Shown one piece after another: positions 1 to 64,000 of a DNA stretch of 64,000 nucleotides (the stretch's first letter is position 1; each line of letters starts with the position of its first letter). The position numbers were made by a program, and so were the translations under genes. The notes beneath the pieces were generated by a model. That model saw only the letters and a list, made by a program, of their open reading frames with translations, was not told where the DNA came from and did no database searches. The DNA comes from an uncultured Gammaproteobacteria bacterium (GTDB lineage: Bacteria > Patescibacteriota > Patescibacteriia > Magasanikbacterales > UBA922), in NCBI GenBank assembly GCA_964394405.1, contig CAYMVY010000002.1, forward strand, positions 92 to 64,091. Direction: 5' to 3'.

Positions 1-40
1 ACCAATAAAAAAAATAGGGAAGTGGTCTCTGGTTATTTTC

Positions 41-457
41 TTTGGTGCCGCGTTATTTTTATTTGGGTGGAATCGATTGCATTGGCCCAAAGCCTCGCTT
101 GAAATCAATGGGCATACGATTCGCGTATTGGTTGCAAAATCAGTGTATCAGCAGTATCGTGGACTAGGAAAACGTGATTCGATTGATCCGTATGATGGTA
201 TGATTTTTCCATTTTTACTTTATGGAAAGCATGGGATCGTGATGCGTGATATGCGATTTCCTATTGATATTATCTGGCTTCATGATGGAGTAGTTGTTGA
301 TTTGGCACAACATGTTCCACTAGAACCTGGTGTAAGTGAAGGGTATTATCATATCTACCGTCCTCGTGCTGATGCAAATGCGGTTTTGGAGCTTCCTGCG
401 GGCAGGGCTCTTGAGCTTGGGATTGTGATTGGGACGGAGATTGAGCAGGTGCGTTAG
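41..457 (+). CDS. DUF192 (COG1430) family protein; start uncertain, TTG/GTG upstream of the tracked start encodes a hydrophobic N-terminus
   Basis: ORF 77..457 translation fits the DUF192 pattern (GMxFP, DIIWL). The upstream in-frame stretch from ~41 encodes a hydrophobic leader (SGLWLFSLVPRYFLFGW) after a stop at 14-16. Confidence 0.55.
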   Translation, partial: FGAALFLFGWNRLHWPKASLEINGHTIRVLVAKSVYQQYRGLGKRDSIDPYDGMIFPFLLYGKHGIVMRDMRFPIDIIWLHDGVVVDLAQHVPLEPGVSEGYYHIYRPRADANAVLELPAGRALELGIVIGTEIEQVR

Positions 458-608
458 CTAGTCTTTTATTCTCTTAAGTTGGTATTTTTTCCGTCACCCT
501 GCCCCTCAGAGGGGAGGGGAGAGTAGACTCTTGACTTTTTTACCTGTTCCCTGTATATTACTCCTGTTTCCCAAAACATTTATTAAAAATCTTAGTTATT
601 TATTTCGT

Positions 609-920
609 ATGTTTGCAGTTATTGAAACCGGCGGAAAACAGTATCTGGTGAAGGCCGGAGATGTTATCAGAGTTGAAAAAATTGAGCTTGAAAAAGGTCA
701 GGAAGCAGTATTTGATAAAGTACTCCTTACTGCTGATGAAAATGGCGAAAATATCGTATTTGGTAAGCCATACATCGATGGCGCAAGTATCCGAGCCACT
801 GTTGAAGAACAGGGACGACACGCGAAAGTTCGTGTGGTCAAGTACAAGCGCAAAGTTCGCTACAAAAGAACGATTGGACATAGACAAGCGTTTACCAAAG
901 TGAAGATTGCAAAAGTGTAA
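609..920 (+). CDS. rplU: 50S ribosomal protein L21
   Basis: MFAVIETGGKQYLVKAGDVIRVEKI... is a canonical L21 N-terminus. The internal ATG at 609 was chosen over the tracked 531 start. Confidence 0.9.
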   Translation: MFAVIETGGKQYLVKAGDVIRVEKIELEKGQEAVFDKVLLTADENGENIVFGKPYIDGASIRATVEEQGRHAKVRVVKYKRKVRYKRTIGHRQAFTKVKIAKV

Positions 921-924
921 TTTT

Positions 925-951
925 AAAAAATCCCGCGAAAGCGGGATTTTT
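925..951. terminator. Rho-independent terminator hairpin with GAAA tetraloop (ATCCCGC-GAAA-GCGGGAT) flanked by A- and T-runs
   Basis: aaaaaatcccgcgaaagcgggattttt lies directly after the rplU stop. The same core recurs in reverse complement at 45585-45604. Confidence 0.8.
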
Positions 952-1011
952 GATTGCAAATATTAATTGACTATGGTTATATTATTCTAACTTCTGCAAG
1001 AGGAGAGTGCT

Positions 1012-1416
1012 ATGTTCCCGCGCCATGAGAGTGTCGTTGAGGGTGAATTCGAGGTTCTGGATGTCACGGACATCATGACAGCTACTGGTACGGACGAAAA
1101 TTCACTTAGACCGGTCACGGTCCATGTGGTGGTCTGGCTTCGGATCAAGAAGCCGGGAACGAGGAATAATGTGTACCGTGCGTACGGACAGTTCGTCTAC
1201 ACGAAAGGAAAGCATCCAACCTTTCGAGATGCGTGTCCGTGGCGTCGTGGTACGGTGATCCCCCATAAGTTCGTTGTTTCTATGCCGGTCGGGCTTACCA
1301 AGTGGTTTCGTACTACTTATGTGAAACCTGAAACTTCACGGAAACCCTTCCTCTGTAGTCAACACGGGGCGATTCTCAATCTCCAAGACTGGTGGGATTC
1401 AGTTCTCACTGCATGA
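1012..1416 (+). CDS. Hypothetical protein encoded in a high-GC islet with a strong SD (AAGAGGAGAG N5 ATG)
   Basis: GC content is clearly above surrounding genes. Codon third positions are G/C-rich. There is a canonical RBS, unlike neighbouring host genes. No family recognised. Confidence 0.6.
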   Translation: MFPRHESVVEGEFEVLDVTDIMTATGTDENSLRPVTVHVVVWLRIKKPGTRNNVYRAYGQFVYTKGKHPTFRDACPWRRGTVIPHKFVVSMPVGLTKWFRTTYVKPETSRKPFLCSQHGAILNLQDWWDSVLTA

Positions 1417-1466
1417 AGCCATGCGCCTGTGGTCCATCTGACTGCGGGCGCGTGCCTCTCTACATT

Positions 1467-1495
1467 AAAAACATCCCGAATTGGTCGGGATGTTT
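1467..1495. terminator. Bidirectional terminator hairpin (AACATCCCGA/TCGGGATGTT) between the convergent ORF 1012 (+) and recR (-)
   Basis: aaaacatcccgaattggtcgggatgtttt has a perfect 10-bp stem with an A-run 5' and a T-run 3'. Confidence 0.75.
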
Positions 1496-2094
1496 TAATT
1501 TGTAGTTCTATTCTTCAGTGCACTCGACAGCGTAATATCATCAGCGTATTGGAGATCGCTTCCCATGGGAAGTCCTCGTGCCAGTCGAGATACTTTTATT
1601 TGTGGGGCAAGCTCTTTAATTTTTTTTTCGAGGTACATCATGGTGGTTTCTCCGTATAAGTCAGGATTGAGAGCTAGGATTATTTCGTCAATTTGGCTTT
1701 TTCGTATCCGTGCAAGCAGTTCTGGAATTTTTAGACCTTTGAAGGAATTTTCATCATGACCTTTGATAAGTCCACGCAAAACATGGTACCCGCCTCTATA
1801 TGATCCTGTTTTTTCGATTACTTCACGATCCTGGGGTTCGGCAACCACACATACTGTCTTTGGGTCACGCTGGGGTGAATTGCAGATGGTACAGGGGTTG
1901 GTATCAGAAAAAGTCCAGCATAGCTCGCAACTCTTTACACTCTCAATTAATTCTTTGAGAGCAATCGTGAGTTCTGCGGCGTCTTTTTTTCCAGATTTGA
2001 GCAAATAAAAAACAAAGCGTTCCGCAGTCCGAGGACCAACGCTTGGAAGACTCGCGAACGCTTGGATGAGGTTTTGTATTGACTTAGAATACAT
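1495..2094 (-). CDS. recR: Recombination protein RecR
   Basis: N-terminal helix-hairpin-helix motif LPSVGPRTAERFVFYLL. C4 zinc finger CELCWTFSDTNPCTIC. Toprim region. Confidence 0.92.
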   Translation of the reverse strand: MYSKSIQNLIQAFASLPSVGPRTAERFVFYLLKSGKKDAAELTIALKELIESVKSCELCWTFSDTNPCTICNSPQRDPKTVCVVAEPQDREVIEKTGSYRGGYHVLRGLIKGHDENSFKGLKIPELLARIRKSQIDEIILALNPDLYGETTMMYLEKKIKELAPQIKVSRLARGLPMGSDLQYADDITLSSALKNRTTN

Positions 2095-2101
2095 GTCTTA
2101 T

Positions 2102-2404
2102 CTAACTTAGTCCCGGTATCTCAGGAAATCCTCCCATTTCTTTCATTTTCATTGCCATAGTGCGCTGCATTTTTTTCAAAGCGTCTTTGTGAGCATCTTT
2201 GATTCCTTCTTCTAATTTTGATTTTTTTTCTGGAGAGAGTAGGGAAGGATCGATTACAACTGAGGTGAGCTCGAGATTGCCATTCATGGTGACCGAAATA
2301 GAGCCACCCGCAGCTGTAGTTGTCACTGATTCCTGGCCCAGAGTATTTTGTAACTCTTTTGCTTTATCTCGGATATCTTTGAACTGTTTCAGTTTATTAA
2401 ACAT
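2102..2404 (-). CDS. ybaB: Nucleoid-associated protein YbaB/EbfC
   Basis: MFNKLKQFKDIRDKAKELQ...GGFPEIPG is typical of YbaB. It forms the conserved ybaB-recR gene pair. Internal ATG used, at 2404 on the minus strand. Confidence 0.85.
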   Translation of the reverse strand: MFNKLKQFKDIRDKAKELQNTLGQESVTTTAAGGSISVTMNGNLELTSVVIDPSLLSPEKKSKLEEGIKDAHKDALKKMQRTMAMKMKEMGGFPEIPGLS

Positions 2405-2484
2405 ACTATGTAAATTAAAAAGTAAAAAGGAAAAAGTCAAAAGAACGTATGTATTCTTTTTACTTCTACCTTTTGTCTTTTGAT

Positions 2485-3885
2485 TTATCCGAGACTAGAT
2501 ACGCCACCACCATGCTGCAAATCAAGATTTTTGTAGCTGGCGCGTGCTTCATCAAAATACACTTTGACTACCCCGGTTGGACCGTTTCTATGTTTTGCAA
2601 TATGAATTTCTCCAATATATCGCTCATCTGGCGGAATATCTTCCATGCGGTAGTTGCGATCTGCTGATTTTCGGTAAATAAACATTACCACGTCAGCATC
2701 CTGCTCAATACTACCAGATTCACGGAGGTGCGCAAGCTTTGGGACAGCAGGTTTGCTTTGCTCTACTGCGCGTGAAAGCTGGGAGAGCGCAATAACCGGA
2801 ACATTGAGTTCTCGGGCAATACCTTTCAAATTTCGGCTAATTTGTGATACTTCTTGCACACGGTTGTCACTAAATTTGTTGGTATGCGATTCCATGAGTT
2901 GTAAGTAATCAATAATGATCATGCCTAAACCATGCTCTGCCTGGAGTTGGCGAGCTTTGGTTCTGATATGCATGACGTTGTTTCCTGGAGTGTCATCGAT
3001 ATAGATGGGTGCTTCGGCCAGGAGACCCATGGCGTGTCCAATACGAGGAAAATCATCGCTATCTGGTCGGTCTGAGAGGTTGCCGGTACGCATTTTCCAT
3101 AGATCGATTCCCGCCTCAGCACAGAGCAGACGATCGACTAATTGTTCTTTACTCATTTCAAGAGAAAATATTCCGACTGGTACTTTCATGCGTACTGCAG
3201 CATGTCGCGCTACATCAAGCGCAAAAGATGTTTTTCCAACCGATGGACGTGCTGCAAGAATAACCAGGTCTGATTTTTGGAATCCTGCAAGGAGGTTGTC
3301 TAGTTGGGTAAATCCACTTGCGATACCGCGTAGTTTCCCTTTTTCTCTATGTAGCTCATCAATGCGATCAAACGCTTCATTAAGAATCCCTCTGATCGGT
3401 GTGAATGTCTGTCGTAAATGTTTTTGTGAGATTGAGAATAGGTGCTGTTGTGCTTCATCGAGTAATACGTCTACATCTTCTTCATCTTCTTTGTACCCAA
3501 GCTTTGAGATTTCATGCGCTGATTGTAATAATCTTCGGAGTGTGGATTTTCTACGCACTATTTTTGCGTATTGCTGTATGTGTGATGCTGTTGGCACGCT
3601 GTTTGATAATTCTACGAGATAGCTTCGTCCCCCGATTTGTTCGAGCTGACCTTTTTCTGCCAAACGATTGGAAACAGTGAGCACATCAATCGGCTCTGAC
3701 TTGCTGTAGAGTTCGAGCATCACTTCAAAAATCATTGAGTGGCCGGTTTTGTAGAAATCTTCAATATCAACCAGATCTGCTATTTTGATCATTGAATCTT
3801 TGTCAATCAAAATAGCTCCCAGCAGAGATTTTTCAGCTTCGAGATTTTGTGGGGGTATTTTTTCTAGTTGTGTAATATCAGCCAT
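2485..3885 (-). CDS. dnaB: Replicative DNA helicase DnaB
   Basis: DnaB N-terminal domain (LEAEKSLLGAIL). RecA-like core with Walker A ARPSVGKTSFALD and LESGSIEQDADVV. Start set at MADITQ (3885) rather than the tracked 3999. Confidence 0.9.
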   Translation of the reverse strand: MADITQLEKIPPQNLEAEKSLLGAILIDKDSMIKIADLVDIEDFYKTGHSMIFEVMLELYSKSEPIDVLTVSNRLAEKGQLEQIGGRSYLVELSNSVPTASHIQQYAKIVRRKSTLRRLLQSAHEISKLGYKEDEEDVDVLLDEAQQHLFSISQKHLRQTFTPIRGILNEAFDRIDELHREKGKLRGIASGFTQLDNLLAGFQKSDLVILAARPSVGKTSFALDVARHAAVRMKVPVGIFSLEMSKEQLVDRLLCAEAGIDLWKMRTGNLSDRPDSDDFPRIGHAMGLLAEAPIYIDDTPGNNVMHIRTKARQLQAEHGLGMIIIDYLQLMESHTNKFSDNRVQEVSQISRNLKGIARELNVPVIALSQLSRAVEQSKPAVPKLAHLRESGSIEQDADVVMFIYRKSADRNYRMEDIPPDERYIGEIHIAKHRNGPTGVVKVYFDEARASYKNLDLQHGGGVSSLG

Positions 3886-3990
3886 AGTCCCTGTATAGTA
3901 CCGCAGTAGTAGGAGTCTTTCAAATGTACATACTGCACAACATGTGCGGAAGGTGTGTGTAACTGGAAAGTTTAAAAAAAATGTGCTACA

Positions 3991-4080
3991 GTGAGCCAAT
4001 AGTTCATAGCAAGAAAGCCAATAGGAATACGAATTCGTGTTTTTATCGACTATTGGCTATGAACTATTGGCTATGAACTA
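3991..4080. promoter_or_regulatory. Divergent dnaB/GT4 intergenic region carrying three copies of a TATTGGCTATGAAC motif (one inverted, two tandem)
   Basis: gccaatagttcatagc at 3995-4010 is the reverse complement of the junction of the tandem tattggctatgaac copies at 4051-4064 and 4065-4078. Confidence 0.5.
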
Positions 4081-4084
4081 AAAT

Positions 4085-5260
4085 ATGAAAATTTGCATTA
4101 TCAATAACATCTATCCACCCTATCACCGTGGGGGAGCAGAACAGGTGGTGGTACAAACCGTAAAAGGTCTGCGAGAGCGAGGACACTCTGTTGTTGTGAT
4201 TACCTCGACTCCAGAGCATGATGAATTGGTAGAGGAACAGGGAGTAAAAATTTATCGGATTAATCCAAAGATGTCATATTTTTATACGGATGCTCATACA
4301 TATGGAATTTTTTCTCGAATACGATGGCATATCGAAAATATCTGGAATAGGGGAGTTGCGGACGCAGTGGATCAGATCATTGAAAATGAGAAACCTGATG
4401 TAGTGCACACGCATAATCTCATGGGATTGTCATTTCTTATTCCACAAAAGATTCGCGCGCGGCGTATCAGGCATGTACATACGATTCACGATGTTCAGCT
4501 TGTTGAACCCAGTGGGATGATTCTCAAAACTAAGGAGCATAGTTTTCGCTACCATGGTCCGCACACACTACTCTATAGTTTTATTACCAGAAAACTATTT
4601 GGTTCTCCTGAGGTGGTTATTTCACCTTCAAAATTTTTACTTGATTTTTATCGAGCGCGCGGTTTTTTTGGCAACTCACTCTGTACTGTTATTAGAAATC
4701 CGCTTACATTTTCAGGCGAACCATTGTATGAAAAGAAGGCTAATACAAAGCTCACTCTTCTCTATGTCGGTCAAATTGAATATCACAAAGGTATTTCAAT
4801 TCTTATTGATACACTTCAGAAACTCGCATCAGTTCCTTTTGAATTGCATATTGCAGGAGGGGGATCACTACTTCCTGAGGTAAAAAAAAGAACAGAACAT
4901 ATGCCACATGTGTTCGTTCACGGGAGAGTGGAGAAGGGTGAACTTCGCGAGTTGTATAAACAAGCTGAAATTACGATTGTACCATCGCTGTGTTATGAAA
5001 ATTCTCCCACAGTTATTTTTGAAAGTTTTTCATTCCACACCCCAGTTCTTGCAAGCAAAATTGAAGGAATCGCAGAACTGATTGAGGAGGGGAAAAATGG
5101 AATTACGTTTGAGGCGGGGAGTGTCAAGGAACTTCTGGAAAAAATACAATGGTGTGCTCTGCATCAACATGAACTTGAGGCAATGAGAAAATTTATTACC
5201 GTGCCAAAGACGAGTAATGAAGAGTATGTCAGAGCGCTTGAGGAGAGTTATCGTTCCTAG
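4085..5260 (+). CDS. Glycosyltransferase family 4 (GT-B, group 1)
   Basis: MKICIINNIYPPYHRGGAEQVV N-terminus, and the C-terminal GT1 core motif E..S.T..E....G.PV.A, are typical of GT4. Confidence 0.8.
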   Translation: MKICIINNIYPPYHRGGAEQVVVQTVKGLRERGHSVVVITSTPEHDELVEEQGVKIYRINPKMSYFYTDAHTYGIFSRIRWHIENIWNRGVADAVDQIIENEKPDVVHTHNLMGLSFLIPQKIRARRIRHVHTIHDVQLVEPSGMILKTKEHSFRYHGPHTLLYSFITRKLFGSPEVVISPSKFLLDFYRARGFFGNSLCTVIRNPLTFSGEPLYEKKANTKLTLLYVGQIEYHKGISILIDTLQKLASVPFELHIAGGGSLLPEVKKRTEHMPHVFVHGRVEKGELRELYKQAEITIVPSLCYENSPTVIFESFSFHTPVLASKIEGIAELIEEGKNGITFEAGSVKELLEKIQWCALHQHELEAMRKFITVPKTSNEEYVRALEESYRS

Positions 5261-7361
5261 TGTATTCAAAAATCCACATCTTATCATCAATCGATTGCCA
5301 TTTATCGGCAGTCGATTTTCCACCTTCTACAATTTTATCAGAATTTTTCCAATACCAGCTGACAACAAAATAGACTTTGTCTACATGTGTTAGATCAAAA
5401 ACTTTGTCTATTGTTTCTCGTTTTTGCCCCTGATACAACATTTCCTCATACAGAATATAGAGTGGTCCACCAGCAGGTATTGAATAATAGAATTGGGGAC
5501 CTTTTTCTGTATCGATATATCTAGCAAAAGGGTATTCGGTAAGCGAGGTGACTGCGGTCAGAATAGTAGAGAGTACTACATAATTATTTTCTGGATTTTG
5601 ATTGTGAATTGTTTGTACCACTTTTTTGTCGTACTCAGTCACATTGAAACCAGGAAAATACACTTTGCCATTGTATTGCGGGTAGGCAAAGTAGAGAGAG
5701 AACATGAGAAGTATTCCAATTTTTATTGACCCGAGAATATATAGTGTATGTGGTTTGATAGATAATTTATTTTGAATCCATAATAATTTTTTTTCTGAAA
5801 ATTTGTATACCCCATACATACTCAAAGGAATAAGTGTGATAATTGCGCCGACTAGTAATCGGAGCGGATAGTTTCCCTGTTCGTGGAAAGAGACGTCGGG
5901 GAATGTGAATAGCGTACGCAGTAGAAACGCGCCTATAAGAAGTCCGGTGCTGGAAGATAGTAGGATCCATGTAATTTTTGTTTTTCGTAGGTATCGTGCG
6001 CCCACAAGGCCAAAGAAAATTACGATAGGTGTGATCGCGTATTGCCAGATATAGAGTATCTCGAGATACCATGCTGCATCAGCTTTGTACCAGAATGGTC
6101 GGATAACATATTCTTTGAATAATGCGACATGTGTGAAGGGGTTTCGTAGCGAAGGAGCTCCATGTCCATTGAGCCATTGTTGCACTCCAAACATCACGAG
6201 TGGAATACTTATCAGAAGGAGTGTCAGTATACTACAGACAATTACCGTGATTTTTTTGGATTGATATTTTTTTTGTATAAACGCTCCTGCAACAATACAC
6301 ATGAGCGGCGCGCCAAGCAGCGGGTGAGTAGCTAGTGCGTATAGGGATACCATACATATAAGAGAAAAGGGGATAATTGAATGGTAATAGCCAACTATAC
6401 CGAGTATTACCAGTACCATCGCGAGAGTAGTCAGATTGTGCGGTGTAGTGAGATTGAATGGTAAGAAAAAAATAAACGGAATTATGAGCGAAATAACGAG
6501 AGCGGATTGTCGTGTAATATTCCAGATTTTTGGAAATATAGCACGGACTAGGGTGGGGATTGAGATAGATGCAAGGATAGGAACAAGGAAGATGTCGATG
6601 TGTTGTATCGATATTCCACTCAATCGTGAGAGTGTTACTACGAGTCCATATTGTCCGATATAGAATGGTTCTTTTGGGCTGATAAAACCATTTTGCAAAA
6701 TCCACGACTCTGTCGCTCGGTGTATGAATCCGTCAAATCCGAAGCCTAATTTGTATACGATTGCTGCGATACAATAAAAAATAAAAAAATGTATGATTAT
6801 TCCCAGTGTCATGATTTTTCCCGAAGTCTTTTGGGATAATAGGTACACTATTATGCTTGTAGATATCGCAAATAGGATAAAAAACCATGGGGAGAACATT
6901 ATCCAGGGTGAGGGCATCAGCTCTCCGCTTCTTGAAGAAATAATAATGAGCATCAGTATAATTTCCAAAAGCAGGAATAGGTATATAAGCTTATTGGAGC
7001 GTGGGTGGTTTGGTATCAATGCATCTTCTGTAGTTTTCTTTTTTGGTAGCAAAAGAAAGAATAATGGGATAATGAAAGATATAATTGAGGTTAGGGGTGT
7101 TATTTTAAATAGATAGTAGAAGATTACATTGGCGAGGGAAATTGACGATAGGAGTATTGCGAACCCTCCCCACCATTGTATCTCTTTATTACTACTCAAG
7201 CGCTCACCAATTGATTTTCCCGCAATAACGAGATAGGTAATGCATGCAATGCCTGATACTATGGGCGCATCATAGATGTAGGCTTCGATGGTGCATAGTA
7301 TCAGAGAGACGCATAGCAGGACTGTTCGTATGTTGATTTTTGTGCTTATTTTAGCTATCAT
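5229..7361 (-). CDS. Large polytopic membrane protein, putative GT-C-type glycosyltransferase or polysaccharide-related
   Basis: 710 aa with more than 12 predicted TM helices followed by a soluble C-terminal domain. It lies in the glycosylation cluster. The family was not resolved from sequence. Confidence 0.4.
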   Translation of the reverse strand: MIAKISTKINIRTVLLCVSLILCTIEAYIYDAPIVSGIACITYLVIAGKSIGERLSSNKEIQWWGGFAILLSSISLANVIFYYLFKITPLTSIISFIIPLFFLLLPKKKTTEDALIPNHPRSNKLIYLFLLLEIILMLIIISSRSGELMPSPWIMFSPWFFILFAISTSIIVYLLSQKTSGKIMTLGIIIHFFIFYCIAAIVYKLGFGFDGFIHRATESWILQNGFISPKEPFYIGQYGLVVTLSRLSGISIQHIDIFLVPILASISIPTLVRAIFPKIWNITRQSALVISLIIPFIFFLPFNLTTPHNLTTLAMVLVILGIVGYYHSIIPFSLICMVSLYALATHPLLGAPLMCIVAGAFIQKKYQSKKITVIVCSILTLLLISIPLVMFGVQQWLNGHGAPSLRNPFTHVALFKEYVIRPFWYKADAAWYLEILYIWQYAITPIVIFFGLVGARYLRKTKITWILLSSSTGLLIGAFLLRTLFTFPDVSFHEQGNYPLRLLVGAIITLIPLSMYGVYKFSEKKLLWIQNKLSIKPHTLYILGSIKIGILLMFSLYFAYPQYNGKVYFPGFNVTEYDKKVVQTIHNQNPENNYVVLSTILTAVTSLTEYPFARYIDTEKGPQFYYSIPAGGPLYILYEEMLYQGQKRETIDKVFDLTHVDKVYFVVSWYWKNSDKIVEGGKSTADKWQSIDDKMWIFEYTRNDNSPQAL

Positions 7362-7385
7362 ATATGTAACAGTCTATACGATTTT

Positions 7386-8009
7386 ATGGGATTTATCAAA
7401 CGGTTCAAAGAGCGGAATGGGGACTTATTCGTGTATTTGAAAGCAGAAGAAGTTCATCCACATGACTATTTTTTGGCAAAAACGATACTCAAATGGTTTC
7501 CATCGAGTATTACCCCGAATCGGATAAGCATTTTTAGAATTTTAGCAACTCCTGTTGTTTTTTATTTGATACTCAATGGCTTTTATCGAATTGGGATTAT
7601 CACTTTTCTTCTAGTAGCATTTACTGATGCTCTCGACGGTTCTCTCGCTCGGACAGAGAATAAGGTGACCAAGTTTGGGATGCTTATTGATCCTGTGGCT
7701 GATAAATTTCTCGTAGGATCGATTATTCTTATTTTGGTTTTTAGAAATCTCAATCCTTGGCTAGGTATTGCAGTTTTGGGAATTGAGGTGGTATTTATTG
7801 TTTCAGCATTAGTGTCGCGGATAAAATTTAAAACTGTCCGAATGGCAAACAGATGGGGTAAGATTAAGATGTTTCTTCAGGTACTCGCTATGTGTGCGAT
7901 TATGTTTGGGTTGGTACTCGATGTACCTATATTTTTTTCATTCGCAACTGGAATTTTGGGACTTGCAATCGGATTTGCTATTGTGAGTTTGTTTAAACAT
8001 GGACTTTAA
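7386..8009 (+). CDS. CDP-alcohol phosphatidyltransferase family protein
   Basis: Signature D-G-x2-A-R-x8-G-x3-D-x3-D is present as DALDGSLARTENKVTKFGMLIDPVADK. It is a multi-TM protein. Confidence 0.8.
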   Translation: MGFIKRFKERNGDLFVYLKAEEVHPHDYFLAKTILKWFPSSITPNRISIFRILATPVVFYLILNGFYRIGIITFLLVAFTDALDGSLARTENKVTKFGMLIDPVADKFLVGSIILILVFRNLNPWLGIAVLGIEVVFIVSALVSRIKFKTVRMANRWGKIKMFLQVLAMCAIMFGLVLDVPIFFSFATGILGLAIGFAIVSLFKHGL

Positions 8010-8023
8010 GTACGTATTGTAGT

Positions 8024-9718
8024 ATGACTATTTCTGACTTAGGCACTCAACCTCACCCTGCACCCTCCCCTAAAAGGGGAGGGAAATACATATTACCTCT
8101 AGTAGCGTTGTTGTTTTTTGGATTGTATTTTTATCTTCATGGAGGTGAGGCACTCACAGACCTAAGAAACGGCGAAAGTCATAACATTATTTCAAATCAG
8201 CCAGATGAAATGGCTAATTATTTTTTTATCAAGGAATTAGTTGTCAATCATTCGTTTGGGTGGTATGAAGCTCTGAATGAGATTGTATCGAGTCAGGTGC
8301 ATGCGCGCAGCATGACGGTGATTGATGGGCGACTGGAGCCAATTGGATTCCCATTTTTTATTGTATTGGTTTCTGCATTTGCATTTGTACCAACGATGAT
8401 TTTTGGTACAAGTTTTTTCAACATAGTCGCCATCAGCTTAGTACCGCTACTTGCTGTTGCGTCTAATTTTTTGTTGTATGGAATAGTGAAGAGAGTATGG
8501 AATGAACGAATGGCCTTGATCAGTTCGATGTTATTATTTCTACTGCCCTCGTGGTGGTATTGGGCAAGTCGACCATTTCAGCATACGATTCCATTTATAT
8601 TTTTTGTACTCCTCAGTGTGTATGGAATGTTGCGAATACTGGATACCAAAATCACACGTGAGAAATTATGCTATGCCGTGGTGAGCGCTCTTGGAATTTC
8701 AATTGCGCTTGCAATTCGTCCGAATGAATTACTTTGGGTTTTAGGGCTTTATGGGTATGTCGTGTATCTGATGCGAAAGCATATATCCAAGCAACATATT
8801 ATTGCATGGAGTGTGAGTGTTGTGTTTGTTTCTATATTATTTTTTGTGATACAGGATGCTTTCTATGGCAGTCCGCTAGCAAGCGGATATGTAAAACCAA
8901 CCGCAGATGGAGACGCAGGAGGTGTGCTCGGTGGTGGACAAGGAGTATCGTTTCTTCGAGCTTTTTTCTTTCCTTTTGGAATTCATCTCATGAATGCGCT
9001 CACCACTGTGTATCGATATTTTTTTCTTTTGTTTAATTCATGGATATTATGGGCATTTGTATCATTTGTGTTTATTTTGGCACGTGGTGAAAGCTCTATG
9101 AGGAGATATGTCGCAGTGTATTGCGTGTTAAGTGCGTATTTGGTGTTGTGGTATGGATCATGGAGTTTTACTGACAATCTGCTCGGCCTTCCCTCTATCG
9201 GTAGCTCACAAGCACGATATTTTATGCCCGTATATCTTGGTATGATTCCCTTGATTGCATATTTTTGTGACCGTATACTAACTACACTCTCTCGTACGAA
9301 ACAAATTCTTGCCGCCAGTGTTTTGGTTCTTATTTTTTCACTAACTTCACGTAGCGCTGTGTTTGCTTCATTTCCCGAAGGGCTCACTGCAGTCAAACAT
9401 ACGTTGCGTGTATATTCAGAGAGACAAACTGGAATTTACGCTCATGTTCCTGCATATGGATTGGTAGTGACTCGCTATGGAGACAAATATATATTTCCCG
9501 AACGAAAAGTCATGATTCGGACAGAAGAAACTATCTGGGCATACTCAGTAAAACAACTATTGGAAATTGGTATGCCGGTATGGTGGTATGATTTGGAATT
9601 AACATCTGAAGAACAAGAAGAAGTGGACGCGCTTTTGAGTACTAATGGACTGGTACTTGGTGAAGTTAAAGCAACGTGGGACAATCTCCAGCTTAGAGAG
9701 ATAGGGTTGAAAAAATAA
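8024..9718 (+). CDS. Polytopic membrane protein, GT-C fold (GT39/GT83-like, ArnT/PMT family)
   Basis: 564 aa, many TM helices with a large loop, typical of 4-amino-arabinose/mannosyltransferase-like enzymes. The N-terminal codons overlap the GC-rich hairpin repeat at 8053-8084. Confidence 0.55.
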   Translation: MTISDLGTQPHPAPSPKRGGKYILPLVALLFFGLYFYLHGGEALTDLRNGESHNIISNQPDEMANYFFIKELVVNHSFGWYEALNEIVSSQVHARSMTVIDGRLEPIGFPFFIVLVSAFAFVPTMIFGTSFFNIVAISLVPLLAVASNFLLYGIVKRVWNERMALISSMLLFLLPSWWYWASRPFQHTIPFIFFVLLSVYGMLRILDTKITREKLCYAVVSALGISIALAIRPNELLWVLGLYGYVVYLMRKHISKQHIIAWSVSVVFVSILFFVIQDAFYGSPLASGYVKPTADGDAGGVLGGGQGVSFLRAFFFPFGIHLMNALTTVYRYFFLLFNSWILWAFVSFVFILARGESSMRRYVAVYCVLSAYLVLWYGSWSFTDNLLGLPSIGSSQARYFMPVYLGMIPLIAYFCDRILTTLSRTKQILAASVLVLIFSLTSRSAVFASFPEGLTAVKHTLRVYSERQTGIYAHVPAYGLVVTRYGDKYIFPERKVMIRTEETIWAYSVKQLLEIGMPVWWYDLELTSEEQEEVDALLSTNGLVLGEVKATWDNLQLREIGLKK

Positions 9719-9878
9719 CACTAATGCGATAGGATGAGGTTTGAGGTTAGTATTTTGGATTTTAATTATCGGCTCTGGTGAACAACCTTGATCCGACCCC
9801 TTTTCATTCTAAAGATTACAAGATGTAAGAATGAAGATTGGAATTTTCTTTTTACTTTTTACTTTTGACTTTACTATT

Positions 9879-10283
9879 ATGGACTGCGTTTTTTGTAAAA
9901 TTTTAAAAGGAGAAATTCCTAACTATACTGTGTATGAGGATGAATATGTTTTGGCGTTTCTCGACATTCATCCTACTGTTGAAGGGCATACCGTAGTCAT
10001 TCCAAAAACACATGGTGCGACAATTTTTGATTTTAGCGAAGAGGTTTTGGGGCAATTGATGAAGGGCGCACAAAGAGCAAGTGAGAGATTGAATGAAGTT
10101 TTGCATCCAGATGGATTTTCTATTGGGTGGAATCATGGAGAAGCAGCAAAACAGGGTGTGCCTCATCTTCATATACACATTATTCCTCGGTATCATGGTG
10201 ATGGCGGGGGAAGTATGCATTCGATTGTTCGACAAGATGGTATGCACACCGTTGAGGATGTTTCAAAGCTTTTTCATAGATAA
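9879..10283 (+). CDS. HIT family hydrolase (histidine triad)
   Basis: MDCVFCKI... and the HxHxHxx motif (HLHIHIIP). Internal ATG start used. Confidence 0.85.
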   Translation: MDCVFCKILKGEIPNYTVYEDEYVLAFLDIHPTVEGHTVVIPKTHGATIFDFSEEVLGQLMKGAQRASERLNEVLHPDGFSIGWNHGEAAKQGVPHLHIHIIPRYHGDGGGSMHSIVRQDGMHTVEDVSKLFHR

Positions 10284-10288
10284 TCGTT

Positions 10289-10828
10289 ATGCCATCTCCA
10301 CTCAAAAAAGTTTCAGAAGAAATATTGCATGAAAATCCCTGGTGGAGATATAAGCATGATATTTTTTCTTTTCCTGATGGTAAAGAGGGGAGTTATTATT
10401 ATGGAGAGACATATGGTATGTCTATCATTGTTCCAATTTTGCCCGATGGGCGATTGGTGATGGTAAAACAATATCGATATTTAAATGACAGATACAGTAT
10501 TGAATTTCCTGGTGGAGGAATAAAAAAGGGAGAAGCCCCTTCGGCTGTTGCTAAGCGAGAATTGATGGAAGAAACTGGATTTTCTGCCAAAGAATTTATT
10601 AATATTTCAAATTTTGAACCTCACAATGGATTGTTCCTTGATTCGACTCATGTATTTATTGCCAAACAAATTTCACAAATTGATACTCATGAACCAAAGG
10701 GTGATGAGACAGAATTTATCGAAATCTTGCTGCGTCGACCAGATGAGATAGATCAGTTGATTCGGAATAATGAAATTTGGGATGGACAGACGCTCGCAAC
10801 GTGGGCAGTGGCACGGTATTATGTATAA
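10289..10828 (+). CDS. NUDIX hydrolase
   Basis: Nudix box GGGIKKGEAPSAVAKRELMEETG. Confidence 0.8.
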   Translation: MPSPLKKVSEEILHENPWWRYKHDIFSFPDGKEGSYYYGETYGMSIIVPILPDGRLVMVKQYRYLNDRYSIEFPGGGIKKGEAPSAVAKRELMEETGFSAKEFINISNFEPHNGLFLDSTHVFIAKQISQIDTHEPKGDETEFIEILLRRPDEIDQLIRNNEIWDGQTLATWAVARYYV

Positions 10829-10881
10829 ACATTGATTTAGACAGATTAAAAGGATTGAGACTGAAGATGTGTGTCCTTTAA

Positions 10882-10921
10882 AATCTGCGTAATCAATGTT
10901 AATCTGCGTAATCAATGTTTT
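10882..10921 (+). promoter_or_regulatory. Tandem duplicated motif AATCTGCGTAATCAATGTT x2 ending 2 nt before the rfbB start codon
   Basis: Exact 19-bp tandem copies at 10882-10900 and 10901-10919. The same half-sites TCTGCGTAATC and AATCAATGTT are found upstream of mraY. Confidence 0.6.
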
Positions 10922-11929
10922 ATGAAATTACTAGTAACTGGCGGAGCTGGTTTTATCGGATCAAATTTTATTCGATATTGGTTGAGAGAGCATGCAGACG
11001 ATGAAATCGTTAATTTTGATGTATTAACATACGCGGGCAATCTAGAAAATCTAGATGAAGTAAGCGATGATCCCCGATATCATTTTATCAAAGGAGACAT
11101 TACTGATCGGGATGCAGTTTTTGACGCAGTAAAAGATGTTGACGTCGTGGTGCATTTTGCCGCTGAGTCTCATGTGGATCGATCGATTATGGATCCTATG
11201 ATTTTTGTAAAAACAAATGTTATTGGAACGCAGAATTTGCTTGATGCCACAAAAGAATATAAGAAAAGATTTCATCATATCTCGACTGATGAAGTGTTTG
11301 GAGCTTTGAAATTAGGGGAAGCCGCGTTCAATGAGCTCACTCCATATGATCCGAAAAGTCCTTACTCTGCTTCCAAAGCCGCTTCTGATCATCTGGTTCG
11401 TGCATATCGACATACTTTTGGAATTGAGGCGACCATTTCAAATTGTTCGAACAATTACGGCCCGTACATGTTTCCTGAAAAGTTTATTCCATTATGTATT
11501 TCCAATCTGATGGAACATAAAAAAGTACCAGTCTATGGTGATGGACTGTATATACGAGACTGGATACATGTTGATGATCACTCACGTGGAATTGATGTTA
11601 TTTTGAGTAAGGGAAGAATAGGAGAGACTTATTGTCTTGGTGGAAATTCTGAAATGACGAATCTCGATGTAGTAACATTGCTTTTGAAGTACATGCACAA
11701 AGATGAATCGTATATTGAATTTGTAACAGATCGACCAGGACATGATCGACGATATGCGATTGATTTTACCAAAGCAAAGACTGAGCTCGGATGGGGGCCT
11801 GAAATCAAGTTTGAAGAAGGACTCAAAAATATGGTAGACTGGTATCTCTCGAATCAAGACTGGGTGAATCGCTGTAAGAGCGGTGCTTATCGAGAGTACT
11901 ACGCTACACAATATGGTGAACGTTACTAG
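10922..11929 (+). CDS. rfbB: dTDP-glucose 4,6-dehydratase
   Basis: [16 protein letters not shown] Rossmann N-terminus, catalytic YSASKA, SDR extended family. Its length and motifs match RmlB. Confidence 0.9.
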
Positions 11930-11931
11930 TT

Positions 11932-12807
11932 ATGAAAATACTTATTCTCGGTAATGGATATATCGCGAAGCGCTGTGCGAAAGCATGGGCCAACGCGGTA
12001 CATGATCCTACAAAAATATATTCGAAAGAAGATGTTATTGTGTTAATCGAAAAACACCATCCTGATGTAATACTTAACGCTGCGGGCGTGCGTGGAAAAC
12101 CCAATGTTGACTGGTGTGAGACTCATCAGCTCGAAACTATTGTTGGTAATACTAAACTTCCAATTCTCATTGCAGAAGCATGTCAGGAAAAAAATGTGTA
12201 TCTTCTGCATATTGGCTCTGGTTGTATTTTTTATGGCGATTCTCCGCATCCGGATAAGAAATGGCGCGAGAATGATATGGGAAATCCGACAGATGTGACC
12301 TATTCTCGAACGAAATGGGCAGCTGATCTGGTGCTTTCTACTTTGCCAAATACCGGTATTGCTCGAATCCGCATGCCGATTGACTGGATTCCCGCACCTG
12401 ATAATCTGATTAACAAACTCACGTCGTTTTCGAAAGTGATTGATGTTGAAAATAGTGTGACTATTCTTGATGACATGGTTGAGGTTTTTTATAAATTACT
12501 TGAGAAAAAAGCAGAAGGAATTTTTCATGTAACTAATCCTGGAACTTTGAAGCACAGAGAGATTGTTGGTTTATATGAAGAAATAGTTGATTCTGCACAC
12601 AAGAATGAGTGGATTAGTAATGATGATCTGGTAACGCAGGGGCTTGCAACTAAGGGTCGATCGAATAATTTTCTAGCTTCAGAAAATCTCGGAAAGATTG
12701 GTATTGAAATGCGCGAGGTAAAACAAGCAATTCGAGACACTATGGAAAAATATGCTAAGGCAAAAAAAGATGGATTGCATTGGGAAGAATTTCTGACAGT
12801 TGAATAA
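11932..12807 (+). CDS. dTDP-4-dehydrorhamnose reductase-like NAD(P)-dependent epimerase/reductase
   Basis: MKILILGNGYIAK Rossmann-like N-terminus and a YSRTK catalytic motif. It sits immediately downstream of rfbB. Confidence 0.65.
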   Translation: MKILILGNGYIAKRCAKAWANAVHDPTKIYSKEDVIVLIEKHHPDVILNAAGVRGKPNVDWCETHQLETIVGNTKLPILIAEACQEKNVYLLHIGSGCIFYGDSPHPDKKWRENDMGNPTDVTYSRTKWAADLVLSTLPNTGIARIRMPIDWIPAPDNLINKLTSFSKVIDVENSVTILDDMVEVFYKLLEKKAEGIFHVTNPGTLKHREIVGLYEEIVDSAHKNEWISNDDLVTQGLATKGRSNNFLASENLGKIGIEMREVKQAIRDTMEKYAKAKKDGLHWEEFLTVE

Positions 12808-12824
12808 ACAGTATATATCTCATA

Positions 12825-12853
12825 CAAACCTTCTTATCAGAGAGGGTTTTTTG
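12825..12853. terminator. Terminator-like hairpin followed by a T-run after the rmlD-like gene
   Basis: caaaccttcttatcagagagggttttttg. Confidence 0.5.
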
Positions 12854-12970
12854 TTTACCATTGACACCAGACCGGAAAAGTGATATTTTTTTTAATCTTG
12901 TCCATTTCGGATCGGATCCCTATATGCCTAGGGTAATCGGCTATACTGCATTACAGGAGAGGGTGCCACC

Positions 12971-13591
12971 ATGGCACATAATTCTTCGTGGATCGAGTGG
13001 TTCAATACGCAGTGTATCGTTTCGTCGATGATCGTCGTCCCGAAGCCTATTCAGACCGTGCGTGGATGGGTGATGGATCTTCTTCGGGGATGGTTCGGTC
13101 GGACGGATGGTAAGTTCTTCCAGATGGTCGGGTTCGAGATCTCGGTGCCGAAGCCTGGACAGCGGGAGATCCCGAGCTGGGACCAGCCTCTGATCCAGGA
13201 GGTGGGCGAGGGAGCTCTCGGACTTCTCAAGGTCCGGGGAGAGGATCTGTACCTGGTCTCTGCCAAGGCCGAGCCGGGCAACAAGTCCAGAGGTCGGGTC
13301 CTCCTCGCGCCTAGCCTGCAGGCTTCCCGCTCCAACCTCGAGCAGGCGCATGGTGGCACCCTGCCGCCGCGTGCCGAATTCGCTCGAGAGTCGGGCGTCA
13401 AGTGGGTCGACTTCCTCAAGGATGGTGGCCGCTTCTTCGAGAGCACCAACCAGGCCGCGGTGATCGAGGTCGACTACTTCCATCCGAACTCGAACGAGCG
13501 ATGGTTCAGTCGCTACGAGCTCAGGGAGGCTCTCCTTCGCGGTGTGTGCAACGCACACCTTCGAGAGCTGCTCGCGCTCGCGTTCATCTGA
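12971..13591 (+). CDS. Single-domain NDP-hexose 2,3-dehydratase-like protein (Hexose_dehydrat family; Nudix-like fold), high-GC, with SD AGGAGAGG
   Basis: Motifs recalled for the TylX3/EvaA/EryBVI family: GKFFQMVGFEISV, WDQPLIQEVGEGALGLL, LVSAKAEPGN, LAPSLQASRSN..HGG, DGGRFFESTNQAAVIEV. It is 206 aa, half of the usual two-domain enzyme. It shows ~60% GC against a ~40% background. Confidence 0.6.
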   Translation: MAHNSSWIEWFNTQCIVSSMIVVPKPIQTVRGWVMDLLRGWFGRTDGKFFQMVGFEISVPKPGQREIPSWDQPLIQEVGEGALGLLKVRGEDLYLVSAKAEPGNKSRGRVLLAPSLQASRSNLEQAHGGTLPPRAEFARESGVKWVDFLKDGGRFFESTNQAAVIEVDYFHPNSNERWFSRYELREALLRGVCNAHLRELLALAFI

Positions 13592-13603
13592 GATAGAACG
13601 CTC

Positions 13604-13716
13604 GTAGATGTTCTTTTGTGGCCGTATCGGGGGGAGATACATCTCGATACGGCATCTGCAAAAAAGCCTTTCTTCAAGGGCTTTTTTGTTTTCAAGTTTA
13701 TTGATAATAGGCTTGA
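13604..13716. repeat. Left copy of a ~110-bp direct repeat flanking ORF 13773..14324; contains a palindrome and terminator-like hairpin
   Basis: gttcttttgtg...ccgtatcg/cgatacgg palindrome...acggcatctgcaaaaaagcctttcttcaagggcttttttgtttt...tattgataataggcttgac aligns with 14323-14455. Confidence 0.7.
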
Positions 13717-13775
13717 CTTTTTTGTTATATATGCTAATATCCTCTGTCCATCTGACCAGAAGGAGGTTCGAAATG
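13714..13775 (+). promoter_or_regulatory. Canonical sigma70-like promoter (TTGACT N15 TAATAT) and SD AAGGAGG upstream of ORF 13773
   Basis: ttgacttttttgttatatatgctaatat, then ccagaaggaggttcgaaATG. Confidence 0.55.
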
Positions 13776-14324
13776 GACGGGGCAATGTATGAGATACAAC
13801 AGGCAGAAATAGTTCGGGCGCTGAAAATGCTTCCGAACGGGAATGGTCCGCTGCCACACGACATCTTCGTTCAGATCGCACGCGCGTGGTACCTCATCGC
13901 CTTCGAGGCCGTACTCTTGCGCAAGGGGCAGGGTGGCATCGAGGTCTATCTGACTCAACGCGATCTGAGGGACGCGTTCTACCCTGGGGAGTGGCATGCG
14001 CCGGGTTCCATTCTCCTGCCTCGTGAGGAGGATGCTGACGTGGCTCGGCGGCTCGGCAAGAGGGAGTTCAAGAGCCCGATCACGGACAGCTCGTTGGTCG
14101 GGTGCAAGTTCCACCAAGAAGCACGGGGGTGGATGCTCTCGATGATCTTCCTCACCACGGTTCCGGACCTGTCGCACGCTGGTGGCACCTGGTACCCGGT
14201 CGACCGTCTGCCGAAGAATACCGTCTCGTCCCATGTGGACTTCATCATCCCCATGGCAGTTGCGGCCTTCAAGCGGCGGCACGGGTGGCGTGCCTGGGTC
14301 GGGAAGCTGCTCGGTCTGGTGTAG
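13773..14324 (+). CDS. High-GC Nudix-fold-like hypothetical protein (degenerate Nudix box)
   Basis: PGEWHAPGSILLPREEDADVARRLGKREF approximates GX5EX7REUXEEXGU but is off-register. GC content is high. It has a strong SD and its own promoter. Internal ATG at 13773 was chosen over the tracked 13608. Confidence 0.55.
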   Translation: MDGAMYEIQQAEIVRALKMLPNGNGPLPHDIFVQIARAWYLIAFEAVLLRKGQGGIEVYLTQRDLRDAFYPGEWHAPGSILLPREEDADVARRLGKREFKSPITDSSLVGCKFHQEARGWMLSMIFLTTVPDLSHAGGTWYPVDRLPKNTVSSHVDFIIPMAVAAFKRRHGWRAWVGKLLGLV

Positions 14325-14455
14325 TCGTTCTTTTGTGAAAAATTAGGGGTTGCCCTACCGGAGTGAAATAATCTTCGGTACGGCATCTACAAAAAAGCCT
14401 TTATTTTAAGGGCTTTTTTGTTTTACAAAAGCCTATTGGTTTGATAGGATTACCC
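14323..14455. repeat. Right copy of the ~110-bp direct repeat flanking ORF 13773..14324
   Basis: gtcgttcttttgtg...taccgg..cggta palindrome...acggcatctacaaaaaagcctttattttaagggcttttttgtttta...tattggtttgataggattac. Confidence 0.7.
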
Positions 14456-14488
14456 TGTATATGCGTTATACTCTATAACTTATTTTTT

Positions 14489-15553
14489 ATGTTAGATTCA
14501 CTTACTCAAATTAAAAAAATTGATACTGAAAACATGCTCGGCAGTTTGCAACTACTCCATACACAAGTAGCAGAAGTTGCTCAGAATGCAGAGGGTTTGA
14601 CTATCCCTTCAGCGTATAAAAAAATTGACCGAATAGTAGTTTTTGGCATGGGTGGATCTGCTCTTGGTGGGCATATTATTCAATCCTTATATCGAAAAGA
14701 ATTGAAATACCCACTTGAGATTGTGAATGGGTATGAAGTGCCTGGGTATGTGAATGCAAAAACATTGGTTATTTTATCCAGCTATTCTGGCACGACTGAA
14801 GAAGTATTATTTGTAGCTGAACTTGTGCGGGCACGAAAAGCAAAGATTGTGGTAATCAGTGCGGGCGGTGATTTGGCACAGTTTGCACAGAAACACAAAT
14901 ATCCGGCTTTGATTTTTTCAACTGAGAATAATCCCTGTGGATCTCCACGTATGGGTCTCGGATATTCAATCATTGGACAGTTGATTCTTCTTTCAAAATT
15001 TGGTGTTGTAAAAATTTCATCAAAACAAATTCAAAACATTATTAAGGTGCTTGCCGAGTATGACACACTCTATGGTGTTCTTACTCCAGAAAAAGAAAAT
15101 TTTGCAAAGCAATTGGGGAGAAAGACGATTGATCGAAGTGTATGGTATGTGGGAAGTGAACATCTACTTGGGAGCGCACATACCGCAGCAAATCAGATGA
15201 ATGAGAATGGAAAACGTATGAGCGGATATTTTGCATTACCTGAACTCAACCATCATTTGATGGAAGGTATGATGTATCCGAAGACAAATAAGAATACGTT
15301 ACTTTTTGTCCTGATTGAATCATCCTTGTATTATGCTCGCGTGCAGAAGCGATACGAAGTAACGAGAAAGGTGTTGGAAAAGAATCATATTGCACATACA
15401 TTGTATCGTGTAAAAGAAACTGATGCGTTATTGCAGGCATGCGAATGTTTGGTATTTTTCAGTTATGTGAGTTATTACTCAGGACTCTTGAAAAAGATTG
15501 ATCCGACTGCGATTCCGTTTGTGGATTATTTTAAGCGTGAACTGTCAAAATAG
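14489..15553 (+). CDS. Bifunctional phosphoglucose/phosphomannose isomerase (SIS domain, PGI/PMI family)
   Basis: Tandem SIS-domain signatures: IVVFGMGGSALGG and a second VWYVGSEHLLGSAHTAANQMNENGK. Archaeal-type PGI/PMI architecture. Internal ATG 14489. Confidence 0.7.
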   Translation: MLDSLTQIKKIDTENMLGSLQLLHTQVAEVAQNAEGLTIPSAYKKIDRIVVFGMGGSALGGHIIQSLYRKELKYPLEIVNGYEVPGYVNAKTLVILSSYSGTTEEVLFVAELVRARKAKIVVISAGGDLAQFAQKHKYPALIFSTENNPCGSPRMGLGYSIIGQLILLSKFGVVKISSKQIQNIIKVLAEYDTLYGVLTPEKENFAKQLGRKTIDRSVWYVGSEHLLGSAHTAANQMNENGKRMSGYFALPELNHHLMEGMMYPKTNKNTLLFVLIESSLYYARVQKRYEVTRKVLEKNHIAHTLYRVKETDALLQACECLVFFSYVSYYSGLLKKIDPTAIPFVDYFKRELSK

Positions 15554-15632
15554 AACACGGATGACACGGGTCTAACGGATTTTATTGCATTATCCGTGAT
15601 AACCCGTGTTACCCGTTCAATCCGCGTTCTAT
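15551..15632. repeat. Array of ~9-bp units (AACACGGAT / ACCCGTGTT types) arranged convergently, between the PMI and GT2 genes
   Basis: aacacggat gacacgggt ctaacggatt | atccgtgat aacccgtgtt acccgttca atccgcgttc. A homologous array with opposite arrangement lies at 31869-31958. Confidence 0.65.
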
Positions 15633-15643
15633 TAATTAAGATT

Positions 15644-16501
15644 ATGCGAGTATCTGTTATTACGGTGACCTGGAATAGTAAGGAGTTTATTTTCAACCAA
15701 ATTGAATCTGTTAAGCGTGCGGCACAGAATATTCAGATTGAGCAGATTGTAGTTGATAATGCATCGACTGATGGGACTGTCGAGGTAATACAAGAGAGAT
15801 TTTCTGATGTTATAGTGATTGCAAATAAAGAAAATAAAGGATTCGGTGCAGCGAATAATCAGGGTGTGGAGATTTCGAAAGGGGAGTATGTATTGTTTCT
15901 CAATCCTGACATGAAGTTGGAACCAGGATCACTCGATATATTTGTTGATTGGATGGATACAAATCCAAAGGTTGGTATTGCGAGTCCAAAATTGGTTGAT
16001 GAGCAAGGTGTACTTAATTTGAACACAACTCCCCGTCGATTCCCACGAGTGTGGGAACAGATTGCGTTGATTGTTAAATTACCCCACCTTTTCCCCTCAT
16101 TTCTTGACGGGTATCGAATGAAGGGGTTTGATAGTACTAGAGAACAAGAGGTGGATTCGGTACAGGGTTCGTGCATGCTGGTACGAAGAGAATTGATTGA
16201 AAAATTGGGGTATGCCTTCGATCTTCGATATTTTATCTGGTATGAGGATGTCGATCTTTGTAGGGAGGCATATCGGCTGGGATACGTGGTTATGTATACG
16301 CCGGTCATTAGTGCGGTTGATTATAGTGGGCAGAGTTTTAAAAAACGGACGACTTTGTGGAAACAAAAACAATTTACTCGATCCATGCTTGTTTATTTTC
16401 AAAAATGGGAACCATGGTGGAAGTGGGTATGGATCGCAGTATTTAGACCAGTAGGAATTGGGATCGTCTGGATAGGGGAAAAAGTAAAAAGTAAAAAGTA
16501 A
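15644..16501 (+). CDS. Glycosyltransferase family 2
   Basis: MRVSVITVTWNS...DNASTDGT...NKGFGAANNQG...YVLFLNPD is the GT-A DxD-type fold. Confidence 0.85.
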   Translation: MRVSVITVTWNSKEFIFNQIESVKRAAQNIQIEQIVVDNASTDGTVEVIQERFSDVIVIANKENKGFGAANNQGVEISKGEYVLFLNPDMKLEPGSLDIFVDWMDTNPKVGIASPKLVDEQGVLNLNTTPRRFPRVWEQIALIVKLPHLFPSFLDGYRMKGFDSTREQEVDSVQGSCMLVRRELIEKLGYAFDLRYFIWYEDVDLCREAYRLGYVVMYTPVISAVDYSGQSFKKRTTLWKQKQFTRSMLVYFQKWEPWWKWVWIAVFRPVGIGIVWIGEKVKSKK

Positions 16502-16515
16502 AAAATATTTTTTAT

Positions 16516-17595
16516 ATGCAGAAGTTGGTTATACAGCTGGTGACTTGGAACGGAAAAAAGTATATTCCGTATTTGTTTGATTCACTCAGGAAGCAAACAT
16601 TTAAAGATTTTTATTTGTATATTTTGGACAATGGATCAACTGATGGAACTCCAGAAGCAATCGATAGAGAATTACAAAATTTTCAGTTTGAATATACGTT
16701 TGAAAGGAACGAGAAAAATATGGGATTTGCAGGAGGGCATAATCAGATATATAAAGTCGCAAGTCGCAAGTCGCAAGTCGAAAGTTTCGAATATATACTT
16801 TTGTTGAATCAAGATATATATCTTATACCCGATTGTATTGACAAAATGGTGAATTTTTTAGATGCAAATCAAAATGCATCTGCAGTAAGTCCGAGGCTTA
16901 TGCGGTGGAATTTTGAAGAAGTTCATGATGGTGTAGAGAAAAGTTTTAGTTTTTTTATTGATTCACTGGGACTCCGGGTTTTTCGCAATCGTCGTGTCAT
17001 TGAAAAATACGCAGGAAAAACCTGGGAAGAGAAAAAATCAAGACTGGAATTATCATTTCGCACGCATGACGACGCAATGGAAGTTTTTGGAGTTTCTGGA
17101 GCATTGCCCATGTTTCGACGCAGCTCGCTTGAAGTTGTGAGTTTTAGTGACGGAACTTTTTTTGATGAATGGTATCAATCGTATAAAGAAGATATTGATC
17201 TTGCATATCGATTGAGAATCGCTGGCTTTCAATCATTTGTGTTGCTTAATGCAGTCGCATACCATGATCGATCCGCTGTCGGATTAGAGAGAATGGGTGA
17301 TCGTATTGCAGCTCTGAATAAAAAGAAACAGTCAGTATGGGTCAAATATAATAGTTATAAGAATCATCTCGTGACTATTTATAAAAATGAGTATTGGCAG
17401 AATCTCATCCTTGATTTTTATCTTATTATATGGTATGAGTTGAAGAAGTTTTTGTATTATTTATTATTCGATCGCCCGGTACTCAAGGGTATTCTCGAGA
17501 TTTGGAGAGATAGAAAAAAACTTAAGTATATGAGAAAGGAGATTGTACATATGAGACGGGTTTCATGGAGAGAATTAAGAAAGTGGTGGAAATAG
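16516..17595 (+). CDS. Glycosyltransferase family 2 (rhamnosyltransferase-like) containing an in-frame heptanucleotide tandem repeat
   Basis: LVTWNGKKYIPY..DNGSTDGT..NMGFAGGHNQ...YILLLNQD. The 7-bp repeat lies at 16756-16783. Confidence 0.85.
   Translation: MQKLVIQLVTWNGKKYIPYLFDSLRKQTFKDFYLYILDNGSTDGTPEAIDRELQNFQFEYTFERNEKNMGFAGGHNQIYKVASRKSQVESFEYILLLNQDIYLIPDCIDKMVNFLDANQNASAVSPRLMRWNFEEVHDGVEKSFSFFIDSLGLRVFRNRRVIEKYAGKTWEEKKSRLELSFRTHDDAMEVFGVSGALPMFRRSSLEVVSFSDGTFFDEWYQSYKEDIDLAYRLRIAGFQSFVLLNAVAYHDRSAVGLERMGDRIAALNKKKQSVWVKYNSYKNHLVTIYKNEYWQNLILDFYLIIWYELKKFLYYLLFDRPVLKGILEIWRDRKKLKYMRKEIVHMRRVSWRELRKWWK
16756..16783 (+). repeat. Heptanucleotide tandem repeat (GTCGCAA)x3 + GTCGAAA inside the GT2 coding sequence
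   Basis: aagtcgcaagtcgcaagtcgcaagtcgaaag. 3x7=21 nt keeps the frame. It encodes a short insertion relative to paralogous GT2s in the window. Confidence 0.8.
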
Positions 17596-17598
17596 CGT

Positions 17599-18432
17599 AT
17601 GAAAGATATTGGGGTAGTTATCGTTAATTATAAAATGAAAGAACACATTGAAAAATGTCTTACTTCGTTATTTCCGCAGATTGCACGTTCAACTCTCAAT
17701 ATTAGCGTCGTCGTTGTGGACAATGCGTCAGACGATCACATTAATCTTTTTTTACTTGAACATTTTCCTCAGGTTACTTGTGTAATGCTTCAGAAAAATG
17801 AGGGTTTTGGGAAAGCACAAAACGTTGGTATGAGAAGTATGGAAGCAAAATATTATTTTATTCTTAATCCAGATACCGTATTTACTGAAAATGATCGAAC
17901 CCTCGAGCGTTTGTATCATTTTATGGAATCACGTCCCAAAGTCGGAATGGCTGGTCCTAAATTGCTTAATTCTGATGGATCTCTCCAGCATTCATGTTGG
18001 CGTTTTCCTACGTTTTGGCAACCTTTGTTTAGTCGAACTCGATTGGGTGAAAAGGGGAGGGGTAAAATGATCTCTGATCATTATTTTATGAAAGATTTTG
18101 ATCATGAGTCTACGCGTCCAGTCGATGCTCTGATGGGTTCTGCAATGTTTGTGCGAGGAGAAGCAATTAAGAATGTCGGTAGATTTGATGAACGTTTTTG
18201 GATGTATTTTGAAGATGTGGATTGGTGTATTCGGATGTGGGAAGCAGGTTGGTTTGTGTATTATATCCATGATATTGTGTTAAAACATAGACATGGACGA
18301 GGTTCGGCTAAGGTTCCTGGAATTTTTCGAGCATTTTTCAAAAATAAACTTGCACGAGTACATTTTTTTAGTTGGATAAAGTATTTTTTGAAGTGGCGAG
18401 ATATACATCCGTATTACACCAGTAAATTTTAA
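17599..18432 (+). CDS. Glycosyltransferase family 2
   Basis: VVIVNYKMKEH..VVVVDNASDD..NEGFGKAQNVG..YFILNPD. Confidence 0.85.
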   Translation: MKDIGVVIVNYKMKEHIEKCLTSLFPQIARSTLNISVVVVDNASDDHINLFLLEHFPQVTCVMLQKNEGFGKAQNVGMRSMEAKYYFILNPDTVFTENDRTLERLYHFMESRPKVGMAGPKLLNSDGSLQHSCWRFPTFWQPLFSRTRLGEKGRGKMISDHYFMKDFDHESTRPVDALMGSAMFVRGEAIKNVGRFDERFWMYFEDVDWCIRMWEAGWFVYYIHDIVLKHRHGRGSAKVPGIFRAFFKNKLARVHFFSWIKYFLKWRDIHPYYTSKF

Positions 18433-18440
18433 CCTCTCGT

Positions 18441-19547
18441 ATGGATCAACTTAAACCAAAAATCGGTATTGTGTACCTACTGTATTATCATAATGAGACA
18501 TATATTGATGATATGGTTTCTTCTTTGCGGAAAATTACGTATCCCAAAGATAGGATTGAACTTATTATTGTTGCTAATCCACATGCTGACGAGGGTTCTT
18601 TTGTTCACTATATTGAATCAGCTGTTATGCCCCTTTCGGGCAATGAAATTCCGCATACCACAATACTCCCTCAGGAAAAGAATCTTGGGTTTGGTATAGG
18701 GAATAATGTAGGAACAAAATGGGCAATTGAACATGGGTGCGACTATGTATTTTTTCATAATAACGATGGTTTTTTGGCGACCAATGCATTTGAGCCACTA
18801 GTCGAAGCTTTTGCTTCGGACCCACAGATTGGCGCTGCACAGTCGCTTGTATTGCTCCATCCGGAGACTAATTTGCTCAATAGCGCGGGAAATTCCTTTC
18901 ACTATCTTGGTTTTGGGTTTTGCGATCAATATCGAGTGGATATTAAAAATGTATCATTTCCCCCAATTAAAGATGTAGATTATGCGAGTGGTGCCGCACT
19001 CATGGTTCGTTCTGATTTGATTAAAAAGTATGGTGGATGGGACACGGACTTTTTTATGTATCACGAAGATTTAGAGTGGGCATTTCGGTTGAGGATTCGT
19101 GGGTATAGGACTATTCTCGTCCGTGATTCGATTTTTTATCATAAATATCAATTTGGTAGAAGTATTGAAAAGTTTTTTTGGATGGAAAGAAATCGGCATG
19201 CAATCATGCTTATGTTTTTCAAAATTCCAACCCTCATTTTCCTTCTTCCCATGGGAATTATACTTGAAATTGGGTTGTGGTTTTTTACAATCAAAAATAA
19301 ATATGTCTCAAAACGGGTTGAAGTTTACAAGTATTGGCTTACTTGGAAAAATTGGAAGCTATGGCTCGAGAAGCGAAAAAAAATGCAATCTGAACGGGTT
19401 ATTTCTGATCGCCAACTATTGAAATATTCAGTTCCTGAAATCAAATTTCAAGAAACTGGGATACATAACCCTTTGCTTGTCTACATTGGTAATCCGATTA
19501 TGAAATTGTACTACTGGATTGTAGTTAAGGGTTTGATTTGGTGGTAA
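18441..19547 (+). CDS. Glycosyltransferase family 2 with C-terminal membrane segment
   Basis: IVYLLYYHNE..NLGFGIGNNVG..DYVFFHNND, with a hydrophobic C-terminal region. Confidence 0.8.
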   Translation: MDQLKPKIGIVYLLYYHNETYIDDMVSSLRKITYPKDRIELIIVANPHADEGSFVHYIESAVMPLSGNEIPHTTILPQEKNLGFGIGNNVGTKWAIEHGCDYVFFHNNDGFLATNAFEPLVEAFASDPQIGAAQSLVLLHPETNLLNSAGNSFHYLGFGFCDQYRVDIKNVSFPPIKDVDYASGAALMVRSDLIKKYGGWDTDFFMYHEDLEWAFRLRIRGYRTILVRDSIFYHKYQFGRSIEKFFWMERNRHAIMLMFFKIPTLIFLLPMGIILEIGLWFFTIKNKYVSKRVEVYKYWLTWKNWKLWLEKRKKMQSERVISDRQLLKYSVPEIKFQETGIHNPLLVYIGNPIMKLYYWIVVKGLIWW

Positions 19548-19592
19548 TTCCCGCGTGATACATAGCACATATCAAAATTACAAAAGAAATTT

Positions 19593-20678
19593 ATGCGAAT
19601 AAGAAAAGCGATTTTAACAGGTGGTGGACGTGCAACACGATTGCAACCCATCACTACAACTATCAACAAACATCTTCTTCCACTTGCAAATAAGCCGATG
19701 ATTTTTCATGCAATAGAAAAAGCAGTGGAGGCAGGGGTAGTTGAAATTTTTATTAATACCAATCCTGGGGATACTGAGTTGCAACGAGTGATTGGTGACG
19801 GGGGGCATTGGGGAGTCAATATAACATTTTTTGAACAGACCGGAGGGCCCCAAGGGATTGCGCATGTGGTGAATGAAGCGCGTAATTTTATTGGAGACGA
19901 CCCCTTTATGTTTTACCTTTCAGATAATGTGGTTTTGGGGGATCTCAAGGGATTTTTTGATGAATTTTCTATGGGCAATTATGATTGCATGCTTGCGCTT
20001 TCGGCTGTCTCTGATCCCGAGCGTTTTGGAGTACCTATATTTAATGAAAAGAAAGAACTGATTGATGTAATTGAGAAGCCGAGTAATCCTCAGAACAATT
20101 TTGCAGTGACGGGCATGTACCTCTATGGTCCGCGGGTATTTTTTGATGCGTTTGAACATATTGAAAAAAGTCCCCGCGGAGAATATGAGATTTCGAGTAT
20201 TCATTCATATTTTTTGAAACAGGGAAAGCGTGTCGGGTACAAAGAAATTACCGGGTGGTGGAAAGATACGGGGAAAATGGATGACCTGTTGATTGCCAAT
20301 CGTCTGTTACTTGATAAAACTGACAAGGATTTTTTTGTCTACCCGCGTGAGCTCGTGAAAGATGCAGTGCTTTCTGGCGATGTGCATATTGGCAATGGCA
20401 CGCAAATTGGGAAGAATGTAATTCTCAAAGGGCCAGTGGTTGTTGCTGAAAATGTATTGTTAGAAAATTGCGTGATTGGCCCACATGTGACTATAGGCTC
20501 AGGGTCTGAGATCAGAGACGCACGTATTGATGATTCAATTATCCTCGATAATTCTACGATTATTGCAGACATGCATATTACCCGTAGTATCATTGGTAAA
20601 CATGTCCGATTGACAAAAAAGAGTACTGACGGTGGTCGATCAATGATTATTGGAGACAAAACAAATGTAGAGTTGTAG
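19593..20678 (+). CDS. Sugar-1-phosphate nucleotidyltransferase (RmlA/G1P thymidylyltransferase-like) with C-terminal left-handed beta-helix
   Basis: AILTGGGRATRLQPITTTINKHLLPLANKPMI N-terminal NTP-transferase motif. C-terminal hexapeptide repeats (IGNGTQIGKNV...). Confidence 0.75.
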   Translation: MRIRKAILTGGGRATRLQPITTTINKHLLPLANKPMIFHAIEKAVEAGVVEIFINTNPGDTELQRVIGDGGHWGVNITFFEQTGGPQGIAHVVNEARNFIGDDPFMFYLSDNVVLGDLKGFFDEFSMGNYDCMLALSAVSDPERFGVPIFNEKKELIDVIEKPSNPQNNFAVTGMYLYGPRVFFDAFEHIEKSPRGEYEISSIHSYFLKQGKRVGYKEITGWWKDTGKMDDLLIANRLLLDKTDKDFFVYPRELVKDAVLSGDVHIGNGTQIGKNVILKGPVVVAENVLLENCVIGPHVTIGSGSEIRDARIDDSIILDNSTIIADMHITRSIIGKHVRLTKKSTDGGRSMIIGDKTNVEL

Positions 20679-20686
20679 AGAATTTT

Positions 20687-22027
20687 TTAATACTCTATCG
20701 AGTACACCCCTCGATGACCTGCAAAGACGCCAGAAAAATATACGATACGCTTGGTCGTGTTTACTGACACAAATGTGTATGTCTCAAGCGGAATGAGAGA
20801 ATGTCTCACATAATACCCCGGGTTGAATGCTGCGAGTTCTTTCTCTGTTGCAAGTAATATCACTCCGCTTGTGTCGAGCAGTGTGATATTTTGTATTTTA
20901 TCTCCACTTCGATTCAATAAACTTACACCACCATCTGGATATACACTCGAGAGTTCCCATTCAGACCATATCAGCCACTCCTGAGTTCTTCGATTATAGT
21001 GGGTACGCGTTCCATTGATAGTTTGAATTGACTCAATTCCCTCATTGTTTAGCGCTACTACCATTGTCTTATCGCCATGAGTGGCGATGATGCGGGAATT
21101 ATTTATGTGTATGATTGAGTCAACATGATCAGGAAGTGAAAATATCTTTCCATTGTTTTGATTTTTAATTGTCGAGCCTTCGGCTTCCCAGATGCTTCCC
21201 TCGTCATCACGGTACCATAATGTTCCTGAAGTTGTACCTATCTGTCTTTCGGTTCTTGAGGGATATAGAATACTTATGTTTTTTCCTTCTTTTTTGTATA
21301 GAGGCTCAGTTGTATTGGTTGCGTTCCATGAGAGTTCTGCATTTTTTTCAATTGAGGTGATGGTTGTATTTTCTGGATTGGCAAGGGAGATGAGATATAG
21401 GGTATCTTCAGTTGCACCCCGTATGCGACTGTATCCGAGAGAGAGGTAAGGTGAGACCTCGACCTGGGGCATCTCAGCGTGTGGAGTTCGGTAAATTAAT
21501 GTATCTTCATTATTTACTGTATTCAACACGTGAAGTTCATAAAATTCATTTATTTTTTTTAGAATAAGTAGTGTGTCATTATATCCATGCACCGATACAA
21601 TATCTTCAGTCCAATCAAGTATGCGAATAGGTAGTGCATCTTTGATCAGGGTGACTCCTTTGATATAGGTGGTGTTATTACTCTCGATTACAATATCACG
21701 CTCCCATGTTTTGTATCCAGGGCGTTCAATCTTCAGAGCATAGGTGCCAGGCGCGCGATTCGACAATCGTATTGGAATTTCTTTTTCAATAGGTATGTTA
21801 TTCAACATGACGTGTACATCTTGCGGCTCCACATCCACACTCAATACCCCTGTCTGCTTGATTTGATTGGTTTCAAAATCATACCGATATCCCGCAGTGT
21901 ATAGAATTATGGAAGGACAGATAACAAAAAAGGCAATCCATAGTGTTATCATAAGCGCTCGTCGCACTGGACGAGTCACCAGGTGACCTACATAGTATGT
22001 TTTTGGCCTCGTAACCATAGATTGCAA
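20687..22027 (-). CDS. Membrane-anchored PEGA-domain protein with C-terminal beta-rich domain
   Basis: N-terminal TM helix. PEGA-like segment APGTYALKIERPGYKTWERDIVI. Confidence 0.55.
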   Translation of the reverse strand: MQSMVTRPKTYYVGHLVTRPVRRALMITLWIAFFVICPSIILYTAGYRYDFETNQIKQTGVLSVDVEPQDVHVMLNNIPIEKEIPIRLSNRAPGTYALKIERPGYKTWERDIVIESNNTTYIKGVTLIKDALPIRILDWTEDIVSVHGYNDTLLILKKINEFYELHVLNTVNNEDTLIYRTPHAEMPQVEVSPYLSLGYSRIRGATEDTLYLISLANPENTTITSIEKNAELSWNATNTTEPLYKKEGKNISILYPSRTERQIGTTSGTLWYRDDEGSIWEAEGSTIKNQNNGKIFSLPDHVDSIIHINNSRIIATHGDKTMVVALNNEGIESIQTINGTRTHYNRRTQEWLIWSEWELSSVYPDGGVSLLNRSGDKIQNITLLDTSGVILLATEKELAAFNPGYYVRHSLIPLETYTFVSVNTTKRIVYFSGVFAGHRGVYSIEY

Positions 22028-22080
22028 ATAGGTAGTTATTTTGATATGATTATAAGCGAAATTTCATACTATTTCAATCT

Positions 22081-23388
22081 ATGGCGACTTATATCATCAA
22101 AGGCGGAAAGAAACTCAAGGGTTCTATTGCGGTTGGTACTGCAAAGAATTCTGCCTTGGGATTGCTTTCTGCAGCAGTAATGCTCAAAGGAAAAGTGACT
22201 TTTCGCGACATGCCTCGGATTGAGGAGGTGTATCGATTTATTGAAATCTTGCAGAGTATCAATGTATCGTGCGAGTGGACTGCGGATCACACGCTAGTTA
22301 TCGATAGTTCAAAAAAATTGAATTTGGATACGCTTGATAAACAAGCATCAATGAAAATTCGATCTTCATTACTTTTGCTCGGATCGCTTGCTTCAGTTGT
22401 TCCCTCATATCGATTGTATCGATCAGGTGGTTGTAAACTCGGAGAGCGTACGGTGCGTCCACATCTCTATGCGCTTGAGAAATTTGGCGTCAAGATCGAG
22501 ACTACTAATGAACAATATCAAGTAACCAATCAAAAATTGCGCGCTGCGTATGTGGTCATGTATGAAGCAGGGGATACGCCGACTGAAAATGCGATTATGG
22601 CTGCTGCACGCGCAGAAGGAATTACTACTATCAAATTTGCTTCGGCAAATTACATGGTTCAGGATTTGTGTTATTTTTTGGTCAAAGCAGGTGTCAAAAT
22701 TTCAGGTATTGGTACACAGACTCTCACTATTGAGGGGGTGAAAAAATTGAAATCAGATTTTGAATATCATGTAATGCCAGATCCAGTTGAAGCTATGGCA
22801 TTTATTGCAACGGCGATTACTACACATTCTCCCCTTACTATAGAAAATTGTCCGATTGATTTTCTTGAGCTTGAGCTTGAAAAACTCTCGGTCATGGGGC
22901 AACGCTACTCCGTCACCAAAGAGCGGGTATCGAAAAATGGAAAATTTCGAATTGTTGATATTACTATCACACCTTCTGAATTGACTGCATTGCCTGACAA
23001 AATTCATGGCTTGCCTTTTCCAGGAATTAATATTGATAATGTTCCTTTTTTTGTTCCCATTGCTACTCAAGCAAAAGGGCGGACGCTCATCCATGACTGG
23101 ATGTGGGAAAATAGGAGTGTGTATTACCTGGAATTCCAGAAAATTGGAGGAAAAATTACGTTGCTTGACCCACATCGCGTCTTTGTCGAAGGTCCTACCA
23201 AGCTTACAGGTCGCAAAGGCGAAATAGTCGCTCCTGATGGAATTCGTCCAGCTATGGCGCTTTTGATCGGAATGCTCGCTGCTAAGGGCGTTTCGCAGCT
23301 ACAGGATATTTATGTAATCGAGCGGGGATATGAGGATTTGGAATCGAGACTTCGATCGATCGGAGCTGATATTACGCGTACAGAATGA
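22081..23388 (+). CDS. murA: UDP-N-acetylglucosamine 1-carboxyvinyltransferase
   Basis: EPT-family fold. MATYIIKGGKKLKGSIAVGTAKNSALGLL. Length 435 aa. Confidence 0.9.
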   Translation: MATYIIKGGKKLKGSIAVGTAKNSALGLLSAAVMLKGKVTFRDMPRIEEVYRFIEILQSINVSCEWTADHTLVIDSSKKLNLDTLDKQASMKIRSSLLLLGSLASVVPSYRLYRSGGCKLGERTVRPHLYALEKFGVKIETTNEQYQVTNQKLRAAYVVMYEAGDTPTENAIMAAARAEGITTIKFASANYMVQDLCYFLVKAGVKISGIGTQTLTIEGVKKLKSDFEYHVMPDPVEAMAFIATAITTHSPLTIENCPIDFLELELEKLSVMGQRYSVTKERVSKNGKFRIVDITITPSELTALPDKIHGLPFPGINIDNVPFFVPIATQAKGRTLIHDWMWENRSVYYLEFQKIGGKITLLDPHRVFVEGPTKLTGRKGEIVAPDGIRPAMALLIGMLAAKGVSQLQDIYVIERGYEDLESRLRSIGADITRTE

Positions 23389-23397
23389 AATTAATAT

Positions 23398-23522
23398 ATT
23401 TTTAACGCAAAACTCAAATGTCAAAACGAAAAACTATAACTAAAAATTTAAAACTAACATACGATGTATAAAGTTTTAGATTTGAGTTATAGTTTTGAAC
23501 TTTGAGTTTTCAGTTTTGACTC
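23398..23522. repeat. ~125-bp palindromic dispersed element (AAACTCAAA / TTTGAGTTATAGTTT family), copy 1
   Basis: The left arm aaaactcaaatgtcaaaacgaaaaactataact mirrors the right arm agttatagttttgaactttgagttttcagttttg. Related copies lie at 33298-33402, 56599-56696 and 60096-60155. Confidence 0.7.
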
Positions 23523-23528
23523 TTATCT

Positions 23529-24797
23529 ATGGAATTAAACCAACCGACACGAAAGGAAAAATTTTTACGATTTGCATTAACCGGGGCGCTCATCCTGGGT
23601 GTTTTTGTTTCCGGAGTACTCACGGGAACTTCATATGGAATGCGAGCACTGCTTCGGGGGAATAGTGTATCTGCGATTACAAATGTGACTAATTTGTTTT
23701 CACACTCTGATACTACCAATGTTTCTTTTGATCAATTCTGGGAAGTGTGGAAAAAAGTGCAAGAGAAGTACGTGTATAAGCCAGTCACTAGTACAGATTT
23801 GTTCTATGGCTCAATGGTCGGAATGGTTGCTGCGCTCAAAGATCCGTACTCGGTATATATGCCTCCGGTCAAGGCAGAAGAATTCAAGCGTGATTTATCT
23901 GGCGAGTTCTTTGGTATTGGAGCTGAGATTGGTCTCAAGGAGACTCGAGTGACTATCATTGCTCCACTACCCGATTCTCCTGCTGAGAAGGCTGGTCTCA
24001 AGGCACAGGATGTTATCATCATGGTTGATGGAACAGATATTGCAGGAAAACCATTGGATGAGGTTATCAGTCTGATTCGAGGGCCAAAAGATACTGTCGT
24101 CACATTGACTGTGGTAAAGCAGGGGTCACAAACACCCAAAGAAATCAAGATTACTCGCGGTGTTATTACAGTTCCTACGGTAACATGGAATGTCAAAGAT
24201 GGATCGATTGTATATATGCGTATTAGCTACTTTAATGACACTACCTGGAATGAATTTGATAAAGCAGCTCGAGAAATCGTTGCGAAAAAACCCAAAGGTA
24301 TTGTACTCGATTTGCGGAGCAATCCAGGTGGGTATCTCGATACCTCGGTCAAAGTTGCGAGTGAATGGGTCACGAGCGGAGTTATCGTATATGAGAAAAT
24401 GAATGATGGATTCAGAGATCAGTATACTGCTGATGCTGGGAAGCATCGATTTGTGGGTATTCCGACTGTGATATTGGTCGATGAAGGTACTGCGTCAGGC
24501 TCAGAGATTGTGTCCGGAGCTCTCCAGGACTATGGAGTCGCGACACTTGTTGGTACAAAGACCTTTGGAAAAGGCTCGGTGCAGGATTTTGAATATTTTC
24601 CTGATGGATCTGCATTGAAATTGACGATTGCTGAATGGCTCACGCCTCATGAACGCCAGATCAATAAAGTAGGAATTGAACCTGATGAAACAATTGAAAA
24701 GATGTTTGTACAAAAAGAAGGAACTGATGGCACCTCACCAGATCATTTTGTTGATAAAGGTCTTGAACGTGCACTTGAATTATTACAGAAAAAATAA
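23529..24797 (+). CDS. Carboxyl-terminal processing protease (S41, CtpA/Prc-like) with PDZ domain
   Basis: PDZ segment GIGAEIGLK...PAEKAGLKAQDVIIMVDG. S41 catalytic region LDLRSNPGGYL. Confidence 0.85.
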   Translation: MELNQPTRKEKFLRFALTGALILGVFVSGVLTGTSYGMRALLRGNSVSAITNVTNLFSHSDTTNVSFDQFWEVWKKVQEKYVYKPVTSTDLFYGSMVGMVAALKDPYSVYMPPVKAEEFKRDLSGEFFGIGAEIGLKETRVTIIAPLPDSPAEKAGLKAQDVIIMVDGTDIAGKPLDEVISLIRGPKDTVVTLTVVKQGSQTPKEIKITRGVITVPTVTWNVKDGSIVYMRISYFNDTTWNEFDKAAREIVAKKPKGIVLDLRSNPGGYLDTSVKVASEWVTSGVIVYEKMNDGFRDQYTADAGKHRFVGIPTVILVDEGTASGSEIVSGALQDYGVATLVGTKTFGKGSVQDFEYFPDGSALKLTIAEWLTPHERQINKVGIEPDETIEKMFVQKEGTDGTSPDHFVDKGLERALELLQKK

Positions 24798-24810
24798 GCT
24801 CACTTCTTCT

Positions 24811-25164
24811 ATGCTTCATATTTCAGGAATTGTAGTTGAGGGAGAGAAGCGAGGGCGCGTCTTGGGATTTCCTACTGCGAATCTTGAGTTTAAGAAGCGT
24901 CTACATATCAGCCCAGGTATCTATGCCGGGTGGGTGATTGTGGGAAAGAAGAAGTACCTGGCAGGTCTCTATATTCCAGAGCCTATGAATCGAGTTGAAG
25001 CGCATGTGCTCGATTATACCGGTGAGTCACTGTATGGGGTGTTTATTGAAGTTGAAGCAGTACAGAAAGTGAGTGAGATCGAGAAGCATGATTCTGATGA
25101 GGAATTAGTTAAGAAAATTAAGAGTGATATTGAGATGGTGAGGGAGGTGTTGGGGAAGTCATAA
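24811..25164 (+). CDS. Riboflavin kinase domain protein (RibF C-terminal-like)
   Basis: GEKRGRVLGFPTANL motif. Internal ATG at 24811 chosen, because the tracked start overlaps ctpA. Confidence 0.7.
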   Translation: MLHISGIVVEGEKRGRVLGFPTANLEFKKRLHISPGIYAGWVIVGKKKYLAGLYIPEPMNRVEAHVLDYTGESLYGVFIEVEAVQKVSEIEKHDSDEELVKKIKSDIEMVREVLGKS

Positions 25165-25191
25165 AGTCCATAAAGTCGAAAGTCAGAAAGT

Positions 25192-25217
25192 AAAAATTCA
25201 CCGAGAGGTGAATTTTT
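25192..25217. terminator. Rho-independent terminator (ATTCACC-GAGA-GGTGAAT + T-run)
   Basis: aaaaattcaccgagaggtgaattttt. Confidence 0.8.
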
Positions 25218-25311
25218 GGTACTATTGACAAAAATTATAAAAAGGTGTAGTGTGATTTGTTTCGTGCTGGAAAAACACTATTCGTACTTTGTGGTACAAA
25301 GGATTGGATAC

Positions 25312-25821
25312 ATGAAGCGGCCTATTCCTAGTTTTCCTCCTGTGAATGGTGAGATGCTAATGCCCTGTGAACCGGATGAACTCCCAGATGATCTGCAGGG
25401 TGCATTACCGGATCCCTGTCAGGAGACTGCTGCACATACGTTCCTTCGTAACTCCCGTAACAAGGGTTGTTGGGTTGGTATGAGTGGGTCTGATTTTTTG
25501 GACCATCTTAACAGCTTTAGCAACCAGCGTATCTGGAAGTTCGTGTCCAAGAAGAAGTGGTATCAGTGGCTGTGCCGATCCAAGATCCATCCCCTGACTG
25601 TTCGCTGGGAACATCGGGGGGAAGGTCTGAATTATTCGGGTACTGACACCGATACGCTGTACGAGACGGACTTCTTTAGAGTCGGAATACACCGACTCAT
25701 CGAGTCACAAATGGTATTGCTCGTGCCAGGCAAGAAACCGGAAGCAACGATGATATTCCCGACGCCGCTTCTGGTCTCGACCCTCATGAAGCACCAAGCT
25801 CGCCAGCAAGTTCGCTCGTGA
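25312..25821 (+). CDS. Hypothetical protein in a high-GC islet with SD (AAGGA N8 ATG)
   Basis: GC clearly elevated. Followed by a GC-rich 15-bp-stem hairpin (25832-25867) lacking a U-tract. No family recognised. Confidence 0.5.
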   Translation: MKRPIPSFPPVNGEMLMPCEPDELPDDLQGALPDPCQETAAHTFLRNSRNKGCWVGMSGSDFLDHLNSFSNQRIWKFVSKKKWYQWLCRSKIHPLTVRWEHRGEGLNYSGTDTDTLYETDFFRVGIHRLIESQMVLLVPGKKPEATMIFPTPLLVSTLMKHQARQQVRS

Positions 25822-25919
25822 GCACGAAGCCGAGTCCGGGCGCACGACCAAGGTCGTCCCCGGACTCGCGCTGAATAACAAAAAACCGCGATGAAGCGGA
25901 TTTTTTATTTTGTTTTAAA

Positions 25920-26768
25920 TTACAATCTCTCCACCCAATGTTTATCAACTTCTACTTCAAGTTCGAGATATACTTTTTTTGCAAGTGCTTGTTCGAGTTC
26001 GCGGCGAGCCATTTGGCCAATTTCTTTGATACGCTTTCCACCAGCTCCGATAATTAATTTTTTGTACCGTTCTTCGTCAGTCAAGATTCTCGCAGTGATG
26101 ACAAAAATATCTTCTTTTTCTTCTACATTATCTACCTCTACGGTCATGGAATAGGGAACTTCTTTGTCAAAGACTGAGAATACTTTTTCACGGATAAGTT
26201 CTGAGATAAAGAAATATTCATGCACATTGGTGAGTTGTCCATCAGTATACATGGGTTCACCTTCGGGCATTAATTCCATTACTTTTTCTTTCAAAGGTTG
26301 GATATGACTTGCTCGAAGCGCTGAGAGTGAAAATACTGCGTTGAATTCTTTGCCGAGCATTTCATAGTCTTTTTGATGTCTTCGTTCACGTTCCGGAAGA
26401 TCACTTTTGTTTATAACTAGAATTTTGGGCAGATCAATATGTCGGATAAGCCCGAATGCGTATCGTTCCTCATCTCCAATTTCTCGGGTAGGGTCAACCA
26501 CATAGACAATCAGGTCTACTCCCTCGAGCGCTTCTTTTGCACGCTGGATAAGTTTACTCGTAAGCGAGCTTTTGCGGTCTTTGAAGATACCTGGAGTATC
26601 GACGAAGGTGATCTGTCCTTCAGACGTGTTTACTACCCCATGAATGACGTTTCGGGTCATTTGTGCACGAAAACTCGTAGCGGAAACTTTGGTTCCGACG
26701 AGGGTGTTTAAGAGGGTGGATTTTCCTACATTTGAACGGCCGATAAGGATTGCGAAACCGGATTTCAT
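25920..26768 (-). CDS. era: GTPase Era
   Basis: G1 GRSNVGKSTL, G3 DTPG, G4 NKSD. C-terminal KH domain. Confidence 0.9.
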   Translation of the reverse strand: MKSGFAILIGRSNVGKSTLLNTLVGTKVSATSFRAQMTRNVIHGVVNTSEGQITFVDTPGIFKDRKSSLTSKLIQRAKEALEGVDLIVYVVDPTREIGDEERYAFGLIRHIDLPKILVINKSDLPERERRHQKDYEMLGKEFNAVFSLSALRASHIQPLKEKVMELMPEGEPMYTDGQLTNVHEYFFISELIREKVFSVFDKEVPYSMTVEVDNVEEKEDIFVITARILTDEERYKKLIIGAGGKRIKEIGQMARRELEQALAKKVYLELEVEVDKHWVERL

Positions 26769-26867
26769 AATGGTTTTTTGGTTGTCTAGTTTACTAGTTG
26801 TCTGGTTAATAAAAGGAATATATCATGTTATTGCCTAAATTTCAAGGATACTGTATCATATTCCCAT

Positions 26868-27317
26868 ATGAAAGTACTTCTTTTGAGTGATGTAAAAACT
26901 CTTGGGAAAAAGGGGGAAGTCAAAGAAGTCTCCGAAGGTTATGCTCGGAATTTTCTCGTCCGTCAGGGACTGGCTGAAATAGCGACAGGGAAGACGATGG
27001 AAATGGTCGCTGCACGCGCACGAAAAGCTGAAAAAATACTATTGCAGGAAGCAAAAGAGCATCGAAAGATGTTTACTGCACTGAATGGAAAGTCTATTAC
27101 GGTCGCGGCAAAAGTCGCTGGTGGCACTACCCTGTATTCCGCAGTGTCTCCTGCACATATTGCAGATGAGATTGAGGAAGTTTTCGATATTCTGATTGAA
27201 CCGCATGATATTGTAATAGATGAACCAATCAAAACGGTAGGGACGCATGCTATTGTGGTACGGTGTGACAAAGATTTGCATGCACAAATGAAAATTTCAG
27301 TTGAAGCATTGGATTAA
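26868..27317 (+). CDS. rplI: 50S ribosomal protein L9
   Basis: [30 protein letters not shown] is a canonical L9 N-terminus. 149 aa. Confidence 0.9.
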
Positions 27318-27318
27318 G

Positions 27319-27350
27319 TGTCTCTGTCGCAGGAGACAGTTTTATTTTTT
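27319..27350. terminator. Terminator hairpin + T-run after rplI
   Basis: gtctctgtcgcaggagacagttttatttttt. Confidence 0.7.
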
Positions 27351-27367
27351 ACAACATTTTAATATCT

Positions 27368-29005
27368 ATGAAAAAAAAGTCTGTCAAGCGTAAATTTATA
27401 TTTGTAGTCGGAGGTGTATTGTCTGGGGTAGGTAAGGGGGTCACCTCTGCATCTATTGGAGCAATCATGAAGGCAAAGGGTTTTTCAGTAACTGCACTGA
27501 AAATCGATCCGTATGTGAATGTAGATGCGGGAACTATGAATCCGGTTGAGCATGGTGAAGTATTTGTGACTGATGATGGTGATGAGACTGATCAGGATAT
27601 GGGAAATTACGAACGATTTCTTGATGTTGATCTCACGAGCTTGAATTACATGACTACTGGGCGAGTGTATCTCAGTGTAATTGAGGCTGAACGAGCGATG
27701 AAATATAAAGGAAAATGTGTACAAGTTGTACCACATATTCCTGAACAAGTGATTGAGCGGATTGAAAAAGCTGCACAGATTGCCAATGCACATATTAGTA
27801 TTATTGAAGTTGGGGGAACAGTCGGAGAATATGAGAATATTTTGTTTCTTGAAGCTGCTCGCATGATGAAACTCAAAGATCCCGAAAGTGTAGCTGTGGT
27901 TCTGGTGAGTTATTTGCCTATACCATCTCATCTGGGAGAGATGAAGACTAAACCCACCCAACATGCTTCACGCGCGCTCAATAGCACGGGAATCCAGGCA
28001 GATATGATTGTGGCGCGTGGACCTCACGATCTTGATTTGCCTCGTCGAGAAAAATTGGCAATTTTTTGCGGGGTGAAAAAAGATTTTTGTATTTCAGCTC
28101 CTGATGTATCAAGTATTTATGAGATTCCTCTCAAGATGGAGGAGCAAGATATCGGAAATAAATTATTGGGCATTCTCAAACTCTCAAAGAGAAAATCACA
28201 ATTAGGTCCATGGAGTTCATTGATTACACGTGTACAAAATGGCACGAGAGAGGTAAAAATCGCGGTCGTGGGCAAGTATTTTGGAACGGGAAATTTTACT
28301 CTCGCTGATTCGTATATTTCGGTTATTGAATCAATCAAACACGCATCATGGAGTCAGTCAGTACGACCCAAGCTTGAATGGATTGATTCTGAGGAATTTG
28401 AGAATGATCCTAAGTCTATTAAAAACTTGAGCAATTTTGATGCAGTAATTGTTCCTGGAGGATTTGGGACTAGAGGGGTTGAAGGAATTATTTCTGCAAT
28501 TGAATATGTACGTAAAAATAATATTCCATATTTGGGATTGTGTTATGGTATGCAACTTGCGTGTATTGAATTTGCGAGACATATTTTGAAAAAGACTGAT
28601 GCACACACGGTAGAAGTAAATTCTAAAACGAAACATCCTATTATTCATATCAATCCCATGCAAGCAAGTAATGTTCGTGAACAGAAGTACGGGGGGACTA
28701 TGCGATTGGGAGCATATGATTGTGCTCTGCGGAAGGATACGAGAGTATATAAAGCATATGGTAGTGACATTATTTCAGAACGTCATCGCCATCGCTATGA
28801 ATTCAATAATGAGTATCGGGAGGAAATGGATGCTGCTGGACTCCAGGTAGTGGGTATTAATCCAGAGACAGATCTGGTGGAGATAGTAGAACTTGAAAAT
28901 CATCCATATTTTGTGGGAGTGCAATTCCATCCTGAGTTCAAATCTCGTCCCATGCGACCACATCCACTGTTTGTAGGGCTTGTCAAAGCTGCTCTTCACA
29001 TCTAG
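27368..29005 (+). CDS. pyrG: CTP synthase
   Basis: FVVGGVLSGVGKG N-terminal synthetase motif. C-terminal glutamine amidotransferase domain with GLCYGMQ and HPEF. Confidence 0.92.
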   Translation: MKKKSVKRKFIFVVGGVLSGVGKGVTSASIGAIMKAKGFSVTALKIDPYVNVDAGTMNPVEHGEVFVTDDGDETDQDMGNYERFLDVDLTSLNYMTTGRVYLSVIEAERAMKYKGKCVQVVPHIPEQVIERIEKAAQIANAHISIIEVGGTVGEYENILFLEAARMMKLKDPESVAVVLVSYLPIPSHLGEMKTKPTQHASRALNSTGIQADMIVARGPHDLDLPRREKLAIFCGVKKDFCISAPDVSSIYEIPLKMEEQDIGNKLLGILKLSKRKSQLGPWSSLITRVQNGTREVKIAVVGKYFGTGNFTLADSYISVIESIKHASWSQSVRPKLEWIDSEEFENDPKSIKNLSNFDAVIVPGGFGTRGVEGIISAIEYVRKNNIPYLGLCYGMQLACIEFARHILKKTDAHTVEVNSKTKHPIIHINPMQASNVREQKYGGTMRLGAYDCALRKDTRVYKAYGSDIISERHRHRYEFNNEYREEMDAAGLQVVGINPETDLVEIVELENHPYFVGVQFHPEFKSRPMRPHPLFVGLVKAALHI

Positions 29006-29033
29006 GAATCCTAGTGCTATAGTGGATCCTAGT

Positions 29034-30125
29034 ATGGATCAAGCTAATTACAACATTTATCACACTACAAAAGAAGCATGGGAAGCCATGCTTCTCGCTA
29101 TTGGGGAAGCAAAACACTCGATTTATTGGGAGATGTATATTTTGGTTGACGATGATGCTGGGAAACGTTTTTTTGACTTGCTGAAGAGTAGATCTGAGGC
29201 TGGTGTTAAAGTAAAGATCATTATTGATTATTGGGGAAGTTTTTGGCTTTCAGGAAAAAAAATTGATGAACTCAAGCGTAGTGGTATTGATATTCGTGTA
29301 TTTCAGCCACAAAAGAATCCGTTTTCTGGTTTCAAAAATTGGATTATGCGACGAACACATCGCAAAATTCTTATTGTTGATGAGAAGGTTGGTTTTGTCG
29401 GAGGGGTGAATGTCGATAAACAGATGGAAAATTGGGATGATCTCGTGGTTGAACTCTATGGGAAACCCGTCCGTTCACTACTCCGCTCATTTGCGCGTAC
29501 CTATGTGATTGCTGGTGGGGAGAAGAGTGAAGTGCGTCATTTGCTTGCATATCGATACCGGGTTCGTCATGACACGTTTGATATCGTATATGATGATATT
29601 GATCGGAAAAAATCAAAAATTAAGAATACCTATCTCAATGCTATTTATAAAGCCCGAGAGCGAGTTATATTATTTTCTCCATACTATTTTCCCGACAAGC
29701 ACTTTCTTCATGCGCTATGGGTCGCGCGTAAACGTAATGTAAAAATTGACCTGCTTATCCCATTCCGCACTGATGTACGTATTGCGACGTACGCTGCGTA
29801 TGCGTGGTTTTCTGTTATGTCGAAGCTTGGGGTGCGGGTACATCTGACCAAAAAGATGATGCATGGGAAGGGAGTTGTAGTTGATGATGACTTTGCATTT
29901 GTTGGTACGAGCAATCTCGAACATTCGAGTTTTGACTATAATCAGGAGGTCAATGTGACGCTTAAGGATAAAAAAGTTGTAGCACGAGTGAAACATATAC
30001 TCGAAAAGTGGATTGTTGATGCAGATGAACTTGATCATGAGCGTTGGAATAAGAGGGGGCGTCTAGCGCGATTTAAAGAAAAAATTGCACGTTGGCTGTA
30101 TAGCTATTGGTTTGATGTTAAGTAG
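29034..30125 (+). CDS. Phospholipase D / cardiolipin synthase-like protein with two HKD motifs
   Basis: HRKILIVDEKVGFVGGVN and HGKGVVVDDDFAFVGTSN. Internal ATG 29034 avoids an overlap with pyrG. Confidence 0.75.
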   Translation: MDQANYNIYHTTKEAWEAMLLAIGEAKHSIYWEMYILVDDDAGKRFFDLLKSRSEAGVKVKIIIDYWGSFWLSGKKIDELKRSGIDIRVFQPQKNPFSGFKNWIMRRTHRKILIVDEKVGFVGGVNVDKQMENWDDLVVELYGKPVRSLLRSFARTYVIAGGEKSEVRHLLAYRYRVRHDTFDIVYDDIDRKKSKIKNTYLNAIYKARERVILFSPYYFPDKHFLHALWVARKRNVKIDLLIPFRTDVRIATYAAYAWFSVMSKLGVRVHLTKKMMHGKGVVVDDDFAFVGTSNLEHSSFDYNQEVNVTLKDKKVVARVKHILEKWIVDADELDHERWNKRGRLARFKEKIARWLYSYWFDVK

Positions 30126-30130
30126 TGTTA

Positions 30131-30166
30131 GCTGGGTTTTCTAAGTTTGCTGAGTTGGCTAAGTTA
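30131..30166. repeat. 9-bp tandem units (RAGTTNKCT x4), intergenic copy
   Basis: gggttttct aagtttgct gagttggct aagttaaga. A related array lies in frame inside the Elp3-like gene at 34919-34958. Confidence 0.6.
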
Positions 30167-30183
30167 AGAAACACTTACTACTT

Positions 30184-31431
30184 ATGAGTTTTCATGAGAA
30201 ACAATCTACACGGGAACCACTGGCGTACCGCATGCGACCGAGAAATTTTGATGAGTATGTGGGGCAGGAAAAGCTTACGGGTAAGAACTCTTCTTTGCGG
30301 TCCATGATTGAGAGAGGTGTAGTACCTCCTATGATGCTCTGGGGACCACCTGGGGTCGGGAAGACGAGTCTCGCGTCGCTTATTTCAGAAGTAGCAGGAT
30401 TACCCTTTGTTACGCTTTCAGCTGTTGAAAGCGGAAAGAAGATGTTGACTGAAGTTGTGCGTCAGGCAGAAGAGCTTTTCCAGAAGGAAGGTAAACGCAC
30501 CATTCTTTTTGTTGATGAAATTCATCGTTGGAATAAGGCACAGCAGGATGCACTATTACCGTATGTAGAGCGAGGGACGGTCATACTGATTGGCGCGACT
30601 ACTGAGAATCCGTCATTTGAAATTATTTCTCCGCTATTATCTCGTACCCGAGTATTTATATTGGAACGTTTGGAGAGCGAGCATATTATTACCATTATTG
30701 ATCGTGCATTGAAAGATGAGGAAAGGGGATTAGGAAAAATGAATATCAAACTTGGGTCTGATGTACTTGACTACATTGCTGAAATTTCAGGTGGTGATGC
30801 ACGAGTAGCCTTGAATGCGCTTGAGCTTGCGTATGTTTCAAAATCTCACACGAAAAAAAAGACTGGTGAGATCGTTATTGATGAAAAAGATATCAAAGAA
30901 GCACTACAGCGGACACATGTAATTTTTGATAAAAAAGGTGAAGAATTTTATAATCTTATTTCCGCTTTGCACAAATCAATGCGGGGGAGTGATCCGAATG
31001 CTTCATTGTATTGGCTTGCGCGCATGCTTGAGGGTGGGGCAGATCCACTCTATATTGCTCGGCGTGTGCTTCGATTTGCAAGCGAGGATATTGGTATGGC
31101 GAATAGTGAGGCTATGATCCAGGCAAATGCAGTGTATGACGCAGTTCATAAGATTGGCATGCCTGAGTGCGCGGTGCATCTCGCTCAGGCGGTTGTGTAT
31201 TGTGCGAAGTCGAAGAAATCAAACGCTCTATATCGAGCCTATGGATTAGCTGCGGCTGACGCAAAGAATACGTCACATCTCGGAGTACCGATTCATCTTC
31301 GTAATGCTCCAACCAAGTTGATGAAAGATATTGGGTATGGGAAAGAGTATAAATATAATCCGGATTATGACGGAGAAGTTGAGCAGGATTATTTTCCTCC
31401 TGAATTAAAAAAAAGAGACTATTTTTCTTAA
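30184..31431 (+). CDS. rarA: Replication-associated recombination protein A (AAA+ ATPase)
   Basis: Walker A GPPGVGKTSLA. Walker B ILFVDEIHR. MgsA C-terminal domain. Confidence 0.9.
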   Translation: MSFHEKQSTREPLAYRMRPRNFDEYVGQEKLTGKNSSLRSMIERGVVPPMMLWGPPGVGKTSLASLISEVAGLPFVTLSAVESGKKMLTEVVRQAEELFQKEGKRTILFVDEIHRWNKAQQDALLPYVERGTVILIGATTENPSFEIISPLLSRTRVFILERLESEHIITIIDRALKDEERGLGKMNIKLGSDVLDYIAEISGGDARVALNALELAYVSKSHTKKKTGEIVIDEKDIKEALQRTHVIFDKKGEEFYNLISALHKSMRGSDPNASLYWLARMLEGGADPLYIARRVLRFASEDIGMANSEAMIQANAVYDAVHKIGMPECAVHLAQAVVYCAKSKKSNALYRAYGLAAADAKNTSHLGVPIHLRNAPTKLMKDIGYGKEYKYNPDYDGEVEQDYFPPELKKRDYFS

Positions 31432-31862
31432 ATAGTCTCCACAGTGATTGTCCGTTCAGTGGTAGTTCCAGCTTTTAAGGTTACTACTATCAATTTTCTA
31501 TTTTCAAGCAATTTTTCTACTTTTTCGGGCCACTCAATAATGGTGAGTGTATCTGGTCTACCTAAATATTCTTCAATTCCAATTTCTATCAAATCTTCGT
31601 AGGTTTCAAGTCTATAGGTATCCACATGCACCAATTCTTTGATTGTTTCATGGTCTACGGGATAGACACTCATGAGTGTGAATGTGGGACTCATCACTTC
31701 TTTTTCAATTCCCAATCCTTCGGCGATTCCTTTGGTAAAGGCTGTCTTTCCTGCTCCTAAATCTCCTTTGAGAATTATAATATCTCCACCAGTGAGTGTA
31801 CGAGCAAGCTCTGCACCGATTTTTTTGGTTTCGTGGGCTGAGTGGGAGATATGTGTGGACAT
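31428..31862 (-). CDS. tsaE: tRNA threonylcarbamoyladenosine biosynthesis protein TsaE
   Basis: GDIIILKGDLGAGKTAFTKGI P-loop. SPTFTL motif. Internal ATG at 31862 chosen, because tracked N-terminal codons translate the repeat array. Confidence 0.8.
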   Translation of the reverse strand: MSTHISHSAHETKKIGAELARTLTGGDIIILKGDLGAGKTAFTKGIAEGLGIEKEVMSPTFTLMSVYPVDHETIKELVHVDTYRLETYEDLIEIGIEEYLGRPDTLTIIEWPEKVEKLLENRKLIVVTLKAGTTTERTITVETI

Positions 31863-31868
31863 AATTGT

Positions 31869-31958
31869 ATTACCCGTGTATACCCGTGTTAATCCGTACA
31901 ACCCGCGTTCCATTCAATAGAACACGGATGACACGGATTAAACGGATTGGGGCGGATT
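31869..31958. repeat. Second array of ~9-bp ACCCGTGTT / AACACGGAT units, divergent arrangement, upstream of tsaE
   Basis: tacccgtgta tacccgtgtt aatccgtaca acccgcgttc ... agaacacggat gacacggat taaacggatt ggggcggatt. Homologous to 15551-15632. Confidence 0.65.
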
Positions 31959-31967
31959 TAATTCACA

Positions 31968-33221
31968 TTATTTAGCTAGTTCCGGATACAGTGGGAATTT
32001 ATCAGTAAGATTTTTTACTTCACTTTTTATTTCACTCAACTTTGCTTCATTAGATGAATTACTAAGAGCCTGATCAATGAACTGTGCTACTAGCTTCATC
32101 TCTTCTTCCTTGAATCCTCGAGTAGTGAGTGCTGGAGTTCCAAGACGAATTCCACTCGGGTCCATCGCTGATCGTGCATCATCTGGAATCATGTTTTTGT
32201 TTACCGTAATTCCTGCCTTATCAAGGGCTTTTTCTCCCTCTGATCCACTGATTCCCTTACTCGTCACCACATCAATCAGAAGCAGATGGTTATCAGTTCC
32301 ACCAAACATGAGTTTGTATCCGAGTGTATTGAACTCTGATTCAAGTACTTTTGCATTTTTTCTGATTTGCTTTGCGTACTCTTTGAATGCAGGTTCGAGC
32401 GCTTCTTTGAATGCTACTGCTTTTGCTGCAATATTATTCTCATGCGGACCACCTTGGAATCCAGGGAATACTGATTTATCAATCGCTTTTGCAATTTCTT
32501 TTTTGCACATAATCATTCCACCGCGAGGTCCACGAAGTGTTTTGTGTGTGGTGGTCGTCACTACATCAAATAGGGGAACCGGATTATTCATTTCTCCTCC
32601 AGCAATGAGTCCTGCAATATGAGCAATGTCTGCCATGGTGAGTGCACCGACTTCATCAGCAATCTTTTTTATTTCTGCATATTCGATTTCTCGTGAATAT
32701 GCGCTGTAGCCCACCAAAATTAATTTTGGCTTGTGTTCAATCGCCATGGCACGAAGATTATCTAGATCAATTTTTCCTTCGGCATTCGTTTTGTATCTAA
32801 TAAAATTAAACACTTTGGTCATGTGTGTGACTGGGTGACCGTGAGTCAGGTGTCCGCCGTGTGACAAGTCCATACCAAGAATGGTGTCGCCTGGATTCAA
32901 TAGCCCAAAATAAACTGCAATATTTGCAGGTGCTCCGGATAATGGCTGTACATTCACATGTTCGGCACTAAATAATTGTTTTGCACGATCAATGGCAAGT
33001 GTTTCAATTTCGTCAATAAATTCACATCCACCATAGTATCGTTTGCCTGGATAACCTTCAGAATATTTATTGGTGGCAATTGATCCAAGAGCTTCGAGTA
33101 CTGGGAGTGAGACAAAGTTTTCAGAAGGGATCATCTCCAATCCTGTCTCTTGTCGATTCCGTTCACGTTCGAGTGCTGAGTATAGGGAAGGGTCAAATTC
33201 TTTGATTTTTTGTTTGTTCAT
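31968..33221 (-). CDS. glyA: Serine hydroxymethyltransferase
   Basis: SHMT motifs: EMIPSENF, PLP-lysine region VTTTTHKTLRGPRGG. Confidence 0.92.
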   Translation of the reverse strand: MNKQKIKEFDPSLYSALERERNRQETGLEMIPSENFVSLPVLEALGSIATNKYSEGYPGKRYYGGCEFIDEIETLAIDRAKQLFSAEHVNVQPLSGAPANIAVYFGLLNPGDTILGMDLSHGGHLTHGHPVTHMTKVFNFIRYKTNAEGKIDLDNLRAMAIEHKPKLILVGYSAYSREIEYAEIKKIADEVGALTMADIAHIAGLIAGGEMNNPVPLFDVVTTTTHKTLRGPRGGMIMCKKEIAKAIDKSVFPGFQGGPHENNIAAKAVAFKEALEPAFKEYAKQIRKNAKVLESEFNTLGYKLMFGGTDNHLLLIDVVTSKGISGSEGEKALDKAGITVNKNMIPDDARSAMDPSGIRLGTPALTTRGFKEEEMKLVAQFIDQALSNSSNEAKLSEIKSEVKNLTDKFPLYPELAK

Positions 33222-33297
33222 AAAATAGCTAATAACAATAAGCAGAATAAGTAGTAAGCAATTCGGATTTAGAATTACAACATATTATATATTGAAT

Positions 33298-33402
33298 AAG
33301 CTCAAAACGTAAAACTCAAAGCTTAAAACTGGAACTAAAAACTCAAAATTTTAAGCTTTGAGTTATAGTTTTAAGTTTTGATATTTAAGCTTTGAGTTTT
33401 TT
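33298..33402. repeat. Palindromic AAACTCAAA/TTTGAGTT dispersed element, copy 2 (overlaps the 3' end of the NUDIX gene)
   Basis: ctcaaaacgtaaaactcaaagcttaaaactggaactaaaaactcaaaattttaagctttgagttatagttttaagttttgatatttaagctttgagtttt. Confidence 0.7.
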
Positions 33403-33802
33403 TTAAATACTCCTCAACAACAGCTCTTACATTTGGAGCACAATCTTCCGGTAGATCATTAATATCAAACCAGTTCCATTCAACAATATTTTCACCTGGT
33501 TTTATTTCTCCAATTCGCTTTGCAAGATAGTGGATAAGAATCACTAGTTTTTCTGGATGGTCTGGGCGATGTACGAGCATTGGTTTTAATGGTTGTATGA
33601 TTTCAACTTTAATTCCCATTTCTTCCATTACTTCACGTTTACATGCTTCTTCAAGTGAAATATCAAAAGATTCTACTTCTCCGCCAGGAAAAAGCCAGGT
33701 GGTAATTCGACCATTTTCTTTCTTCTCTTTATTAAGCAAAACTTTGCCATTTTCAATAATGACTGGTCCCGAGGCAATAATTGTTTGATCTGGTAGATAC
33801 AT
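33371..33802 (-). CDS. NUDIX hydrolase
   Basis: Nudix box GGEVESFDISLEEACKREVMEEMG. Confidence 0.8.
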   Translation of the reverse strand: MYLPDQTIIASGPVIIENGKVLLNKEKKENGRITTWLFPGGEVESFDISLEEACKREVMEEMGIKVEIIQPLKPMLVHRPDHPEKLVILIHYLAKRIGEIKPGENIVEWNWFDINDLPEDCAPNVRAVVEEYLKKTQSLNIKT

Positions 33803-33833
33803 AGGGCTTTATTATTAAGGTATTGTAACTAAG

Positions 33834-34260
33834 ATGGCGAAATATCACAAGCTGGTTTTGGTTGACTTTCGGTGGGATGTATTGTACGCTTTTTTGCGGA
33901 TTTTGCCCGAAGTACGGGCCCGTCACCCAAGTACTGTGGAGGTCAGTTCATGTTCACCCTGGTGTGCGTTATGGGGTTGTGGACCCAGATCATGTATGTC
34001 CCGGACAAGGGGAGGAAGATTTCTCGTGCACGGGACCGCAAGGGTCGTTGGCACGTCGGAGGGGTGGGGCAGCTTCCGAGGGGGCACTGTCGGAAATTCA
34101 GGAAGCCGCGTTGAGTGGCTAGGAGTGGTAGATCTGGGAACAGATCTTAGCTCAGGAGCGCTTTCCTGGATCCATCATGTCGTCGACGGGGCTGTGCATC
34201 GCACGGTCCCGTCAGTTCTCTTAACCTATTTATTCGAGCCCTATCGGGCTTTTATTATTT
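33834..34260 (+). other. High-GC ~430-nt segment, probably noncoding, ending in an intrinsic terminator; candidate structured RNA or decayed foreign gene
   Basis: All three forward frames are open with R/G/S/W/C-rich translations, typical of non-coding GC-rich DNA. Terminator gagccctatcgggcttttattatttt at 34236-34260. No RNase P, tmRNA or SRP signature motifs could be matched by eye. Confidence 0.35.
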
Positions 34261-34359
34261 TACCAAATAAAGTATTGACTTTATAATAATGTTCATATAT
34301 CCTATTGCGGTGCTTAGCTCAACCTCGGTCGAGTTGTGCCGTCAACCAGAGGAAACATC

Positions 34360-34566
34360 ATGTCAGATTCAGAAAGAAATGATCAGCCGCGCCCTCGGAG
34401 TCGCCGTCGAGTCCATACTGCCGGAGCTTTCGATCACATTCAACGTGTGCTCGTCGACGAAGAGCAGAACATGCGACCCTATCGGGACGTAGGGCATCAG
34501 CAGTCCGGAGTGCGTCTCAATGATGCATGCATCATTCCCAACCAGCGGCCGGACTACAAGTCCTGA
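34360..34566 (+). CDS. Small high-GC hypothetical ORF (68 aa) with SD AGAGGAAACATC-ATG
   Basis: GC-rich. Followed by a perfect 14-bp-stem hairpin ccaggaagactgtg/cacagtcttcctgg (34582-34614) without a U-tract. Overlaps an antisense ORF, so coding status is uncertain. Confidence 0.3.
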   Translation: MSDSERNDQPRPRSRRRVHTAGAFDHIQRVLVDEEQNMRPYRDVGHQQSGVRLNDACIIPNQRPDYKS

Positions 34567-34654
34567 TCCGTGATCCTCTTGCCAGGAAGACTGTGCTCTG
34601 CACAGTCTTCCTGGCTCCTTCGCCAAATTAAGAGAAGCTCCTAATAGGAGCTTC

Positions 34655-36352
34655 TTATGTTATTTCTTTAATCATGTATGTACCTTCTTTTTTGTAGCCA
34701 AGCTTTTCATAATATCCACGTACACCTACTCCGGAAATCACAGCGAGTTTTTTTACTTTATTTTCTTTGCTAATACGCTCAGCTTCAGCCATTAGTTTTT
34801 TACCGTATCCTTTGTGTTGACTACCGATTGTTTTTGTTTTTCCGATTCCGATCATTTGTCCATATACGTGTAGTTCTCGGATGAAAGCGCTGTTTGTTAG
34901 CTCGGGCATGAGTTTTTTTAAGTTTTCTAAGTTGGCTGAGTTAGCTAAGTTTTCTGAGTGGGGAATGCGTAAACGTAAGAAACCGTAGACGGCGATGCGA
35001 TTTTTGTCTTCCATTGAAATGAAATATTCTGTTCCGCCAATAGTTTCATATGTGTCAACAAAAATTTGTGGTTCTTCGTTTTCATTAATATTATCTTTTT
35101 GTCGATAAATTTCTCGGCAACGCAGACATTCGCAATGCTTTCCTTCTTTCTTTAATTGATATTCAAGCATCTCGCGCAAGTTGGTAATGATATTTCCATT
35201 CTCAATTTCTGTTGCAGGGATATCGCGAATGAGTCGAGAAATGCGGCAATAGCGGGGAGTCGCGAGTTTCATTTCGAGCAATGCCTTGAATAATCCTTCA
35301 TCGCCATACGATTTATATCGTCCATCAAGAAACCACTGATACAGCTCTGCGGATTTAATAACCGTGTTTGGATAAATTTTGATCATGTCTGGGCGAAGGC
35401 CTGGATCCATGAATATTTCTTTGTACATTTCTACATCATGCTCAGGGCTACTCCCTGGTAAATCAGGCATGAAATGCAAATCTACTTTGAAACCCGCTTC
35501 GCGAAGTAGGTAGATTGCCTCGCGGAATTGTTGTACTGTATGTCCGCGTTTGATTAATTCAAGAATTTTATTGTCTGTTGCCTGCAGACCTAATTCAATT
35601 CGGGTACAACCCTGAAGGCGCATATGGTGAATCGTTTTTCCCGAAATTGCGTCTGGTCGAGTCTCAAGTGTGAGACCAATAATACGATGTCCAGTAGATT
35701 CATTAATCGTTTGCTCTTTATCAAGAGCTTCCTGTAATTCAGTAAGAGGTCTATCATTCCAATATTCCTCACTGGTTGGACCAATTGGAACTTCACGGCT
35801 GAAATCATTGCATGCTTTGAATGATTCGAGAATGAACCAGTATTGATATTTAAGCGGATATGCATTCCATGTCCCACCTTTTAAAATATACTCAATTTTG
35901 TCAGTAGGGTGACCATTCACCTCAAGCATTTCGATGCGTCTCTTCATCTGTTCGTATGGGCTAAAATCAAGCCGTAGTGCTCGTGCTGCGGCGGGTTCGG
36001 TTGCAATATAGCTTTTGGGCATGCGGAGCTCAGTAGGGCAGTATACGCATTTTCCGGGGCAGGTATAGGGCTTTACCAATGAGGTTATAATTACTACTCC
36101 AGAAAGGGTACGTACATTTGCTTTGCGAAGAAAAAATTCCATTTGTTCGTCTGGTTCTACACTTTTCTTTTCGAGTAGACTCTGGTAGGCTATGAGCAGT
36201 TGTTGGTTTGCAGGTTGTTTGATTTTTAATTTCGAAGCGCCAAGTCTTTTTGCATCATCAAAATCCTCTTTGGTTTGAGGCTTGTATGCGACGATATATT
36301 CCATTAATTTTTCTGCTATTTCATTCATACGTATGTCGAAAGTTGACTTCAT
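34655..36352 (-). CDS. Elp3-like radical SAM / GNAT acetyltransferase (bacterial Elp3 homologue)
   Basis: Radical-SAM CxxxCxxC (CPGKCVYC). C-terminal GNAT (GYGKKLMAEAERI). 565 aa. It contains an in-frame 9-bp tandem insertion (ENLANSANLENL). Confidence 0.75.
   Translation of the reverse strand: MKSTFDIRMNEIAEKLMEYIVAYKPQTKEDFDDAKRLGASKLKIKQPANQQLLIAYQSLLEKKSVEPDEQMEFFLRKANVRTLSGVVIITSLVKPYTCPGKCVYCPTELRMPKSYIATEPAAARALRLDFSPYEQMKRRIEMLEVNGHPTDKIEYILKGGTWNAYPLKYQYWFILESFKACNDFSREVPIGPTSEEYWNDRPLTELQEALDKEQTINESTGHRIIGLTLETRPDAISGKTIHHMRLQGCTRIELGLQATDNKILELIKRGHTVQQFREAIYLLREAGFKVDLHFMPDLPGSSPEHDVEMYKEIFMDPGLRPDMIKIYPNTVIKSAELYQWFLDGRYKSYGDEGLFKALLEMKLATPRYCRISRLIRDIPATEIENGNIITNLREMLEYQLKKEGKHCECLRCREIYRQKDNINENEEPQIFVDTYETIGGTEYFISMEDKNRIAVYGFLRLRIPHSENLANSANLENLKKLMPELTNSAFIRELHVYGQMIGIGKTKTIGSQHKGYGKKLMAEAERISKENKVKKLAVISGVGVRGYYEKLGYKKEGTYMIKEIT
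34919..34958. repeat. 9-bp tandem units (RAGTTNKCT x4) within the Elp3-like coding region
   Basis: aagttttct aagttggct gagttagct aagttttct gagt, translated in frame as ...ENLANSANLENL.... Confidence 0.6.
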
Positions 36353-37460
36353 TTCCCAGAATAGAGATTTTTATGACATTATTGCTCCGTATTTTTCCAA
36401 TACCCGAGAGTTTTTGTGGGAAGATCTCAAAGATTTCTCCCAGTATATCACGAAGGATGATGCTGTTCTTGATATTGGGTGCGGGAATGGAAGAGTATAT
36501 CAATTATGCGAGAATTTGCAAGTAGCGTATACCGGGATTGATCAGAGTAAGGAACTTGTTGCGATAGCCCGAGAAAAATATCCGCAGGCACATTTTGATA
36601 TCGGAGAAATGACGACACTTCCATATGCTGATGCATCTTTTTCGGTAATACTTTGCATTGCAACGTTTAACCATCTACCAACTGTAGAAACTAGAATTCA
36701 GGCGCTCAAGGAAATGAAACGTGTACTGAAACCTGGAGGAGTTATTCTCATGACCAATTGGAATGTCTTGTCAGATAATGCGCAGAAATATATTGATAAA
36801 GGAAAATGGAAGATTGTAGATACTAATAGACAAGATGTCCTAGTGCCATGGATGACACCGATTGGTGAAAAAATGCCTGGCGATCGATATTATCATGGAT
36901 ATGAACTATCAGAATTATTTGATTTGTTTACCACTGTAGGATTTATTGTAGAACAGCAATATTATTCGAAAAAAGGAAAACGGAGTACAAAAAATGAAGG
37001 ACATAATATTGTAAGCATTATTAGAAATCAGTGGACTGGCGTACCTTCTGCTGGGGGAGTGGTAGTACGAAAAGAAGGGGAGGAATATTTTGTTGCTGTT
37101 GAAAGAGATGGGAGTTTGATTCAGGGCGAGTATTGGTTTATTCCCAAAGGTCATATGGACCCAGGAGAAACGCTTGAAGAAGCTGCACGACGAGAGATTG
37201 GCGAAGAAGTTGGTGTGACTGAATTGATCTATAATTGTTTTCTTATGAAAACTGAACGAGAAGCTGTGATTGGTGGTGAATGGAAGAATATGTATTATTT
37301 TTTGTATATTACTGAGCAAGTTGAATTGCAACCAACTGCAACTGATAAACCTCATGAAGCTCGATGGGTGAATTTGTTTCAGGATACACCGATTTCGTCG
37401 TTAGAGGAGCAAGAGAGAGTGTTTGAGATGGTGAGGAAAATAATTCGATCAGATGTATAA
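36333..37460 (+). CDS. Fusion protein: class I SAM-dependent methyltransferase + C-terminal NUDIX hydrolase domain
   Basis: MTase motif I VLDIGCGNGR, with post I/II motifs. C-terminal Nudix box GHMDPGETLEEAARREIGEEVGV. Confidence 0.75.
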   Translation: MSKVDFISQNRDFYDIIAPYFSNTREFLWEDLKDFSQYITKDDAVLDIGCGNGRVYQLCENLQVAYTGIDQSKELVAIAREKYPQAHFDIGEMTTLPYADASFSVILCIATFNHLPTVETRIQALKEMKRVLKPGGVILMTNWNVLSDNAQKYIDKGKWKIVDTNRQDVLVPWMTPIGEKMPGDRYYHGYELSELFDLFTTVGFIVEQQYYSKKGKRSTKNEGHNIVSIIRNQWTGVPSAGGVVVRKEGEEYFVAVERDGSLIQGEYWFIPKGHMDPGETLEEAARREIGEEVGVTELIYNCFLMKTEREAVIGGEWKNMYYFLYITEQVELQPTATDKPHEARWVNLFQDTPISSLEEQERVFEMVRKIIRSDV

Positions 37461-37481
37461 TAAATAAGAAAGGAGGGGATT

Positions 37482-37850
37482 GTGTGGAGGTATATACGTT
37501 CTCACAATCGAGGAGAATTTAAGGATCGGCGACAAGACTTGCGCACATTTTCGACTAAAGCAGAACGAGTTTTGTGGCAAGAATTGAGAAAGCGAAAACT
37601 CAGATATAGATTTCGTCGGCAGTTTGGCATTACGACATATATTGTCGATTTTTATTGTCCATATTTGTGGCTTATTATTGAAGCTGATGGACCAATTCAT
37701 TTGAAACAAAAGGAACAAGATAAAAAACGCGAAGATTTTTTAAAATCTCGCGGATATACGGTTATTCGATTTACAAATGATGAAGTGTTGTTTGAACGAG
37801 AACGGGTTGTTGAGGAGATTAGGCGAGTGTGTCGAGAATTGGATGTTTAG
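37482..37850 (+). CDS. DUF559 / Vsr-like endonuclease-fold protein (GTG start, SD AAGGAGGGG)
   Basis: LWQELRKRKLRYRFRRQFGITTYIVDFYCPYLWLIIEADGPIH...GYTVIRFTNDEV matches the DUF559 pattern. Confidence 0.75.
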   Translation: MWRYIRSHNRGEFKDRRQDLRTFSTKAERVLWQELRKRKLRYRFRRQFGITTYIVDFYCPYLWLIIEADGPIHLKQKEQDKKREDFLKSRGYTVIRFTNDEVLFERERVVEEIRRVCRELDV

Positions 37851-37856
37851 CACGTT

Positions 37857-37943
37857 CTTCCCCCTTTCCCAAGGGGGAAGACAGAAGGGGGTATAAGCCT
37901 ATTCTACCCCACCCTGTCCCTCCCCTTGAGAAAGGGGAGGGAA
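37857..37943. repeat. Two adjacent GC-rich hairpins (CTTCCCCCTT..AAGGGGGAAG and GTCCCTCCCCTT..AGGGGAGGGAAC) between convergent genes; member of the CCCTCCCCT/AGGGGAGGG repeat family
   Basis: The same caccctg..ccctcccct-loop-aggggaggg core is found at 493-522 and 8053-8084. Confidence 0.7.
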
Positions 37944-37951
37944 CGCACTGA

Positions 37952-38839
37952 CTACATCCCTGTAATCAAGCACGCAACCGGTCCATCGAATTTCCAATTT
38001 TTTTGTAAAGCTTTTTGTAATCCTGCAATTGAGAGTGCAGAGTTTGGGGAGATTATACTTTCACATGTTTCCTCGATGAGCATGATTGCATTCTTGATTT
38101 CCTTATCACTCACCACCCATCCGAACCCATCGGATTTTTTTATTACTTCAATTACATGCTCTTTTCGATGAGCGACATTGTCGACGATTGCTCCGGCAAG
38201 TGACGATTCTCTATGGATAAATTCTGTATCAAAATGTTCAGCTATGGGGTGGCAATGTTCGGTTTGTACAATATGAATTTGTGGTTTTGGTTGGTCTAGT
38301 TTTTCAAATTCAATTCCGAGAGCTTGTGCGGTGGTTCCAGAAGAGGTAGGAATAAAAATAGCAGAAAGATTCGGAATACGTGCTAATTCTTTTGCTAGTT
38401 CAAAATATCCTTCCAGCGCTAAGTCATCAGTCGATTGTCGAAGATTCAGCGCAGTTCCTGCTTTATGCATTTCAAGCGCAGATTTTTTTGGTCGTTCAGT
38501 TTGTGTAATGGTGATGTGTGAGTCTTCTTCTCTTTCAGTTCCTAGAATCAGTAACTTTTTTGGTTGTATTTTTTGCCCCACAAACACTGTGAGGTTAAGC
38601 GGAGTTTCGACATTATTTCGATTATGTAGACACACATACTTTATTGCAGAGAGTGCGGCATTTCCTGATGATGAGATAACAAAAGAGGATTTATTTTCTT
38701 TTTTTACATAATGTTCAATCATGTGTGGAATTGATCGTCCTTTGTGTGACCCAAAAGCATGGAGATCTTCGCGTTTTAGGTATACCTCGACTCCTAGTGC
38801 CTCATTTAGTTTTTGGTATGATTGTTGGGTGGTTTTCAT
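37952..38839 (-). CDS. PLP-dependent enzyme, fold type II (threonine synthase/dehydratase/cysteine synthase-like)
   Basis: LKREDLHAFGSHKGRS resembles the PLP-lysine motif (SFKDRG-like). Glycine-rich PLP loop SSGNAALS. Confidence 0.55.
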   Translation of the reverse strand: MKTTQQSYQKLNEALGVEVYLKREDLHAFGSHKGRSIPHMIEHYVKKENKSSFVISSSGNAALSAIKYVCLHNRNNVETPLNLTVFVGQKIQPKKLLILGTEREEDSHITITQTERPKKSALEMHKAGTALNLRQSTDDLALEGYFELAKELARIPNLSAIFIPTSSGTTAQALGIEFEKLDQPKPQIHIVQTEHCHPIAEHFDTEFIHRESSLAGAIVDNVAHRKEHVIEVIKKSDGFGWVVSDKEIKNAIMLIEETCESIISPNSALSIAGLQKALQKNWKFDGPVACLITGM

Positions 38840-38934
38840 ACATTTTGACTATTGAAAAATATCGTGTTATAGTTTTTCATTATCCGTTCCCGTTTTGGCA
38901 AAAATTAAGACGGGCGAAGTAAACACTATCATGT

Positions 38935-39096
38935 ATGAGACTTATCTGTCCAGAATGTAAAAATGAAGTCGATCTATCGGCATATCCCAATCTTGCTGTT
39001 GATCAAGTGATTGAATGTGATATCTGTGGAATCACACTCATGATCACTAGCCTTGGTGATGAGGTGTCAGCTGAGATTGTGGATGAGGGAAAATAA
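38935..39096 (+). CDS. Small zinc-ribbon protein (53 aa), LysW-like fold; not in the supplied ORF track
   Basis: MRLICPECKNEVDLSAYPNLAVDQVIECDICGITLMITSLGDEVSAEIVDEGK* has two CxxC pairs with LysW-like spacing and an acidic tail. It is followed by a strong bidirectional terminator. Confidence 0.5.
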   Translation: MRLICPECKNEVDLSAYPNLAVDQVIECDICGITLMITSLGDEVSAEIVDEGK

Positions 39097-39103
39097 GGAA
39101 GAT

Positions 39104-39127
39104 AAAAAGCGCTCTACGCGCTTTTTT
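39104..39127. terminator. Bidirectional terminator (AAAGCGC-TCTAC-GCGCTTT) shared by the small ORF (+) and the NUDIX gene (-)
   Basis: aaaaagcgctctacgcgctttttt. Confidence 0.8.
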
Positions 39128-39129
39128 GT

Positions 39130-39678
39130 TTACTCGAATAACATTTTTTTAAATTCTTCAAGTTGTCCTTTGTAATACAAGGTAAGAATATCAAGCGACA
39201 GATCTTTTGATTGGAAATTTGGATCGATGATAATTTCCATAAATTCATCAAAAGATACCAGCATTGGTGTGATTTTTTCTCCAGGATCGAGATTTTGTTC
39301 TGCAATTTTTTTGCATTCGCGTGCAATAAACGTTTGGATTGTCCAATCAATTCGAGTATATAAATTTTTTGTTGCCAATAGTTCCCATTGTTCTGACGCA
39401 TACCCTATTTCTTCAAGCATTTCTCGTTTTGCTGCATTGAGTGGTTGTTCATCCTTATCTTGTTGACCACCCACGAGACCATATCGTTCAGGATAGGTGG
39501 GTTGCGTCTCTTTTACTATTATTATCTTATCTTCAATAATTGGAAGTATTTGTACACTACCTGGTCGTCTGAGCATTTCAAATGTTTTGACGCTTCCATC
39601 AAATTGTTTTTGATCCCAGTGGTAGGCATCGAAGATTATTCCTTCGAATACTTTTTTTGCGTCTTTGGGTATGGGCAT
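39130..39678 (-). CDS. NUDIX hydrolase
   Basis: Nudix box GLVGGQQDKDEQPLNAAKREMLEEIGY. Confidence 0.8.
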   Translation of the reverse strand: MPIPKDAKKVFEGIIFDAYHWDQKQFDGSVKTFEMLRRPGSVQILPIIEDKIIIVKETQPTYPERYGLVGGQQDKDEQPLNAAKREMLEEIGYASEQWELLATKNLYTRIDWTIQTFIARECKKIAEQNLDPGEKITPMLVSFDEFMEIIIDPNFQSKDLSLDILTLYYKGQLEEFKKMLFE

Positions 39679-39679
39679 A

Positions 39680-41056
39680 TTATCTACTTAGTTTACTCAC
39701 CAGCTCTTCGATCATACCACGAAACCCATGGCTACCGAGGAAGACGACAGAATCTCCAGGCTGAGCTTCTTCTATAATTGTCTGAATGAGTATGTGATCA
39801 TCATCAATATATTGTGTATGTGAATGTGTTTTTGTAATGATTTGAGCCAAGCCTTCGCCATCAAATGGTTTGTCTGCGTCTTTGTCAGTTTTGATGATTG
39901 TGAGACGGGGGATGATGACTATATCTGCGTCGGTAAATGCATGTGCATATCCTTCAGTTGCGCTTGGCTGCCTATTTCCAGTGTTTGGTTCAAAAATTGC
40001 AATTACTTTGCCTGCGGTGATTTTTTTCACGGTTGCGAGAGCTGACGATGCTTTGGTGGGGGAATGAGCAATATCATCAATAACAGTAACGTCACCTTCG
40101 TAGCGTTTTTCCATACGACGTTTGAGTCCTTGGTGAGCAGTGATTGAAGCGATAATTGATTCAGGTTCAATTCCAATCGTGTGGGCGAGCGCAAAACAGC
40201 CACTAATATTTTCTGCCTGATATTCACTTACGAAGGGAGTTTTGATCTGAAATGTTTTTTTGTCATGAGTAATCGTGAAAGTCATTCCATTCTTATCGCT
40301 TACAATATTAGAATACATGTAGTCATTGTGTTCACTTAGTCCATAGGTCACCACTTTGCATTCACTGTATTCTCTGTATTGTTCCGCACGTTCTGAAAGT
40401 ACGAGAAGTCCATCTTTCGGAAGAGAGCGTACGAGTGTCTCAAATGTATCAAAATATTTTTGTTCTGTTGGGTAAATATCTGCATGGTCCCATTCGACTG
40501 CGGTTAGGAGCAAGTGTGTTGGATTGTAGTGCGCAAATTTGGGGCTATTGTCCCAACGTGCGGTTTTGTATTCATCACCTTCGAGCACACTCCAGCCACT
40601 TTTTCCAATCTGTGCAGATGGAGTTTCATCTATACTTAGGCCACCAAACATATAGCTGGGGTCGTACTCTGCATCAGTAAGAATTTGAGCCATGAGCGCT
40701 GAAGAGCTGGTTTTTCCATAGGTCCCTGCACAGACAATTGAATTTTTCTTGAGGAAAAATTTTTCAATCAGTTCCGGATAAGAAACATAGGGAATGTTGT
40801 TTTCCTGTACACATATCCATTCTGGATTGGTAGAAGATGCGACGTTCCCAACAACTACGAGATCAGGATTTCCATTTGCGCACATTTTTTGTGGGTGCCA
40901 ACCTGGATAATAAGGGACGCCATTATCTTTCAGATATGTTGAAATAGGAGGAAAAAATCCTTTGTCACTGCCAGTCACATCGTGTCCAGCTTTTTTGAGG
41001 GCGAGTGCGAGACCTCCCATGGCTACGCCGCAGATTCCGATAAAGTGGATTTTCAT
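39680..41056 (-). CDS. Mur ligase family protein (MurC/Mpl-like UDP-N-acetylmuramate--amino acid ligase)
   Basis: N-terminal IHFIGICGVAMGGLALAL, P-loop GTYGKTSSSAL, 458 aa. Confidence 0.75.
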   Translation of the reverse strand: MKIHFIGICGVAMGGLALALKKAGHDVTGSDKGFFPPISTYLKDNGVPYYPGWHPQKMCANGNPDLVVVGNVASSTNPEWICVQENNIPYVSYPELIEKFFLKKNSIVCAGTYGKTSSSALMAQILTDAEYDPSYMFGGLSIDETPSAQIGKSGWSVLEGDEYKTARWDNSPKFAHYNPTHLLLTAVEWDHADIYPTEQKYFDTFETLVRSLPKDGLLVLSERAEQYREYSECKVVTYGLSEHNDYMYSNIVSDKNGMTFTITHDKKTFQIKTPFVSEYQAENISGCFALAHTIGIEPESIIASITAHQGLKRRMEKRYEGDVTVIDDIAHSPTKASSALATVKKITAGKVIAIFEPNTGNRQPSATEGYAHAFTDADIVIIPRLTIIKTDKDADKPFDGEGLAQIITKTHSHTQYIDDDHILIQTIIEEAQPGDSVVFLGSHGFRGMIEELVSKLSR

Positions 41057-41089
41057 AAAGTCAAAAGTAAAAACGCAAAAGTAAAAAGA

Positions 41090-42151
41090 TTAATTTCGAG
41101 CTATATCTGGAATATTTTTTCTTGGAATAATTCTAACCTGAACTTCTTTTTGTCCAAGAATATACGCTTTGACTAGTCTGTGTAATCCATCTAGAATAAC
41201 GTATTTACCCTTGTTTTCCATAATATCTATTGGATAGCGCAAATCAACTTGCTCTACGCGCTTTTGGTGATCGAGTGTTCCTTCTTTTTTATTAATCACT
41301 TCCCAGGGAGTTAGATTATATGCATCAGTGCCATCTTTTTCCCAAAAAGGTATATCAAAATGCCATGTTAATTCTTCAATATCTATGGTTTGTGTGGGGA
41401 TAACAAGTGCCCAGACTTTTTTTGAATCCCAATGGAAGTCAAAACCAACTTGCTTGATAATTTCTGGTAGTGTATCAGCATCATTGCGAGTATGGGTTAA
41501 AAGATTTTTTAACTCCTCAACATCTTCACTCCACTTCTCTCCATCAAACCATTCAGCTCCAGAAAATTGAAATTTATACGTGTCGGTAGGGCGCTGTGCT
41601 GAGCCGAGATACGCGTATTTCTTTTTAGCATCTTTTGACCAGACAATAGCTTTGGTCATCATTCCAATACCGATATTTGTAAATTGGCTCACGTTTGTGA
41701 GTTCGTAGAAGGGATAAGAATAGTGCAAGATATTTTCATTTGCATAGCAGATTGAGTAGCCGACTGCTTCTTCGTTATGAATATACTTAAGTAGTAAATT
41801 GAAATTACTTTCTTCAGTATCGGTCAGCAGTTCTTTTACTTTGTTTGCGCTAAAGGTTCCGTCGCCAAATTTGGTGGTATAAAAATCTTTGGCAAGTTTG
41901 CCGATAGACCAGTGATAGTTGGAATAGGAAAGGGGAATAGTTTCAAGCGTGATTTCATCAGTTTTTTTAAGCACTCGTCGATTTTCACTTGATAATTCAA
42001 ATTTTGATAAATCTATTCGTACACTACGCGTCTGATCCATTTCACCTTTGCCTCTGCGTGTAAAAACAAAACCATCAGCATATTGGTTACTAATGTTCTC
42101 TGGTGAGAAATCGGTAATGGTTTGTTTTTTCCAGGCGAGGTATGTCCCCAT
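41090..42151 (-). CDS. Fusion: aminoacyl-tRNA--protein transferase-like (ATE/Bpt C-domain-like, GNAT/Fem-like) + C-terminal ParB/Srx-like domain
   Basis: HYSYPFYE and IGIGMMTKAIVWSKDAKKKYAYLGS resemble Bpt/ATE motifs (YTFYDP, ILWQI..YLGYWI). The C-terminal YVILDGLHRLVKAYILG is a ParB/Srx DG.HR motif. The start may extend to 42214. Confidence 0.5.
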   Translation of the reverse strand: MGTYLAWKKQTITDFSPENISNQYADGFVFTRRGKGEMDQTRSVRIDLSKFELSSENRRVLKKTDEITLETIPLSYSNYHWSIGKLAKDFYTTKFGDGTFSANKVKELLTDTEESNFNLLLKYIHNEEAVGYSICYANENILHYSYPFYELTNVSQFTNIGIGMMTKAIVWSKDAKKKYAYLGSAQRPTDTYKFQFSGAEWFDGEKWSEDVEELKNLLTHTRNDADTLPEIIKQVGFDFHWDSKKVWALVIPTQTIDIEELTWHFDIPFWEKDGTDAYNLTPWEVINKKEGTLDHQKRVEQVDLRYPIDIMENKGKYVILDGLHRLVKAYILGQKEVQVRIIPRKNIPDIARN

Positions 42152-42159
42152 AGATGTGA

Positions 42160-42570
42160 TTATTTTTTGATTGCGGGCTGTGTTTTCTTTGTATTGAAAC
42201 GTTTTTCCATCCATCGATAGATTCCAATGAACGCACCTGTACTTAGTATCGTAAAGAATCCTACGAGCATATCGAATCCTCCGAAGAATGTCGCTACTAT
42301 TCCTCCGATCATAAAAATATAACTCCATGTTTTCATCTGCATTGCAGCAAAAAACATGTTTGCGGCAGGGTCCGAGAGATGCCAGTATCGATCGACGAGG
42401 AGAATATTGACTCCAAATATGAATACCCACATTGGTACTAGCAGAGTACCCAGTGTTTCTTCGGGGATTGATGAGCCAAATATCGCGAATGCGATAATTG
42501 CCCATACGAATGAAATACCGAATGCGATAGCGCCCACATAGAGCGCTTTTATTCTAAACCAGATTAGCAT
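42160..42570 (-). CDS. Small polytopic membrane protein (hypothetical)
   Basis: 136 aa, 4 predicted TM helices. Upstream in the same orientation as the tRNA-transferase-like gene. Confidence 0.55.
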   Translation of the reverse strand: MLIWFRIKALYVGAIAFGISFVWAIIAFAIFGSSIPEETLGTLLVPMWVFIFGVNILLVDRYWHLSDPAANMFFAAMQMKTWSYIFMIGGIVATFFGGFDMLVGFFTILSTGAFIGIYRWMEKRFNTKKTQPAIKK

Positions 42571-42607
42571 ATGTTATACTTATATTAATTATCTTTAATC
42601 TTCTTTG

Positions 42608-42787
42608 TATGGAAGAAAAACCTGTAGCTCCTTCGAGCAAGACTCGTCTGGTTTTCAGTGTCGTCGTACTCGTCGTCGGTCTCATCATGCTTGGCACTAT
42701 GGAAGAAAAGCAATGGGCATGGGTCGTGACAGTGGTTGGTGCGCTTTCCATAGTGTACAACATGGTCATGATAAAAAAAGGAAAATA
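42608..42787 (+). CDS. Small membrane protein (59 aa, two TM helices); not in the supplied ORF track
   Basis: MEEKPVAPSSKTRLVFSVVVLVVGLIMLGTMEEKQWAWVVTVVGALSIVYNMVMIKKGK*. Followed by a strong palindromic terminator. Confidence 0.4.
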
Positions 42788-42810
42788 GTGCTTTGTTTTG
42801 TTTTTTACGA

Positions 42811-42846
42811 AAAAATACGTACGTACTGTACGTATTTTTTTAATAT
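42811..42846. terminator. Bidirectional terminator, perfect palindrome AAAAAATACGTAC-GTACT-GTACGTATTTTTT
   Basis: Immediately follows the mraY stop (minus strand) and the small ORF (plus strand). Confidence 0.8.
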
Positions 42847-43970
42847 AATGCAATCCAGAGGCCCAGCAATACCATTCCTGCATGCACGATCCAAAAACGC
42901 ATGACGGTTTTTTCTTCACTCCAGCCACGGATTTCAAAGTGGTGGTGGATAGGTGCCATGGAGAAGATTCGGCGACCTAGCGTGTAGCGACCAAGAATTT
43001 GGATAATCACACTTAAAAGCTCTACAAAGAAGATAAAACCGAACAGGGGGAGCAGAAGCATGTGATTGATCACAATCATATTGATTGCGAGTAGTGCGCC
43101 TAAGCCGAGTGACCCTACGTCTCCCATCTGAAAGCGTGCAGGCTTGATGTTGAAATAGGTGTAGGCAATAAGCGCTCCTGCGACCATGGTATTGAGAATG
43201 GCAATTTCTTGGTAACCTTCGAGCCAGCTCAGTACTCCAAGTGTTGAGAAGGTGACTAGTAGAGAGCCGCCTGCAAGACCGTCCATACCATCAGCAACGT
43301 TTACGGCGTTTGCGGTAAATACGACAAAGAAAATAATAAGTGGAATGATCCACCAGCCAATATTTACAAATCCATCAAATGGAATATGAATTTCTCTCCA
43401 TGTTTCACCGAGTTTGAAATATACCCACCATGCAGTGATTCCTCCAGCAAGAAATTGCAGTAATAATTTTTCGTGTACATGAATTCCACGACCTGGATGA
43501 CGAGACAGCCAGACTGAAGTCCGTTTGAATAATGACCAGGGGAGCGTGAGCATATACCAGAGACGCATTTTCCAATCGTGGTGTACGCGAATGAGGCGAA
43601 ATACTTGACTCAGCTTTCTACTTCGACGCTTCTGTCCATAGATATTCATCACATCATCAATTCCACCGAGAAGGGCTGATAAAAGCATTACCCCGATTGG
43701 TACCCAGGTATACTTTCTCTCCCAATTGAAGATCATGGTGAGTACCGCGACGGTAACAATTACCAATAAGCCTCCCATTACGGGAACTCCAGCCTTGCTT
43801 TTTCGTGCACCCATTGCAAGAGTAGCGTCGTATTCCGGACGTCTCGTGAGATTGTATTTATAGAGAATTTTGGTGAGCAGTGGAGCCCAGGCAAATGCGG
43901 TAATGCAGGCAATAATACCGTAGCCGATTGTGGATCGGAGTAGAATGAGAGAAGATTCGTCAATTACCAT
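42840..43970 (-). CDS. mraY: Phospho-N-acetylmuramoyl-pentapeptide transferase-like (MraY/WecA family)
   Basis: Polytopic. KSKAGVPVMGGL, GGIDDVMN, NAVNVADGMDGLAGG motifs of the polyprenyl-phosphate N-acetylhexosamine-1-phosphate transferase family. Confidence 0.8.
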   Translation of the reverse strand: MVIDESSLILLRSTIGYGIIACITAFAWAPLLTKILYKYNLTRRPEYDATLAMGARKSKAGVPVMGGLLVIVTVAVLTMIFNWERKYTWVPIGVMLLSALLGGIDDVMNIYGQKRRSRKLSQVFRLIRVHHDWKMRLWYMLTLPWSLFKRTSVWLSRHPGRGIHVHEKLLLQFLAGGITAWWVYFKLGETWREIHIPFDGFVNIGWWIIPLIIFFVVFTANAVNVADGMDGLAGGSLLVTFSTLGVLSWLEGYQEIAILNTMVAGALIAYTYFNIKPARFQMGDVGSLGLGALLAINMIVINHMLLLPLFGFIFFVELLSVIIQILGRYTLGRRIFSMAPIHHHFEIRGWSEEKTVMRFWIVHAGMVLLGLWIALY

Positions 43971-44052
43971 AACATTGATTTAGACTGATTGGAATACAAG
44001 ATTACGCAGACTAGATCTGTTTAAATCAATTTAAATCTGCATAATCAATGTT
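43971..44052. promoter_or_regulatory. mraY upstream region carrying the same TCTGCGTAATC and AATCAATGTT(ATG) half-sites as the rfbB leader, plus a second full copy
   Basis: The minus strand reads ...agtctgcgtaatc N24 aatcaatgttATG. The plus strand at 44034-44052 reads aatctgcataatcaatgtt. Confidence 0.6.
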
Positions 44053-44114
44053 AAAAAGAAATGGCTTAATTAAGCCATTCTAGTTTACTGTAAAATAGGG
44101 AAAAATTCAAGTCA

Positions 44115-44759
44115 TTACTTATCCTGGATTTTTCTTCTCAGTTCATCGATATTTCGTAGGTCACTTCCCATGATACTTTCTCGAGAGACAACGCCTGTCT
44201 GGTCCAAGTTTTGTTGTAACATGTTTAGGACACATTTAACGAGACATTCTTGTAGTCCTTGCGCACTACCACGACCTATTTTTTCAGCGGGAATACCTCG
44301 TTTGTCTAATTCATTTTTTATTTGTTCGTTGATGTCGCTAGATTGTAGTAATTTTTGAGTTTGTGGTTTACTAAATTCTCTCACTACGCCTTTTACAAAA
44401 GAATTGATGTTGTCTATTGTAAAATTATTTTCAGGATTTTTGCCGATTTGTATACCAGGTATGCCTGCTTCTTGGAGGAGGGTAAGACGATCTCTCAGGG
44501 TGTCAAAATTGTCGGTATCAAATAATGTATGGACTTCTTCTATTGCTTTCTTCAGCTCCTCCGCATGTCTCGCCTCTCCTTCTAGTTTTTTGCGTCGAGC
44601 TTTTAATTCTTGAATTTTTTGGTCTATATCGTCAAGATCAGCATCTATTTCAAGTAGATCATTTTTTAAAGAATCTATTTTTTTAATATATTCAGGTTTT
44701 CGGTCGGGCCAGACTTCTGCTGCTCCTCCCCAGACTGGTCCTTTTTTTGACTCTGTCAT
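44115..44759 (-). CDS. Hypothetical coiled-coil protein
   Basis: Charged heptad-rich sequence (DLDDIDQKIQELKARRKKLEGEARHAEELKK). Confidence 0.5.
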   Translation of the reverse strand: MTESKKGPVWGGAAEVWPDRKPEYIKKIDSLKNDLLEIDADLDDIDQKIQELKARRKKLEGEARHAEELKKAIEEVHTLFDTDNFDTLRDRLTLLQEAGIPGIQIGKNPENNFTIDNINSFVKGVVREFSKPQTQKLLQSSDINEQIKNELDKRGIPAEKIGRGSAQGLQECLVKCVLNMLQQNLDQTGVVSRESIMGSDLRNIDELRRKIQDK

Positions 44760-44763
44760 ATGT

Positions 44764-45537
44764 TTAAAATTTATATATGCGTCTTAGATGTATTGCCTCA
44801 GCCGACTTGAGATAGTCCCATGTTTCATTTTTTTCTCCAGTTTTTCCATCCTCGGTCCACTTTTGCTCGAGTAATGTTCCTTTTGGTTTACTAATTTCTA
44901 TACTACCACGTCTAATACCTTTGGTAAATTTTCCTTGGCTTTTCCAGGTATATGAATGTGTGTATTCTACTGAAATCAAATTATCAGCTTCATCATGTTT
45001 TGTCGAGGTTATTACAAGTATATGATTGTAGTCATGCTGGAGTCCGCCACCGATTGCAATAATCAAGTCCCCGGGAGAAAAATCTTTGAGTGCGATTTCT
45101 TTTGAATTTTCATTGAAAATAGTGACACTGGTATTTTCTACTGTGCGGAATAGTGCAATGAATCTCCGTAATAAACTTTTTGATTTGAATGATAGGAGAG
45201 ATTTCAGATTTTGGTTTTTTGTAGCGCGAAGTTCTGCGTCGAGGATGTAGTATACAAAAGCTGAACAATCAATTCCGATGTGATGGTCGGTAAGAAATTT
45301 TGTAATTGTACTTTCATCAAGAGCCTCTAAATCTACTTTATCCCTCAGACTGATGATCCGTGCTTCATCTGTGATTTCTTGCGCTGTGCCTTTGCCTACG
45401 AGTACTCGAAGTGCACCACGGAGATTGGTGGTTCGGTTATTGAAATACGGGCAATTGATAGTTTTATTTCCAATTTTGAGATGTTCGTATGAATCAATTA
45501 CTGCGAGAGCTTGGGGGGAGAGGGTTGTTGTCGTCAT
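44764..45537 (-). CDS. Hypothetical protein with papain-like cysteine hydrolase-type motif (NlpC/P60- or YiiX-like)
   Basis: HHIGIDCSAFVYYIL (Cys in a DCS context) and a downstream HILVITS histidine. Family not resolved. Confidence 0.35.
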   Translation of the reverse strand: MTTTTLSPQALAVIDSYEHLKIGNKTINCPYFNNRTTNLRGALRVLVGKGTAQEITDEARIISLRDKVDLEALDESTITKFLTDHHIGIDCSAFVYYILDAELRATKNQNLKSLLSFKSKSLLRRFIALFRTVENTSVTIFNENSKEIALKDFSPGDLIIAIGGGLQHDYNHILVITSTKHDEADNLISVEYTHSYTWKSQGKFTKGIRRGSIEISKPKGTLLEQKWTEDGKTGEKNETWDYLKSAEAIHLRRIYKF

Positions 45538-45549
45538 ATTTTTTTCGTC

Positions 45550-45604
45550 ATCCCCGTGAAAACGGGGATCTTTGAGTTTTTTAGATTCCCGCTTTCGCGG
45601 GAAT
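45550..45604. terminator. Two tandem tetraloop hairpins (ATCCCCGT-GAAA-ACGGGGAT and ATTCCCGC-TTTC-GCGGGAAT)
   Basis: The second hairpin is the reverse complement of the rplU terminator core ATCCCGCGAAAGCGGGAT at 931-948. Confidence 0.7.
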
Positions 45605-45619
45605 GACGTGAAATGTTAG

Positions 45620-46837
45620 TTATGAAATAATGTCTTTAATACGTGCACCAATATCAGTAAATTCATTATCAGTTTCAATAATACTCGTTTTTGATTGTAT
45701 ACGTAACAGATCACTATTGTGTTCAGTATTGTTATACGTAATCACTTTGAAGTTTTTTTCTGTGAGTTTTTTTGATGCTTCTTCAACTTGTGCAAGTGAT
45801 GTTATTTTTTTTGTCACTCGTTGAATAATCTGTGCTCCATCAGAAATTTTTATCAGAGAATAATTTCCGAGTGGTTCATCCAAGAGTGCCTTCAGGTGCG
45901 CTTCGAGAATGGTGATGGTATCATCATCTTGTTTTGCGCTAAACTGAAGTTCGCTTTCGTACGAAGCGCTTGCAGGCTGGCGCGCATTGATTTCAATCAG
46001 ATACCATCTACTTTCTTTGGTACTCCAGATTGCGTCAATGCCGAATAATCCGACCCAGCCGAGCTCGCGAAGCGTGTCCGCAACCTCTCGGACCAACATA
46101 TCGTATGCGGTCCGTTCTGATTCATTGAGTATTCTATACGGTGCGCCCCAATCATTTCCAATAGTTGCAAATGCACTATCAGTGAATGGTTTTATTCCCG
46201 TAATCTGGTAGCTGATATTTCCAGTGAGAGTAACATCTTTTGCCACTACGATGTTACTTGTAAACACGGGTCCTTCTATTACGGGCGCAATTCGTGATTC
46301 ACGTTTTGGAAATCGATTTTTTAGTTCGTTGAGTTTTTCTACGGTATCAATAATCATTGTTCCACTTCCCGTGTGCGAGTGATTGAACTGAAGCACCAAA
46401 GGTGTGCCAAGCCATTGAATTTCTTCAATTCTCTTTTTTTCATATCGTGGCATGAGTTCACGTATTTTTTCGAGCGTTGTCAATTGTGTGATTTTTTCCT
46501 CGAGTGAACTTGCTAATTGTGACGCAGGATTGAGGAGTTCATATCCTTTTTCTCTACACCATTTTTCAATCAACGACGTATTTTTGAAAACAACAATTTT
46601 TGGTGAATCAATACTTACCAAAATTTTTTCTGTTTCTTTGTGGACTAGAAGTTCATGAGTATCAAGTGTGTTCAGGCTATCTACAAGATATACACGATCA
46701 GGGTAGGTATTTTTTATTAACTTGGCAAAGGGGGAATGATTTGAGATAATGAAAATAGACGGAATGGTAAGGCATCCGAGTGCACGCTCAATGTCACGAG
46801 TGATATAGACGATTGTGTTCTTGCTAAATTTCTTCAT
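45620..46837 (-). CDS. ATP-grasp domain protein (carboxylate-amine ligase-like)
   Basis: C-terminal ATP-grasp signature ...LFGIDAIW...RWYLIEINARQP. Divergent from murB. Confidence 0.65.
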   Translation of the reverse strand: MKKFSKNTIVYITRDIERALGCLTIPSIFIISNHSPFAKLIKNTYPDRVYLVDSLNTLDTHELLVHKETEKILVSIDSPKIVVFKNTSLIEKWCREKGYELLNPASQLASSLEEKITQLTTLEKIRELMPRYEKKRIEEIQWLGTPLVLQFNHSHTGSGTMIIDTVEKLNELKNRFPKRESRIAPVIEGPVFTSNIVVAKDVTLTGNISYQITGIKPFTDSAFATIGNDWGAPYRILNESERTAYDMLVREVADTLRELGWVGLFGIDAIWSTKESRWYLIEINARQPASASYESELQFSAKQDDDTITILEAHLKALLDEPLGNYSLIKISDGAQIIQRVTKKITSLAQVEEASKKLTEKNFKVITYNNTEHNSDLLRIQSKTSIIETDNEFTDIGARIKDIIS

Positions 46838-46872
46838 AATTTAGACTCAAGCATACTCTTTTTTTCTTCTAA

Positions 46873-47841
46873 TTGCAACGTATGGATGGACTTGCGACAA
46901 AATTGAAACAGTATGGAAAAGTAAAGATAAGTGAGTTGTTATCAAAACATACATCTTTTAAAATCGGTGGTCCTGCACGATTTTTTGTCTCACCGGAAAC
47001 ACTCGATGATCATGTTGAGCTTATGCGGTATCTCGATGGTATTGGCGTCCCGTATATGATTCTTGGTGGTGGGAGCAATATGCTTGCAGGTGATTCTGGG
47101 TTTGATGGCGTGGTAATTCATCCAGAGTATAAGAAAATTACCCGAGACGGAAAACATCTTATTGCGGACGCAGGAGCTCTCACGGTGACCGTTTCGCGAG
47201 AGTCTATGAGAGAGCAACTTACTGGATTTGAATGGGGGGTCGGGGTGCCAGGCACTATTGGCGGAGCAGTGCGCGGAAATGCAGGAGCTATGGGATTTGA
47301 GATGAAAGATTCTGTATCGCGCGTGAAAGCGTATCGTGACGGAGAAATTGTGCTACTCACCAATGAACAATGCGAATTTGGATATCGTTCGAGTGTTTTT
47401 AAACGTGCTGGTGGGGTTGTGCTCCAAGTCACTCTTGAACTTGAAGCCACAGAGAATAAGGAATTAATCAAACATGCGCTTGAGTATCTTAATTATCGCA
47501 ATTCTACTCAGCCTCAAGGACATGCGTCGACTGGTTGTATTTTTCAGAATCCTGACGTTGGTAAATATCGTCCACAATTAGTTGAACATTTTGATAAATA
47601 TAGTGAGCATGTACAAAAATTTTTAAGCTTGGGTAAGATATCCGCAGGGTGGCTAATTGAACAAGCGGGACTCAAGGGTGAGCAGGTGGGACAAGCATTG
47701 GTTTCTGAACAGCATGGTAATTTTATTGTGAATTTGGGCGGAGCAACGGCTCTCGATGTGCAGACACTTATTGATAGGATCAAGGAAACAGTCTATACTA
47801 AATTTGGGATCATGTTGGAGGAGGAAATCTATACGTTTTAG
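46873..47841 (+). CDS. murB: UDP-N-acetylenolpyruvoylglucosamine reductase
   Basis: FAD-binding N-terminal TSFKIGGPARFF, and YRSSVF. 322 aa. Confidence 0.88.
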   Translation: MQRMDGLATKLKQYGKVKISELLSKHTSFKIGGPARFFVSPETLDDHVELMRYLDGIGVPYMILGGGSNMLAGDSGFDGVVIHPEYKKITRDGKHLIADAGALTVTVSRESMREQLTGFEWGVGVPGTIGGAVRGNAGAMGFEMKDSVSRVKAYRDGEIVLLTNEQCEFGYRSSVFKRAGGVVLQVTLELEATENKELIKHALEYLNYRNSTQPQGHASTGCIFQNPDVGKYRPQLVEHFDKYSEHVQKFLSLGKISAGWLIEQAGLKGEQVGQALVSEQHGNFIVNLGGATALDVQTLIDRIKETVYTKFGIMLEEEIYTF

Positions 47842-47864
47842 TCATTATTCTTAACCCGAATCGT

Positions 47865-48212
47865 ATGAATATCTCAATTCATGCAAATAATATCGAGCTT
47901 ACAGACGCTATCCGAGAATATACTGAGAAGAAGATACAGGGTTTGGTAAAATATTTTGATCGAATTACCAATGCTGCGGTGGATATTGGTCTTACATCAA
48001 ATCATCATCAAAAAGGAAAAATTTATTATGCAGAGGTTAATGTACATCTTCCTCAGGGACAGATGGTTCGAGTGAGAAAAGAAGCGGAAGATTTGTATAA
48101 AGCAATTGATAAAGTCAGAGATCATCTGAAGCTTGAGCTTGATGAAATTAAGGATAGGATGCGTGCCAAAGATCGTGAAGTATTACGAGATGCAAAGGGG
48201 TATCAGGAATAA
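47865..48212 (+). CDS. hpf: Ribosome hibernation promoting factor (HPF/RaiA family)
   Basis: MNISIHANNIELTDAIREYTEKKIQGL...YAEVNVHLPQGQMVRV matches the YfiA/HPF fold sequence pattern. Confidence 0.85.
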   Translation: MNISIHANNIELTDAIREYTEKKIQGLVKYFDRITNAAVDIGLTSNHHQKGKIYYAEVNVHLPQGQMVRVRKEAEDLYKAIDKVRDHLKLELDEIKDRMRAKDREVLRDAKGYQE

Positions 48213-48372
48213 TTACATCTGAGTGCCAGAGCTCATTTTCTGTGGGGCAAATAGAAAAAAGTGGTGGGAAATCAAATACATTGGCCGAGTTTTCACAGTT
48301 TTTGGCTTCAATTCAGGATAAAATTCAGGCTGAAAATTATGATTTTCTAGGGTAGACATGCGGATTATTTTA

Positions 48373-48411
48373 TGATATAATCAGCTAGCTTATTTACTGA
48401 AGCTAGCTTTT
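48373..48411 (+). promoter_or_regulatory. Extended -10 promoter (TGATATAAT) followed by a 9-bp-stem hairpin in the secA leader
   Basis: tgatataat then cagctagctt-atttactg-aagctagctttt, 8 nt before the secA ATG. Confidence 0.45.
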
Positions 48412-48419
48412 TATATTGT

Positions 48420-51206
48420 ATGTCATTTTTACACAAATTGTTTCCAGATCAGAATAAGAAGGTGATCAAAAGTCTGCAACCATTGGTTGATCGTATCAAT
48501 CAGCTTGAAGTTGAATTCGAAAAAATATCAAACGATGGAATAAAGGATAAAACTACTGAGTTCAAATCCAGGCTTGAAAAAGGTGAGACACTTGATGATC
48601 TATTACCTGAAGCATTTGCGACGGTGCGTGAAGCAGCAAAGCGTACACTCGGTATGCGACACTATGATGTGCAGCTCATCGGAGGTATCACGCTTCATCG
48701 TGGACGAATTGCTGAAATGCGCACGGGTGAAGGAAAAACACTCACGGCTACACTTGCAGTCTATCTTAACGCGCTTTCAGGCAAAGGCGTGCATTTGGTT
48801 ACCGTGAATGATTATTTGGCAAAACGCGATGCGGTGTGGATGGGGCAGATTTATGATTTTTTGGGAATGTCTATTGGAATTGTGCAGAATCAGCGGGTAA
48901 GTTTTGTCTATGACGCAAGCGCAAAAGCTACTGAAGAGGGAAGTGAAGCGGACAAAGAGCGAGATGAGGAAGGTAGTTTTAAAGTTGAAAATGAATATTT
49001 GAGACCAGCCTCTCGTCAAGAGGCGTATCGCTGTGATATTACGTACGGAACTAATAATGAATTTGGGTTTGATTATCTTCGCGACAACATGGTGCAGCGA
49101 ATCGAAGATATGGTAATGCGTCCAGGGAGTGAAATGAGTTATGCAATTGTTGATGAAATCGATTCTATCTTGATTGACGAAGCGCGAACTCCATTGATTA
49201 TTTCTGCTCCTGCTGAAGAAGCAACTGATCAGTACTATCGATTTGCTGATTTGGTAAAAATGCTTACGTTGAATGAAGATTATAATCTAGATGAAAAATT
49301 ACGAAGTGCAACTCTGACCGGAGAGGGTATTGCAAAATTTGAAAAATGGTTGAATGTCGATAATATCTATGTCGAAGGTGGTATCCGAACAGTGCATCAT
49401 ATTGAGCAGGCTCTCAAAGCAGAATTTTTATTCAAGAGGGATAAAGATTATATCGTTGATGGGAAAGAAATTATTATTATTGATGAATTCACGGGACGCA
49501 AGATGCCGGGTCGACGATATTCTGAAGGATTGCATCAGGCGATCGAAGCAAAAGAGCGGGTACCGATTCAGAAAGAGAGTAGAACGCTTGCAACAATTAC
49601 GTTCCAGAATTTATTCAGAATGTATGACAAGCTGGGCGGAATGACAGGTACCGCAAAGACCGAAGAAGAGGAATTTTTCAAGATTTATGGACTGGAAGTG
49701 ACAACGATTCCGACCAATAAACCTGATAATCGCAAAGATCATCCTGATCGGATTTACAAAAATAATAAAGGAAAATACAAAGCCATTGTAGAAAAGGTGC
49801 AGGAAGCTCGGGCAAAGGGGCAGCCCGTACTTATTGGTACGATTTCGGTTGAAAAGAATGAAGAATTGAGTGCCTACCTCTTTGGTCAGGGAATTGAACA
49901 TGAAATTTTGAATGCAAAGAATCATGAACGTGAAGGAGAAATTATCGCGCAGGCCGGTCGTCCAGGTGCCATCACTCTCGCTACCAACATGGCAGGACGT
50001 GGTGTCGATATCAAACTTGGCGGCGTCCCTGCAGTCGAGGAGGATGTGAAGAAAGTGGTAGAGGCTGGAGGATTGTTTGTCCTCGGAACTGAACGACATG
50101 AGTCACGACGCATCGATAATCAGCTTCGCGGACGAAGTGCTCGTCAGGGAGATCCGGGTGAGACTCAGTTTTTTGTGTCTGCAGAAGATGATCTCATGCG
50201 CGTCTTTGCGGGTGATCGATTGAAGAGTGTGATGACACGGTTCAATATACCGGACGACATGCCAATTGAGCAGAAGATGATTACTCGAATTCTTGAAAGC
50301 GCACAGAAAAAAGTAGAATCACATCATTTTGATACTCGAAAACATTTGCTTTCATATGATGACGTATTGAACAAGCAGCGTGATGTCATCTACAAGAAAC
50401 GTCGAGAGATTCTTGATTCTGCTAAGCGAGAAATTGATGCTGCAGCGGGGGATAAGGATACACTTCCTCCAGAACTCGCACCTCGACCACTTCGGGATAT
50501 TATTCTCGAAATGGTAGATCAGGAAATTGAGACTGTGGTATCGATGCATACTAGTGCTGAAGATGAGACAGAGTGGAATACCAAAGAGATTGTCGAGAGT
50601 ATGTCTGCGATGATGCCTCTTGAAAATACTGATAAATCAAAAATCGAATCAGTTATCGCTTCTGCAACAAAGGAAAATAAGAATCCGATTGAGGTTAGAA
50701 ATGAGGTTGTAGAAAATCTAGTTGCCAATGCTCGTCGTGCGTATGATGCTTTTGTAGCTTCGCTTGAGAAAATCCAACCAGATGCAAAACTTCGTACTCA
50801 GATGGTCTCTGAAGTGGAGCGCGGGGTGTTGCTTCGCACTATTGATATGATGTGGGTTGATTATCTGATCACTATCGATCATCTTCGCGCGGGGATTGGA
50901 TTGCAGGGCTATGGACAGAGAGATCCATTGGTTCAGTACAAACAGGAGAGTTTCCATCTTTTCAATCGACTGCTTTCGGGAATTCAGCGGGAAGTCGCAA
51001 ATACGATATTCAAAGTTCATGCAGGAATTCAGCTTTCTCCATCGGTTATGGCGACTGATGTCATGACACTGGGTGGCGCGCAGAAAACTGCAAAATCAGA
51101 AGTGTCTGGATCTGGAGTAGGGAAACCGGGGGATGGGAAAGTAGGGCGGAATGATCCCTGTCCGTGTGGTTCTGGCAAAAAGTATAAGAAGTGTCATGGG
51201 GCGTGA
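48420..51206 (+). CDS. secA: Preprotein translocase ATPase SecA
   Basis: DEAD-like motor ([32 protein letters not shown]). C-terminal zinc finger [14 protein letters not shown]. Confidence 0.95.
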
Positions 51207-51207
51207 T

Positions 51208-51474
51208 ATGGCAATAATTAAGAAGAAAATAGTACCTCAGTATTTCGAAGCGGTAGTTTCTGGGAAAAAGAAGGCAGAATTACGTTTGAATGATTTCAAT
51301 ATTGAAGAAGGGGATACTCTTGTGTTGGAAGAGTGGAATCCTGAGACAAAAGAATATACAGGTCGGAAAATAGAGAAAAAAGTGACCCATGTTGCCAAAT
51401 TTAAAATGGATAACTTTTTTTGGTCGAAAGCTGAAATTGACGAGAAGGGTATTCAGATTATTTCTCTTGAATAA
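51208..51474 (+). CDS. DUF3850/ASCH-like (PUA-fold) small protein
   Basis: KKKIVPQYFEAVVSGKKKAELRLNDFNIEEGDTLVLEEW. ATG 2 nt after the secA stop. Confidence 0.55.
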   Translation: MAIIKKKIVPQYFEAVVSGKKKAELRLNDFNIEEGDTLVLEEWNPETKEYTGRKIEKKVTHVAKFKMDNFFWSKAEIDEKGIQIISLE

Positions 51475-51488
51475 TATAGACAGGGCGT

Positions 51489-52067
51489 ATGTTTAAAAAA
51501 ATACTTCTTTTATTTCTGGTTTTAGTTTTTTTGGGATTCGGATGTAATTCTAATCAGGGAATTACTCAATCTGCGACTACTCCAGGATGGAAAACCTATA
51601 CGAATACTTCCTATGGCATATCAATAGATATCCCGAAATCGTGGAAAATAGCTGAGTATACAGGGTCAGGAGATGATATTGTTTCGATAGCATTTGATCC
51701 GAAACAGGTTGGCAGTCAGGCTGACTATAATACGCTTGATCAGGCAATGGGGCTTGTTACGATTAGTTTGTCTACAAAAGTTCGGCCTAGTGAACAGTTT
51801 ATGGTGAATAAGGTGAAAATGGGTAAAGATAAAATTCCTGCAGATTTATTGATTCAACTCTGCAAAGAACCTGAGTGTCCAAATCCGTGGTGGGTTGACC
51901 GTGCGCGAGTCGATTATTATGTGGATCTTCCCGAAGATAAGAAAACTGAGAATTTTGATTCTTTACGAATTTCTTTCCAGTATCCTGAAGGCACTGAAGC
52001 TGAAGATACTTTTAGATTGACGCTTGAAAATATTGTCGCTTCGTTTGAATTCATTAATACGAAATAG
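51489..52067 (+). CDS. Putative lipoprotein (signal peptide with lipobox LGFGC)
   Basis: MFKKILLLFLVLVFLGFGCNSNQG... Confidence 0.6.
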   Translation: MFKKILLLFLVLVFLGFGCNSNQGITQSATTPGWKTYTNTSYGISIDIPKSWKIAEYTGSGDDIVSIAFDPKQVGSQADYNTLDQAMGLVTISLSTKVRPSEQFMVNKVKMGKDKIPADLLIQLCKEPECPNPWWVDRARVDYYVDLPEDKKTENFDSLRISFQYPEGTEAEDTFRLTLENIVASFEFINTK

Positions 52068-52097
52068 TATGAAAGCGACCAATATGTAACGTAGTTT

Positions 52098-52127
52098 AAA
52101 AAAATCCTCTTAGTAAGAGGATTTTTT
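52098..52127. terminator. Bidirectional terminator, palindrome AATCCTCTTA-G-TAAGAGGATT with A/T runs
   Basis: aaaaaaatcctcttagtaagaggatttttt. Confidence 0.8.
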
Positions 52128-52132
52128 ATGTA

Positions 52133-52552
52133 TTACACTTCATGAATTTTTTCAAGCAACTTCTGATGCAGATTCTCGTGAGTAAAATTGCCTGGAATAT
52201 ATAGTGGGGTTACTTTTGGAAGAGTGAGTTTTTCGAGTAGTTGATTTTTGAGATTTTCTGGAGCAGCCACTACAACATTGTGATATTCAGCGGCACCATA
52301 TAACTCTCTCGTAATGCGTACAACTGTATCCAGATGTTTTCTGGTTTCTTCGTCCCACATTTCGTTTGTTTTCAGATTTCCACCAGTGGTAGGACCTTTG
52401 TTTGATCGTCCTTCTTTGTCACTAAATTGTGCTTTTTCTTCGACTGCAGTTTCCAATTGTATCATACGGTTCTCACTTTCTACACGGTACCATTGAGACT
52501 CATGAGAATTGGTTATCAGGAGCAGGAATGGGTGCACGATTTGTGGATGCAT
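52133..52552 (-). CDS. Hypothetical protein (Host_attach/baeRF-like motif VVVAAPENLKNQL)
   Basis: Weak resemblance to the host-attachment protein family. Low certainty. Confidence 0.35.
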   Translation of the reverse strand: MHPQIVHPFLLLITNSHESQWYRVESENRMIQLETAVEEKAQFSDKEGRSNKGPTTGGNLKTNEMWDEETRKHLDTVVRITRELYGAAEYHNVVVAAPENLKNQLLEKLTLPKVTPLYIPGNFTHENLHQKLLEKIHEV

Positions 52553-52676
52553 AGACGTTATTTAAGGATAAAATTCTCTATGTACTGTACTACTTTCATG
52601 AATATCCGGCAAATTTGCATATACGTATGTAAAAAGGTACGATAGTACTATATAGTGACCTATAGATTTTTTCTGT

Positions 52677-53504
52677 ATGTTTAAAAACTTTATTTTTATA
52701 TTATTGATTGGGGGTACTGCTCTTGTTTCCAGTTTTTTTGTCGCTGATTATTTTTTTTCCAAAGAGCGACCGAAGATCCCTCAGATTTCTTCTGGTACAC
52801 CAAGCAATGTGGTCACTACTTCTTCTATTGTGACAAGTACTGAATCAGAACCCAATCCTCAGGAACCTGCAATCACTACGAGCACGGTCAACACAGCAGA
52901 TGAATTGCCACAGAAAGTGCTTCTCACGGTTCCGTTTACACCACAGGCCCCATTTGGTGGCTGGTCAGATCCACGACAGCAGGATGGATGTGAGGAAGCA
53001 TCAGTGGTTATGGCGTGGCGCTGGGCGAATGGCGAAGATCTTACCAGACAAGAAGCGCTTGAAGAGATTACCAATATGTCCAATTGGGAGGAGACTCAGT
53101 ATGGGAGTTATCGTGACACCTCTGCCGCAGACACACTCAAACGCCTGCTTCAAGAATTTTATGGATACAAAGGTGGACGAGTCGAGTATGATATTACACT
53201 TCAAGATGTGAAGCGCGAACTTGCAGCAGGGAATGTCCTTATTATTCCATTTGATGGACAAATTCTTGAAAATCCAAATTTTTTGAATGGGGGACCGGAG
53301 CGCCATATGCTCGTCGCAATTGGATATGATGATACTAAGAAACATATTATCACGAATGACCCTGGTACAAGACTTGGACAAGGATTTACGTATTCATATC
53401 GTAATTTTGAAGACTCGTTTCGTGATTATGAGACTGGGGACCATGAGCCGATAGTGGGGAGGCGGAGCGCGATGATTGTGGTTGAGAAAGTTCGTAGTCA
53501 ATAG
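52677..53504 (+). CDS. Secreted/anchored papain-like cysteine peptidase (Peptidase_C39-like)
   Basis: N-terminal TM/signal. Catalytic Cys context QQDGCEEASVVMA, His HMLVAIGYDD, Asn/Asp ITNDPG. Thr/Ser-rich linker. Confidence 0.65.
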   Translation: MFKNFIFILLIGGTALVSSFFVADYFFSKERPKIPQISSGTPSNVVTTSSIVTSTESEPNPQEPAITTSTVNTADELPQKVLLTVPFTPQAPFGGWSDPRQQDGCEEASVVMAWRWANGEDLTRQEALEEITNMSNWEETQYGSYRDTSAADTLKRLLQEFYGYKGGRVEYDITLQDVKRELAAGNVLIIPFDGQILENPNFLNGGPERHMLVAIGYDDTKKHIITNDPGTRLGQGFTYSYRNFEDSFRDYETGDHEPIVGRRSAMIVVEKVRSQ

Positions 53505-53515
53505 CGAGAAAGTCA

Positions 53516-53534
53516 ATCCCGACTTAGTCGGGAT
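53516..53534. terminator. Hairpin ATCCCGAC-TTA-GTCGGGAT after the C39-like gene
   Basis: Perfect 8-bp stem. No strong T-run, so weaker as an intrinsic terminator. Confidence 0.45.
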
Positions 53535-53616
53535 GAACTAATAATTACTCACTTGACTCTATAGCCTGGATATCGTACAATACTGCTCATTCTAAATTGA
53601 TAGTGATTGTTACCTT

Positions 53617-55665
53617 ATGAGCTATAGAAATAAAGACATTCGATCGAAAATTAAGTGGGGGATTGCAGGTATATTAGTGTTATTAGTTGTATCAAGCGGT
53701 TTTGTGTATCCACAACCACTCAATGCAGTAATTTCACGGCTTAATTCTGTTGCTAAATTAGGGCTTCCTCAGATTCCTGAAACCCCATTCCAGCTCGGAT
53801 TGGATTTGCAGGGTGGAGCTCATTTGGTATATGAAGCAGATATGAGTGCGATTCCTGAGACTAACCGTGCAGATGCTCTTGAGGGTGTGCGTGATGTGAT
53901 TGAGCGTCGTGTGGGAGGAATCGGAGTTTCTGAACCACAAGTACAGACAGGTAAAGTCGGCGATTCATATCGATTGAGTGTTGATTTGCCAGGAATTGGA
54001 AATGTTGAAGATGCAATTAAACTTATTGGTCAGACACCTATTTTGGAATTTAAAGAAGAAAATAAAGAAGCTCCTCGTGATCTCACTAAGGATGAAGAGG
54101 AGTTCATGAAGACATATAATGCTGAGGCAAAGAAAAAAGCTGAAGATATTTTGAAACGTCTCAAGAAAAAGGAAGTGTTCGAAGATCTTGCAAAAGAACT
54201 TTCAGAAGATGAGCAGAGTAAAAATAATGGAGGATATCTGTCATATGTGAATTTGAAAAACATGTATGCGGAGATTTATGACTGGGCAGCAAGTTCGACT
54301 GAAGGGTCGATATCATCACGTGTTATAGAAGCTCCAGATGGATATAATATTTTGAAACGCGGTAAAGAGCGTGATGGTGGAAAAGAAGCGCTTGCAAGTC
54401 ATATTTTGATTTGTTATTTGGGTGCAGTGAATTGTGACGCTCCGATGTTTAACAAAGATGAAGCGCGCGCAAAAGCACAGGAAATTTATGACAAAGCTAC
54501 TGGTGATAATTTTGCGACACTTGCTGAAGAGAATTCAACTGATCCTACCGTGTCCCTCAATCAGGGTGATTTGGGTTGGGTTCCTACTGGTATTATGGTC
54601 CCCGAATTTGAGAACGCTTTGTTCGGATCTGAGAAAGGTCAGATTATTGGCCCAGTCGAAACTCAGTTTGGTTTTCATATTATTTACAAGAAAGATGAAC
54701 GGGTTTCAAAAGAATATGAAGTATCTCGCATCTTGATTAAAACTCATACCAAAGAAGATCTCGTCCCTCCGGTAGATCAGTGGAAAGAGACGGGATTGTC
54801 AGGAAAACAATTGGCTCGTGCAGAGGTAGTCACTGATCAGCAGACTGGTGCGGTACAAGTTGCTCTTAATTTCAACGAAGAGGGTACCAAATTGTTTGCT
54901 GAAATCACTGAGCGCAATCTTAATAAGACTGTTGCTATATTTCTCGATGGCGAAGTAATCAGCGCTCCGACAGTACAGGCAGTCATCCGTGATGGAAAAG
55001 CTGTTATTACTGGTGCTGGAAATATACAGGAGGCGCGTCTTTTGACACAGCGCTTGAATGCGGGAGCGCTTCCAGTTCCTGTTGAGCTTGCAAGCCAGCA
55101 GAAAGTGGGTGCGACATTGGGTGCAGAATCAGTTGCAATGAGTGTAAAAGCAGGAGTCGTGGGTGTGATTATCATTATGTTATTCATGATTCTCTATTAT
55201 CGCCTGCCAGGATTTCTTTCAGTTATCTCATTATCACTCTATATTGTTGTGACTCTCTCTATTTTCAAACTGATCGGTGTCACGCTTACTCTTGCGGGTA
55301 TCGCAGGATTTATTCTGTCGATTGGAATGGCGGTTGATACCAATATTCTCATTTTTGAACGTTTGAAAGAGGAGTTGCAAAGAGGAAAAAGTCTCAAAGT
55401 TGCGGTTGAAGAAGGATTCAAACGAGCATGGACTTCGATTCGAGATGGTAATGTCTCAACGCTTATTACTTGCGTACTTTTGATTTGGCTCGGCACAAGC
55501 TTTGTAAAAGGCTTTGCAGTAGCGCTTATCATTGGTGTATTGGTAAGTCTGTTTAGTGCGATTACTGCAACTCGTGTAATGCTCCGATTTGTGGTGCCTT
55601 GGTTTACCAAACGCGATGGTGGAAAGTTATTCCTCGGCAGTGGCCATTCTACTGAACAAAAATAA
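53617..55665 (+). CDS. secD: Protein translocase subunit SecD with an inserted PpiC-type (parvulin) PPIase domain
   Basis: SecD N-terminal TM and P1 domain, C-terminal 6-TM core. A central ~100-aa segment ASHILICY...GDLGWVPTGIMVPEFENALF...IGPVETQFGFHIIYKKDE matches the parvulin signature. Confidence 0.8.
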   Translation: MSYRNKDIRSKIKWGIAGILVLLVVSSGFVYPQPLNAVISRLNSVAKLGLPQIPETPFQLGLDLQGGAHLVYEADMSAIPETNRADALEGVRDVIERRVGGIGVSEPQVQTGKVGDSYRLSVDLPGIGNVEDAIKLIGQTPILEFKEENKEAPRDLTKDEEEFMKTYNAEAKKKAEDILKRLKKKEVFEDLAKELSEDEQSKNNGGYLSYVNLKNMYAEIYDWAASSTEGSISSRVIEAPDGYNILKRGKERDGGKEALASHILICYLGAVNCDAPMFNKDEARAKAQEIYDKATGDNFATLAEENSTDPTVSLNQGDLGWVPTGIMVPEFENALFGSEKGQIIGPVETQFGFHIIYKKDERVSKEYEVSRILIKTHTKEDLVPPVDQWKETGLSGKQLARAEVVTDQQTGAVQVALNFNEEGTKLFAEITERNLNKTVAIFLDGEVISAPTVQAVIRDGKAVITGAGNIQEARLLTQRLNAGALPVPVELASQQKVGATLGAESVAMSVKAGVVGVIIIMLFMILYYRLPGFLSVISLSLYIVVTLSIFKLIGVTLTLAGIAGFILSIGMAVDTNILIFERLKEELQRGKSLKVAVEEGFKRAWTSIRDGNVSTLITCVLLIWLGTSFVKGFAVALIIGVLVSLFSAITATRVMLRFVVPWFTKRDGGKLFLGSGHSTEQK

Positions 55666-55670
55666 TACCT

Positions 55671-56600
55671 ATGAATATTTCCTTTGTTTCAAAACGAAAT
55701 TATTTCTTCTTGATCTCGATTGTATTTGTTGCGGTGAGTATCGTAAGTCTCATTATGTATGGTCTCAAACCAGGGATTGATTTTACGGGTGGCACCTTGG
55801 TTGAGTTGAAATTTACTCATGAGAGGCCAACTCTTTCAGAGATACAAGAAATTGTTCCTGAGTCGACCTATGGATCAAGTATTATCCAGTCTGTTGGAGA
55901 CATGGGATATCTGTTGCGTCTACGCTTTATCTCGGAAGAAGAACATCAGCAGATTCTTGCGAGTGCTCGGGAAAAATTTGAAGTAGCGGGAACAAGTGAA
56001 ACTCCTGAGAATCGAGTTCTTGAGGAAAGTATTGAGACTATCGGTCCTGCAATCAGTGAATCTCTGAGAGAGCGATCGGTCCAGGCGGTGATTGCGGTTT
56101 TACTTACGATTGGTGCCTATATCGCGTATACCTTCAGAAAAGTTTCACGTCCAGTCGCTTCGTGGAAATACGGACTTGCTGCTATTATCGCACTTTTCCA
56201 TAATATACTTATTACGATTGGTGTTTTTTCTCTTTTGGGACATTTTCATGGCGTAGAAGTCGGTATTTCGTTTGTACTCGCACTTCTCACGATTCTTGGT
56301 TTTTCGGTACACGATACTATTGTGGTGTTTGACCGTATTCGAGAAAACCTGAATCGATATGGGGCAAATGAGTTTGAGTCATTGGTCGATCGAGCGCTTA
56401 ATGAGACTTTTGTCCGTTCGATTAATACTTCGATTACGGTATTGATTGTATTATTCTCACTTTTTGTATTCGGAGGAGAATCAATCAGATACTTCGTACT
56501 TGCGCTGATTGTGGGCATCTTCTTTGGAACATATTCTTCGATTTTTATTGCGTCACCACTTTTGGTGGTTTCACATCGGTTGTCACGGAAGAGAGCGTAA
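55671..56600 (+). CDS. secF: Protein translocase subunit SecF
   Basis: LKPGIDFTGGT.., a 6-TM core, and its position after secD. Confidence 0.9.
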   Translation: MNISFVSKRNYFFLISIVFVAVSIVSLIMYGLKPGIDFTGGTLVELKFTHERPTLSEIQEIVPESTYGSSIIQSVGDMGYLLRLRFISEEEHQQILASAREKFEVAGTSETPENRVLEESIETIGPAISESLRERSVQAVIAVLLTIGAYIAYTFRKVSRPVASWKYGLAAIIALFHNILITIGVFSLLGHFHGVEVGISFVLALLTILGFSVHDTIVVFDRIRENLNRYGANEFESLVDRALNETFVRSINTSITVLIVLFSLFVFGGESIRYFVLALIVGIFFGTYSSIFIASPLLVVSHRLSRKRA

Positions 56601-56696
56601 CTCAAAACGTAAAGTTTAAAGCTTAAAACTATAACTCAAATCTCAAAGGTTTGAGTTTTTAGTTTCAGTTTTGCGTTTTGACATTTGAGTTTTGAA
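56599..56696. repeat. Palindromic AAACTCAAA/TTTGAGTT dispersed element, copy 3
   Basis: taactcaaaacgtaaagtttaaagcttaaaactataactcaaatctcaaaggtttgagtttttagtttcagttttgcgttttgacatttgagttttg. Confidence 0.7.
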
Positions 56697-56733
56697 TTTT
56701 CTATGCTATACTTTTCCTATAACTATTCTTCAT

Positions 56734-56910
56734 ATGACCGATACTTCCACTCGTCACATCATAGCATTCCTCGGAACCCTTGCATTTCTGATTGTCTTTT
56801 TGGCCGGATATGTGGCTGGAACGCTTGGCTGGTGGCTTGCTGCGGTTATCGTGCTCTCTCTCTATCCGATCATCTATAAATTGGTCAATGCTTCTTCTGG
56901 ACATCACTAG
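56734..56910 (+). CDS. Small membrane protein (hypothetical)
   Basis: MTDTSTRHIIAFLGTLAFLIVFLAGYVAGTLGWWLAAVIVLSLYPIIYKL has two TM helices. Confidence 0.4.
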   Translation: MTDTSTRHIIAFLGTLAFLIVFLAGYVAGTLGWWLAAVIVLSLYPIIYKLVNASSGHH

Positions 56911-56922
56911 TCCGAATATTGT

Positions 56923-58362
56923 ATGGATTTTGGCTTGTTTACCTTTAATTTTTCAGACATTTTTTCGTTTCTTGATCAACCGACATCGAGTATTTTTATT
57001 CAGTTATTTGCCATTATCCTCTGGGTTCCCTTGGTAAATTTTTTGTTGATGGAAATTCTAAACACATTCCACCATTATCGCGTCCATCAATCTACCCACC
57101 ACTGGAAACATGTAGTTCTTGCAATCGATATTCCACAGCTCAATGTACAGACGCCAAAGGCGGTAGAGCAGCTTTTTTCTCATCTTGCTGCAGTATTCAG
57201 TAAGCCTGATCTCAGAGAGAAATTTATTGAGGGATATCAACAGAAGTGGTTTAGTTTTGAAATTATTAGTATTGAGGGGTACATACAATTCCTCGTATGG
57301 ACCGAAGAGCAATATCGAGATTTGATGGAAACAGCTATCTATGCCCAGTATCCAGAAGCTGAAATTACTGAGGTAGAGGATTACGTATCGTTTGCCCCTG
57401 ATACCTATCCTAATCAGGAATATGATATTTGGGCGGGTGAATTCGCGCTTGCAGAAGATGCGGCTTTTCCTATTCGTACGTATGAAGAGTTTGAACACTC
57501 TATTTCAAAGGATACGGTATTGAAGGACCCTATGGGTACGATGCTCGAAAGCTTTTCACGTATTGGACATGGAGAGCAGATGTGGTTTCAGATTTTAGTC
57601 GAACCAATTGACAATGAGTGGAAAGAAAGCGTCATTGCAAAAATTAAAGAGTTTATTGGAGAAGAAGATGCACACGGACATGGACATGGATCACCATTGA
57701 GTTTTCTTACTGATAATTTTTTGGTAACTGAGGCAAAAGGTCTTTTACAAGAAGCGGGTAGGCAAGTGGCAGGAATGGGTGGGGGCGGGCATGAAGAACA
57801 CGCAGAAGAGAAGGTAGATAAAAATCAGCTCAAGTATATGACTCCAGGGCAAGTGAAGCTGGTCGAAGCAATGGAGAAAAAGATTCAGAAAATTGGATTC
57901 AAGACCAATATTCGTGCAGTCTATATTGCGCGTAAAGAAATTTTTAATACCGCACGCGGAGTTACTGCACTCAAGGGGTCACTTAGTCAGTTCAATATTC
58001 CGAGCGCAAATTCTATTGTGACTGAAAAAACAACAGGCGCGAGAAAGCCACAGGTGTCTAATAAGAAAAAAGCTACATATATTGCGGCGTATAAAAAACG
58101 CAAGATGGGTCTTGAAGTAAAACCATTTGTTCTGAATATCGAAGAGCTGGCGACACTCTGGCATTTCCCAATGTCACATGTGAAGACGCCTTTGCTTCAG
58201 AAGGCATCAAGCAAGGCTGCAGAACCGCCTTCTGGATTGCCGGTGGAATTTGTACCCGCTCCTGTTGCCGAAGCTCCTACGACCCATGCAAATGGCCAAA
58301 AAAAGCGTATTGTGACTGATTCGGGTGAGGAGATTGTGACAGATGAGGAAGAGTACGGTTAA
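56923..58362 (+). CDS. Hypothetical membrane-anchored protein (479 aa) with His/Gly-rich segment
   Basis: N-terminal TM. No P-loop. HGHGHG and GMGGGGHEEH segments. Family not recognised. Confidence 0.5.
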   Translation: MDFGLFTFNFSDIFSFLDQPTSSIFIQLFAIILWVPLVNFLLMEILNTFHHYRVHQSTHHWKHVVLAIDIPQLNVQTPKAVEQLFSHLAAVFSKPDLREKFIEGYQQKWFSFEIISIEGYIQFLVWTEEQYRDLMETAIYAQYPEAEITEVEDYVSFAPDTYPNQEYDIWAGEFALAEDAAFPIRTYEEFEHSISKDTVLKDPMGTMLESFSRIGHGEQMWFQILVEPIDNEWKESVIAKIKEFIGEEDAHGHGHGSPLSFLTDNFLVTEAKGLLQEAGRQVAGMGGGGHEEHAEEKVDKNQLKYMTPGQVKLVEAMEKKIQKIGFKTNIRAVYIARKEIFNTARGVTALKGSLSQFNIPSANSIVTEKTTGARKPQVSNKKKATYIAAYKKRKMGLEVKPFVLNIEELATLWHFPMSHVKTPLLQKASSKAAEPPSGLPVEFVPAPVAEAPTTHANGQKKRIVTDSGEEIVTDEEEYG

Positions 58363-58389
58363 TTTTAGTGAAAATAATTTTTTGGTAGT

Positions 58390-59328
58390 ATGGTAAATTT
58401 AGATGAACAGAATTCATCGGGTACACCGAGTGTTCCGTTGGTTAATACAAAACGTACTCAAATATTTGTGTTAGTTGGTGTGATTTTTATCTTATCTATT
58501 TTTTTGAATTTGTTTTTTCTTTTTAAAGTTGATGAAAGACTAGGTCCGAAGAAAAATTTTGTACAAAAAGAAATACCCCAGAAAGAGAGGACTTTCATTG
58601 AAGAAAAAATAATTGTTAACACAACAACGATACAAAGTGGTGATTTATTACAACAGACACACACTATTGATAAACAAGTGAGTAATGGTGGAATTTTGTG
58701 GTTAGGTATGAAGACTGTGCAAAGCAGAGACCAGTCCACATCCCATAGTGCATCTAATTATGAACTATGGCGTATTGATGGCAGTAACAGCTCTCTCATT
58801 GAAAATTTTACTATATCTTGGTGTGATGATGTTACATGGGATCTTAATAGTGGAGGTGGAATTGATTTGTTGTACAGTAGGTCACCTTGCGAGGCTATTC
58901 AGGTTCAGACTCATATTGTCTATGATAGCGAAGCTGTCGAGCAATTTAGAATTGAGTACAACACGGGTGGTGGAGGACAATTTGAATTTAAACAATTTTT
59001 TAAACCTCATTATACCGTTAGTCTAGTTACTGAAGGAGTTTGTGAAGGTGTGGTTCCTCAGTCTCCGGCTGAACCTGTAGTACCAAGCGTTATGCTAAAG
59101 GGAATAAAACTTACTACGTTCAAGGGAGATGATGAGGTGGAAAATATATTTACTTTGCCGAAGTTAGAAAAAGTCTCCTGTGGTGTAGGCTATGGTGACT
59201 CGATCACTGATCCACTAATTAAGGAACCTATCTTTGATGAAGAAAAGATTGAATTTGTTTTACCGAATAAACAAACAGCAATAATTTCTTTGAAATCATC
59301 TGACTACGCACAAGTGCGGTTTAAATAG
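58390..59328 (+). CDS. Hypothetical membrane-anchored/secreted protein (312 aa)
   Basis: N-terminal TM followed by a soluble domain. No recognisable family. Confidence 0.5.
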   Translation: MVNLDEQNSSGTPSVPLVNTKRTQIFVLVGVIFILSIFLNLFFLFKVDERLGPKKNFVQKEIPQKERTFIEEKIIVNTTTIQSGDLLQQTHTIDKQVSNGGILWLGMKTVQSRDQSTSHSASNYELWRIDGSNSSLIENFTISWCDDVTWDLNSGGGIDLLYSRSPCEAIQVQTHIVYDSEAVEQFRIEYNTGGGGQFEFKQFFKPHYTVSLVTEGVCEGVVPQSPAEPVVPSVMLKGIKLTTFKGDDEVENIFTLPKLEKVSCGVGYGDSITDPLIKEPIFDEEKIEFVLPNKQTAIISLKSSDYAQVRFK

Positions 59329-59350
59329 GTAGAATTGTTAAAAAAACCGT

Positions 59351-59384
59351 TTACCTCAGGTAAACGGTTTTTTGGTGTTAGTAT
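59351..59384. terminator. Rho-independent terminator (AACCGTTTACC-TCA-GGTAAACGGTT + T-run)
   Basis: aaaaaaccgtttacctcaggtaaacggttttttgg. Confidence 0.8.
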
Positions 59385-59507
59385 TGACAAACTTATGTCT
59401 TTTTGGTAGATTCATCTATCAACTATTGTCTACTGCGCTGGCTGTATAGTATGTACATCTGGCGCAGCCGGCAATCCCGCCATCAGAGGCTGCCAAGGAG
59501 AATCGAA

Positions 59508-59840
59508 ATGATTCACGTGTTCCGTCAGATGAGTGAATGGCATCACCGGTATCCTGAAAAGTGCGAAAAGACGATCCCTACTGATACAACGGTGGGTTCG
59601 GCTGAGTTCGCTCGTCTGCCTGACCTGGGACGTTGTCCCTCCTGTGTCGGGTATCTCTACGCCAAGGGGCGAGGACATCACGAGAGCATCTTCCATGCAC
59701 TCTGTCCGGTCGGAAGGCATCTGACTACCGTCTGCGGGAAGTCTGTCGGGATCAATGAGATTCCTCTCAAGGAGTTCCACATGCTCCCGCCTGAGCGTAA
59801 GTGTGAGAAGTGCGCTGAGCTCGTTCGTTCTTTCAAGTAA
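59508..59840 (+). CDS. High-GC Cys-rich (zinc-ribbon-like) hypothetical protein with SD AAGGAG
   Basis: CEK..CPSC..C..C..CEKC cysteine pattern. aaggagaatcgaaATG. GC clearly above background. Confidence 0.5.
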   Translation: MIHVFRQMSEWHHRYPEKCEKTIPTDTTVGSAEFARLPDLGRCPSCVGYLYAKGRGHHESIFHALCPVGRHLTTVCGKSVGINEIPLKEFHMLPPERKCEKCAELVRSFK

Positions 59841-60052
59841 TCGCAGTGGTCTGTCGGATGTGCTAGTTCTGCCTCAATCGTGATCATTGCGTGGTCGCTC
59901 CCGAATGTTGTAAATATCTATAGATTGTAGAAAAAAAGAAAAATATTTAAAACATAACATAAGCGGCCGACGGGGGAAATGAGAAATTGATTGAATATTA
60001 CAAAACCCCGAAGCCAAATATTATTTTGTTCACTACGAAGTAATTGAGGATT

Positions 60053-60080
60053 AAAAAACACCCGCATTAAGGTGTTTTTT
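60053..60080. terminator. Terminator hairpin ACACC-CGCATTAA-GGTGT + T-run
   Basis: aaaaaacacccgcattaaggtgtttttt. Confidence 0.6.
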
Positions 60081-60095
60081 AATTTTAGCTGATTA

Positions 60096-60155
60096 TTTTT
60101 AGTTTTAAGCTTTAAGTTTCAGTTTTGAATTTTGCGTTTTTAGTTTTGAACTATA
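60096..60155. repeat. Half copy of the AAACTCAAA/TTTGAGTT element family (copy 4)
   Basis: agttttaagctttaagtttcagttttgaattttgcgtttttagttttgaactata. Its reverse complement contains aaagcttaaaact and aaaacgcaaaa, as in copies 1-3. Confidence 0.6.
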
Positions 60156-60641
60156 AAATCGTACTGCTTCAATTCCTCCGACCAATACTCCCGTATAGAA
60201 GAAATCACTCAATAAACTATTTCGGAAGAAGGGGAGAGCGAGGTAGTAGCTTTCCATAAGTCCGGCAATAGTTCGTGGGTAGAGCGCGCCAAATGCCCAG
60301 ACCATGGTATTAGTGACGAAGTAGAATAGGATCGAGCTTGCCAGGGTAATTCCAATTATTGTCCCAACATTTTTGTGCTTTTTTGCCCAGGTACCAAAAT
60401 AGGTTGTGGCAAGCAAACATCCGTATACTGATACCATGACTAGTGGATGGTAGAAGCCAATGAATAGATCGCTTACGAGCATTGCAGTCATTGGCACGAT
60501 ATATGCCAGTTTGCGGGGTAGATATAGCCCTCCTACGAGTGCTAGGGCGGTAATTGGTACAAAGTTTGGGCTATGCGGCATAAGGCGTGCTAGGACCCCG
60601 TATGCTGCCAAAGCGATGACTAGGATAAGGTATTTTTTCAT
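60105..60641 (-). CDS. Small polytopic membrane protein
   Basis: 178 aa, 5-6 TM helices. Immediately downstream of the surface-protein pair. Resembles the sizes and topology of ECF-transporter S components. Confidence 0.4.
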   Translation of the reverse strand: MKKYLILVIALAAYGVLARLMPHSPNFVPITALALVGGLYLPRKLAYIVPMTAMLVSDLFIGFYHPLVMVSVYGCLLATTYFGTWAKKHKNVGTIIGITLASSILFYFVTNTMVWAFGALYPRTIAGLMESYYLALPFFRNSLLSDFFYTGVLVGGIEAVRFYSSKLKTQNSKLKLKA

Positions 60642-60666
60642 AGTGAGTAGATTATATCATCAATGC

Positions 60667-62853
60667 TTATTTTTTTGAAGACTTCCTGCTTATACCCATA
60701 TATCCGGTGAGCAGGATGAATATGGTAAGTGATATGATGAATATATATGTATTTGTATTACTTTTGGGTTTGGGTGTTTCTATTACCTCGCCTTGATCTT
60801 GTAGTTCTATCACTTCTTCGGTAAGCGGCTGAGTATTTTTCTCTTCTACTATTTCTGTATTTTCAATTCTCTCTCCGAGTACTACAGGTTCCCGATATGT
60901 GACAACTTGTATTGTATTCGCTTCCTCGGGTACTATCACATTTTCTTCTTCTATTACTACCGCGACTTCAGGAGTGGAAGTAGTGATTGGGTTTTCTGTC
61001 TGAGTTGTTGTGACAAAAATGGTAGAAGTAGTAACTGGTGCGGTTGATGTGACTGTTGGAGTTGGAGTGGTGGTTGTCGTAGTACCAATTGCCCCGGTAT
61101 TAGTTGGGTTCTGTACTGTGCTTGGTTTGTTGAAACCGGAAAGAATCGACCCCCATTTTTTTTCGAGTACACCAGGAATTGCGTATGACGTAGCCCAAAT
61201 TCGATTGGTAAGTATATCACCAGACAAAAGTCCGCCATCAGTGTCCTGGTTTTTAGTAATATAGGTTATTCCAGAATTGTCTCCCATTTTCCATGTTTCT
61301 GCAGTTTCACCAAGTGCCTGAATTGCCTGAAGTGTCCAACCGGTTGCGTATACATTTCCAAAACTTCCATCAGTTCCTTGAATTGATTTGAGATATGCTT
61401 TTGCTTTTGTAAGTGCTTCTTCTACACCAGAAATACCTGAGGTCATAGAAAGTGCCTGGATTCCGGCTGCAGTAAGGTCGACTGAGCCAAATGATCCGAC
61501 CTGATTTTGACTTGCAATAATATGTTTTGTCGTGCTTACGATTAGTTGATCCTGCGCTGTATAACCGGCTTTGAGTAGAGGAACGAGAGCAAAGATGTCA
61601 TCGTTCACCAGTCCGGCATCCCCAAATTGGTTACCGTCATATCCGTCGAGAATGGCTTGAATGTAGTTGGTTTTGGTTCCGGTGTAGGGATTGATTCCAA
61701 GAGACATTAGACCCATTGCGCGACGTGCATAGTTGGTCGTGTGGTTGGGGCCATCAAGCGGATTTGGATCTGTAAGTAGATATGTTGAAAGTTTCGATTT
61801 ACCCATTTGTTCACCAGTCCAGGCGCCGTATGCAATTGCAGCCCAGTCGCTCACGAATGCGCTTGATCCGAATGATCCATCGGCGTTCTGTTTTGCGTCA
61901 AGAAACGCAATCATCTGTTCTACTGGATTCTTGGTGGTGCAACATGAACCACCACCTCCGCTCCCTCCGCCTGGGCTGGTCGGCGGGGGAGTTACTGGAA
62001 TTTCTCTAGCCGTAATGGTGCGTTCTGTGGTTACATATCCTGATTTTGACACTAGAATAGTGTAGGGCTCTACGGTGGTTATTGAGAGTGTTGTTGTGTT
62101 TGAACTTGGTATTTCTTCTATACCGTTTATACTGATAGTTGAATTAGTACTCGGAAGCCATACGGGATTCCACGATGTATCAAGACCAAATTCGTAGATC
62201 GAAACGATTACTGAATCTCCTACGTGCGGAGAGGTTGTAGAAAGCTCGATTTTGAGAGGAATCGTATTGTATTGAATTAGTATCTCATCCCCTTCGATTA
62301 GGGTGTATGCATTTAGAGCAATTGATCCATATTCCAGATTGATAAAATACCCCCAGAAATTGTTTGCACTAAAATCATTGTGTACACCATTGATCGAATC
62401 AAGGAATGCATCAGTGCCAAAGAAATTCCAGGTTGAGGTTAATCCCGGTGCCTGATCCACCAGACATTTTGCATTGAGTGTGTATTCTGTTGATGCTTCA
62501 TATGGTTTACAGGCAGTGACGGTAAGAGTCTCGTTAAAGAGAATGTTTCCATTTGCTACTACATACAGCCGCGCAGAAACAGTTGGGAGTGTTGTTGTAG
62601 GTGTTGCTATTATTTCTTCTGTCACCTGTGCATCAGTCGAGGTCGTGGTAGTTTCTTGTAGGTCTTCTGTTTGAATTTCTTCTATTTCGAGTAGAGGAGC
62701 TTCTTCTATTTCTTCGGGTGCGGGTATGTTTTCTGGAATTTCTATACTCTCTGGTGCTGTTGTTTCGGGAATTGCGTCTTCTGCATGTACTGATACAGTT
62801 ATTGAGAAAGACAGTGCAAGGATAATGAATAGGCTAGAGTATTTCTTTTTCAT
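60667..62853 (-). CDS. Cell-surface protein: signal peptide, DUF4430-like beta-domain, alpha/alpha-toroid domain with QxDGSFG repeats, Thr-rich stalk, C-terminal TM anchor
   Basis: MKKKYSSLFIILALSFS signal. Repeats QNADGSFGS, QNQVGSFGS, QGTDGSFGN, QDTDGGLLS. Stalk TTTTTPTPTVTSTAPVTTST. C-terminal IFIISLTIFILLTGYMGISRKSSKK. Confidence 0.6.
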   Translation of the reverse strand: MKKKYSSLFIILALSFSITVSVHAEDAIPETTAPESIEIPENIPAPEEIEEAPLLEIEEIQTEDLQETTTTSTDAQVTEEIIATPTTTLPTVSARLYVVANGNILFNETLTVTACKPYEASTEYTLNAKCLVDQAPGLTSTWNFFGTDAFLDSINGVHNDFSANNFWGYFINLEYGSIALNAYTLIEGDEILIQYNTIPLKIELSTTSPHVGDSVIVSIYEFGLDTSWNPVWLPSTNSTISINGIEEIPSSNTTTLSITTVEPYTILVSKSGYVTTERTITAREIPVTPPPTSPGGGSGGGGSCCTTKNPVEQMIAFLDAKQNADGSFGSSAFVSDWAAIAYGAWTGEQMGKSKLSTYLLTDPNPLDGPNHTTNYARRAMGLMSLGINPYTGTKTNYIQAILDGYDGNQFGDAGLVNDDIFALVPLLKAGYTAQDQLIVSTTKHIIASQNQVGSFGSVDLTAAGIQALSMTSGISGVEEALTKAKAYLKSIQGTDGSFGNVYATGWTLQAIQALGETAETWKMGDNSGITYITKNQDTDGGLLSGDILTNRIWATSYAIPGVLEKKWGSILSGFNKPSTVQNPTNTGAIGTTTTTTPTPTVTSTAPVTTSTIFVTTTQTENPITTSTPEVAVVIEEENVIVPEEANTIQVVTYREPVVLGERIENTEIVEEKNTQPLTEEVIELQDQGEVIETPKPKSNTNTYIFIISLTIFILLTGYMGISRKSSKK

Positions 62854-63418
62854 AGTTCCACATGATTATGTCGTTTGGGTTAAGTATGAGTGTTGATATT
62901 CCTTTGTTTGATTTTTTGCCATTGATGTAGAGTATCCAGTACATTTTTTCTCTAGTATTTTCTGCTATTCCATTGATTGATTTCACAAATGTGCCGAGAT
63001 CTCCACCATATTCAATGCTTTCGTACCAGAATGATTCAGGGTATCGTGAATGCGCATCTTTCATCGCACTTTCTGCTGACAGGTTTTCTTGATAGGGAAT
63101 ATGTAAGTTTTTTCCGTTTATTTGCAGTGTTATTTTTGTTTTGAATATTTCTTCTTGGTTTATTTCAGTAGTTGTTGGAGTGTCTGGTTCTGTACCGGTG
63201 CCAGTAGTTACTGTTTGTGTGGTAAGTGGTAGTTGGTAAGTGGTAGCTGGCTCAGTTTTATTTTGTTCATCATCAATTTTTACTTCTCTAATTATTTCTT
63301 CTTCCTTCTCTGGAATTTTGAAATTTTGATTTTGAACTTCGCTGTTCCATAAGTATCCACTCACGAGTGTTGCGGTACCAAAGATGGTAATGAGAAAATA
63401 TAGTAGTTTTTCACGCAT
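62834..63418 (-). CDS. DUF4430-domain protein with N-terminal membrane anchor
   Basis: ITLQINGKNLHIPYQ...WYESIEYGGDLGTFVKSINGIAEN...MYWILYINGKKSNKGISTLILNPNDIIMWNY matches the DUF4430 pattern. Confidence 0.6.
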   Translation of the reverse strand: MREKLLYFLITIFGTATLVSGYLWNSEVQNQNFKIPEKEEEIIREVKIDDEQNKTEPATTYQLPLTTQTVTTGTGTEPDTPTTTEINQEEIFKTKITLQINGKNLHIPYQENLSAESAMKDAHSRYPESFWYESIEYGGDLGTFVKSINGIAENTREKMYWILYINGKKSNKGISTLILNPNDIIMWNYEKEIL

Positions 63419-63686
63419 AGATACTTGTAGACAAAAAAATTCCCCTGAGCTGAGGAATGTCTATGTTGGTACATGGCGGTATCAAAAAATACCTATGTAC
63501 TGGTTCCTGCTCGGGATAACACACATTCTACAAGATCGGACTTTTACCGTTGCGGCACAGTCAGGGAATTACACCCTGGTTCCAGTAGAATAGGTTTTTG
63601 TTGTAAATAACAGGTAAATTGTATCAGGTATGTGCCTGATGTCAAACAGTCATAACTGTTGTTAAAAAAGGGATTTTTTGATATCC

Positions 63687-63736
63687 TGTGGATAACTTCA
63701 CTAATCTTGACAAAAAGTCTGGAAATGGGGTATTAT
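63687..63736 (+). promoter_or_regulatory. Perfect DnaA-box 9-mer (TGTGGATAA) followed by a sigma70-like promoter (TTGACA N18 TATTAT) in a 400-bp AT-rich intergenic region
   Basis: tgtggataa at 63687-63695. ttgaca at 63707-63712. tattat at 63731-63736. Confidence 0.4.
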
Positions 63737-63823
63737 CCTATGTCTTTTGGTGTGCGTTTATCTGGAATCTTTCTATATAGACGCGCGTCAAACGAATTGG
63801 CGCGGATATTCGGGAGGGGGTAT

Positions 63824-64000
63824 ATGTCCCTGTGGCAATTGTGGAGGCGCGTTCACTGCGCGTTCAAGAAGAAGTTCGGCGTCGAGTTCCGGGCCGAGCG
63901 AAGGGCTGAGGGTGTCAGCGTGATGCGGGTCGAGTACCGCGGTCAGGAGATGTCCGTGGTGTGGGATTTCGTGAGGTCTCCCGGGTTCGTCATCCTCGAG
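63824..64000 (+). CDS. High-GC hypothetical ORF (5' part; runs off the window end) with SD GGGAGGGGG
   Basis: gggagggggtatATGtccctgtggcaattgtgg... GC ~60%. Confidence 0.4.
   Translation, partial: MSLWQLWRRVHCAFKKKFGVEFRAERRAEGVSVMRVEYRGQEMSVVWDFVRSPGFVILE

Follow-up and report, generated by a model that had tools for sequence, protein, structure and literature searches.

The locus

The window analysed here is a stretch of 64,000 nt from contig CAYMVY010000002.1. The gene of interest is a continuous open reading frame of 353 codons plus a stop codon (positions 41090–42151, minus strand, stop codon at 41090–41092), and its translation comprises a Bpt/ATE-like domain, a linker and an Srx/ParB-like domain. 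All features described below are on the minus strand unless stated otherwise. The N-terminal domain (N-domain, residues 1–221; 41489–42151) is a Cys-less GNAT-type transferase of the ATE/Bpt superfamily, identified with NCBIfam Bpt models and Foldseek. It is followed by the linker TRNDADT (residues 222–228; 41468–41488), which has a pLDDT <50 and lies about where unfused transferases end, and by the C-terminal domain (C-domain, residues 229–353; 41093–41467), which adds some 55 family-specific residues to a sulfiredoxin/ParB fold.

A preliminary description of this DNA had given two possible start codons, 42151 and 42214. The ATG at 42151 (MGTYLAWKKQTITDFS) is the correct one, as the family alignment opens there with M..YL.W..xTITDFS and the independent call for P0001, which is the same 353-aa protein (100 % identity) in an independent assembly, agrees. 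The ATG at 42214 lies inside the upstream membrane ORF and would add 21 residues without a counterpart in any homologue, and the longest reading, from 42505, also overlaps this ORF; both were rejected. The motifs quoted in that description (LHYSYPFYE, IGIGMM...YAYLGS and DGLHR) are all present in the translation.

The upstream ORF (42160–42570) encodes a small, hydrophobic membrane protein of 136 aa with four transmembrane segments. Its stop codon is 8 nt before the transferase start, and it is lineage-specific, found only in the window and in loci L008 and L013. The next gene upstream encodes MraY (phospho-MurNAc-pentapeptide translocase family, GT4; 42840–43970; Pfam Glycos_transf_4, E 5e-28). 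A UDP-MurNAc ligase of the MurC/Mpl family with three Mur ligase Pfam domains (39680–41056) begins 33 nt downstream of the transferase gene, and is followed by a NUDIX hydrolase gene (39130–39678; Pfam family taken from L008), which is the last gene of the putative operon and is kept downstream of the ligase in many loci. A consensus scan placed a bidirectional terminator-like hairpin after the NUDIX gene (39104–39126) and another upstream of mraY (44059–44080), which may mark an operon boundary. Further downstream is a PLP-dependent (PALP) enzyme resembling threonine synthase/dehydratase (37952–38839; weak threonine synthase matches in NCBIfam and the PDB), and this gene is found downstream in nearly all loci, as well as in L097. 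On the other side are genes for a cytoplasmic NlpC/P60-like protein with a GIDCSAF motif (44764–45537; weak Pfam NLPC_P60 match, E 0.0025) and for an ATP-grasp enzyme of 405 aa, not a canonical Ddl (45620–46837; Pfam ATP-grasp_3, E 9e-5; NCBIfam biotin-carboxylase-like, E 7e-12; no sequence match in the PDB), that is conserved across loci. A divergently transcribed MurB gene lies beyond them on the plus strand (46873–47841; Pfam MurB_C, E 2e-29, and FAD_binding_4). The membrane ORF and the MraY, ligase, MurB and ATP-grasp genes are those that had been described previously.

The transferase domain

The NCBIfam arginyltransferase/Bpt models match residues 63–229 of the longer, 374-aa query beginning at 42214 (E 7.4e-12). 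The Pfam ATE_C profile gives an E value of 0.04 for the window protein and 1e-4 for close homologues (P0005), and many members of the transferase family carry a precomputed PF04377 match. The AlphaFold model (pLDDT 90.3) contains one GNAT domain, about 220 aa long, with the ATE_C fold, and in a Foldseek search of the PDB the best matches are ATE1 chains (E 1.7e-9), followed by A-PGS/MprF, L/F-transferase (E 2e-6) and FemX (E 4e-6), all of which are transferases that depend on aminoacyl-tRNA. Both the profile and the model thus bear out the earlier assignment of the N-domain to the ATE/Bpt superfamily. FemAB (PF02388), which had been named as a check, has no Pfam match at E ≤1, there is no ATE_N match in the window protein, and the family sequence profiles do not reach ATE1 in the PDB.

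The scores are below every curated cutoff (14.9 bits against 25 for ATE_C, and at best 45.2 against 170–267 for the NCBIfam models), and the N-domain is therefore not a Bpt orthologue. The ATE_N Cys4 zinc finger, formed in klAte1 by C23, C26, C95 and C96 (PMC9351520), is absent: there is no conserved Cys column in any clade (alignments A2 and A8), and the only Cys of the N-domain, C135, is not conserved. The N-domain belongs to the ATE1/Bpt aminoacyl-tRNA-transferase superfamily as one of its Cys-less members.

The transferase family includes 1960 clusters and is present in CPR genomes of at least 461 GTDB species, and residue conservation was scored over 40 sequences drawn from every clade. 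Three segments have possible counterparts in klAte1 and FemX, assigned by motif position and order rather than by superposition. The first, SENRRVLKK (41963–41989), is helical in the model, and S55, E56, N57, R58 and R59 are each at least 90 % conserved over all clades (n=40), with R42 and R45 near-invariant in the same set. It is a candidate counterpart of the basic tRNA-binding helix α3 of klAte1 (PMC9351520). The second, LHYSYPFYE (41702–41728), contains H143, Y144, Y146, P147, F148 and Y149, all invariant in the family of the candidate phyla radiation (CPR), and H143 is a candidate equivalent of klAte1 H178 and FemX H206, which bind C75/A76 of the tRNA (PMC9351520). The third is Y192-K193 (41573–41578), invariant in all 40 sequences and a candidate counterpart of the catalytic pairs Y303-K304 of klAte1 and F304-K305 of FemX (PMC9351520).

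Source databases name members of this family 'arginyl-tRNA--protein-N-Asp/Glu arginylyltransferase' or 'N-end rule aminoacyl transferase'. These labels, the Bpt models as the only named sequence relatives and ATE1 as the best structural match would fit an N-degron enzyme that transfers leucyl or arginyl groups to N-terminal Asp or Glu for Clp-dependent degradation, and whose position in the operon is incidental. We consider this very improbable. The curated cutoffs are missed widely and the zinc finger is absent. In addition, among the 17 distant matches read of the 150 listed in a search of 1.8 billion representatives, there was no canonical Bpt and all were members of the Cys-less family. 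No ClpS, ClpA or Aat was present among the annotated ORFs of the window, which is partly annotated, and of the other loci. The family also occurs in three independent peptidoglycan-related contexts, in several cases with overlapping stop and start codons.

Gene context in other genomes

The first context is that of the window. Searches with tblastn covered loci from 80 GTDB species, and the order MraY-X-ligase (where X is the transferase) was found in every window-type locus with both flanks covered, with MurB, ATP-grasp and NlpC/P60-like genes upstream in most of the 80. Across these loci, identity is 50–79 % for the transferase and 55–93 % for MraY. Gene context is guilt by association, and synteny in Magasanikbacteria-type genomes could be partly inherited rather than selected.

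The second context is that of a distant clade about 30 % identical (hhalign probability 100, E 1e-57). Here, X is found in a dcw (division and cell wall) cluster with the order ftsI-MurE'-X-ligase-MurB-MurA-Ddl-MurF-MraY, in which MurE' is N-terminally truncated and overlaps X by 4 nt, or in the order PBP-MurA-MurE-x-MurE'-X-ligase. The third is that of a non-CPR clade, the members of which are named by their sources as Verrucomicrobia, Calditrichaeota and Myxococcales. Alanine racemase is encoded directly upstream of X in 27 of the 38 loci with enough sequence, and 14 of the pairs overlap by 4 nt. ATP-grasp genes also accompany the family in this clade, and in the non-CPR loci neither a Mur ligase nor MraY was detected. 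Not all members have such neighbours. P0263, which is 40 % identical, has no adjoining peptidoglycan gene, and in L099, from a 6.5-Mb genome, X lies among DAP/lysine, GNAT and ATP-grasp genes and not among Mur genes.

As the gene and thousands of uncharacterised relatives are in cell-wall precursor operons, it probably helps to build the wall peptide. The preliminary description had proposed a role in peptidoglycan in place of one in the N-end rule, and the three peptidoglycan-precursor gene orders back this strongly at the level of comparative genomics, from which the function is inferred. A product outside the wall, for example an aminoacylated secondary metabolite, a lipid head group (as for MprF) or a peptide tag that an ATP-grasp ligase helps to make, is improbable. 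The GNAT-type aminoacyl-tRNA transferase fold does serve lipids and natural products too (PMC12945691), ATP-grasp genes occur beside the family in the non-CPR clade as well as the window cluster, and the context in L099 is one of DAP/lysine metabolism with GNAT and ATP-grasp genes. However, the CPR gene is embedded among those for MraY, Mur ligases, MurA/B and Ddl, with reading frames that overlap or nearly abut, and the alanine racemase and DAP genes themselves supply wall precursors. CPR genomes are also small and poor in secondary metabolism.

The partner ligase and the acceptor

The ligase had been described as MurC/Mpl-like. The family assignment stands, and the enzyme is better called Mpl-type than MurC-type. 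With BLASTP, the window ligase scores 226 bits against Escherichia coli Mpl and 107 bits against E. coli MurC, so that it is about twice as similar to the former, and all 77 orthologues examined are nearer to Mpl than to MurC. Its best PDB match is Psychrobacter arcticus Mpl (3hn7, E 5e-48). Mpl signatures are the segment (S/T)AFFDKRSK and the loop GI(C/G)GTFM (PMC3060825). The window ligase shares the 7-residue Mpl-type insertion at the same length (TARWDNSPK, 40538–40564) and has a GICGxxM loop, reading GICGVAM. It differs from Mpl in that the first signature is only partly kept and in the murC position that its gene occupies in the dcw cluster. The NCBIfam models do not separate the two, with 255 bits for murC and 251 for mpl (mpl cutoff 389), each under its own cutoff. 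A second MurC-family ligase was not seen in any locus examined.

The character of the ligase bears on the substrate of the transferase. One possible reading is that the diamino acid at position 3 of a UDP-MurNAc-peptide receives the aminoacyl group, as in Fem-like side-chain addition; we put this forward tentatively. Another, which is rather doubtful, is that the acceptor is the α-amine of a free D-Glu-type peptide, and that the Mpl-type ligase joins the product to UDP-MurNAc. The transferase would then place L-Ala or another residue from tRNA on free D-Glu or a γ-D-Glu-diamino-acid peptide, and MurC and MurD would be bypassed or supplemented. In its full form, which we likewise regard as somewhat unlikely, this would be a tRNA-dependent convergent route, in which the first bond (L-Ala-D-Glu or equivalent) is made by the Bpt-like enzyme, the free peptide is extended by MurE/MurF paralogues lacking the UDP-binding domain or by an ATP-grasp ligase, and the Mpl-type ligase attaches it to UDP-MurNAc, bypassing both MurC and MurD.

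Several observations favour a stem peptide built off the nucleotide. ATE1 and Bpt acylate the α-amine of N-terminal Asp or Glu (PMC9351520), and the partner ligase is Mpl-type in all 77 orthologues, with the Mpl-specific insertion shared by the window ligase. In the dcw clusters of L100 and L102, MurE and MurF are without most of the N-terminal UDP-binding domain and MurD is the only cytoplasmic step absent from the cluster, and L097 encodes a truncated MurE paralogue adjoining the transferase as well as a full-length MurE. In the non-CPR clade, X is accompanied by genes for an amino-acid racemase and an ATP-grasp ligase but not, in the vicinity, for a nucleotide-sugar enzyme, which suggests free amino-acid or peptide acceptors. 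On the other hand, divergent MurD-like ligases are encoded a few kb away in at least 10 window-type loci. The gene for the Mpl-like ligase sits ahead of murB and ddl, where murC is usually located, and the enzyme may simply be the MurC of this lineage, and the murC and mpl models score equally. The acceptor would also be a D-residue; we know of no ATE/Bpt substrate that is one, and of no pathway of this type for murein.

The C-terminal domain and the fusion

The family profile of the C-domain matches SbnI (E 8e-4) and sulfiredoxin (E 0.037), in agreement with the ParB/sulfiredoxin-like C-terminus reported previously, and the ParB/Srx core fold is present. There is no ParBc Pfam match in the window protein, and no HTH domain was detected. 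DGLHR (residues 321–325; 41177–41191) is a phosphate-binding-type motif placed where Srx has GCHR and SbnI has DGVHR, and it aligns with the latter; in family alignment A3, every member has the D, G and R and nearly every one the H. The segment PIDI...KG...DGLHR...AY parallels the nucleotide-binding segments of Srx and SbnI, and the C-domain probably binds a nucleotide. There are also differences. DGLHR takes the place of the ParB arginine patch GERRxR, which is missing, and Leu replaces the Srx catalytic Cys in every family member. The part aligned with SbnI covers only its residues ~27–85, and the C-terminal substrate-binding domain of SbnI/SerK is missing. The protein ends 28 residues past DGLHR, and the C-domain and the stand-alone members of its family are about 125–145 aa against a total of about 250 aa for SbnI/SerK. 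Unlike Srx, SbnI and ParB, the C-domain carries about 55 additional conserved residues of its own, VGFDFxWDSKKVW...WHFDIPFWE, and the stand-alone Srx-like proteins open with M..LPxIIKxVGFDF.

The fusion is present in only two of the 1960 clusters, P0001 and P0002, and outside the window lineage it occurs in a single relative, which is 80 % identical. Each half is otherwise a separate and abundant CPR protein family. In the nearest unfused relatives (L013 and L014, 79 % identity), the ligase gene starts 3 nt after the transferase stop, and unrelated small genes fill the transferase-ligase gap in about 30 of 78 genomes. Because this gap after the transferase gene is a hotspot for insertions, the fusion looks opportunistic. 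The transferase has other fusion partners elsewhere, namely a GNAT domain and a membrane domain. The fusion as a feature of the transferase system is therefore not upheld: the C-domain is a rare, recent and lineage-specific add-on that lies outside the conserved machinery. It would have been a separate small neighbouring gene, joined by loss of a stop codon in the common ancestor of the window genome and its one relative, and the linker appears to bridge what were once the stop region of the transferase gene and the start region of the small gene.

Purifying selection acts on both halves, with dN/dS between the two fused orthologues of ~0.07 for the N-domain and ~0.06 for the C-domain (85 % identity). 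That selection on the C-domain is as strong as on the N-domain is one of the points in favour of a meaningful fusion, in which the Srx/ParB-fold domain is an ATP/CTP-using phosphotransferase or a nucleotide switch that works with the transferase. Its role could be to make a phosphorylated amino acid as a substrate (as SbnI/SerK do), to feed the PLP enzyme or to gate tRNA binding. Among its nearest relatives of known structure are two serine kinases, SbnI and SerK, as well as sulfiredoxin, which uses ATP, and the PALP enzyme is conserved two genes downstream. The small family is also fused to SET domains and to ASCH, which is an RNA-binding fold, and in each of two distant loci, L063 and L073, the operon itself contains a stand-alone copy, placed between the ATP-grasp gene and the NlpC/P60-like gene. 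We nevertheless judge a meaningful fusion to be unlikely. Most stand-alone copies are in unrelated gene contexts, and by our own estimate two copies in about 1 Mb of cluster-flanking sequence are close to chance at one copy per 1-Mb genome. The rarity of the fusion, the insertion hotspot and the other fusions of the transferase also count against it, as does the lack of the SbnI/SerK substrate-binding half, the Srx catalytic Cys and the ParB arginine patch.

Proposed function and significance

The N-domain probably works in cytoplasmic synthesis of peptidoglycan precursors, aminoacylating a stem-peptide intermediate, and not in N-degron tagging. Aminoacyl-tRNA would be bound through the basic SENRR helix and H143. 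The invariant Y192-K193 pair would transfer the aminoacyl moiety to a free amine of the presumed stem-peptide intermediate, and the product would be handed to the enzymes encoded alongside, namely the Mpl-type UDP-MurNAc ligase and MraY.

No description of such a system was found in the literature searched. To our knowledge, the only aminoacyl-tRNA-dependent steps recognised so far in wall synthesis are those of the Fem/MurM family in Gram-positive bacteria, and the ATE1/Bpt branch is known only for N-degron tagging of proteins. What is new here is a third, very large branch that is tied by gene order to peptidoglycan-precursor enzymes and paired with an Mpl-type ligase. If the proposed function is correct, proteins automatically annotated as 'arginyltransferase' would have to be reassigned. 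Wall-precursor synthesis in CPR would be non-canonical, which would affect metabolic reconstructions that score 'murC present', and a new stem-peptide route may emerge. The enzyme would be small, well conserved and directly testable in vitro. The ParB/Srx fusion is a minor, lineage-specific detail, yet it flags a second uncharacterised family of small proteins.

Comparison with known systems

The transferase shares with Bpt and ATE1 the superfamily and the H-Y-x-Y-x-F-Y and YLG motifs, it has candidates by motif position for their SxxxRR basic helix and aromatic-Lys pair, and its size is like that of bacterial Bpt. It differs in the absence of the Cys4 zinc finger, in its N-terminal 60 residues and in scores far under the curated thresholds. 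Going by the 17 distant matches that were read, it forms its own large clade, and it is encoded in peptidoglycan-precursor operons, not beside Clp/N-degron genes.

With L/F-transferase (Aat), it has in common a small, single-domain form and the core fold of an aminoacyl-tRNA-protein transferase. However, there is no detectable sequence similarity, the N-terminal subdomain is different and the function of Aat is in the N-degron pathway.

FemX, FemABX and MurM share the GNAT-type catalytic core with the transferase, in which Y192-K193 is a candidate for their Phe/Tyr-Lys catalytic pair, and FemX is one of the structural matches. They would also share the predicted job, aminoacyl-tRNA-dependent transfer onto an amine of a peptidoglycan precursor. 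FemABX proteins have two GNAT domains (the FemX chain is about 335 residues) against the single domain here, and belong to another branch of the superfamily. The window transferase has no sequence match to PF02388. Fem genes are also not usually found within mraY/mur operons, where the transferase gene of the window is located.

Extent and integrity of the fused gene

The transferase gene fused to the Srx/ParB-like domain occupies 41090-42151 on the reverse strand, with an ATG start at 42151 and its stop codon at 41090-41092. The mechanical ORF with this stop extends up to 42505 and overlaps a second reverse-strand ORF (42160-42570) for a 136 aa, four-helix membrane protein that is conserved in the closest relatives. 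The preliminary description had left the start open between 42151 and 42214. In the family alignment, M..YL.W..xTITDFS opens all 20 homologues and matches the sequence from ATG 42151 (MGTYLAWKKQTITDFS), which is 8 nt beyond the stop of the membrane ORF, and the exact 353 aa product is called in an independent assembly (P0001, 100 % identity). A start at 42214, in contrast, would fall within the membrane ORF, and no homologue has an equivalent of it. The gene was therefore defined as 41090-42151. All of the motifs originally quoted for this protein are found in the window translation.

An assembly or frameshift artefact was rejected as the source of the fusion, as the ORF is unbroken in the window and in two further sequences, the independent contig L008 (Logan) and the 80 % identical L001 (NCBI MAG). 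It is also contradicted by dN/dS values of approximately 0.06-0.07 in both halves. Between P0001 and the other fused orthologue, P0002, dN was 0.14 and dS 1.9 for the N-domain (dN/dS ~0.07), and 0.10 and 1.6, respectively, for the C-domain (~0.06). By this measure, the fusion is not decaying.

The N-terminal transferase domain

Residues 1-221 belong to the ATE1/Bpt superfamily by both profile and structure matches. Six NCBIfam Bpt/arginyltransferase models matched (best E value 7.4e-12, residues 63-229 of a 374 aa query starting at 42214). The Pfam model ATE_C (PF04377) fell below its cutoff of 25 for the window protein (E 0.04, 14.9 bits) but gave E 1e-4 in P0005, a close homologue, and precomputed PF04377 matches are recorded for many homologues. 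An AlphaFold model built from 30 sequences has a mean pLDDT of 90.3, and its sole disordered internal segment is residues 222-228. The top solved-structure matches to this model were human, yeast and Kluyveromyces lactis ATE1 (E 1.7e-9 and below), followed by alanyl-/lysyl-phosphatidylglycerol synthases/MprF, L/F-transferase and FemX. Each of these enzymes is of the GNAT type and has aminoacyl-tRNA as its donor substrate. The Bpt/ATE-type assignment made from the sequence is upheld, at superfamily level, by the NCBIfam and ATE1 structure matches.

Among 40 sequences representing all clades, G27, R45, Y181, G183, Y192, K193 and W207 are invariant, and conservation reaches 90 % or more at R42 and S55-E-N-R-R59. 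In K. lactis Ate1, the catalytic Lys304 follows Tyr303, the counterpart of FemX Phe304-Lys305, a His contacts C75/A76 of the tRNA, and a basic helix binds the tRNA (PMC9351520). Judged by motif order, the candidate equivalents of these Ate1/FemX features are Y192-K193, H143 (within LHYSYPFY) and the SENRRVLKK helix. When profiles of the N-domain family (alignments A2 and A8) were compared with PDB, only a GNAT acetyltransferase was reached and ATE1 was not, so that the profiles give no residue-level alignment with the catalytic residues of ATE1.

The domain has no Cys4 zinc finger of the ATE_N kind, its single Cys is not conserved, and its scores fell far short of the curated Bpt/ATE1 thresholds. 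When 1.8 billion representative proteins were searched, 150 matches were listed, and the 17 distant sequences inspected included no canonical Bpt, all 17 being Cys-less relatives. The N-domain is a member of the superfamily that lies outside the Bpt/ATE1 family proper.

The C-terminal Srx/ParB-like domain

Residues 229-353 gave profile matches to SbnI and sulfiredoxin. Used alone as query, this domain recovered 665 clusters of stand-alone CPR proteins of 125-150 aa (54-69 % identity), a few of which are labelled 'ParB N-terminal domain-containing protein' by NCBI. Pfam searches with the C-domain alone returned nothing meaningful. In PDB, a 20-member profile matched SbnI with E 8e-4 and plant sulfiredoxin with E 0.037, and an invariant segment, PIDIM.NKG....ILDGLHR..KAY, resembles the parts of Srx and SbnI that bind the nucleotide. 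The C-terminus had been described as ParB/Srx-like with a DG.HR motif, and this description agrees with the invariant DGLHR and with both PDB matches. The domain is probably of a nucleotide-binding type. It differs from each of these known proteins: the catalytic Cys of sulfiredoxin is replaced by Leu, the arginine patch and HTH of ParB are absent, as is the C-terminal half of SbnI/SerK. It also has a conserved N-terminal extension of its own.

A role in defence or in a mobile element was considered for the ParB-like domain and rejected, as there were no PADLOC matches and no relatives in IMG/VR contigs. The C-domain core has a match (E 3e-14) in one PHROG without an assigned function. In other CPR genomes, members of this small family are fused to ASCH (P0141, P0142 and P0160) or SET (P0152, P0161 and P0170) domains, and an ASCH/DUF3850 gene adjoins secA just past the SecA gene of the window (Pfam annotation of the L008 copy).

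Origin of the fusion

Relatives of the N-domain form 1960 clusters, nearly all of 210-240 aa, and the Srx-like domain is found only in P0001 and in its 80 % identical relative P0002, which comes from the NCBI MAG GCA_034680565.1. In the next closest genomes (L013 and L014, 79 % identity), the ligase gene starts 3 nt past the transferase stop. The transferase-ligase gap has a median of 86 nt (78 loci), and in about 30 of these 78 loci (L013-L092) it holds 0.35-2.4 kb of unrelated small genes, which encode HAD-like, GNAT, 23S-rRNA-IVP, methyltransferase, membrane and peptidase-like products. This intergenic site is an insertion hotspot. Other lineages have transferases fused to a GNAT domain (P0048) or a membrane domain (P0080).

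In the window protein, the two parts are joined by a linker of 7 residues modelled with low confidence, which leads from the usual transferase C-terminus to the usual N-terminus of the small protein, LPxIIKxVGFDF. In the simplest reading, a small gene would have entered the hotspot and loss of a stop codon would then have fused it to the transferase. A stand-alone ParB-like gene was seen in the wall operon in 2 of 80 loci (L063 and L073, between the ATP-grasp and NlpC/P60-like genes), a frequency indistinguishable from chance, and the other stand-alone copies of the family are in unrelated contexts.

A small gene for a DUF559/Vsr-like endonuclease-fold protein (37482-37850, forward strand) is present in the window and L001, is absent from L002 and L005, and looks like another inserted gene.

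Gene neighbourhoods related to the window

Window proteins were compared by tblastn with 80 species-level loci from GTDB genomes, each with flanks of about 6-10 kb. The gene order is ATP-grasp, NlpC/P60-like, MraY, transferase, ligase, (NUDIX), PALP, with MurB divergent upstream in many. In all loci that are long enough to tell, the transferase gene lies between those for MraY and the ligase. Identity ranges from 50 to 79 % for the transferase vs 55 to 93 % for MraY. The record titles name Magasanikbacteria, Paceibacterota, Taylorbacteria, Nomurabacteria and Parcubacteria, but titles of metagenome bins are unreliable, and many read 'uncultured Gammaproteobacteria' for CPR-like gene content. 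In the window, terminator-like hairpins lie on both sides of the mraY to NUDIX stretch.

The 405 aa ATP-grasp protein (45620-46837, reverse strand) is not a canonical Ddl and has no sequence relative in PDB. Most of the 80 loci keep its gene and that for a cytoplasmic NlpC/P60-like protein (44764-45537, reverse strand; GIDCSAF motif, no signal peptide) next to murB/mraY. A gene for a PLP-dependent PALP enzyme with weak similarity to threonine synthase/dehydratase (37952-38839, reverse strand) closely follows the ligase/NUDIX genes in almost every window-type locus, and the enzyme is also encoded in the distant locus L097 (10446-11555). Genes for a 565 aa radical-SAM protein with Radical_SAM_C and a GNAT-like tail, an ELP3-like architecture (34655-36352, reverse strand), and for a methyltransferase-NUDIX fusion protein (36282-37460, forward strand) are both kept beside the cluster in related loci. 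Genes for divergent MurD-like ligases lie 2-5 kb past the ligase gene, on the other strand, in L047, L051, L068, L072, L077, L080, L082, L086, L090 and L092. The MurD-like ligases, found in at least 10 window-type loci, reach 118-140 bits with TIGR01087, whose cutoff is 212, mainly over the C-terminal half; a canonical MurD (373 bits) is present in the unrelated locus L011.

Elsewhere in the window, MurA (22081-23388, forward strand) is about 18 kb from the operon, beside a CtpA-like S41 protease, and glycosyltransferase and sugar-nucleotide genes form a block at about 4-20.7 kb. SecD (682 aa; 53617-55665, forward strand) has two inserted PpiC-type peptidyl-prolyl isomerase (rotamase) domains and is directly followed by SecF (55671-56600).

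Distant gene neighbourhoods

A second clade of 2819 clusters, 27-39 % identical, shows full-length homology to the window family (hhalign probability 100, E 1e-57). In L100 and L102, the transferase gene (X) is within a dcw cluster, mraZ-rsmH-ftsL-ftsI-MurE'-X-ligase-MurB-MurA-Ddl-MurF-MraY, where the stop of MurE' (an N-truncated MurE) overlaps the start of X by 4 nt and MurD, FtsW and MurG do not follow. MurE' and MurF start approximately 50-70 family-model positions late, and the upstream space is insufficient for the missing part. In L100, MurE' is 411 aa (4769-6001) and the short MurF 401 aa (11464-12666), and most of the N-terminal UDP-binding domain is missing. The order in L097 is PBP-MurA-MurE(full length)-x-MurE'(truncated)-X-ligase, with a 495 aa MurE (2436-3920) and the truncated 421 aa paralogue (4739-6001) beside the transferase.

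Non-CPR members, named in the sources as Verrucomicrobia, Calditrichaeota and Myxococcales, were examined in 80 metagenome loci (L103-L182); the broad alignment A5 has no conserved stretch, and the metagenome scan rests on A7. An alanine racemase gene (Pfam E 4e-68) precedes the transferase gene. Of the 38 loci that extend 1.4 kb or more upstream, 27 have the racemase as the direct neighbour and 32 have it no more than three genes away. In 14 loci the racemase and transferase genes overlap by 4 nt, and there the racemase is predicted to be translationally coupled to the Bpt-like gene. An upstream PurD-like ATP-grasp gene is within three genes in 21 of the 38; BLASTP at 1e-3 found no match between this protein and the window ATP-grasp. 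A convergent tRNA dihydrouridine synthase (Dus) gene often lies downstream. A Mur ligase or MraY was found in none of the 80 loci.

There are exceptions. P0263 (40 % identity) adjoins no recognizable wall gene, and P0495 is amid dapF, aminotransferase and DAP-decarboxylase-type genes and an ATP-grasp gene.

The partner ligase

The ligase encoded downstream of the transferase (39680-41056, reverse strand) scored 255 bits with the NCBIfam murC model and 251 bits with mpl, both under cutoff. Its best PDB match was Psychrobacter arcticus Mpl (3hn7, E 5e-48, 167 bits); Neisseria meningitidis Mpl (3eag) gave E 6e-37 and 131 bits, and most MurC structures gave 90-128 bits, with one exception at 152 bits (9ir5). 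In BLASTP comparisons it scored 226 bits with Escherichia coli K-12 Mpl vs 107 bits with MurC, and all 77 orthologues beside a transferase likewise scored higher with Mpl than with MurC, at a median of 196 vs 111 bits. The Mpl structure paper highlighted a 7-residue insertion, (S/T)AFFDKRSK (PMC3060825), and the window ligase aligns TARWDNSPK (40538-40564, reverse strand) with it. The segment reads DEYDCAFFDKRSKFVHY in E. coli Mpl, DEYKTARWDNSPKFAHY in the window ligase, DEHPAVLYFDEKSKFEYY in the L097 ligase and DESDA-------SFLHL in E. coli MurC.

The ligase gene fills the usual murC slot, ahead of murB and ddl (L102), and no second MurC-family ligase was found in any locus within flanks of about 6-10 kb. 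Because an Mpl-like sequence is combined with the murC position and the lack of a second such ligase, this protein may be either the MurC of the lineage with Mpl-like features or a true peptide ligase. Metabolic reconstructions that score such ligases as murC may mislabel them.

Function of the transferase

The best-supported inference is that the transferase is linked to wall-precursor metabolism, because its gene is found in three different arrangements, several with coupled reading frames. These distinct wall-precursor arrangements argue against an N-degron enzyme placed incidentally in wall-gene loci, and they bear out the earlier preference for a peptidoglycan role over the N-end rule. 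From homology, predicted structure and gene order, on which all functional statements here rest, the protein is somewhat more likely than not to take aminoacyl groups from tRNA and transfer them to a free amine of a cytoplasmic stem-peptide intermediate. No tRNA or tmRNA gene was found in the 64 kb window, and hence no tRNA gene dedicated to the operon.

The acceptor might be the position-3 diamino acid of a UDP-MurNAc-peptide, to which a side-chain residue would be added as by Fem enzymes. We put this forward tentatively; it has biochemical precedent and accounts for the adjacency of MurE' and MraY. A slightly less likely route is acylation of the alpha-amine of D-Glu or of a gamma-D-Glu peptide, with the Mpl-type ligase joining the product to UDP-MurNAc. 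This route would use the known preference of ATE/Bpt enzymes for N-terminal acidic acceptors (PMC9351520). Unlike Fem-like addition, it also accounts for the Mpl-type partner, the MurE' and MurF without a UDP domain, the missing MurD in an otherwise complete cluster, and the racemase and ATP-grasp partners without an adjacent nucleotide-sugar enzyme. However, the divergent MurD-like ligases a few kb away in at least 10 window-type loci (118-140 bits, cutoff 212) count against acylation of a free peptide, and we know of no precedent for it in murein synthesis.

Relationship to known systems

Full-text searches and reviews yielded no report tying ATE/Bpt-like proteins to peptidoglycan or Mur ligases, and a 2026 review of aminoacyl-tRNA-dependent enzymes (PMC12945691) does not mention a Bpt-like wall-operon branch. 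Family members are labelled arginyltransferase or hypothetical protein in the source databases. A tRNA-dependent step in wall synthesis is already known from the Fem enzymes. Relative to these, a Bpt-like branch in mur operons that is paired with an Mpl-type ligase would, if confirmed, be a new variant, and the free-peptide route, if it operates, would be a new pathway.

Follow-up and report, generated by a model that had tools for sequence, protein, structure and literature searches.

A predicted riboswitch-controlled locus for corrinoid capture in Patescibacteria, encoding SLBB/toroid surface proteins and a DUF6580 membrane protein

Three consecutive open reading frames were confirmed on the minus strand of the 64 kb window (the whole stretch of DNA analyzed, whose numbering is used throughout), encoding: (i) a small surface protein of 194 aa (63418 to 62834); (ii) a large surface protein of 728 aa (62853 to 60667); and (iii) a membrane protein of 178 aa (60641 to 60105). 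The first two genes overlap by 20 nt, and the DUF4430 profile (PF14478) was significant in both, such that the adjacent, slightly overlapping DUF4430 genes described in a first-pass annotation were confirmed in coordinates and in domain content. This gene set was found to recur across 80 species-level loci, with the small paralog adjacent in 64 and the DUF6580 membrane protein gene adjacent in 52, and the arrangement is therefore not a product of chance; in the other 28 loci the surface pair is present without an adjacent DUF6580 gene. The 3′ end of the operon is marked by an intrinsic-terminator-like hairpin (AACACC/GGTGTT) followed by a T-run (60052 to 60076, minus strand), whose position is kept in three related loci (L002, L003, and L004; alignment columns 49 to 78) despite their differing sequences. 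A second promoter may lie inside the operon, as a consensus match (TTCAAA, 17 nt, TATAAT, with TG; 60651 to 60679, minus strand) agrees with the consensus at 10 of 12 positions and ends 10 nt before the DUF6580 ATG.

The large protein, which is also on record in identical form on an NCBI contig of 257,560 nt and on a Logan contig, was found to be composed of a signal peptide (signal-like segment at aa 4 to 25), an acidic linker, an SLBB/DUF4430 domain, an Ig-like domain, a Gly/Pro linker, an alpha/alpha toroid, a Thr-rich stalk, and a C-terminal transmembrane (TM) segment. An AlphaFold2 model of aa 85 to 600 (pLDDT 90.5) displayed the beta domain followed by an Ig-like beta sandwich and, across a disordered Gly/Pro linker, a toroid made up entirely of helices, with a pTM of 0.64 that conveys no confident packing between domains. 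The SLBB/DUF4430 domain (aa ~86 to 200; 62254 to 62598, minus strand) matched Pfam at aa 147 to 196 (37.2 bits, E = 4e-9), was modelled as strands at residues 7 to 120 of the trimmed model, and carries two nearly invariant cysteines at aa 115 and 130 (C31 and C46 in the family alignment). The Ig-like beta sandwich (aa ~205 to 290; 61984 to 62241, minus strand; all-beta at trimmed residues 121 to 200) had not been described in the first-pass annotation; the beta-plus-Ig unit is duplicated in 17 of the 80 orthologous loci. The predicted stalk and anchor were likewise borne out by composition and hydropathy, as 23 Thr residues were counted within aa 575 to 640, and the Thr-rich stalk and acidic spacer (aa 576 to 700) lead into a TM anchor at aa 701 to 723 and a basic tail (60685 to 61128, minus strand).

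The toroid (aa ~310 to 574; 61132 to 61926, minus strand; helices at trimmed residues 226 to 486) includes four copies of the repeat Q-x-x-[DV]-G-[SG]-[FL]-[GL], at aa 322, 449, 492, and 536. Four Q-x-DGSFG repeats had been proposed, and the claim was right in substance, with the motif one residue off (QxxDGSFG), as the strict form QxxDGSFG occurs in two copies and GSFG in three. In Foldseek comparisons, chains of complement C3/C4/C5 and alpha-2-macroglobulin that contain thioester (TED) domains, along with terpene cyclases, ranked as high as intrinsic factor and transcobalamin or higher, all at similar scores. The family profile matched squalene-hopene cyclase at E = 1e-11 versus 3.5e-3 for intrinsic factor. 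Among 47 family members, Pfam SQHop_cyclase_C was detected in 41 and Cobalamin_bind (PF01122) in 33 (best E = 4e-9), with the window protein scoring 22.3 for PF01122, under the threshold of 25. Because the Foldseek scores are similar and squalene-hopene cyclase is the better match by profile, the toroid is not specifically transcobalamin-like and resembles terpene cyclases and TED domains at least as closely as it does transcobalamin. These top matches, together with an Ig-like domain, stalk, and anchor typical of adhesins, would fit a large protein that serves as a generic adhesin or as a thioester (TED-like) or terpenoid-binding host-attachment protein, its DUF4430 domain and gene neighbors being unrelated to B12. 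However, a motif scan of the toroid of the window protein found neither the CGEQ thioester motif nor the DxDD cyclase motif, the family has V-D-L-T where the cyclases have DxDD in the alignment, and an extracellular location speaks against prenyl-diphosphate chemistry. A host-attachment role would also leave the linkage to a riboswitch, nrdJ, pduO, and DUF6580 (below) unexplained, and we regard it as very improbable.

The small protein was found to have a single N-terminal TM/signal anchor (aa 5 to 23), in keeping with its description as an anchored protein, followed by a Thr/Glu-rich linker and a beta-grasp SLBB/DUF4430 domain (aa ~92 to 194) that matched PF14478 at 55.0 bits (E = 1.2e-14; gathering score, 23.8). 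When its family profile was compared with the PDB, the top five matches were the beta domains of transcobalamin and intrinsic factor (E = 0.006 to 0.04, with the whole domain covered), in line with the proposed relationship of DUF4430 to these carriers; taken with the toroid matches, the outcome for a transcobalamin relationship is mixed. Based on the signal peptide, anchors, and stalks, both putative binders are predicted to reside outside of the membrane. The same two domain types (PF01122 and PF14478) make up transcobalamin, intrinsic factor, and haptocorrin (PDB 2BB5 and 2PMV), and the toroid aligns to intrinsic factor and transcobalamin structures with Foldseek TM-scores, normalized to the target, of 0.41 to 0.49. 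The transcobalamin-like makeup suggested in the first-pass annotation holds for domain types only: the order here (beta-Ig-toroid) is the reverse of that in transcobalamin, with an Ig domain and flexible linker in between. In addition, the proteins of this locus are membrane anchored and accompanied by a second, beta-only protein, whereas the eukaryotic cobalamin carriers are soluble.

An Rfam search identified a cobalamin riboswitch aptamer of the AdoCbl-II class (RF01689; 63525 to 63591, minus strand) as the sole match in the 64 kb window, at 44.6 bits versus a gathering score of 36.5 (E = 1.8e-7 for the whole window). The aptamer shares the strand of the operon and directly precedes the 194-aa gene, 107 nt before its ATG. 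It is nearly invariant among four related loci (L001, L003, L005, and L006), where a single compensatory pair change was seen. It is flanked by a promoter-like site on one side and a terminator-like hairpin on the other. The former, a predicted sigma-70-like promoter (TTGACA, 16 nt, TACAAT, with TG before the -10; 63618 to 63645, minus strand), agrees with the consensus at 11 of 12 positions, is the best site of the region, and is the putative promoter of the operon. The latter belongs to an expression platform (63432 to 63524, minus strand) that was folded as nested stem-loops leading to a hairpin (63458 to 63439) and a run of seven T residues, 20 nt upstream of the ATG. This leader hairpin was scored as the only terminator-like site in 59.8 to 64 kb. 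Folding further indicated that 63513 to 63502 can pair alternatively with the terminator stem; any switching mechanism is putative. The riboswitch, which was absent from the first-pass annotation, is the strongest evidence for corrinoid capture at this locus.

Related loci were found to share this regulatory context. A cobalamin-clan riboswitch reached the Rfam gathering score in 23 of the 75 related Patescibacteria loci scanned, with three classes represented (RF01689, RF01482, and RF00174) and all 23 matches in the orientation of the operon. For the 20 loci that were mapped, the riboswitch immediately precedes the pair made up of the small SLBB (DUF4430) gene and the large DUF4430-Ig-toroid gene; the coordinates of the remaining three fit the same placement. 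In two loci (L047 and L063) the riboswitch is positioned between the DUF6580 gene and the small SLBB gene, which places DUF6580 outside of riboswitch control; therefore, the surface pair itself is under control of the riboswitch. Genes of B12 metabolism also cluster in related loci: nrdJ (with ATP-cone, RNR barrel, and class II insertion domain) was detected in 22 of 80 and the PduO adenosyltransferase in 6 of 80. Among loci sampled by DUF6580 homology alone, (i) two have the order nrdJ-pduO-DUF4430-DUF6580 (L089 and L090); (ii) one has toroid-DUF4430-DUF6580 with flanking B12-radical-SAM genes (L087); and (iii) one has DUF6580 near a B12-radical-SAM gene (L088). Taken with the riboswitch, these neighbors support the corrinoid-capture module that had been proposed. 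Another tetrapyrrole such as heme could in principle be the compound scavenged, as was proposed in a bioRxiv preprint (10.1101/864751) for an ECF-like operon of Lactobacillus sakei, which was tied to heme uptake and whose transcobalamin-like alpha and beta subunits, Lsa1839/Lsa1840, were modelled with heme. Such a substrate appears highly unlikely here, given cobalamin riboswitches of three classes directly before the surface-protein genes, clustered enzymes that are B12-specific (NrdJ, PduO, and B12-radical-SAM), and a transporter whose best structural and sequence matches are B12 transporters.

That transporter candidate, previously described as a ~180-aa protein with 5 to 6 TM segments, is 178 aa and was modelled by AlphaFold2 with six helices (pLDDT 93.4). 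It was assigned to DUF6580 (PF20221, E = 1.7e-45) with no other Pfam match. The top Foldseek matches were BtuM with cobalamin (8c7p and 8ovv; TM 0.71, rmsd 3.4 Å, about 177 columns), followed by PanT, RibU, ThiT, and FolT, while CbrT (6fnp_A) was the only PDB sequence match of the family profile (E = 5.7e-6, N-terminal half). The earlier guess of an ECF S-component, made from size, was supported by these matches, and the models suggest that DUF6580 is S-component-like and a candidate corrinoid transporter. BtuM of Thiobacillus denitrificans (PMC6072759; 8C7P and 8OVV), the best solved-structure match, is also a six-helix protein of about 180 aa without an ECF module nearby; however, identity is only 16 to 17%, BtuM was not detected by sequence, and DUF6580 conserves no equivalent of the invariant cobalt-ligating Cys80 by which BtuM is defined. 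Most BtuM proteins are from Proteobacteria, where they occur together with BtuB (PMC6072759). In Lactobacillus delbrueckii, CbrT serves as the B12-specific S-component of ECF-CbrT and requires the ECF module (PMC5997447; PDB 6FNP), which was not found in the window. It belongs to Pfam ECF_trnsprt (PF12822), whereas the window protein matches DUF6580 only. The L. delbrueckii cluster nrdJ-cbrS-cbrT-pduO (PMC5997447) follows the same logic as the nrdJ-pduO-DUF4430-DUF6580 order above.

Whether DUF6580 would act alone bears on how the captured corrinoid is imported. The surface pair may capture corrinoids while DUF6580 is not autonomous, being either an S-component that needs EcfA/A′/T encoded elsewhere or a carrier of another B12-related substrate (a lower ligand or precursor), with the true B12 permease elsewhere. 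In line with this, the DUF6580 profile shows sequence relatedness to CbrT, which alone does not support B12 uptake (PMC5997447); one DUF6580 homolog (P0163) also matches Pfam ECF_trnsprt; DUF6580 is outside riboswitch control in L047 and L063 and not adjacent in 28 loci; and no clear B12 context was found around more distant DUF6580 genes outside Patescibacteria. Counter to this, the solitary transporter BtuM is the closest structural match, and loci sampled without reference to the toroid protein show DUF6580 in tight linkage with DUF4430, nrdJ, and pduO. Moreover, no ABC ATPase signature was found in the window, and ABC-like ORFs were detected in only 3 of 80 related loci, none adjacent. Taking both sides together, we consider a non-autonomous DUF6580, in either form, to be rather unlikely, albeit an alternative of some weight. 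A check for ECF T/A components and B12-dependent enzymes in the 64 kb window and the 9 kb beyond revealed no ABC/ECF gene, no adenosyltransferase, and no enzyme dependent on B12. This result counts against corrinoid capture and import by the locus, as do the toroid matches, the reversed domain order, the limitation of riboswitches at threshold to 23 of 75 scanned loci, the 28 loci lacking an adjacent DUF6580 gene, the missing BtuM cysteine, the need of CbrT for an ECF module, and the context of distant DUF6580 genes.

A surface transcobalamin-like scavenger had been put forward as a notable finding, yet Burroughs, Balaji, Iyer, and Aravind (2007, Biol Direct 2:4; PMC1796856) already predicted that bacterial surface SLBB-toroid proteins and a second SLBB paralog are B12 scavengers. 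The window proteins fit that description point by point, including signal/surface anchoring, an SLBB domain fused to a toroid that may lie C-terminal to it, extra Ig-fold domains, and operons with a second paralogous SLBB protein in hosts without B12 synthesis. The operons reported there have a CbiO-like ABC ATPase and a CbiQ-like protein (ECF module), whereas here DUF6580 is present without ABC/ECF genes nearby. The passages of that paper considered here do not mention control by a riboswitch, a linkage to nrdJ/pduO in Patescibacteria, or a distribution in that group. What looks new is that DUF6580 is the partner, that a riboswitch is in control, and that the setting is Patescibacteria, while the scavenger idea is not new.

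Overall, we propose with a probability of about 0.8 that a B12-auxotrophic Patescibacteria (Candidatus Magasanikbacteria-like) cell uses the locus as a cobalamin-repressed operon to capture and import corrinoids. Transcription would proceed from the sigma-70-like promoter through the AdoCbl-II riboswitch. When cobalamin is sufficient, the liganded aptamer would favor the downstream terminator-like structure and turn the operon off, a direction we infer because cobalamin riboswitches generally behave in this manner. When cobalamin is scarce, the two proteins would be displayed on flexible stalks outside the single membrane, where the large protein, with a transcobalamin-type beta-grasp (SLBB/DUF4430) and an alpha/alpha toroid, the domain types between which B12 is sandwiched in transcobalamin and in intrinsic factor, and the small protein, as a membrane-proximal SLBB-only paralog, may bind free or host-derived corrinoid and hand it inward. 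The six-helix DUF6580 protein would then move the corrinoid across the membrane, either alone like BtuM or with an ECF module encoded elsewhere. Consumers encoded in the same cluster of related lineages would include the PduO adenosyltransferase, which makes AdoCbl, and the class II ribonucleotide reductase NrdJ. In the literature searched, binding or transport was shown for no member of these bacterial families. The same functional idea is found in BtuG and BtuH of Bacteroides, which are surface B12-binding lipoproteins that are encoded in riboswitch-controlled B12 uptake loci and capture corrinoids with high affinity to feed a membrane transporter. However, their folds are unrelated to the window proteins, whose domains are transcobalamin-type, and they act at an outer membrane in partnership with BtuB, a TonB-dependent transporter, whereas the cell envelope is here assumed to be single-membrane.

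Three consecutive minus-strand ORFs were confirmed where the first-pass annotation, a reading of the sequence alone, had placed them: a small surface protein of 194 aa (63418..62834), a large surface protein of 728 aa (62853..60667) whose ORF overlaps that of the small protein by 20 nt, and a membrane protein of 178 aa (60641..60105). Both surface proteins had been assigned DUF4430-type domains, and in each case the match to PF14478, the Pfam family of DUF4430 within the SLBB class of beta-grasp domains, exceeded the gathering score of 23.8 bits (55.0 bits for the small protein and 37.2 bits for the large protein). Motif and hydropathy scans likewise bore out the Thr-rich stalk and C-terminal transmembrane (TM) anchor described for the large protein, which also has a signal-like N-terminus, as well as the anchor of the small protein, which takes the form of a single N-terminal TM segment. 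Four toroid repeats were present as described, at aa 322, 449, 492, and 536 of the large protein, although a motif scan found them to be better written as Qxx[DV]G[SG][FL][GL]. The large protein was modeled by AlphaFold2 over aa 85 to 600 (47 homologs, pLDDT 90.5; pTM 0.64, with inter-domain packing not confident) and runs from a beta domain through an Ig-like sandwich and a disordered linker to a helical toroid; the beta domain and toroid were as originally described, but the Ig-like domain had been missed. The only Cys residues of this protein are at aa 115, 130, 304, and 305.

Searches of the PDB with single sequences returned no significant match, and significance was reached with profiles only. 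When a profile of 49 small-protein sequences was used, the top five PDB matches were the beta domains of transcobalamin and intrinsic factor at marginal E-values (0.006 to 0.04), with profile positions 73 to 169 aligning the whole domain to transcobalamin residues 309 to 408. Bacterial 'transcobalamin-like' surface proteins were described by Burroughs et al. (2007; PMC1796856), who defined the SLBB superfamily; these proteins are fused to a toroid on either side, carry Ig domains, share their operons with another SLBB paralog as well as CbiO/CbiQ genes, occur in hosts without B12 synthesis, and are proposed to scavenge B12. Three marks of this class were detected here, namely a surface location, fusion to a toroid, and an SLBB paralog encoded in the same operon, and the interpretation offered by the first-pass annotation, a transcobalamin-like corrinoid-capture module, is a rediscovery of the 2007 prediction. 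The difference is that the partner here is a DUF6580 protein, whereas an ECF module is encoded in the operons described there.

The toroid was next to be placed, as the large protein had been likened to the two-domain make-up of the eukaryotic cobalamin carriers. This likeness held for the beta-domain type, whose small-protein profile matches transcobalamin and intrinsic factor, but not for the toroid, which is no closer to these carriers than to other families, nor for the domain order, which is reversed: in transcobalamin and intrinsic factor the alpha6/alpha6 toroid is N-terminal and leads straight into a C-terminal beta domain, whereas the order here is beta domain, Ig-like domain, linker, and toroid. 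A structure search had been named as the deciding comparison; Foldseek retrieved chains containing the thioester domain (TED) of complement and alpha-2-macroglobulin, a polysaccharide lyase, and terpene cyclases at E-values of about 1e-7 to 1e-6, but intrinsic factor and transcobalamin were also retrieved, at about 1e-5. The profile of the large-protein family matched squalene-hopene cyclase at 1e-11 versus 3.5e-3 for intrinsic factor. By Pfam, SQHop_cyclase_C matched 41 of the 47 family members and Cobalamin_bind (PF01122) matched 33 of the 47 at E ≤ 1e-3 (best 4.3e-9), with the window protein itself scoring 22.3 to 23.4 bits for PF01122, under the gathering score of 25, and likewise below threshold for SQHop_cyclase_C. 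On score, domain order, and closeness of the toroid, the large protein falls outside the eukaryotic PF01122 carriers. From these comparisons, the toroid is a member of the broad superfamily of six-hairpin folds, with no specific likeness to transcobalamin. These same matches could be read as indicating an enzyme or a thioester protein. A class II terpene cyclase or prenyltransferase is ruled against by the missing DxDD motif, as no D.DD was found anywhere in the large protein and the family reads V-D-L-T-A opposite the cyclase DVDDTA; a TED thioester protein is ruled against by the missing CGEQ motif, of which the large protein has none.

The decisive feature, absent from the first-pass annotation, is a cobalamin riboswitch. 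When all 64 kb were scanned at Rfam gathering thresholds, the sole match was an AdoCbl-II riboswitch (RF01689; 63591..63525, minus strand; 44.6 bits versus a gathering score of 36.5, E = 1.8e-7), positioned 107 nt upstream of the small-protein ATG (63418) and on the same strand. A promoter-like site, TTGACA-16-TACAAT, agreeing with the consensus at 11 of 12 positions, was found 27 nt upstream of the riboswitch, also on the minus strand. Downstream of the riboswitch, the only terminator-like hairpin of the region, followed by a T7 run (63458..63439, minus strand), ends about 20 nt before the ATG, and the segment 63513-63502 was predicted by folding to be able to pair with the terminator stem. 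The leader may act by ligand-dependent termination through this predicted terminator and the predicted alternative pairings, and, judged by how cobalamin riboswitches usually act, cobalamin would repress the operon. The aptamer is nearly invariant among close relatives, with one compensatory pair change; five aligned AdoCbl-II aptamers were 92% identical, too narrow a set for a covariance model of their own, and Rfam calls were used for the census described below. At the other end of the cluster, a hairpin and T-run following the DUF6580 gene (~60076-60052, minus strand) is kept in relatives through otherwise differing sequences, and the unit is therefore considered a three-gene operon. A second promoter-like site with a TG element, agreeing at 10 of 12 consensus positions, ends 10 nt before the DUF6580 ATG on the minus strand.

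Conservation of the locus was examined in a collection of one genome per species, in which relatives of the large protein were encoded on 379 stretches; the best 80 of these 379 were analyzed by simple ORF calls and HMMs from alignments made in this analysis. Among these best 80, the loci with a named lineage belonged nearly all to Patescibacteria lineages, and close homologs were named Candidatus Magasanikbacteria or Patescibacteria. The exact 728-aa protein was also found on an NCBI contig (257,560 nt) and on a Logan contig, the latter with identical gene order. Several related loci (L001, L003, L004, L006, and others) encode proteins 55 to 65% identical to those of the window in the same gene order; the titles 'uncultured Gammaproteobacteria' or 'Candidatus Saccharibacteria' on these third-party assemblies look unreliable, as the named close homologs are Magasanikbacteria, and no conclusion was drawn from them. 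The large gene, with its beta (+Ig) and toroid domains, was present at all 80 loci, with a beta-only paralog adjacent on the same strand at 64, DUF6580 adjacent at 52, and both adjacent at 44; the beta+Ig unit was duplicated in 17 of the large proteins. Two gene orders were dominant: (i) small, large, and DUF6580, as in the window; and (ii) nrdJ, DUF6580, small, and large.

Cobalamin-clan riboswitches (clan CL00101; classes RF01689, RF01482, and RF00174) were detected at Rfam gathering thresholds in 23 of the 75 loci scanned out of the 80, in every case on the operon strand. The first 20 to be mapped lie directly before the small SLBB gene, which is followed by the large gene, with gaps of mostly 3 to 92 nt; the coordinates of the remaining three agree with this placement, and three more loci had an aptamer core-motif match at the expected place by a looser pattern search. 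At two loci (L047 and L063) nrdJ and DUF6580 come first, then the riboswitch, and then the small and large genes; with the riboswitch placed between DUF6580 and the small gene, the RNA therefore controls the surface pair itself. The occurrence of three aptamer classes at one position, among lineages with proteins only 35 to 65% identical, cannot be chance.

The third gene product had been noted as a membrane protein of ECF S-component size, and this proved apt in fold as well as in size. Its only Pfam match was DUF6580 (PF20221, E = 1.7e-45), and it was modeled as six helices (pLDDT 93.4) resembling an S-component. The best Foldseek matches in the PDB were to BtuM with cyano- or hydroxocobalamin (8c7p and 8ovv, TM 0.71); next came the S-components PanT, RibU, ThiT, and FolT. 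The DUF6580 family profile gave exactly one PDB match, 6fnp_A (CbrT; E = 5.7e-6, profile positions 4 to 87), and the aligned fragment of CbrT falls in Pfam ECF_trnsprt (PF12822). The window protein has no match to PF12822 itself, but one DUF6580 homolog (P0163) carries both PF20221 and PF12822. The six-helix S-component-like fold is common to BtuM and DUF6580; however, the BtuM family is defined by an invariant cobalt-ligating cysteine, Cys80 in T. denitrificans (PMC6072759), whereas no invariant or nearly invariant Cys was found in a 40-sequence DUF6580 alignment, in which only 23% of the sequences have a Cys at the position of window Cys75. DUF6580 is placed outside the BtuM family because this cysteine is not conserved. 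The structure deposited as 6FNP is that of ECF-CbrT, and CbrT requires an ECF module (PMC5997447). Overall, the models and profiles point to DUF6580 as an ECF S-component-like fold that is related by sequence to CbrT and is a candidate B12 permease, a function that can be tested.

Genes of B12 use were frequently found beside the cluster. The commonest other neighbor was NrdJ (~764 aa; 22 of 80 loci), with ATP-cone, RNR alpha, and RNR barrel domains and the class II 'B12-dependent RNR insertion', while a PduO-type cobalamin adenosyltransferase was encoded inside the cluster at 6 of the 80 loci; at least one independent B12 marker was found at 41 of the 80. To avoid selection through the toroid protein, extra loci were sampled by DUF6580 homology alone. 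Two of these (L089 and L090) encode, in this order, NrdR/ATP-cone, a ribonucleotide reductase with a TSCPD domain, PduO, DUF4430, and DUF6580; a third (L087) has, likewise in order, a dockerin-bearing toroid protein, a 236-aa protein, DUF4430, and DUF6580, with two B12-binding radical SAM enzymes as flanking genes; and in a fourth (L088) DUF6580 is two genes away from a B12-binding radical SAM enzyme. The DUF6580-sampled loci thereby mirror nrdJ-cbrS-cbrT-pduO, the cluster through which CbrT was discovered (PMC5997447). Three distant DUF6580 genes outside Patescibacteria had neither B12 context nor riboswitch, and a B12 role should therefore not be assumed for the whole Pfam family. In the window, no B12-dependent enzyme or ECF module was found by motif searches or among the 25 of 89 families listed in a bulk Pfam scan, no ABC signature was present in the 64 kb, and no B12-dependent enzyme was detected in the 9 kb beyond. 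ABC-like ORFs were found at 3 of the 80 loci, none adjacent to the cluster. Cobalamin binding by these transcobalamin-like SLBB/DUF4430 proteins is a candidate function, supported by the riboswitch, nrdJ, and pduO context. Heme would be an alternative, though unlikely, substrate, as heme uptake was argued for a similar operon of L. sakei in a preprint (10.1101/864751), but is countered here by the cobalamin riboswitch and the B12 enzyme context.

Few microbes make B12 and many need it, and modes of uptake therefore shape microbial communities; to our knowledge, many Patescibacteria are unable to make cofactors. Computation shows the surface topology, the domain identities, and the linkage to B12 enzymes, and predicts the aptamer-based regulation; beyond these, a sequence of events can be proposed. 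Low cobalamin would turn the operon on; the large protein and its small paralog would bind corrinoid outside the cell, much as B12 is sandwiched between toroid and beta domain in transcobalamin; the small protein, being membrane-proximal, may relay the ligand; import would proceed via DUF6580, acting either alone or with an ECF module; and PduO and NrdJ would be the users in lineages encoding them nearby. Taken to its full extent, this would be a complete minimal B12 route of Patescibacteria, unlike BtuBFCD, ECF-CbrT, BtuM, and BacA, in which a stalked two-protein transcobalamin-type trap delivers corrinoid from the environment or host surface to a solitary DUF6580 protein without an ECF module or the BtuM cysteine. 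We regard this complete route as tentative, with a probability of roughly 30%. If true, it would feed an essential class II ribonucleotide reductase in many lineages, episymbiont DNA synthesis would rely on borrowed B12, and the animal transcobalamin/intrinsic factor system would have an experimentally tractable relative among prokaryotes.

In the literature searched, we found no experimental follow-up of the 2007 prediction, no paper mentioning DUF6580, and nothing on B12 uptake in Patescibacteria. Compared with Burroughs et al., three aspects appear to be new: (i) DUF6580 as the membrane partner instead of an operon-encoded ECF module; (ii) cobalamin riboswitches, of three classes, that directly control the surface pair; and (iii) the spread of the system among Patescibacteria and its linkage there to nrdJ and pduO. 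The operon and its ~380 relatives (one genome per species) are the most direct support yet for the 2007 prediction, because cobalamin riboswitches and B12-dependent enzymes are tied to these genes. A testable function, that of a B12 permease, is assigned to a family of unknown function, and the results suggest a dedicated B12-scavenging apparatus in many Patescibacteria, in many lineages beside the ribonucleotide reductase for DNA synthesis. This bears on the host dependence of Patescibacteria and on attempts to culture them, and may provide a bacterial model for the origin of animal B12 carriers.

Additional features were observed around the cluster. At about nine loci (L047, L048, L058, L063, and others), the large gene is followed by genes for a ~125-aa thioredoxin-like protein and a ~184-aa DsbB-like membrane protein; together with two nearly invariant cysteines in the beta domain of the large protein (aa 115 and 130), these neighbors suggest dedicated extracellular disulfide formation for the binder. 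Just past the operon terminator, ~100 nt (~59930-60050, minus strand) are almost invariant in the window and three relatives (L002, L003, and L004) and include a long hairpin, CGGCTTCGGGG ... CCCCGTCGGCCG, with a T-run after it; a small RNA or regulatory element could be located here. Beyond it, a GC-rich island (59380-59920; 47 to 60% GC versus ~41% for the genome) occurs at the same place in the same three relatives with 68 to 74% DNA identity, and has no ORF with a Pfam match, no tmRNA, and no Rfam family. A Cys-rich protein of ~110 aa, encoded on the plus strand of this island, is suggested by the way gaps and substitutions are distributed, by an AAGGAG lying 8 nt ahead of an ATG close to 59508, and by CxxC...CxxC motifs; conservation is higher in the leader of this gene than in the coding part. 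A structured RNA was rejected for this island, given the lack of tmRNA, the weak covariation, and a pattern that fits a small protein gene on the opposite strand.

A second GC-rich island (63790-64000 and beyond; 8000-8900 in L081), with 55 to 64% GC, lies upstream of the riboswitch promoter, contains two ORFs of 142 and 100 aa, neither of which has a Pfam match, and could be foreign DNA. The two islands are unrelated, and related repeats or mobile-element ends were rejected as an explanation. Between this island and the operon promoter is a perfect DnaA-box consensus, TTATCCACA (~63685-63695, minus strand); the window has a positive GC skew throughout, and no other sign of a replication origin was found near the box. 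A DUF8128 gene lies near the B12 cluster in the window (56923-58362, plus strand) and in distant Patescibacteria lineages (L089, 6039-8387; L090, 5904-8258), where it forms a fusion with a TraG/TrwB-like coupling-ATPase region; about 10 of the 80 loci have an adjacent homolog of ~479 aa, which may reflect synteny or function. Group I catalytic introns were detected just downstream of the cluster at two loci (L053, 7805-8054, and L057, 7802-8051, both minus strand; 61 and 69.5 bits). The window also encodes SecF and SecD upstream (53617-56600), of which SecD is unusually long at 682 aa and has an additional central region, SecA (48420-51206), and, in the remainder, housekeeping genes, including SHMT, CTP synthase, DnaB, several glycosyltransferases, and NUDIX proteins.
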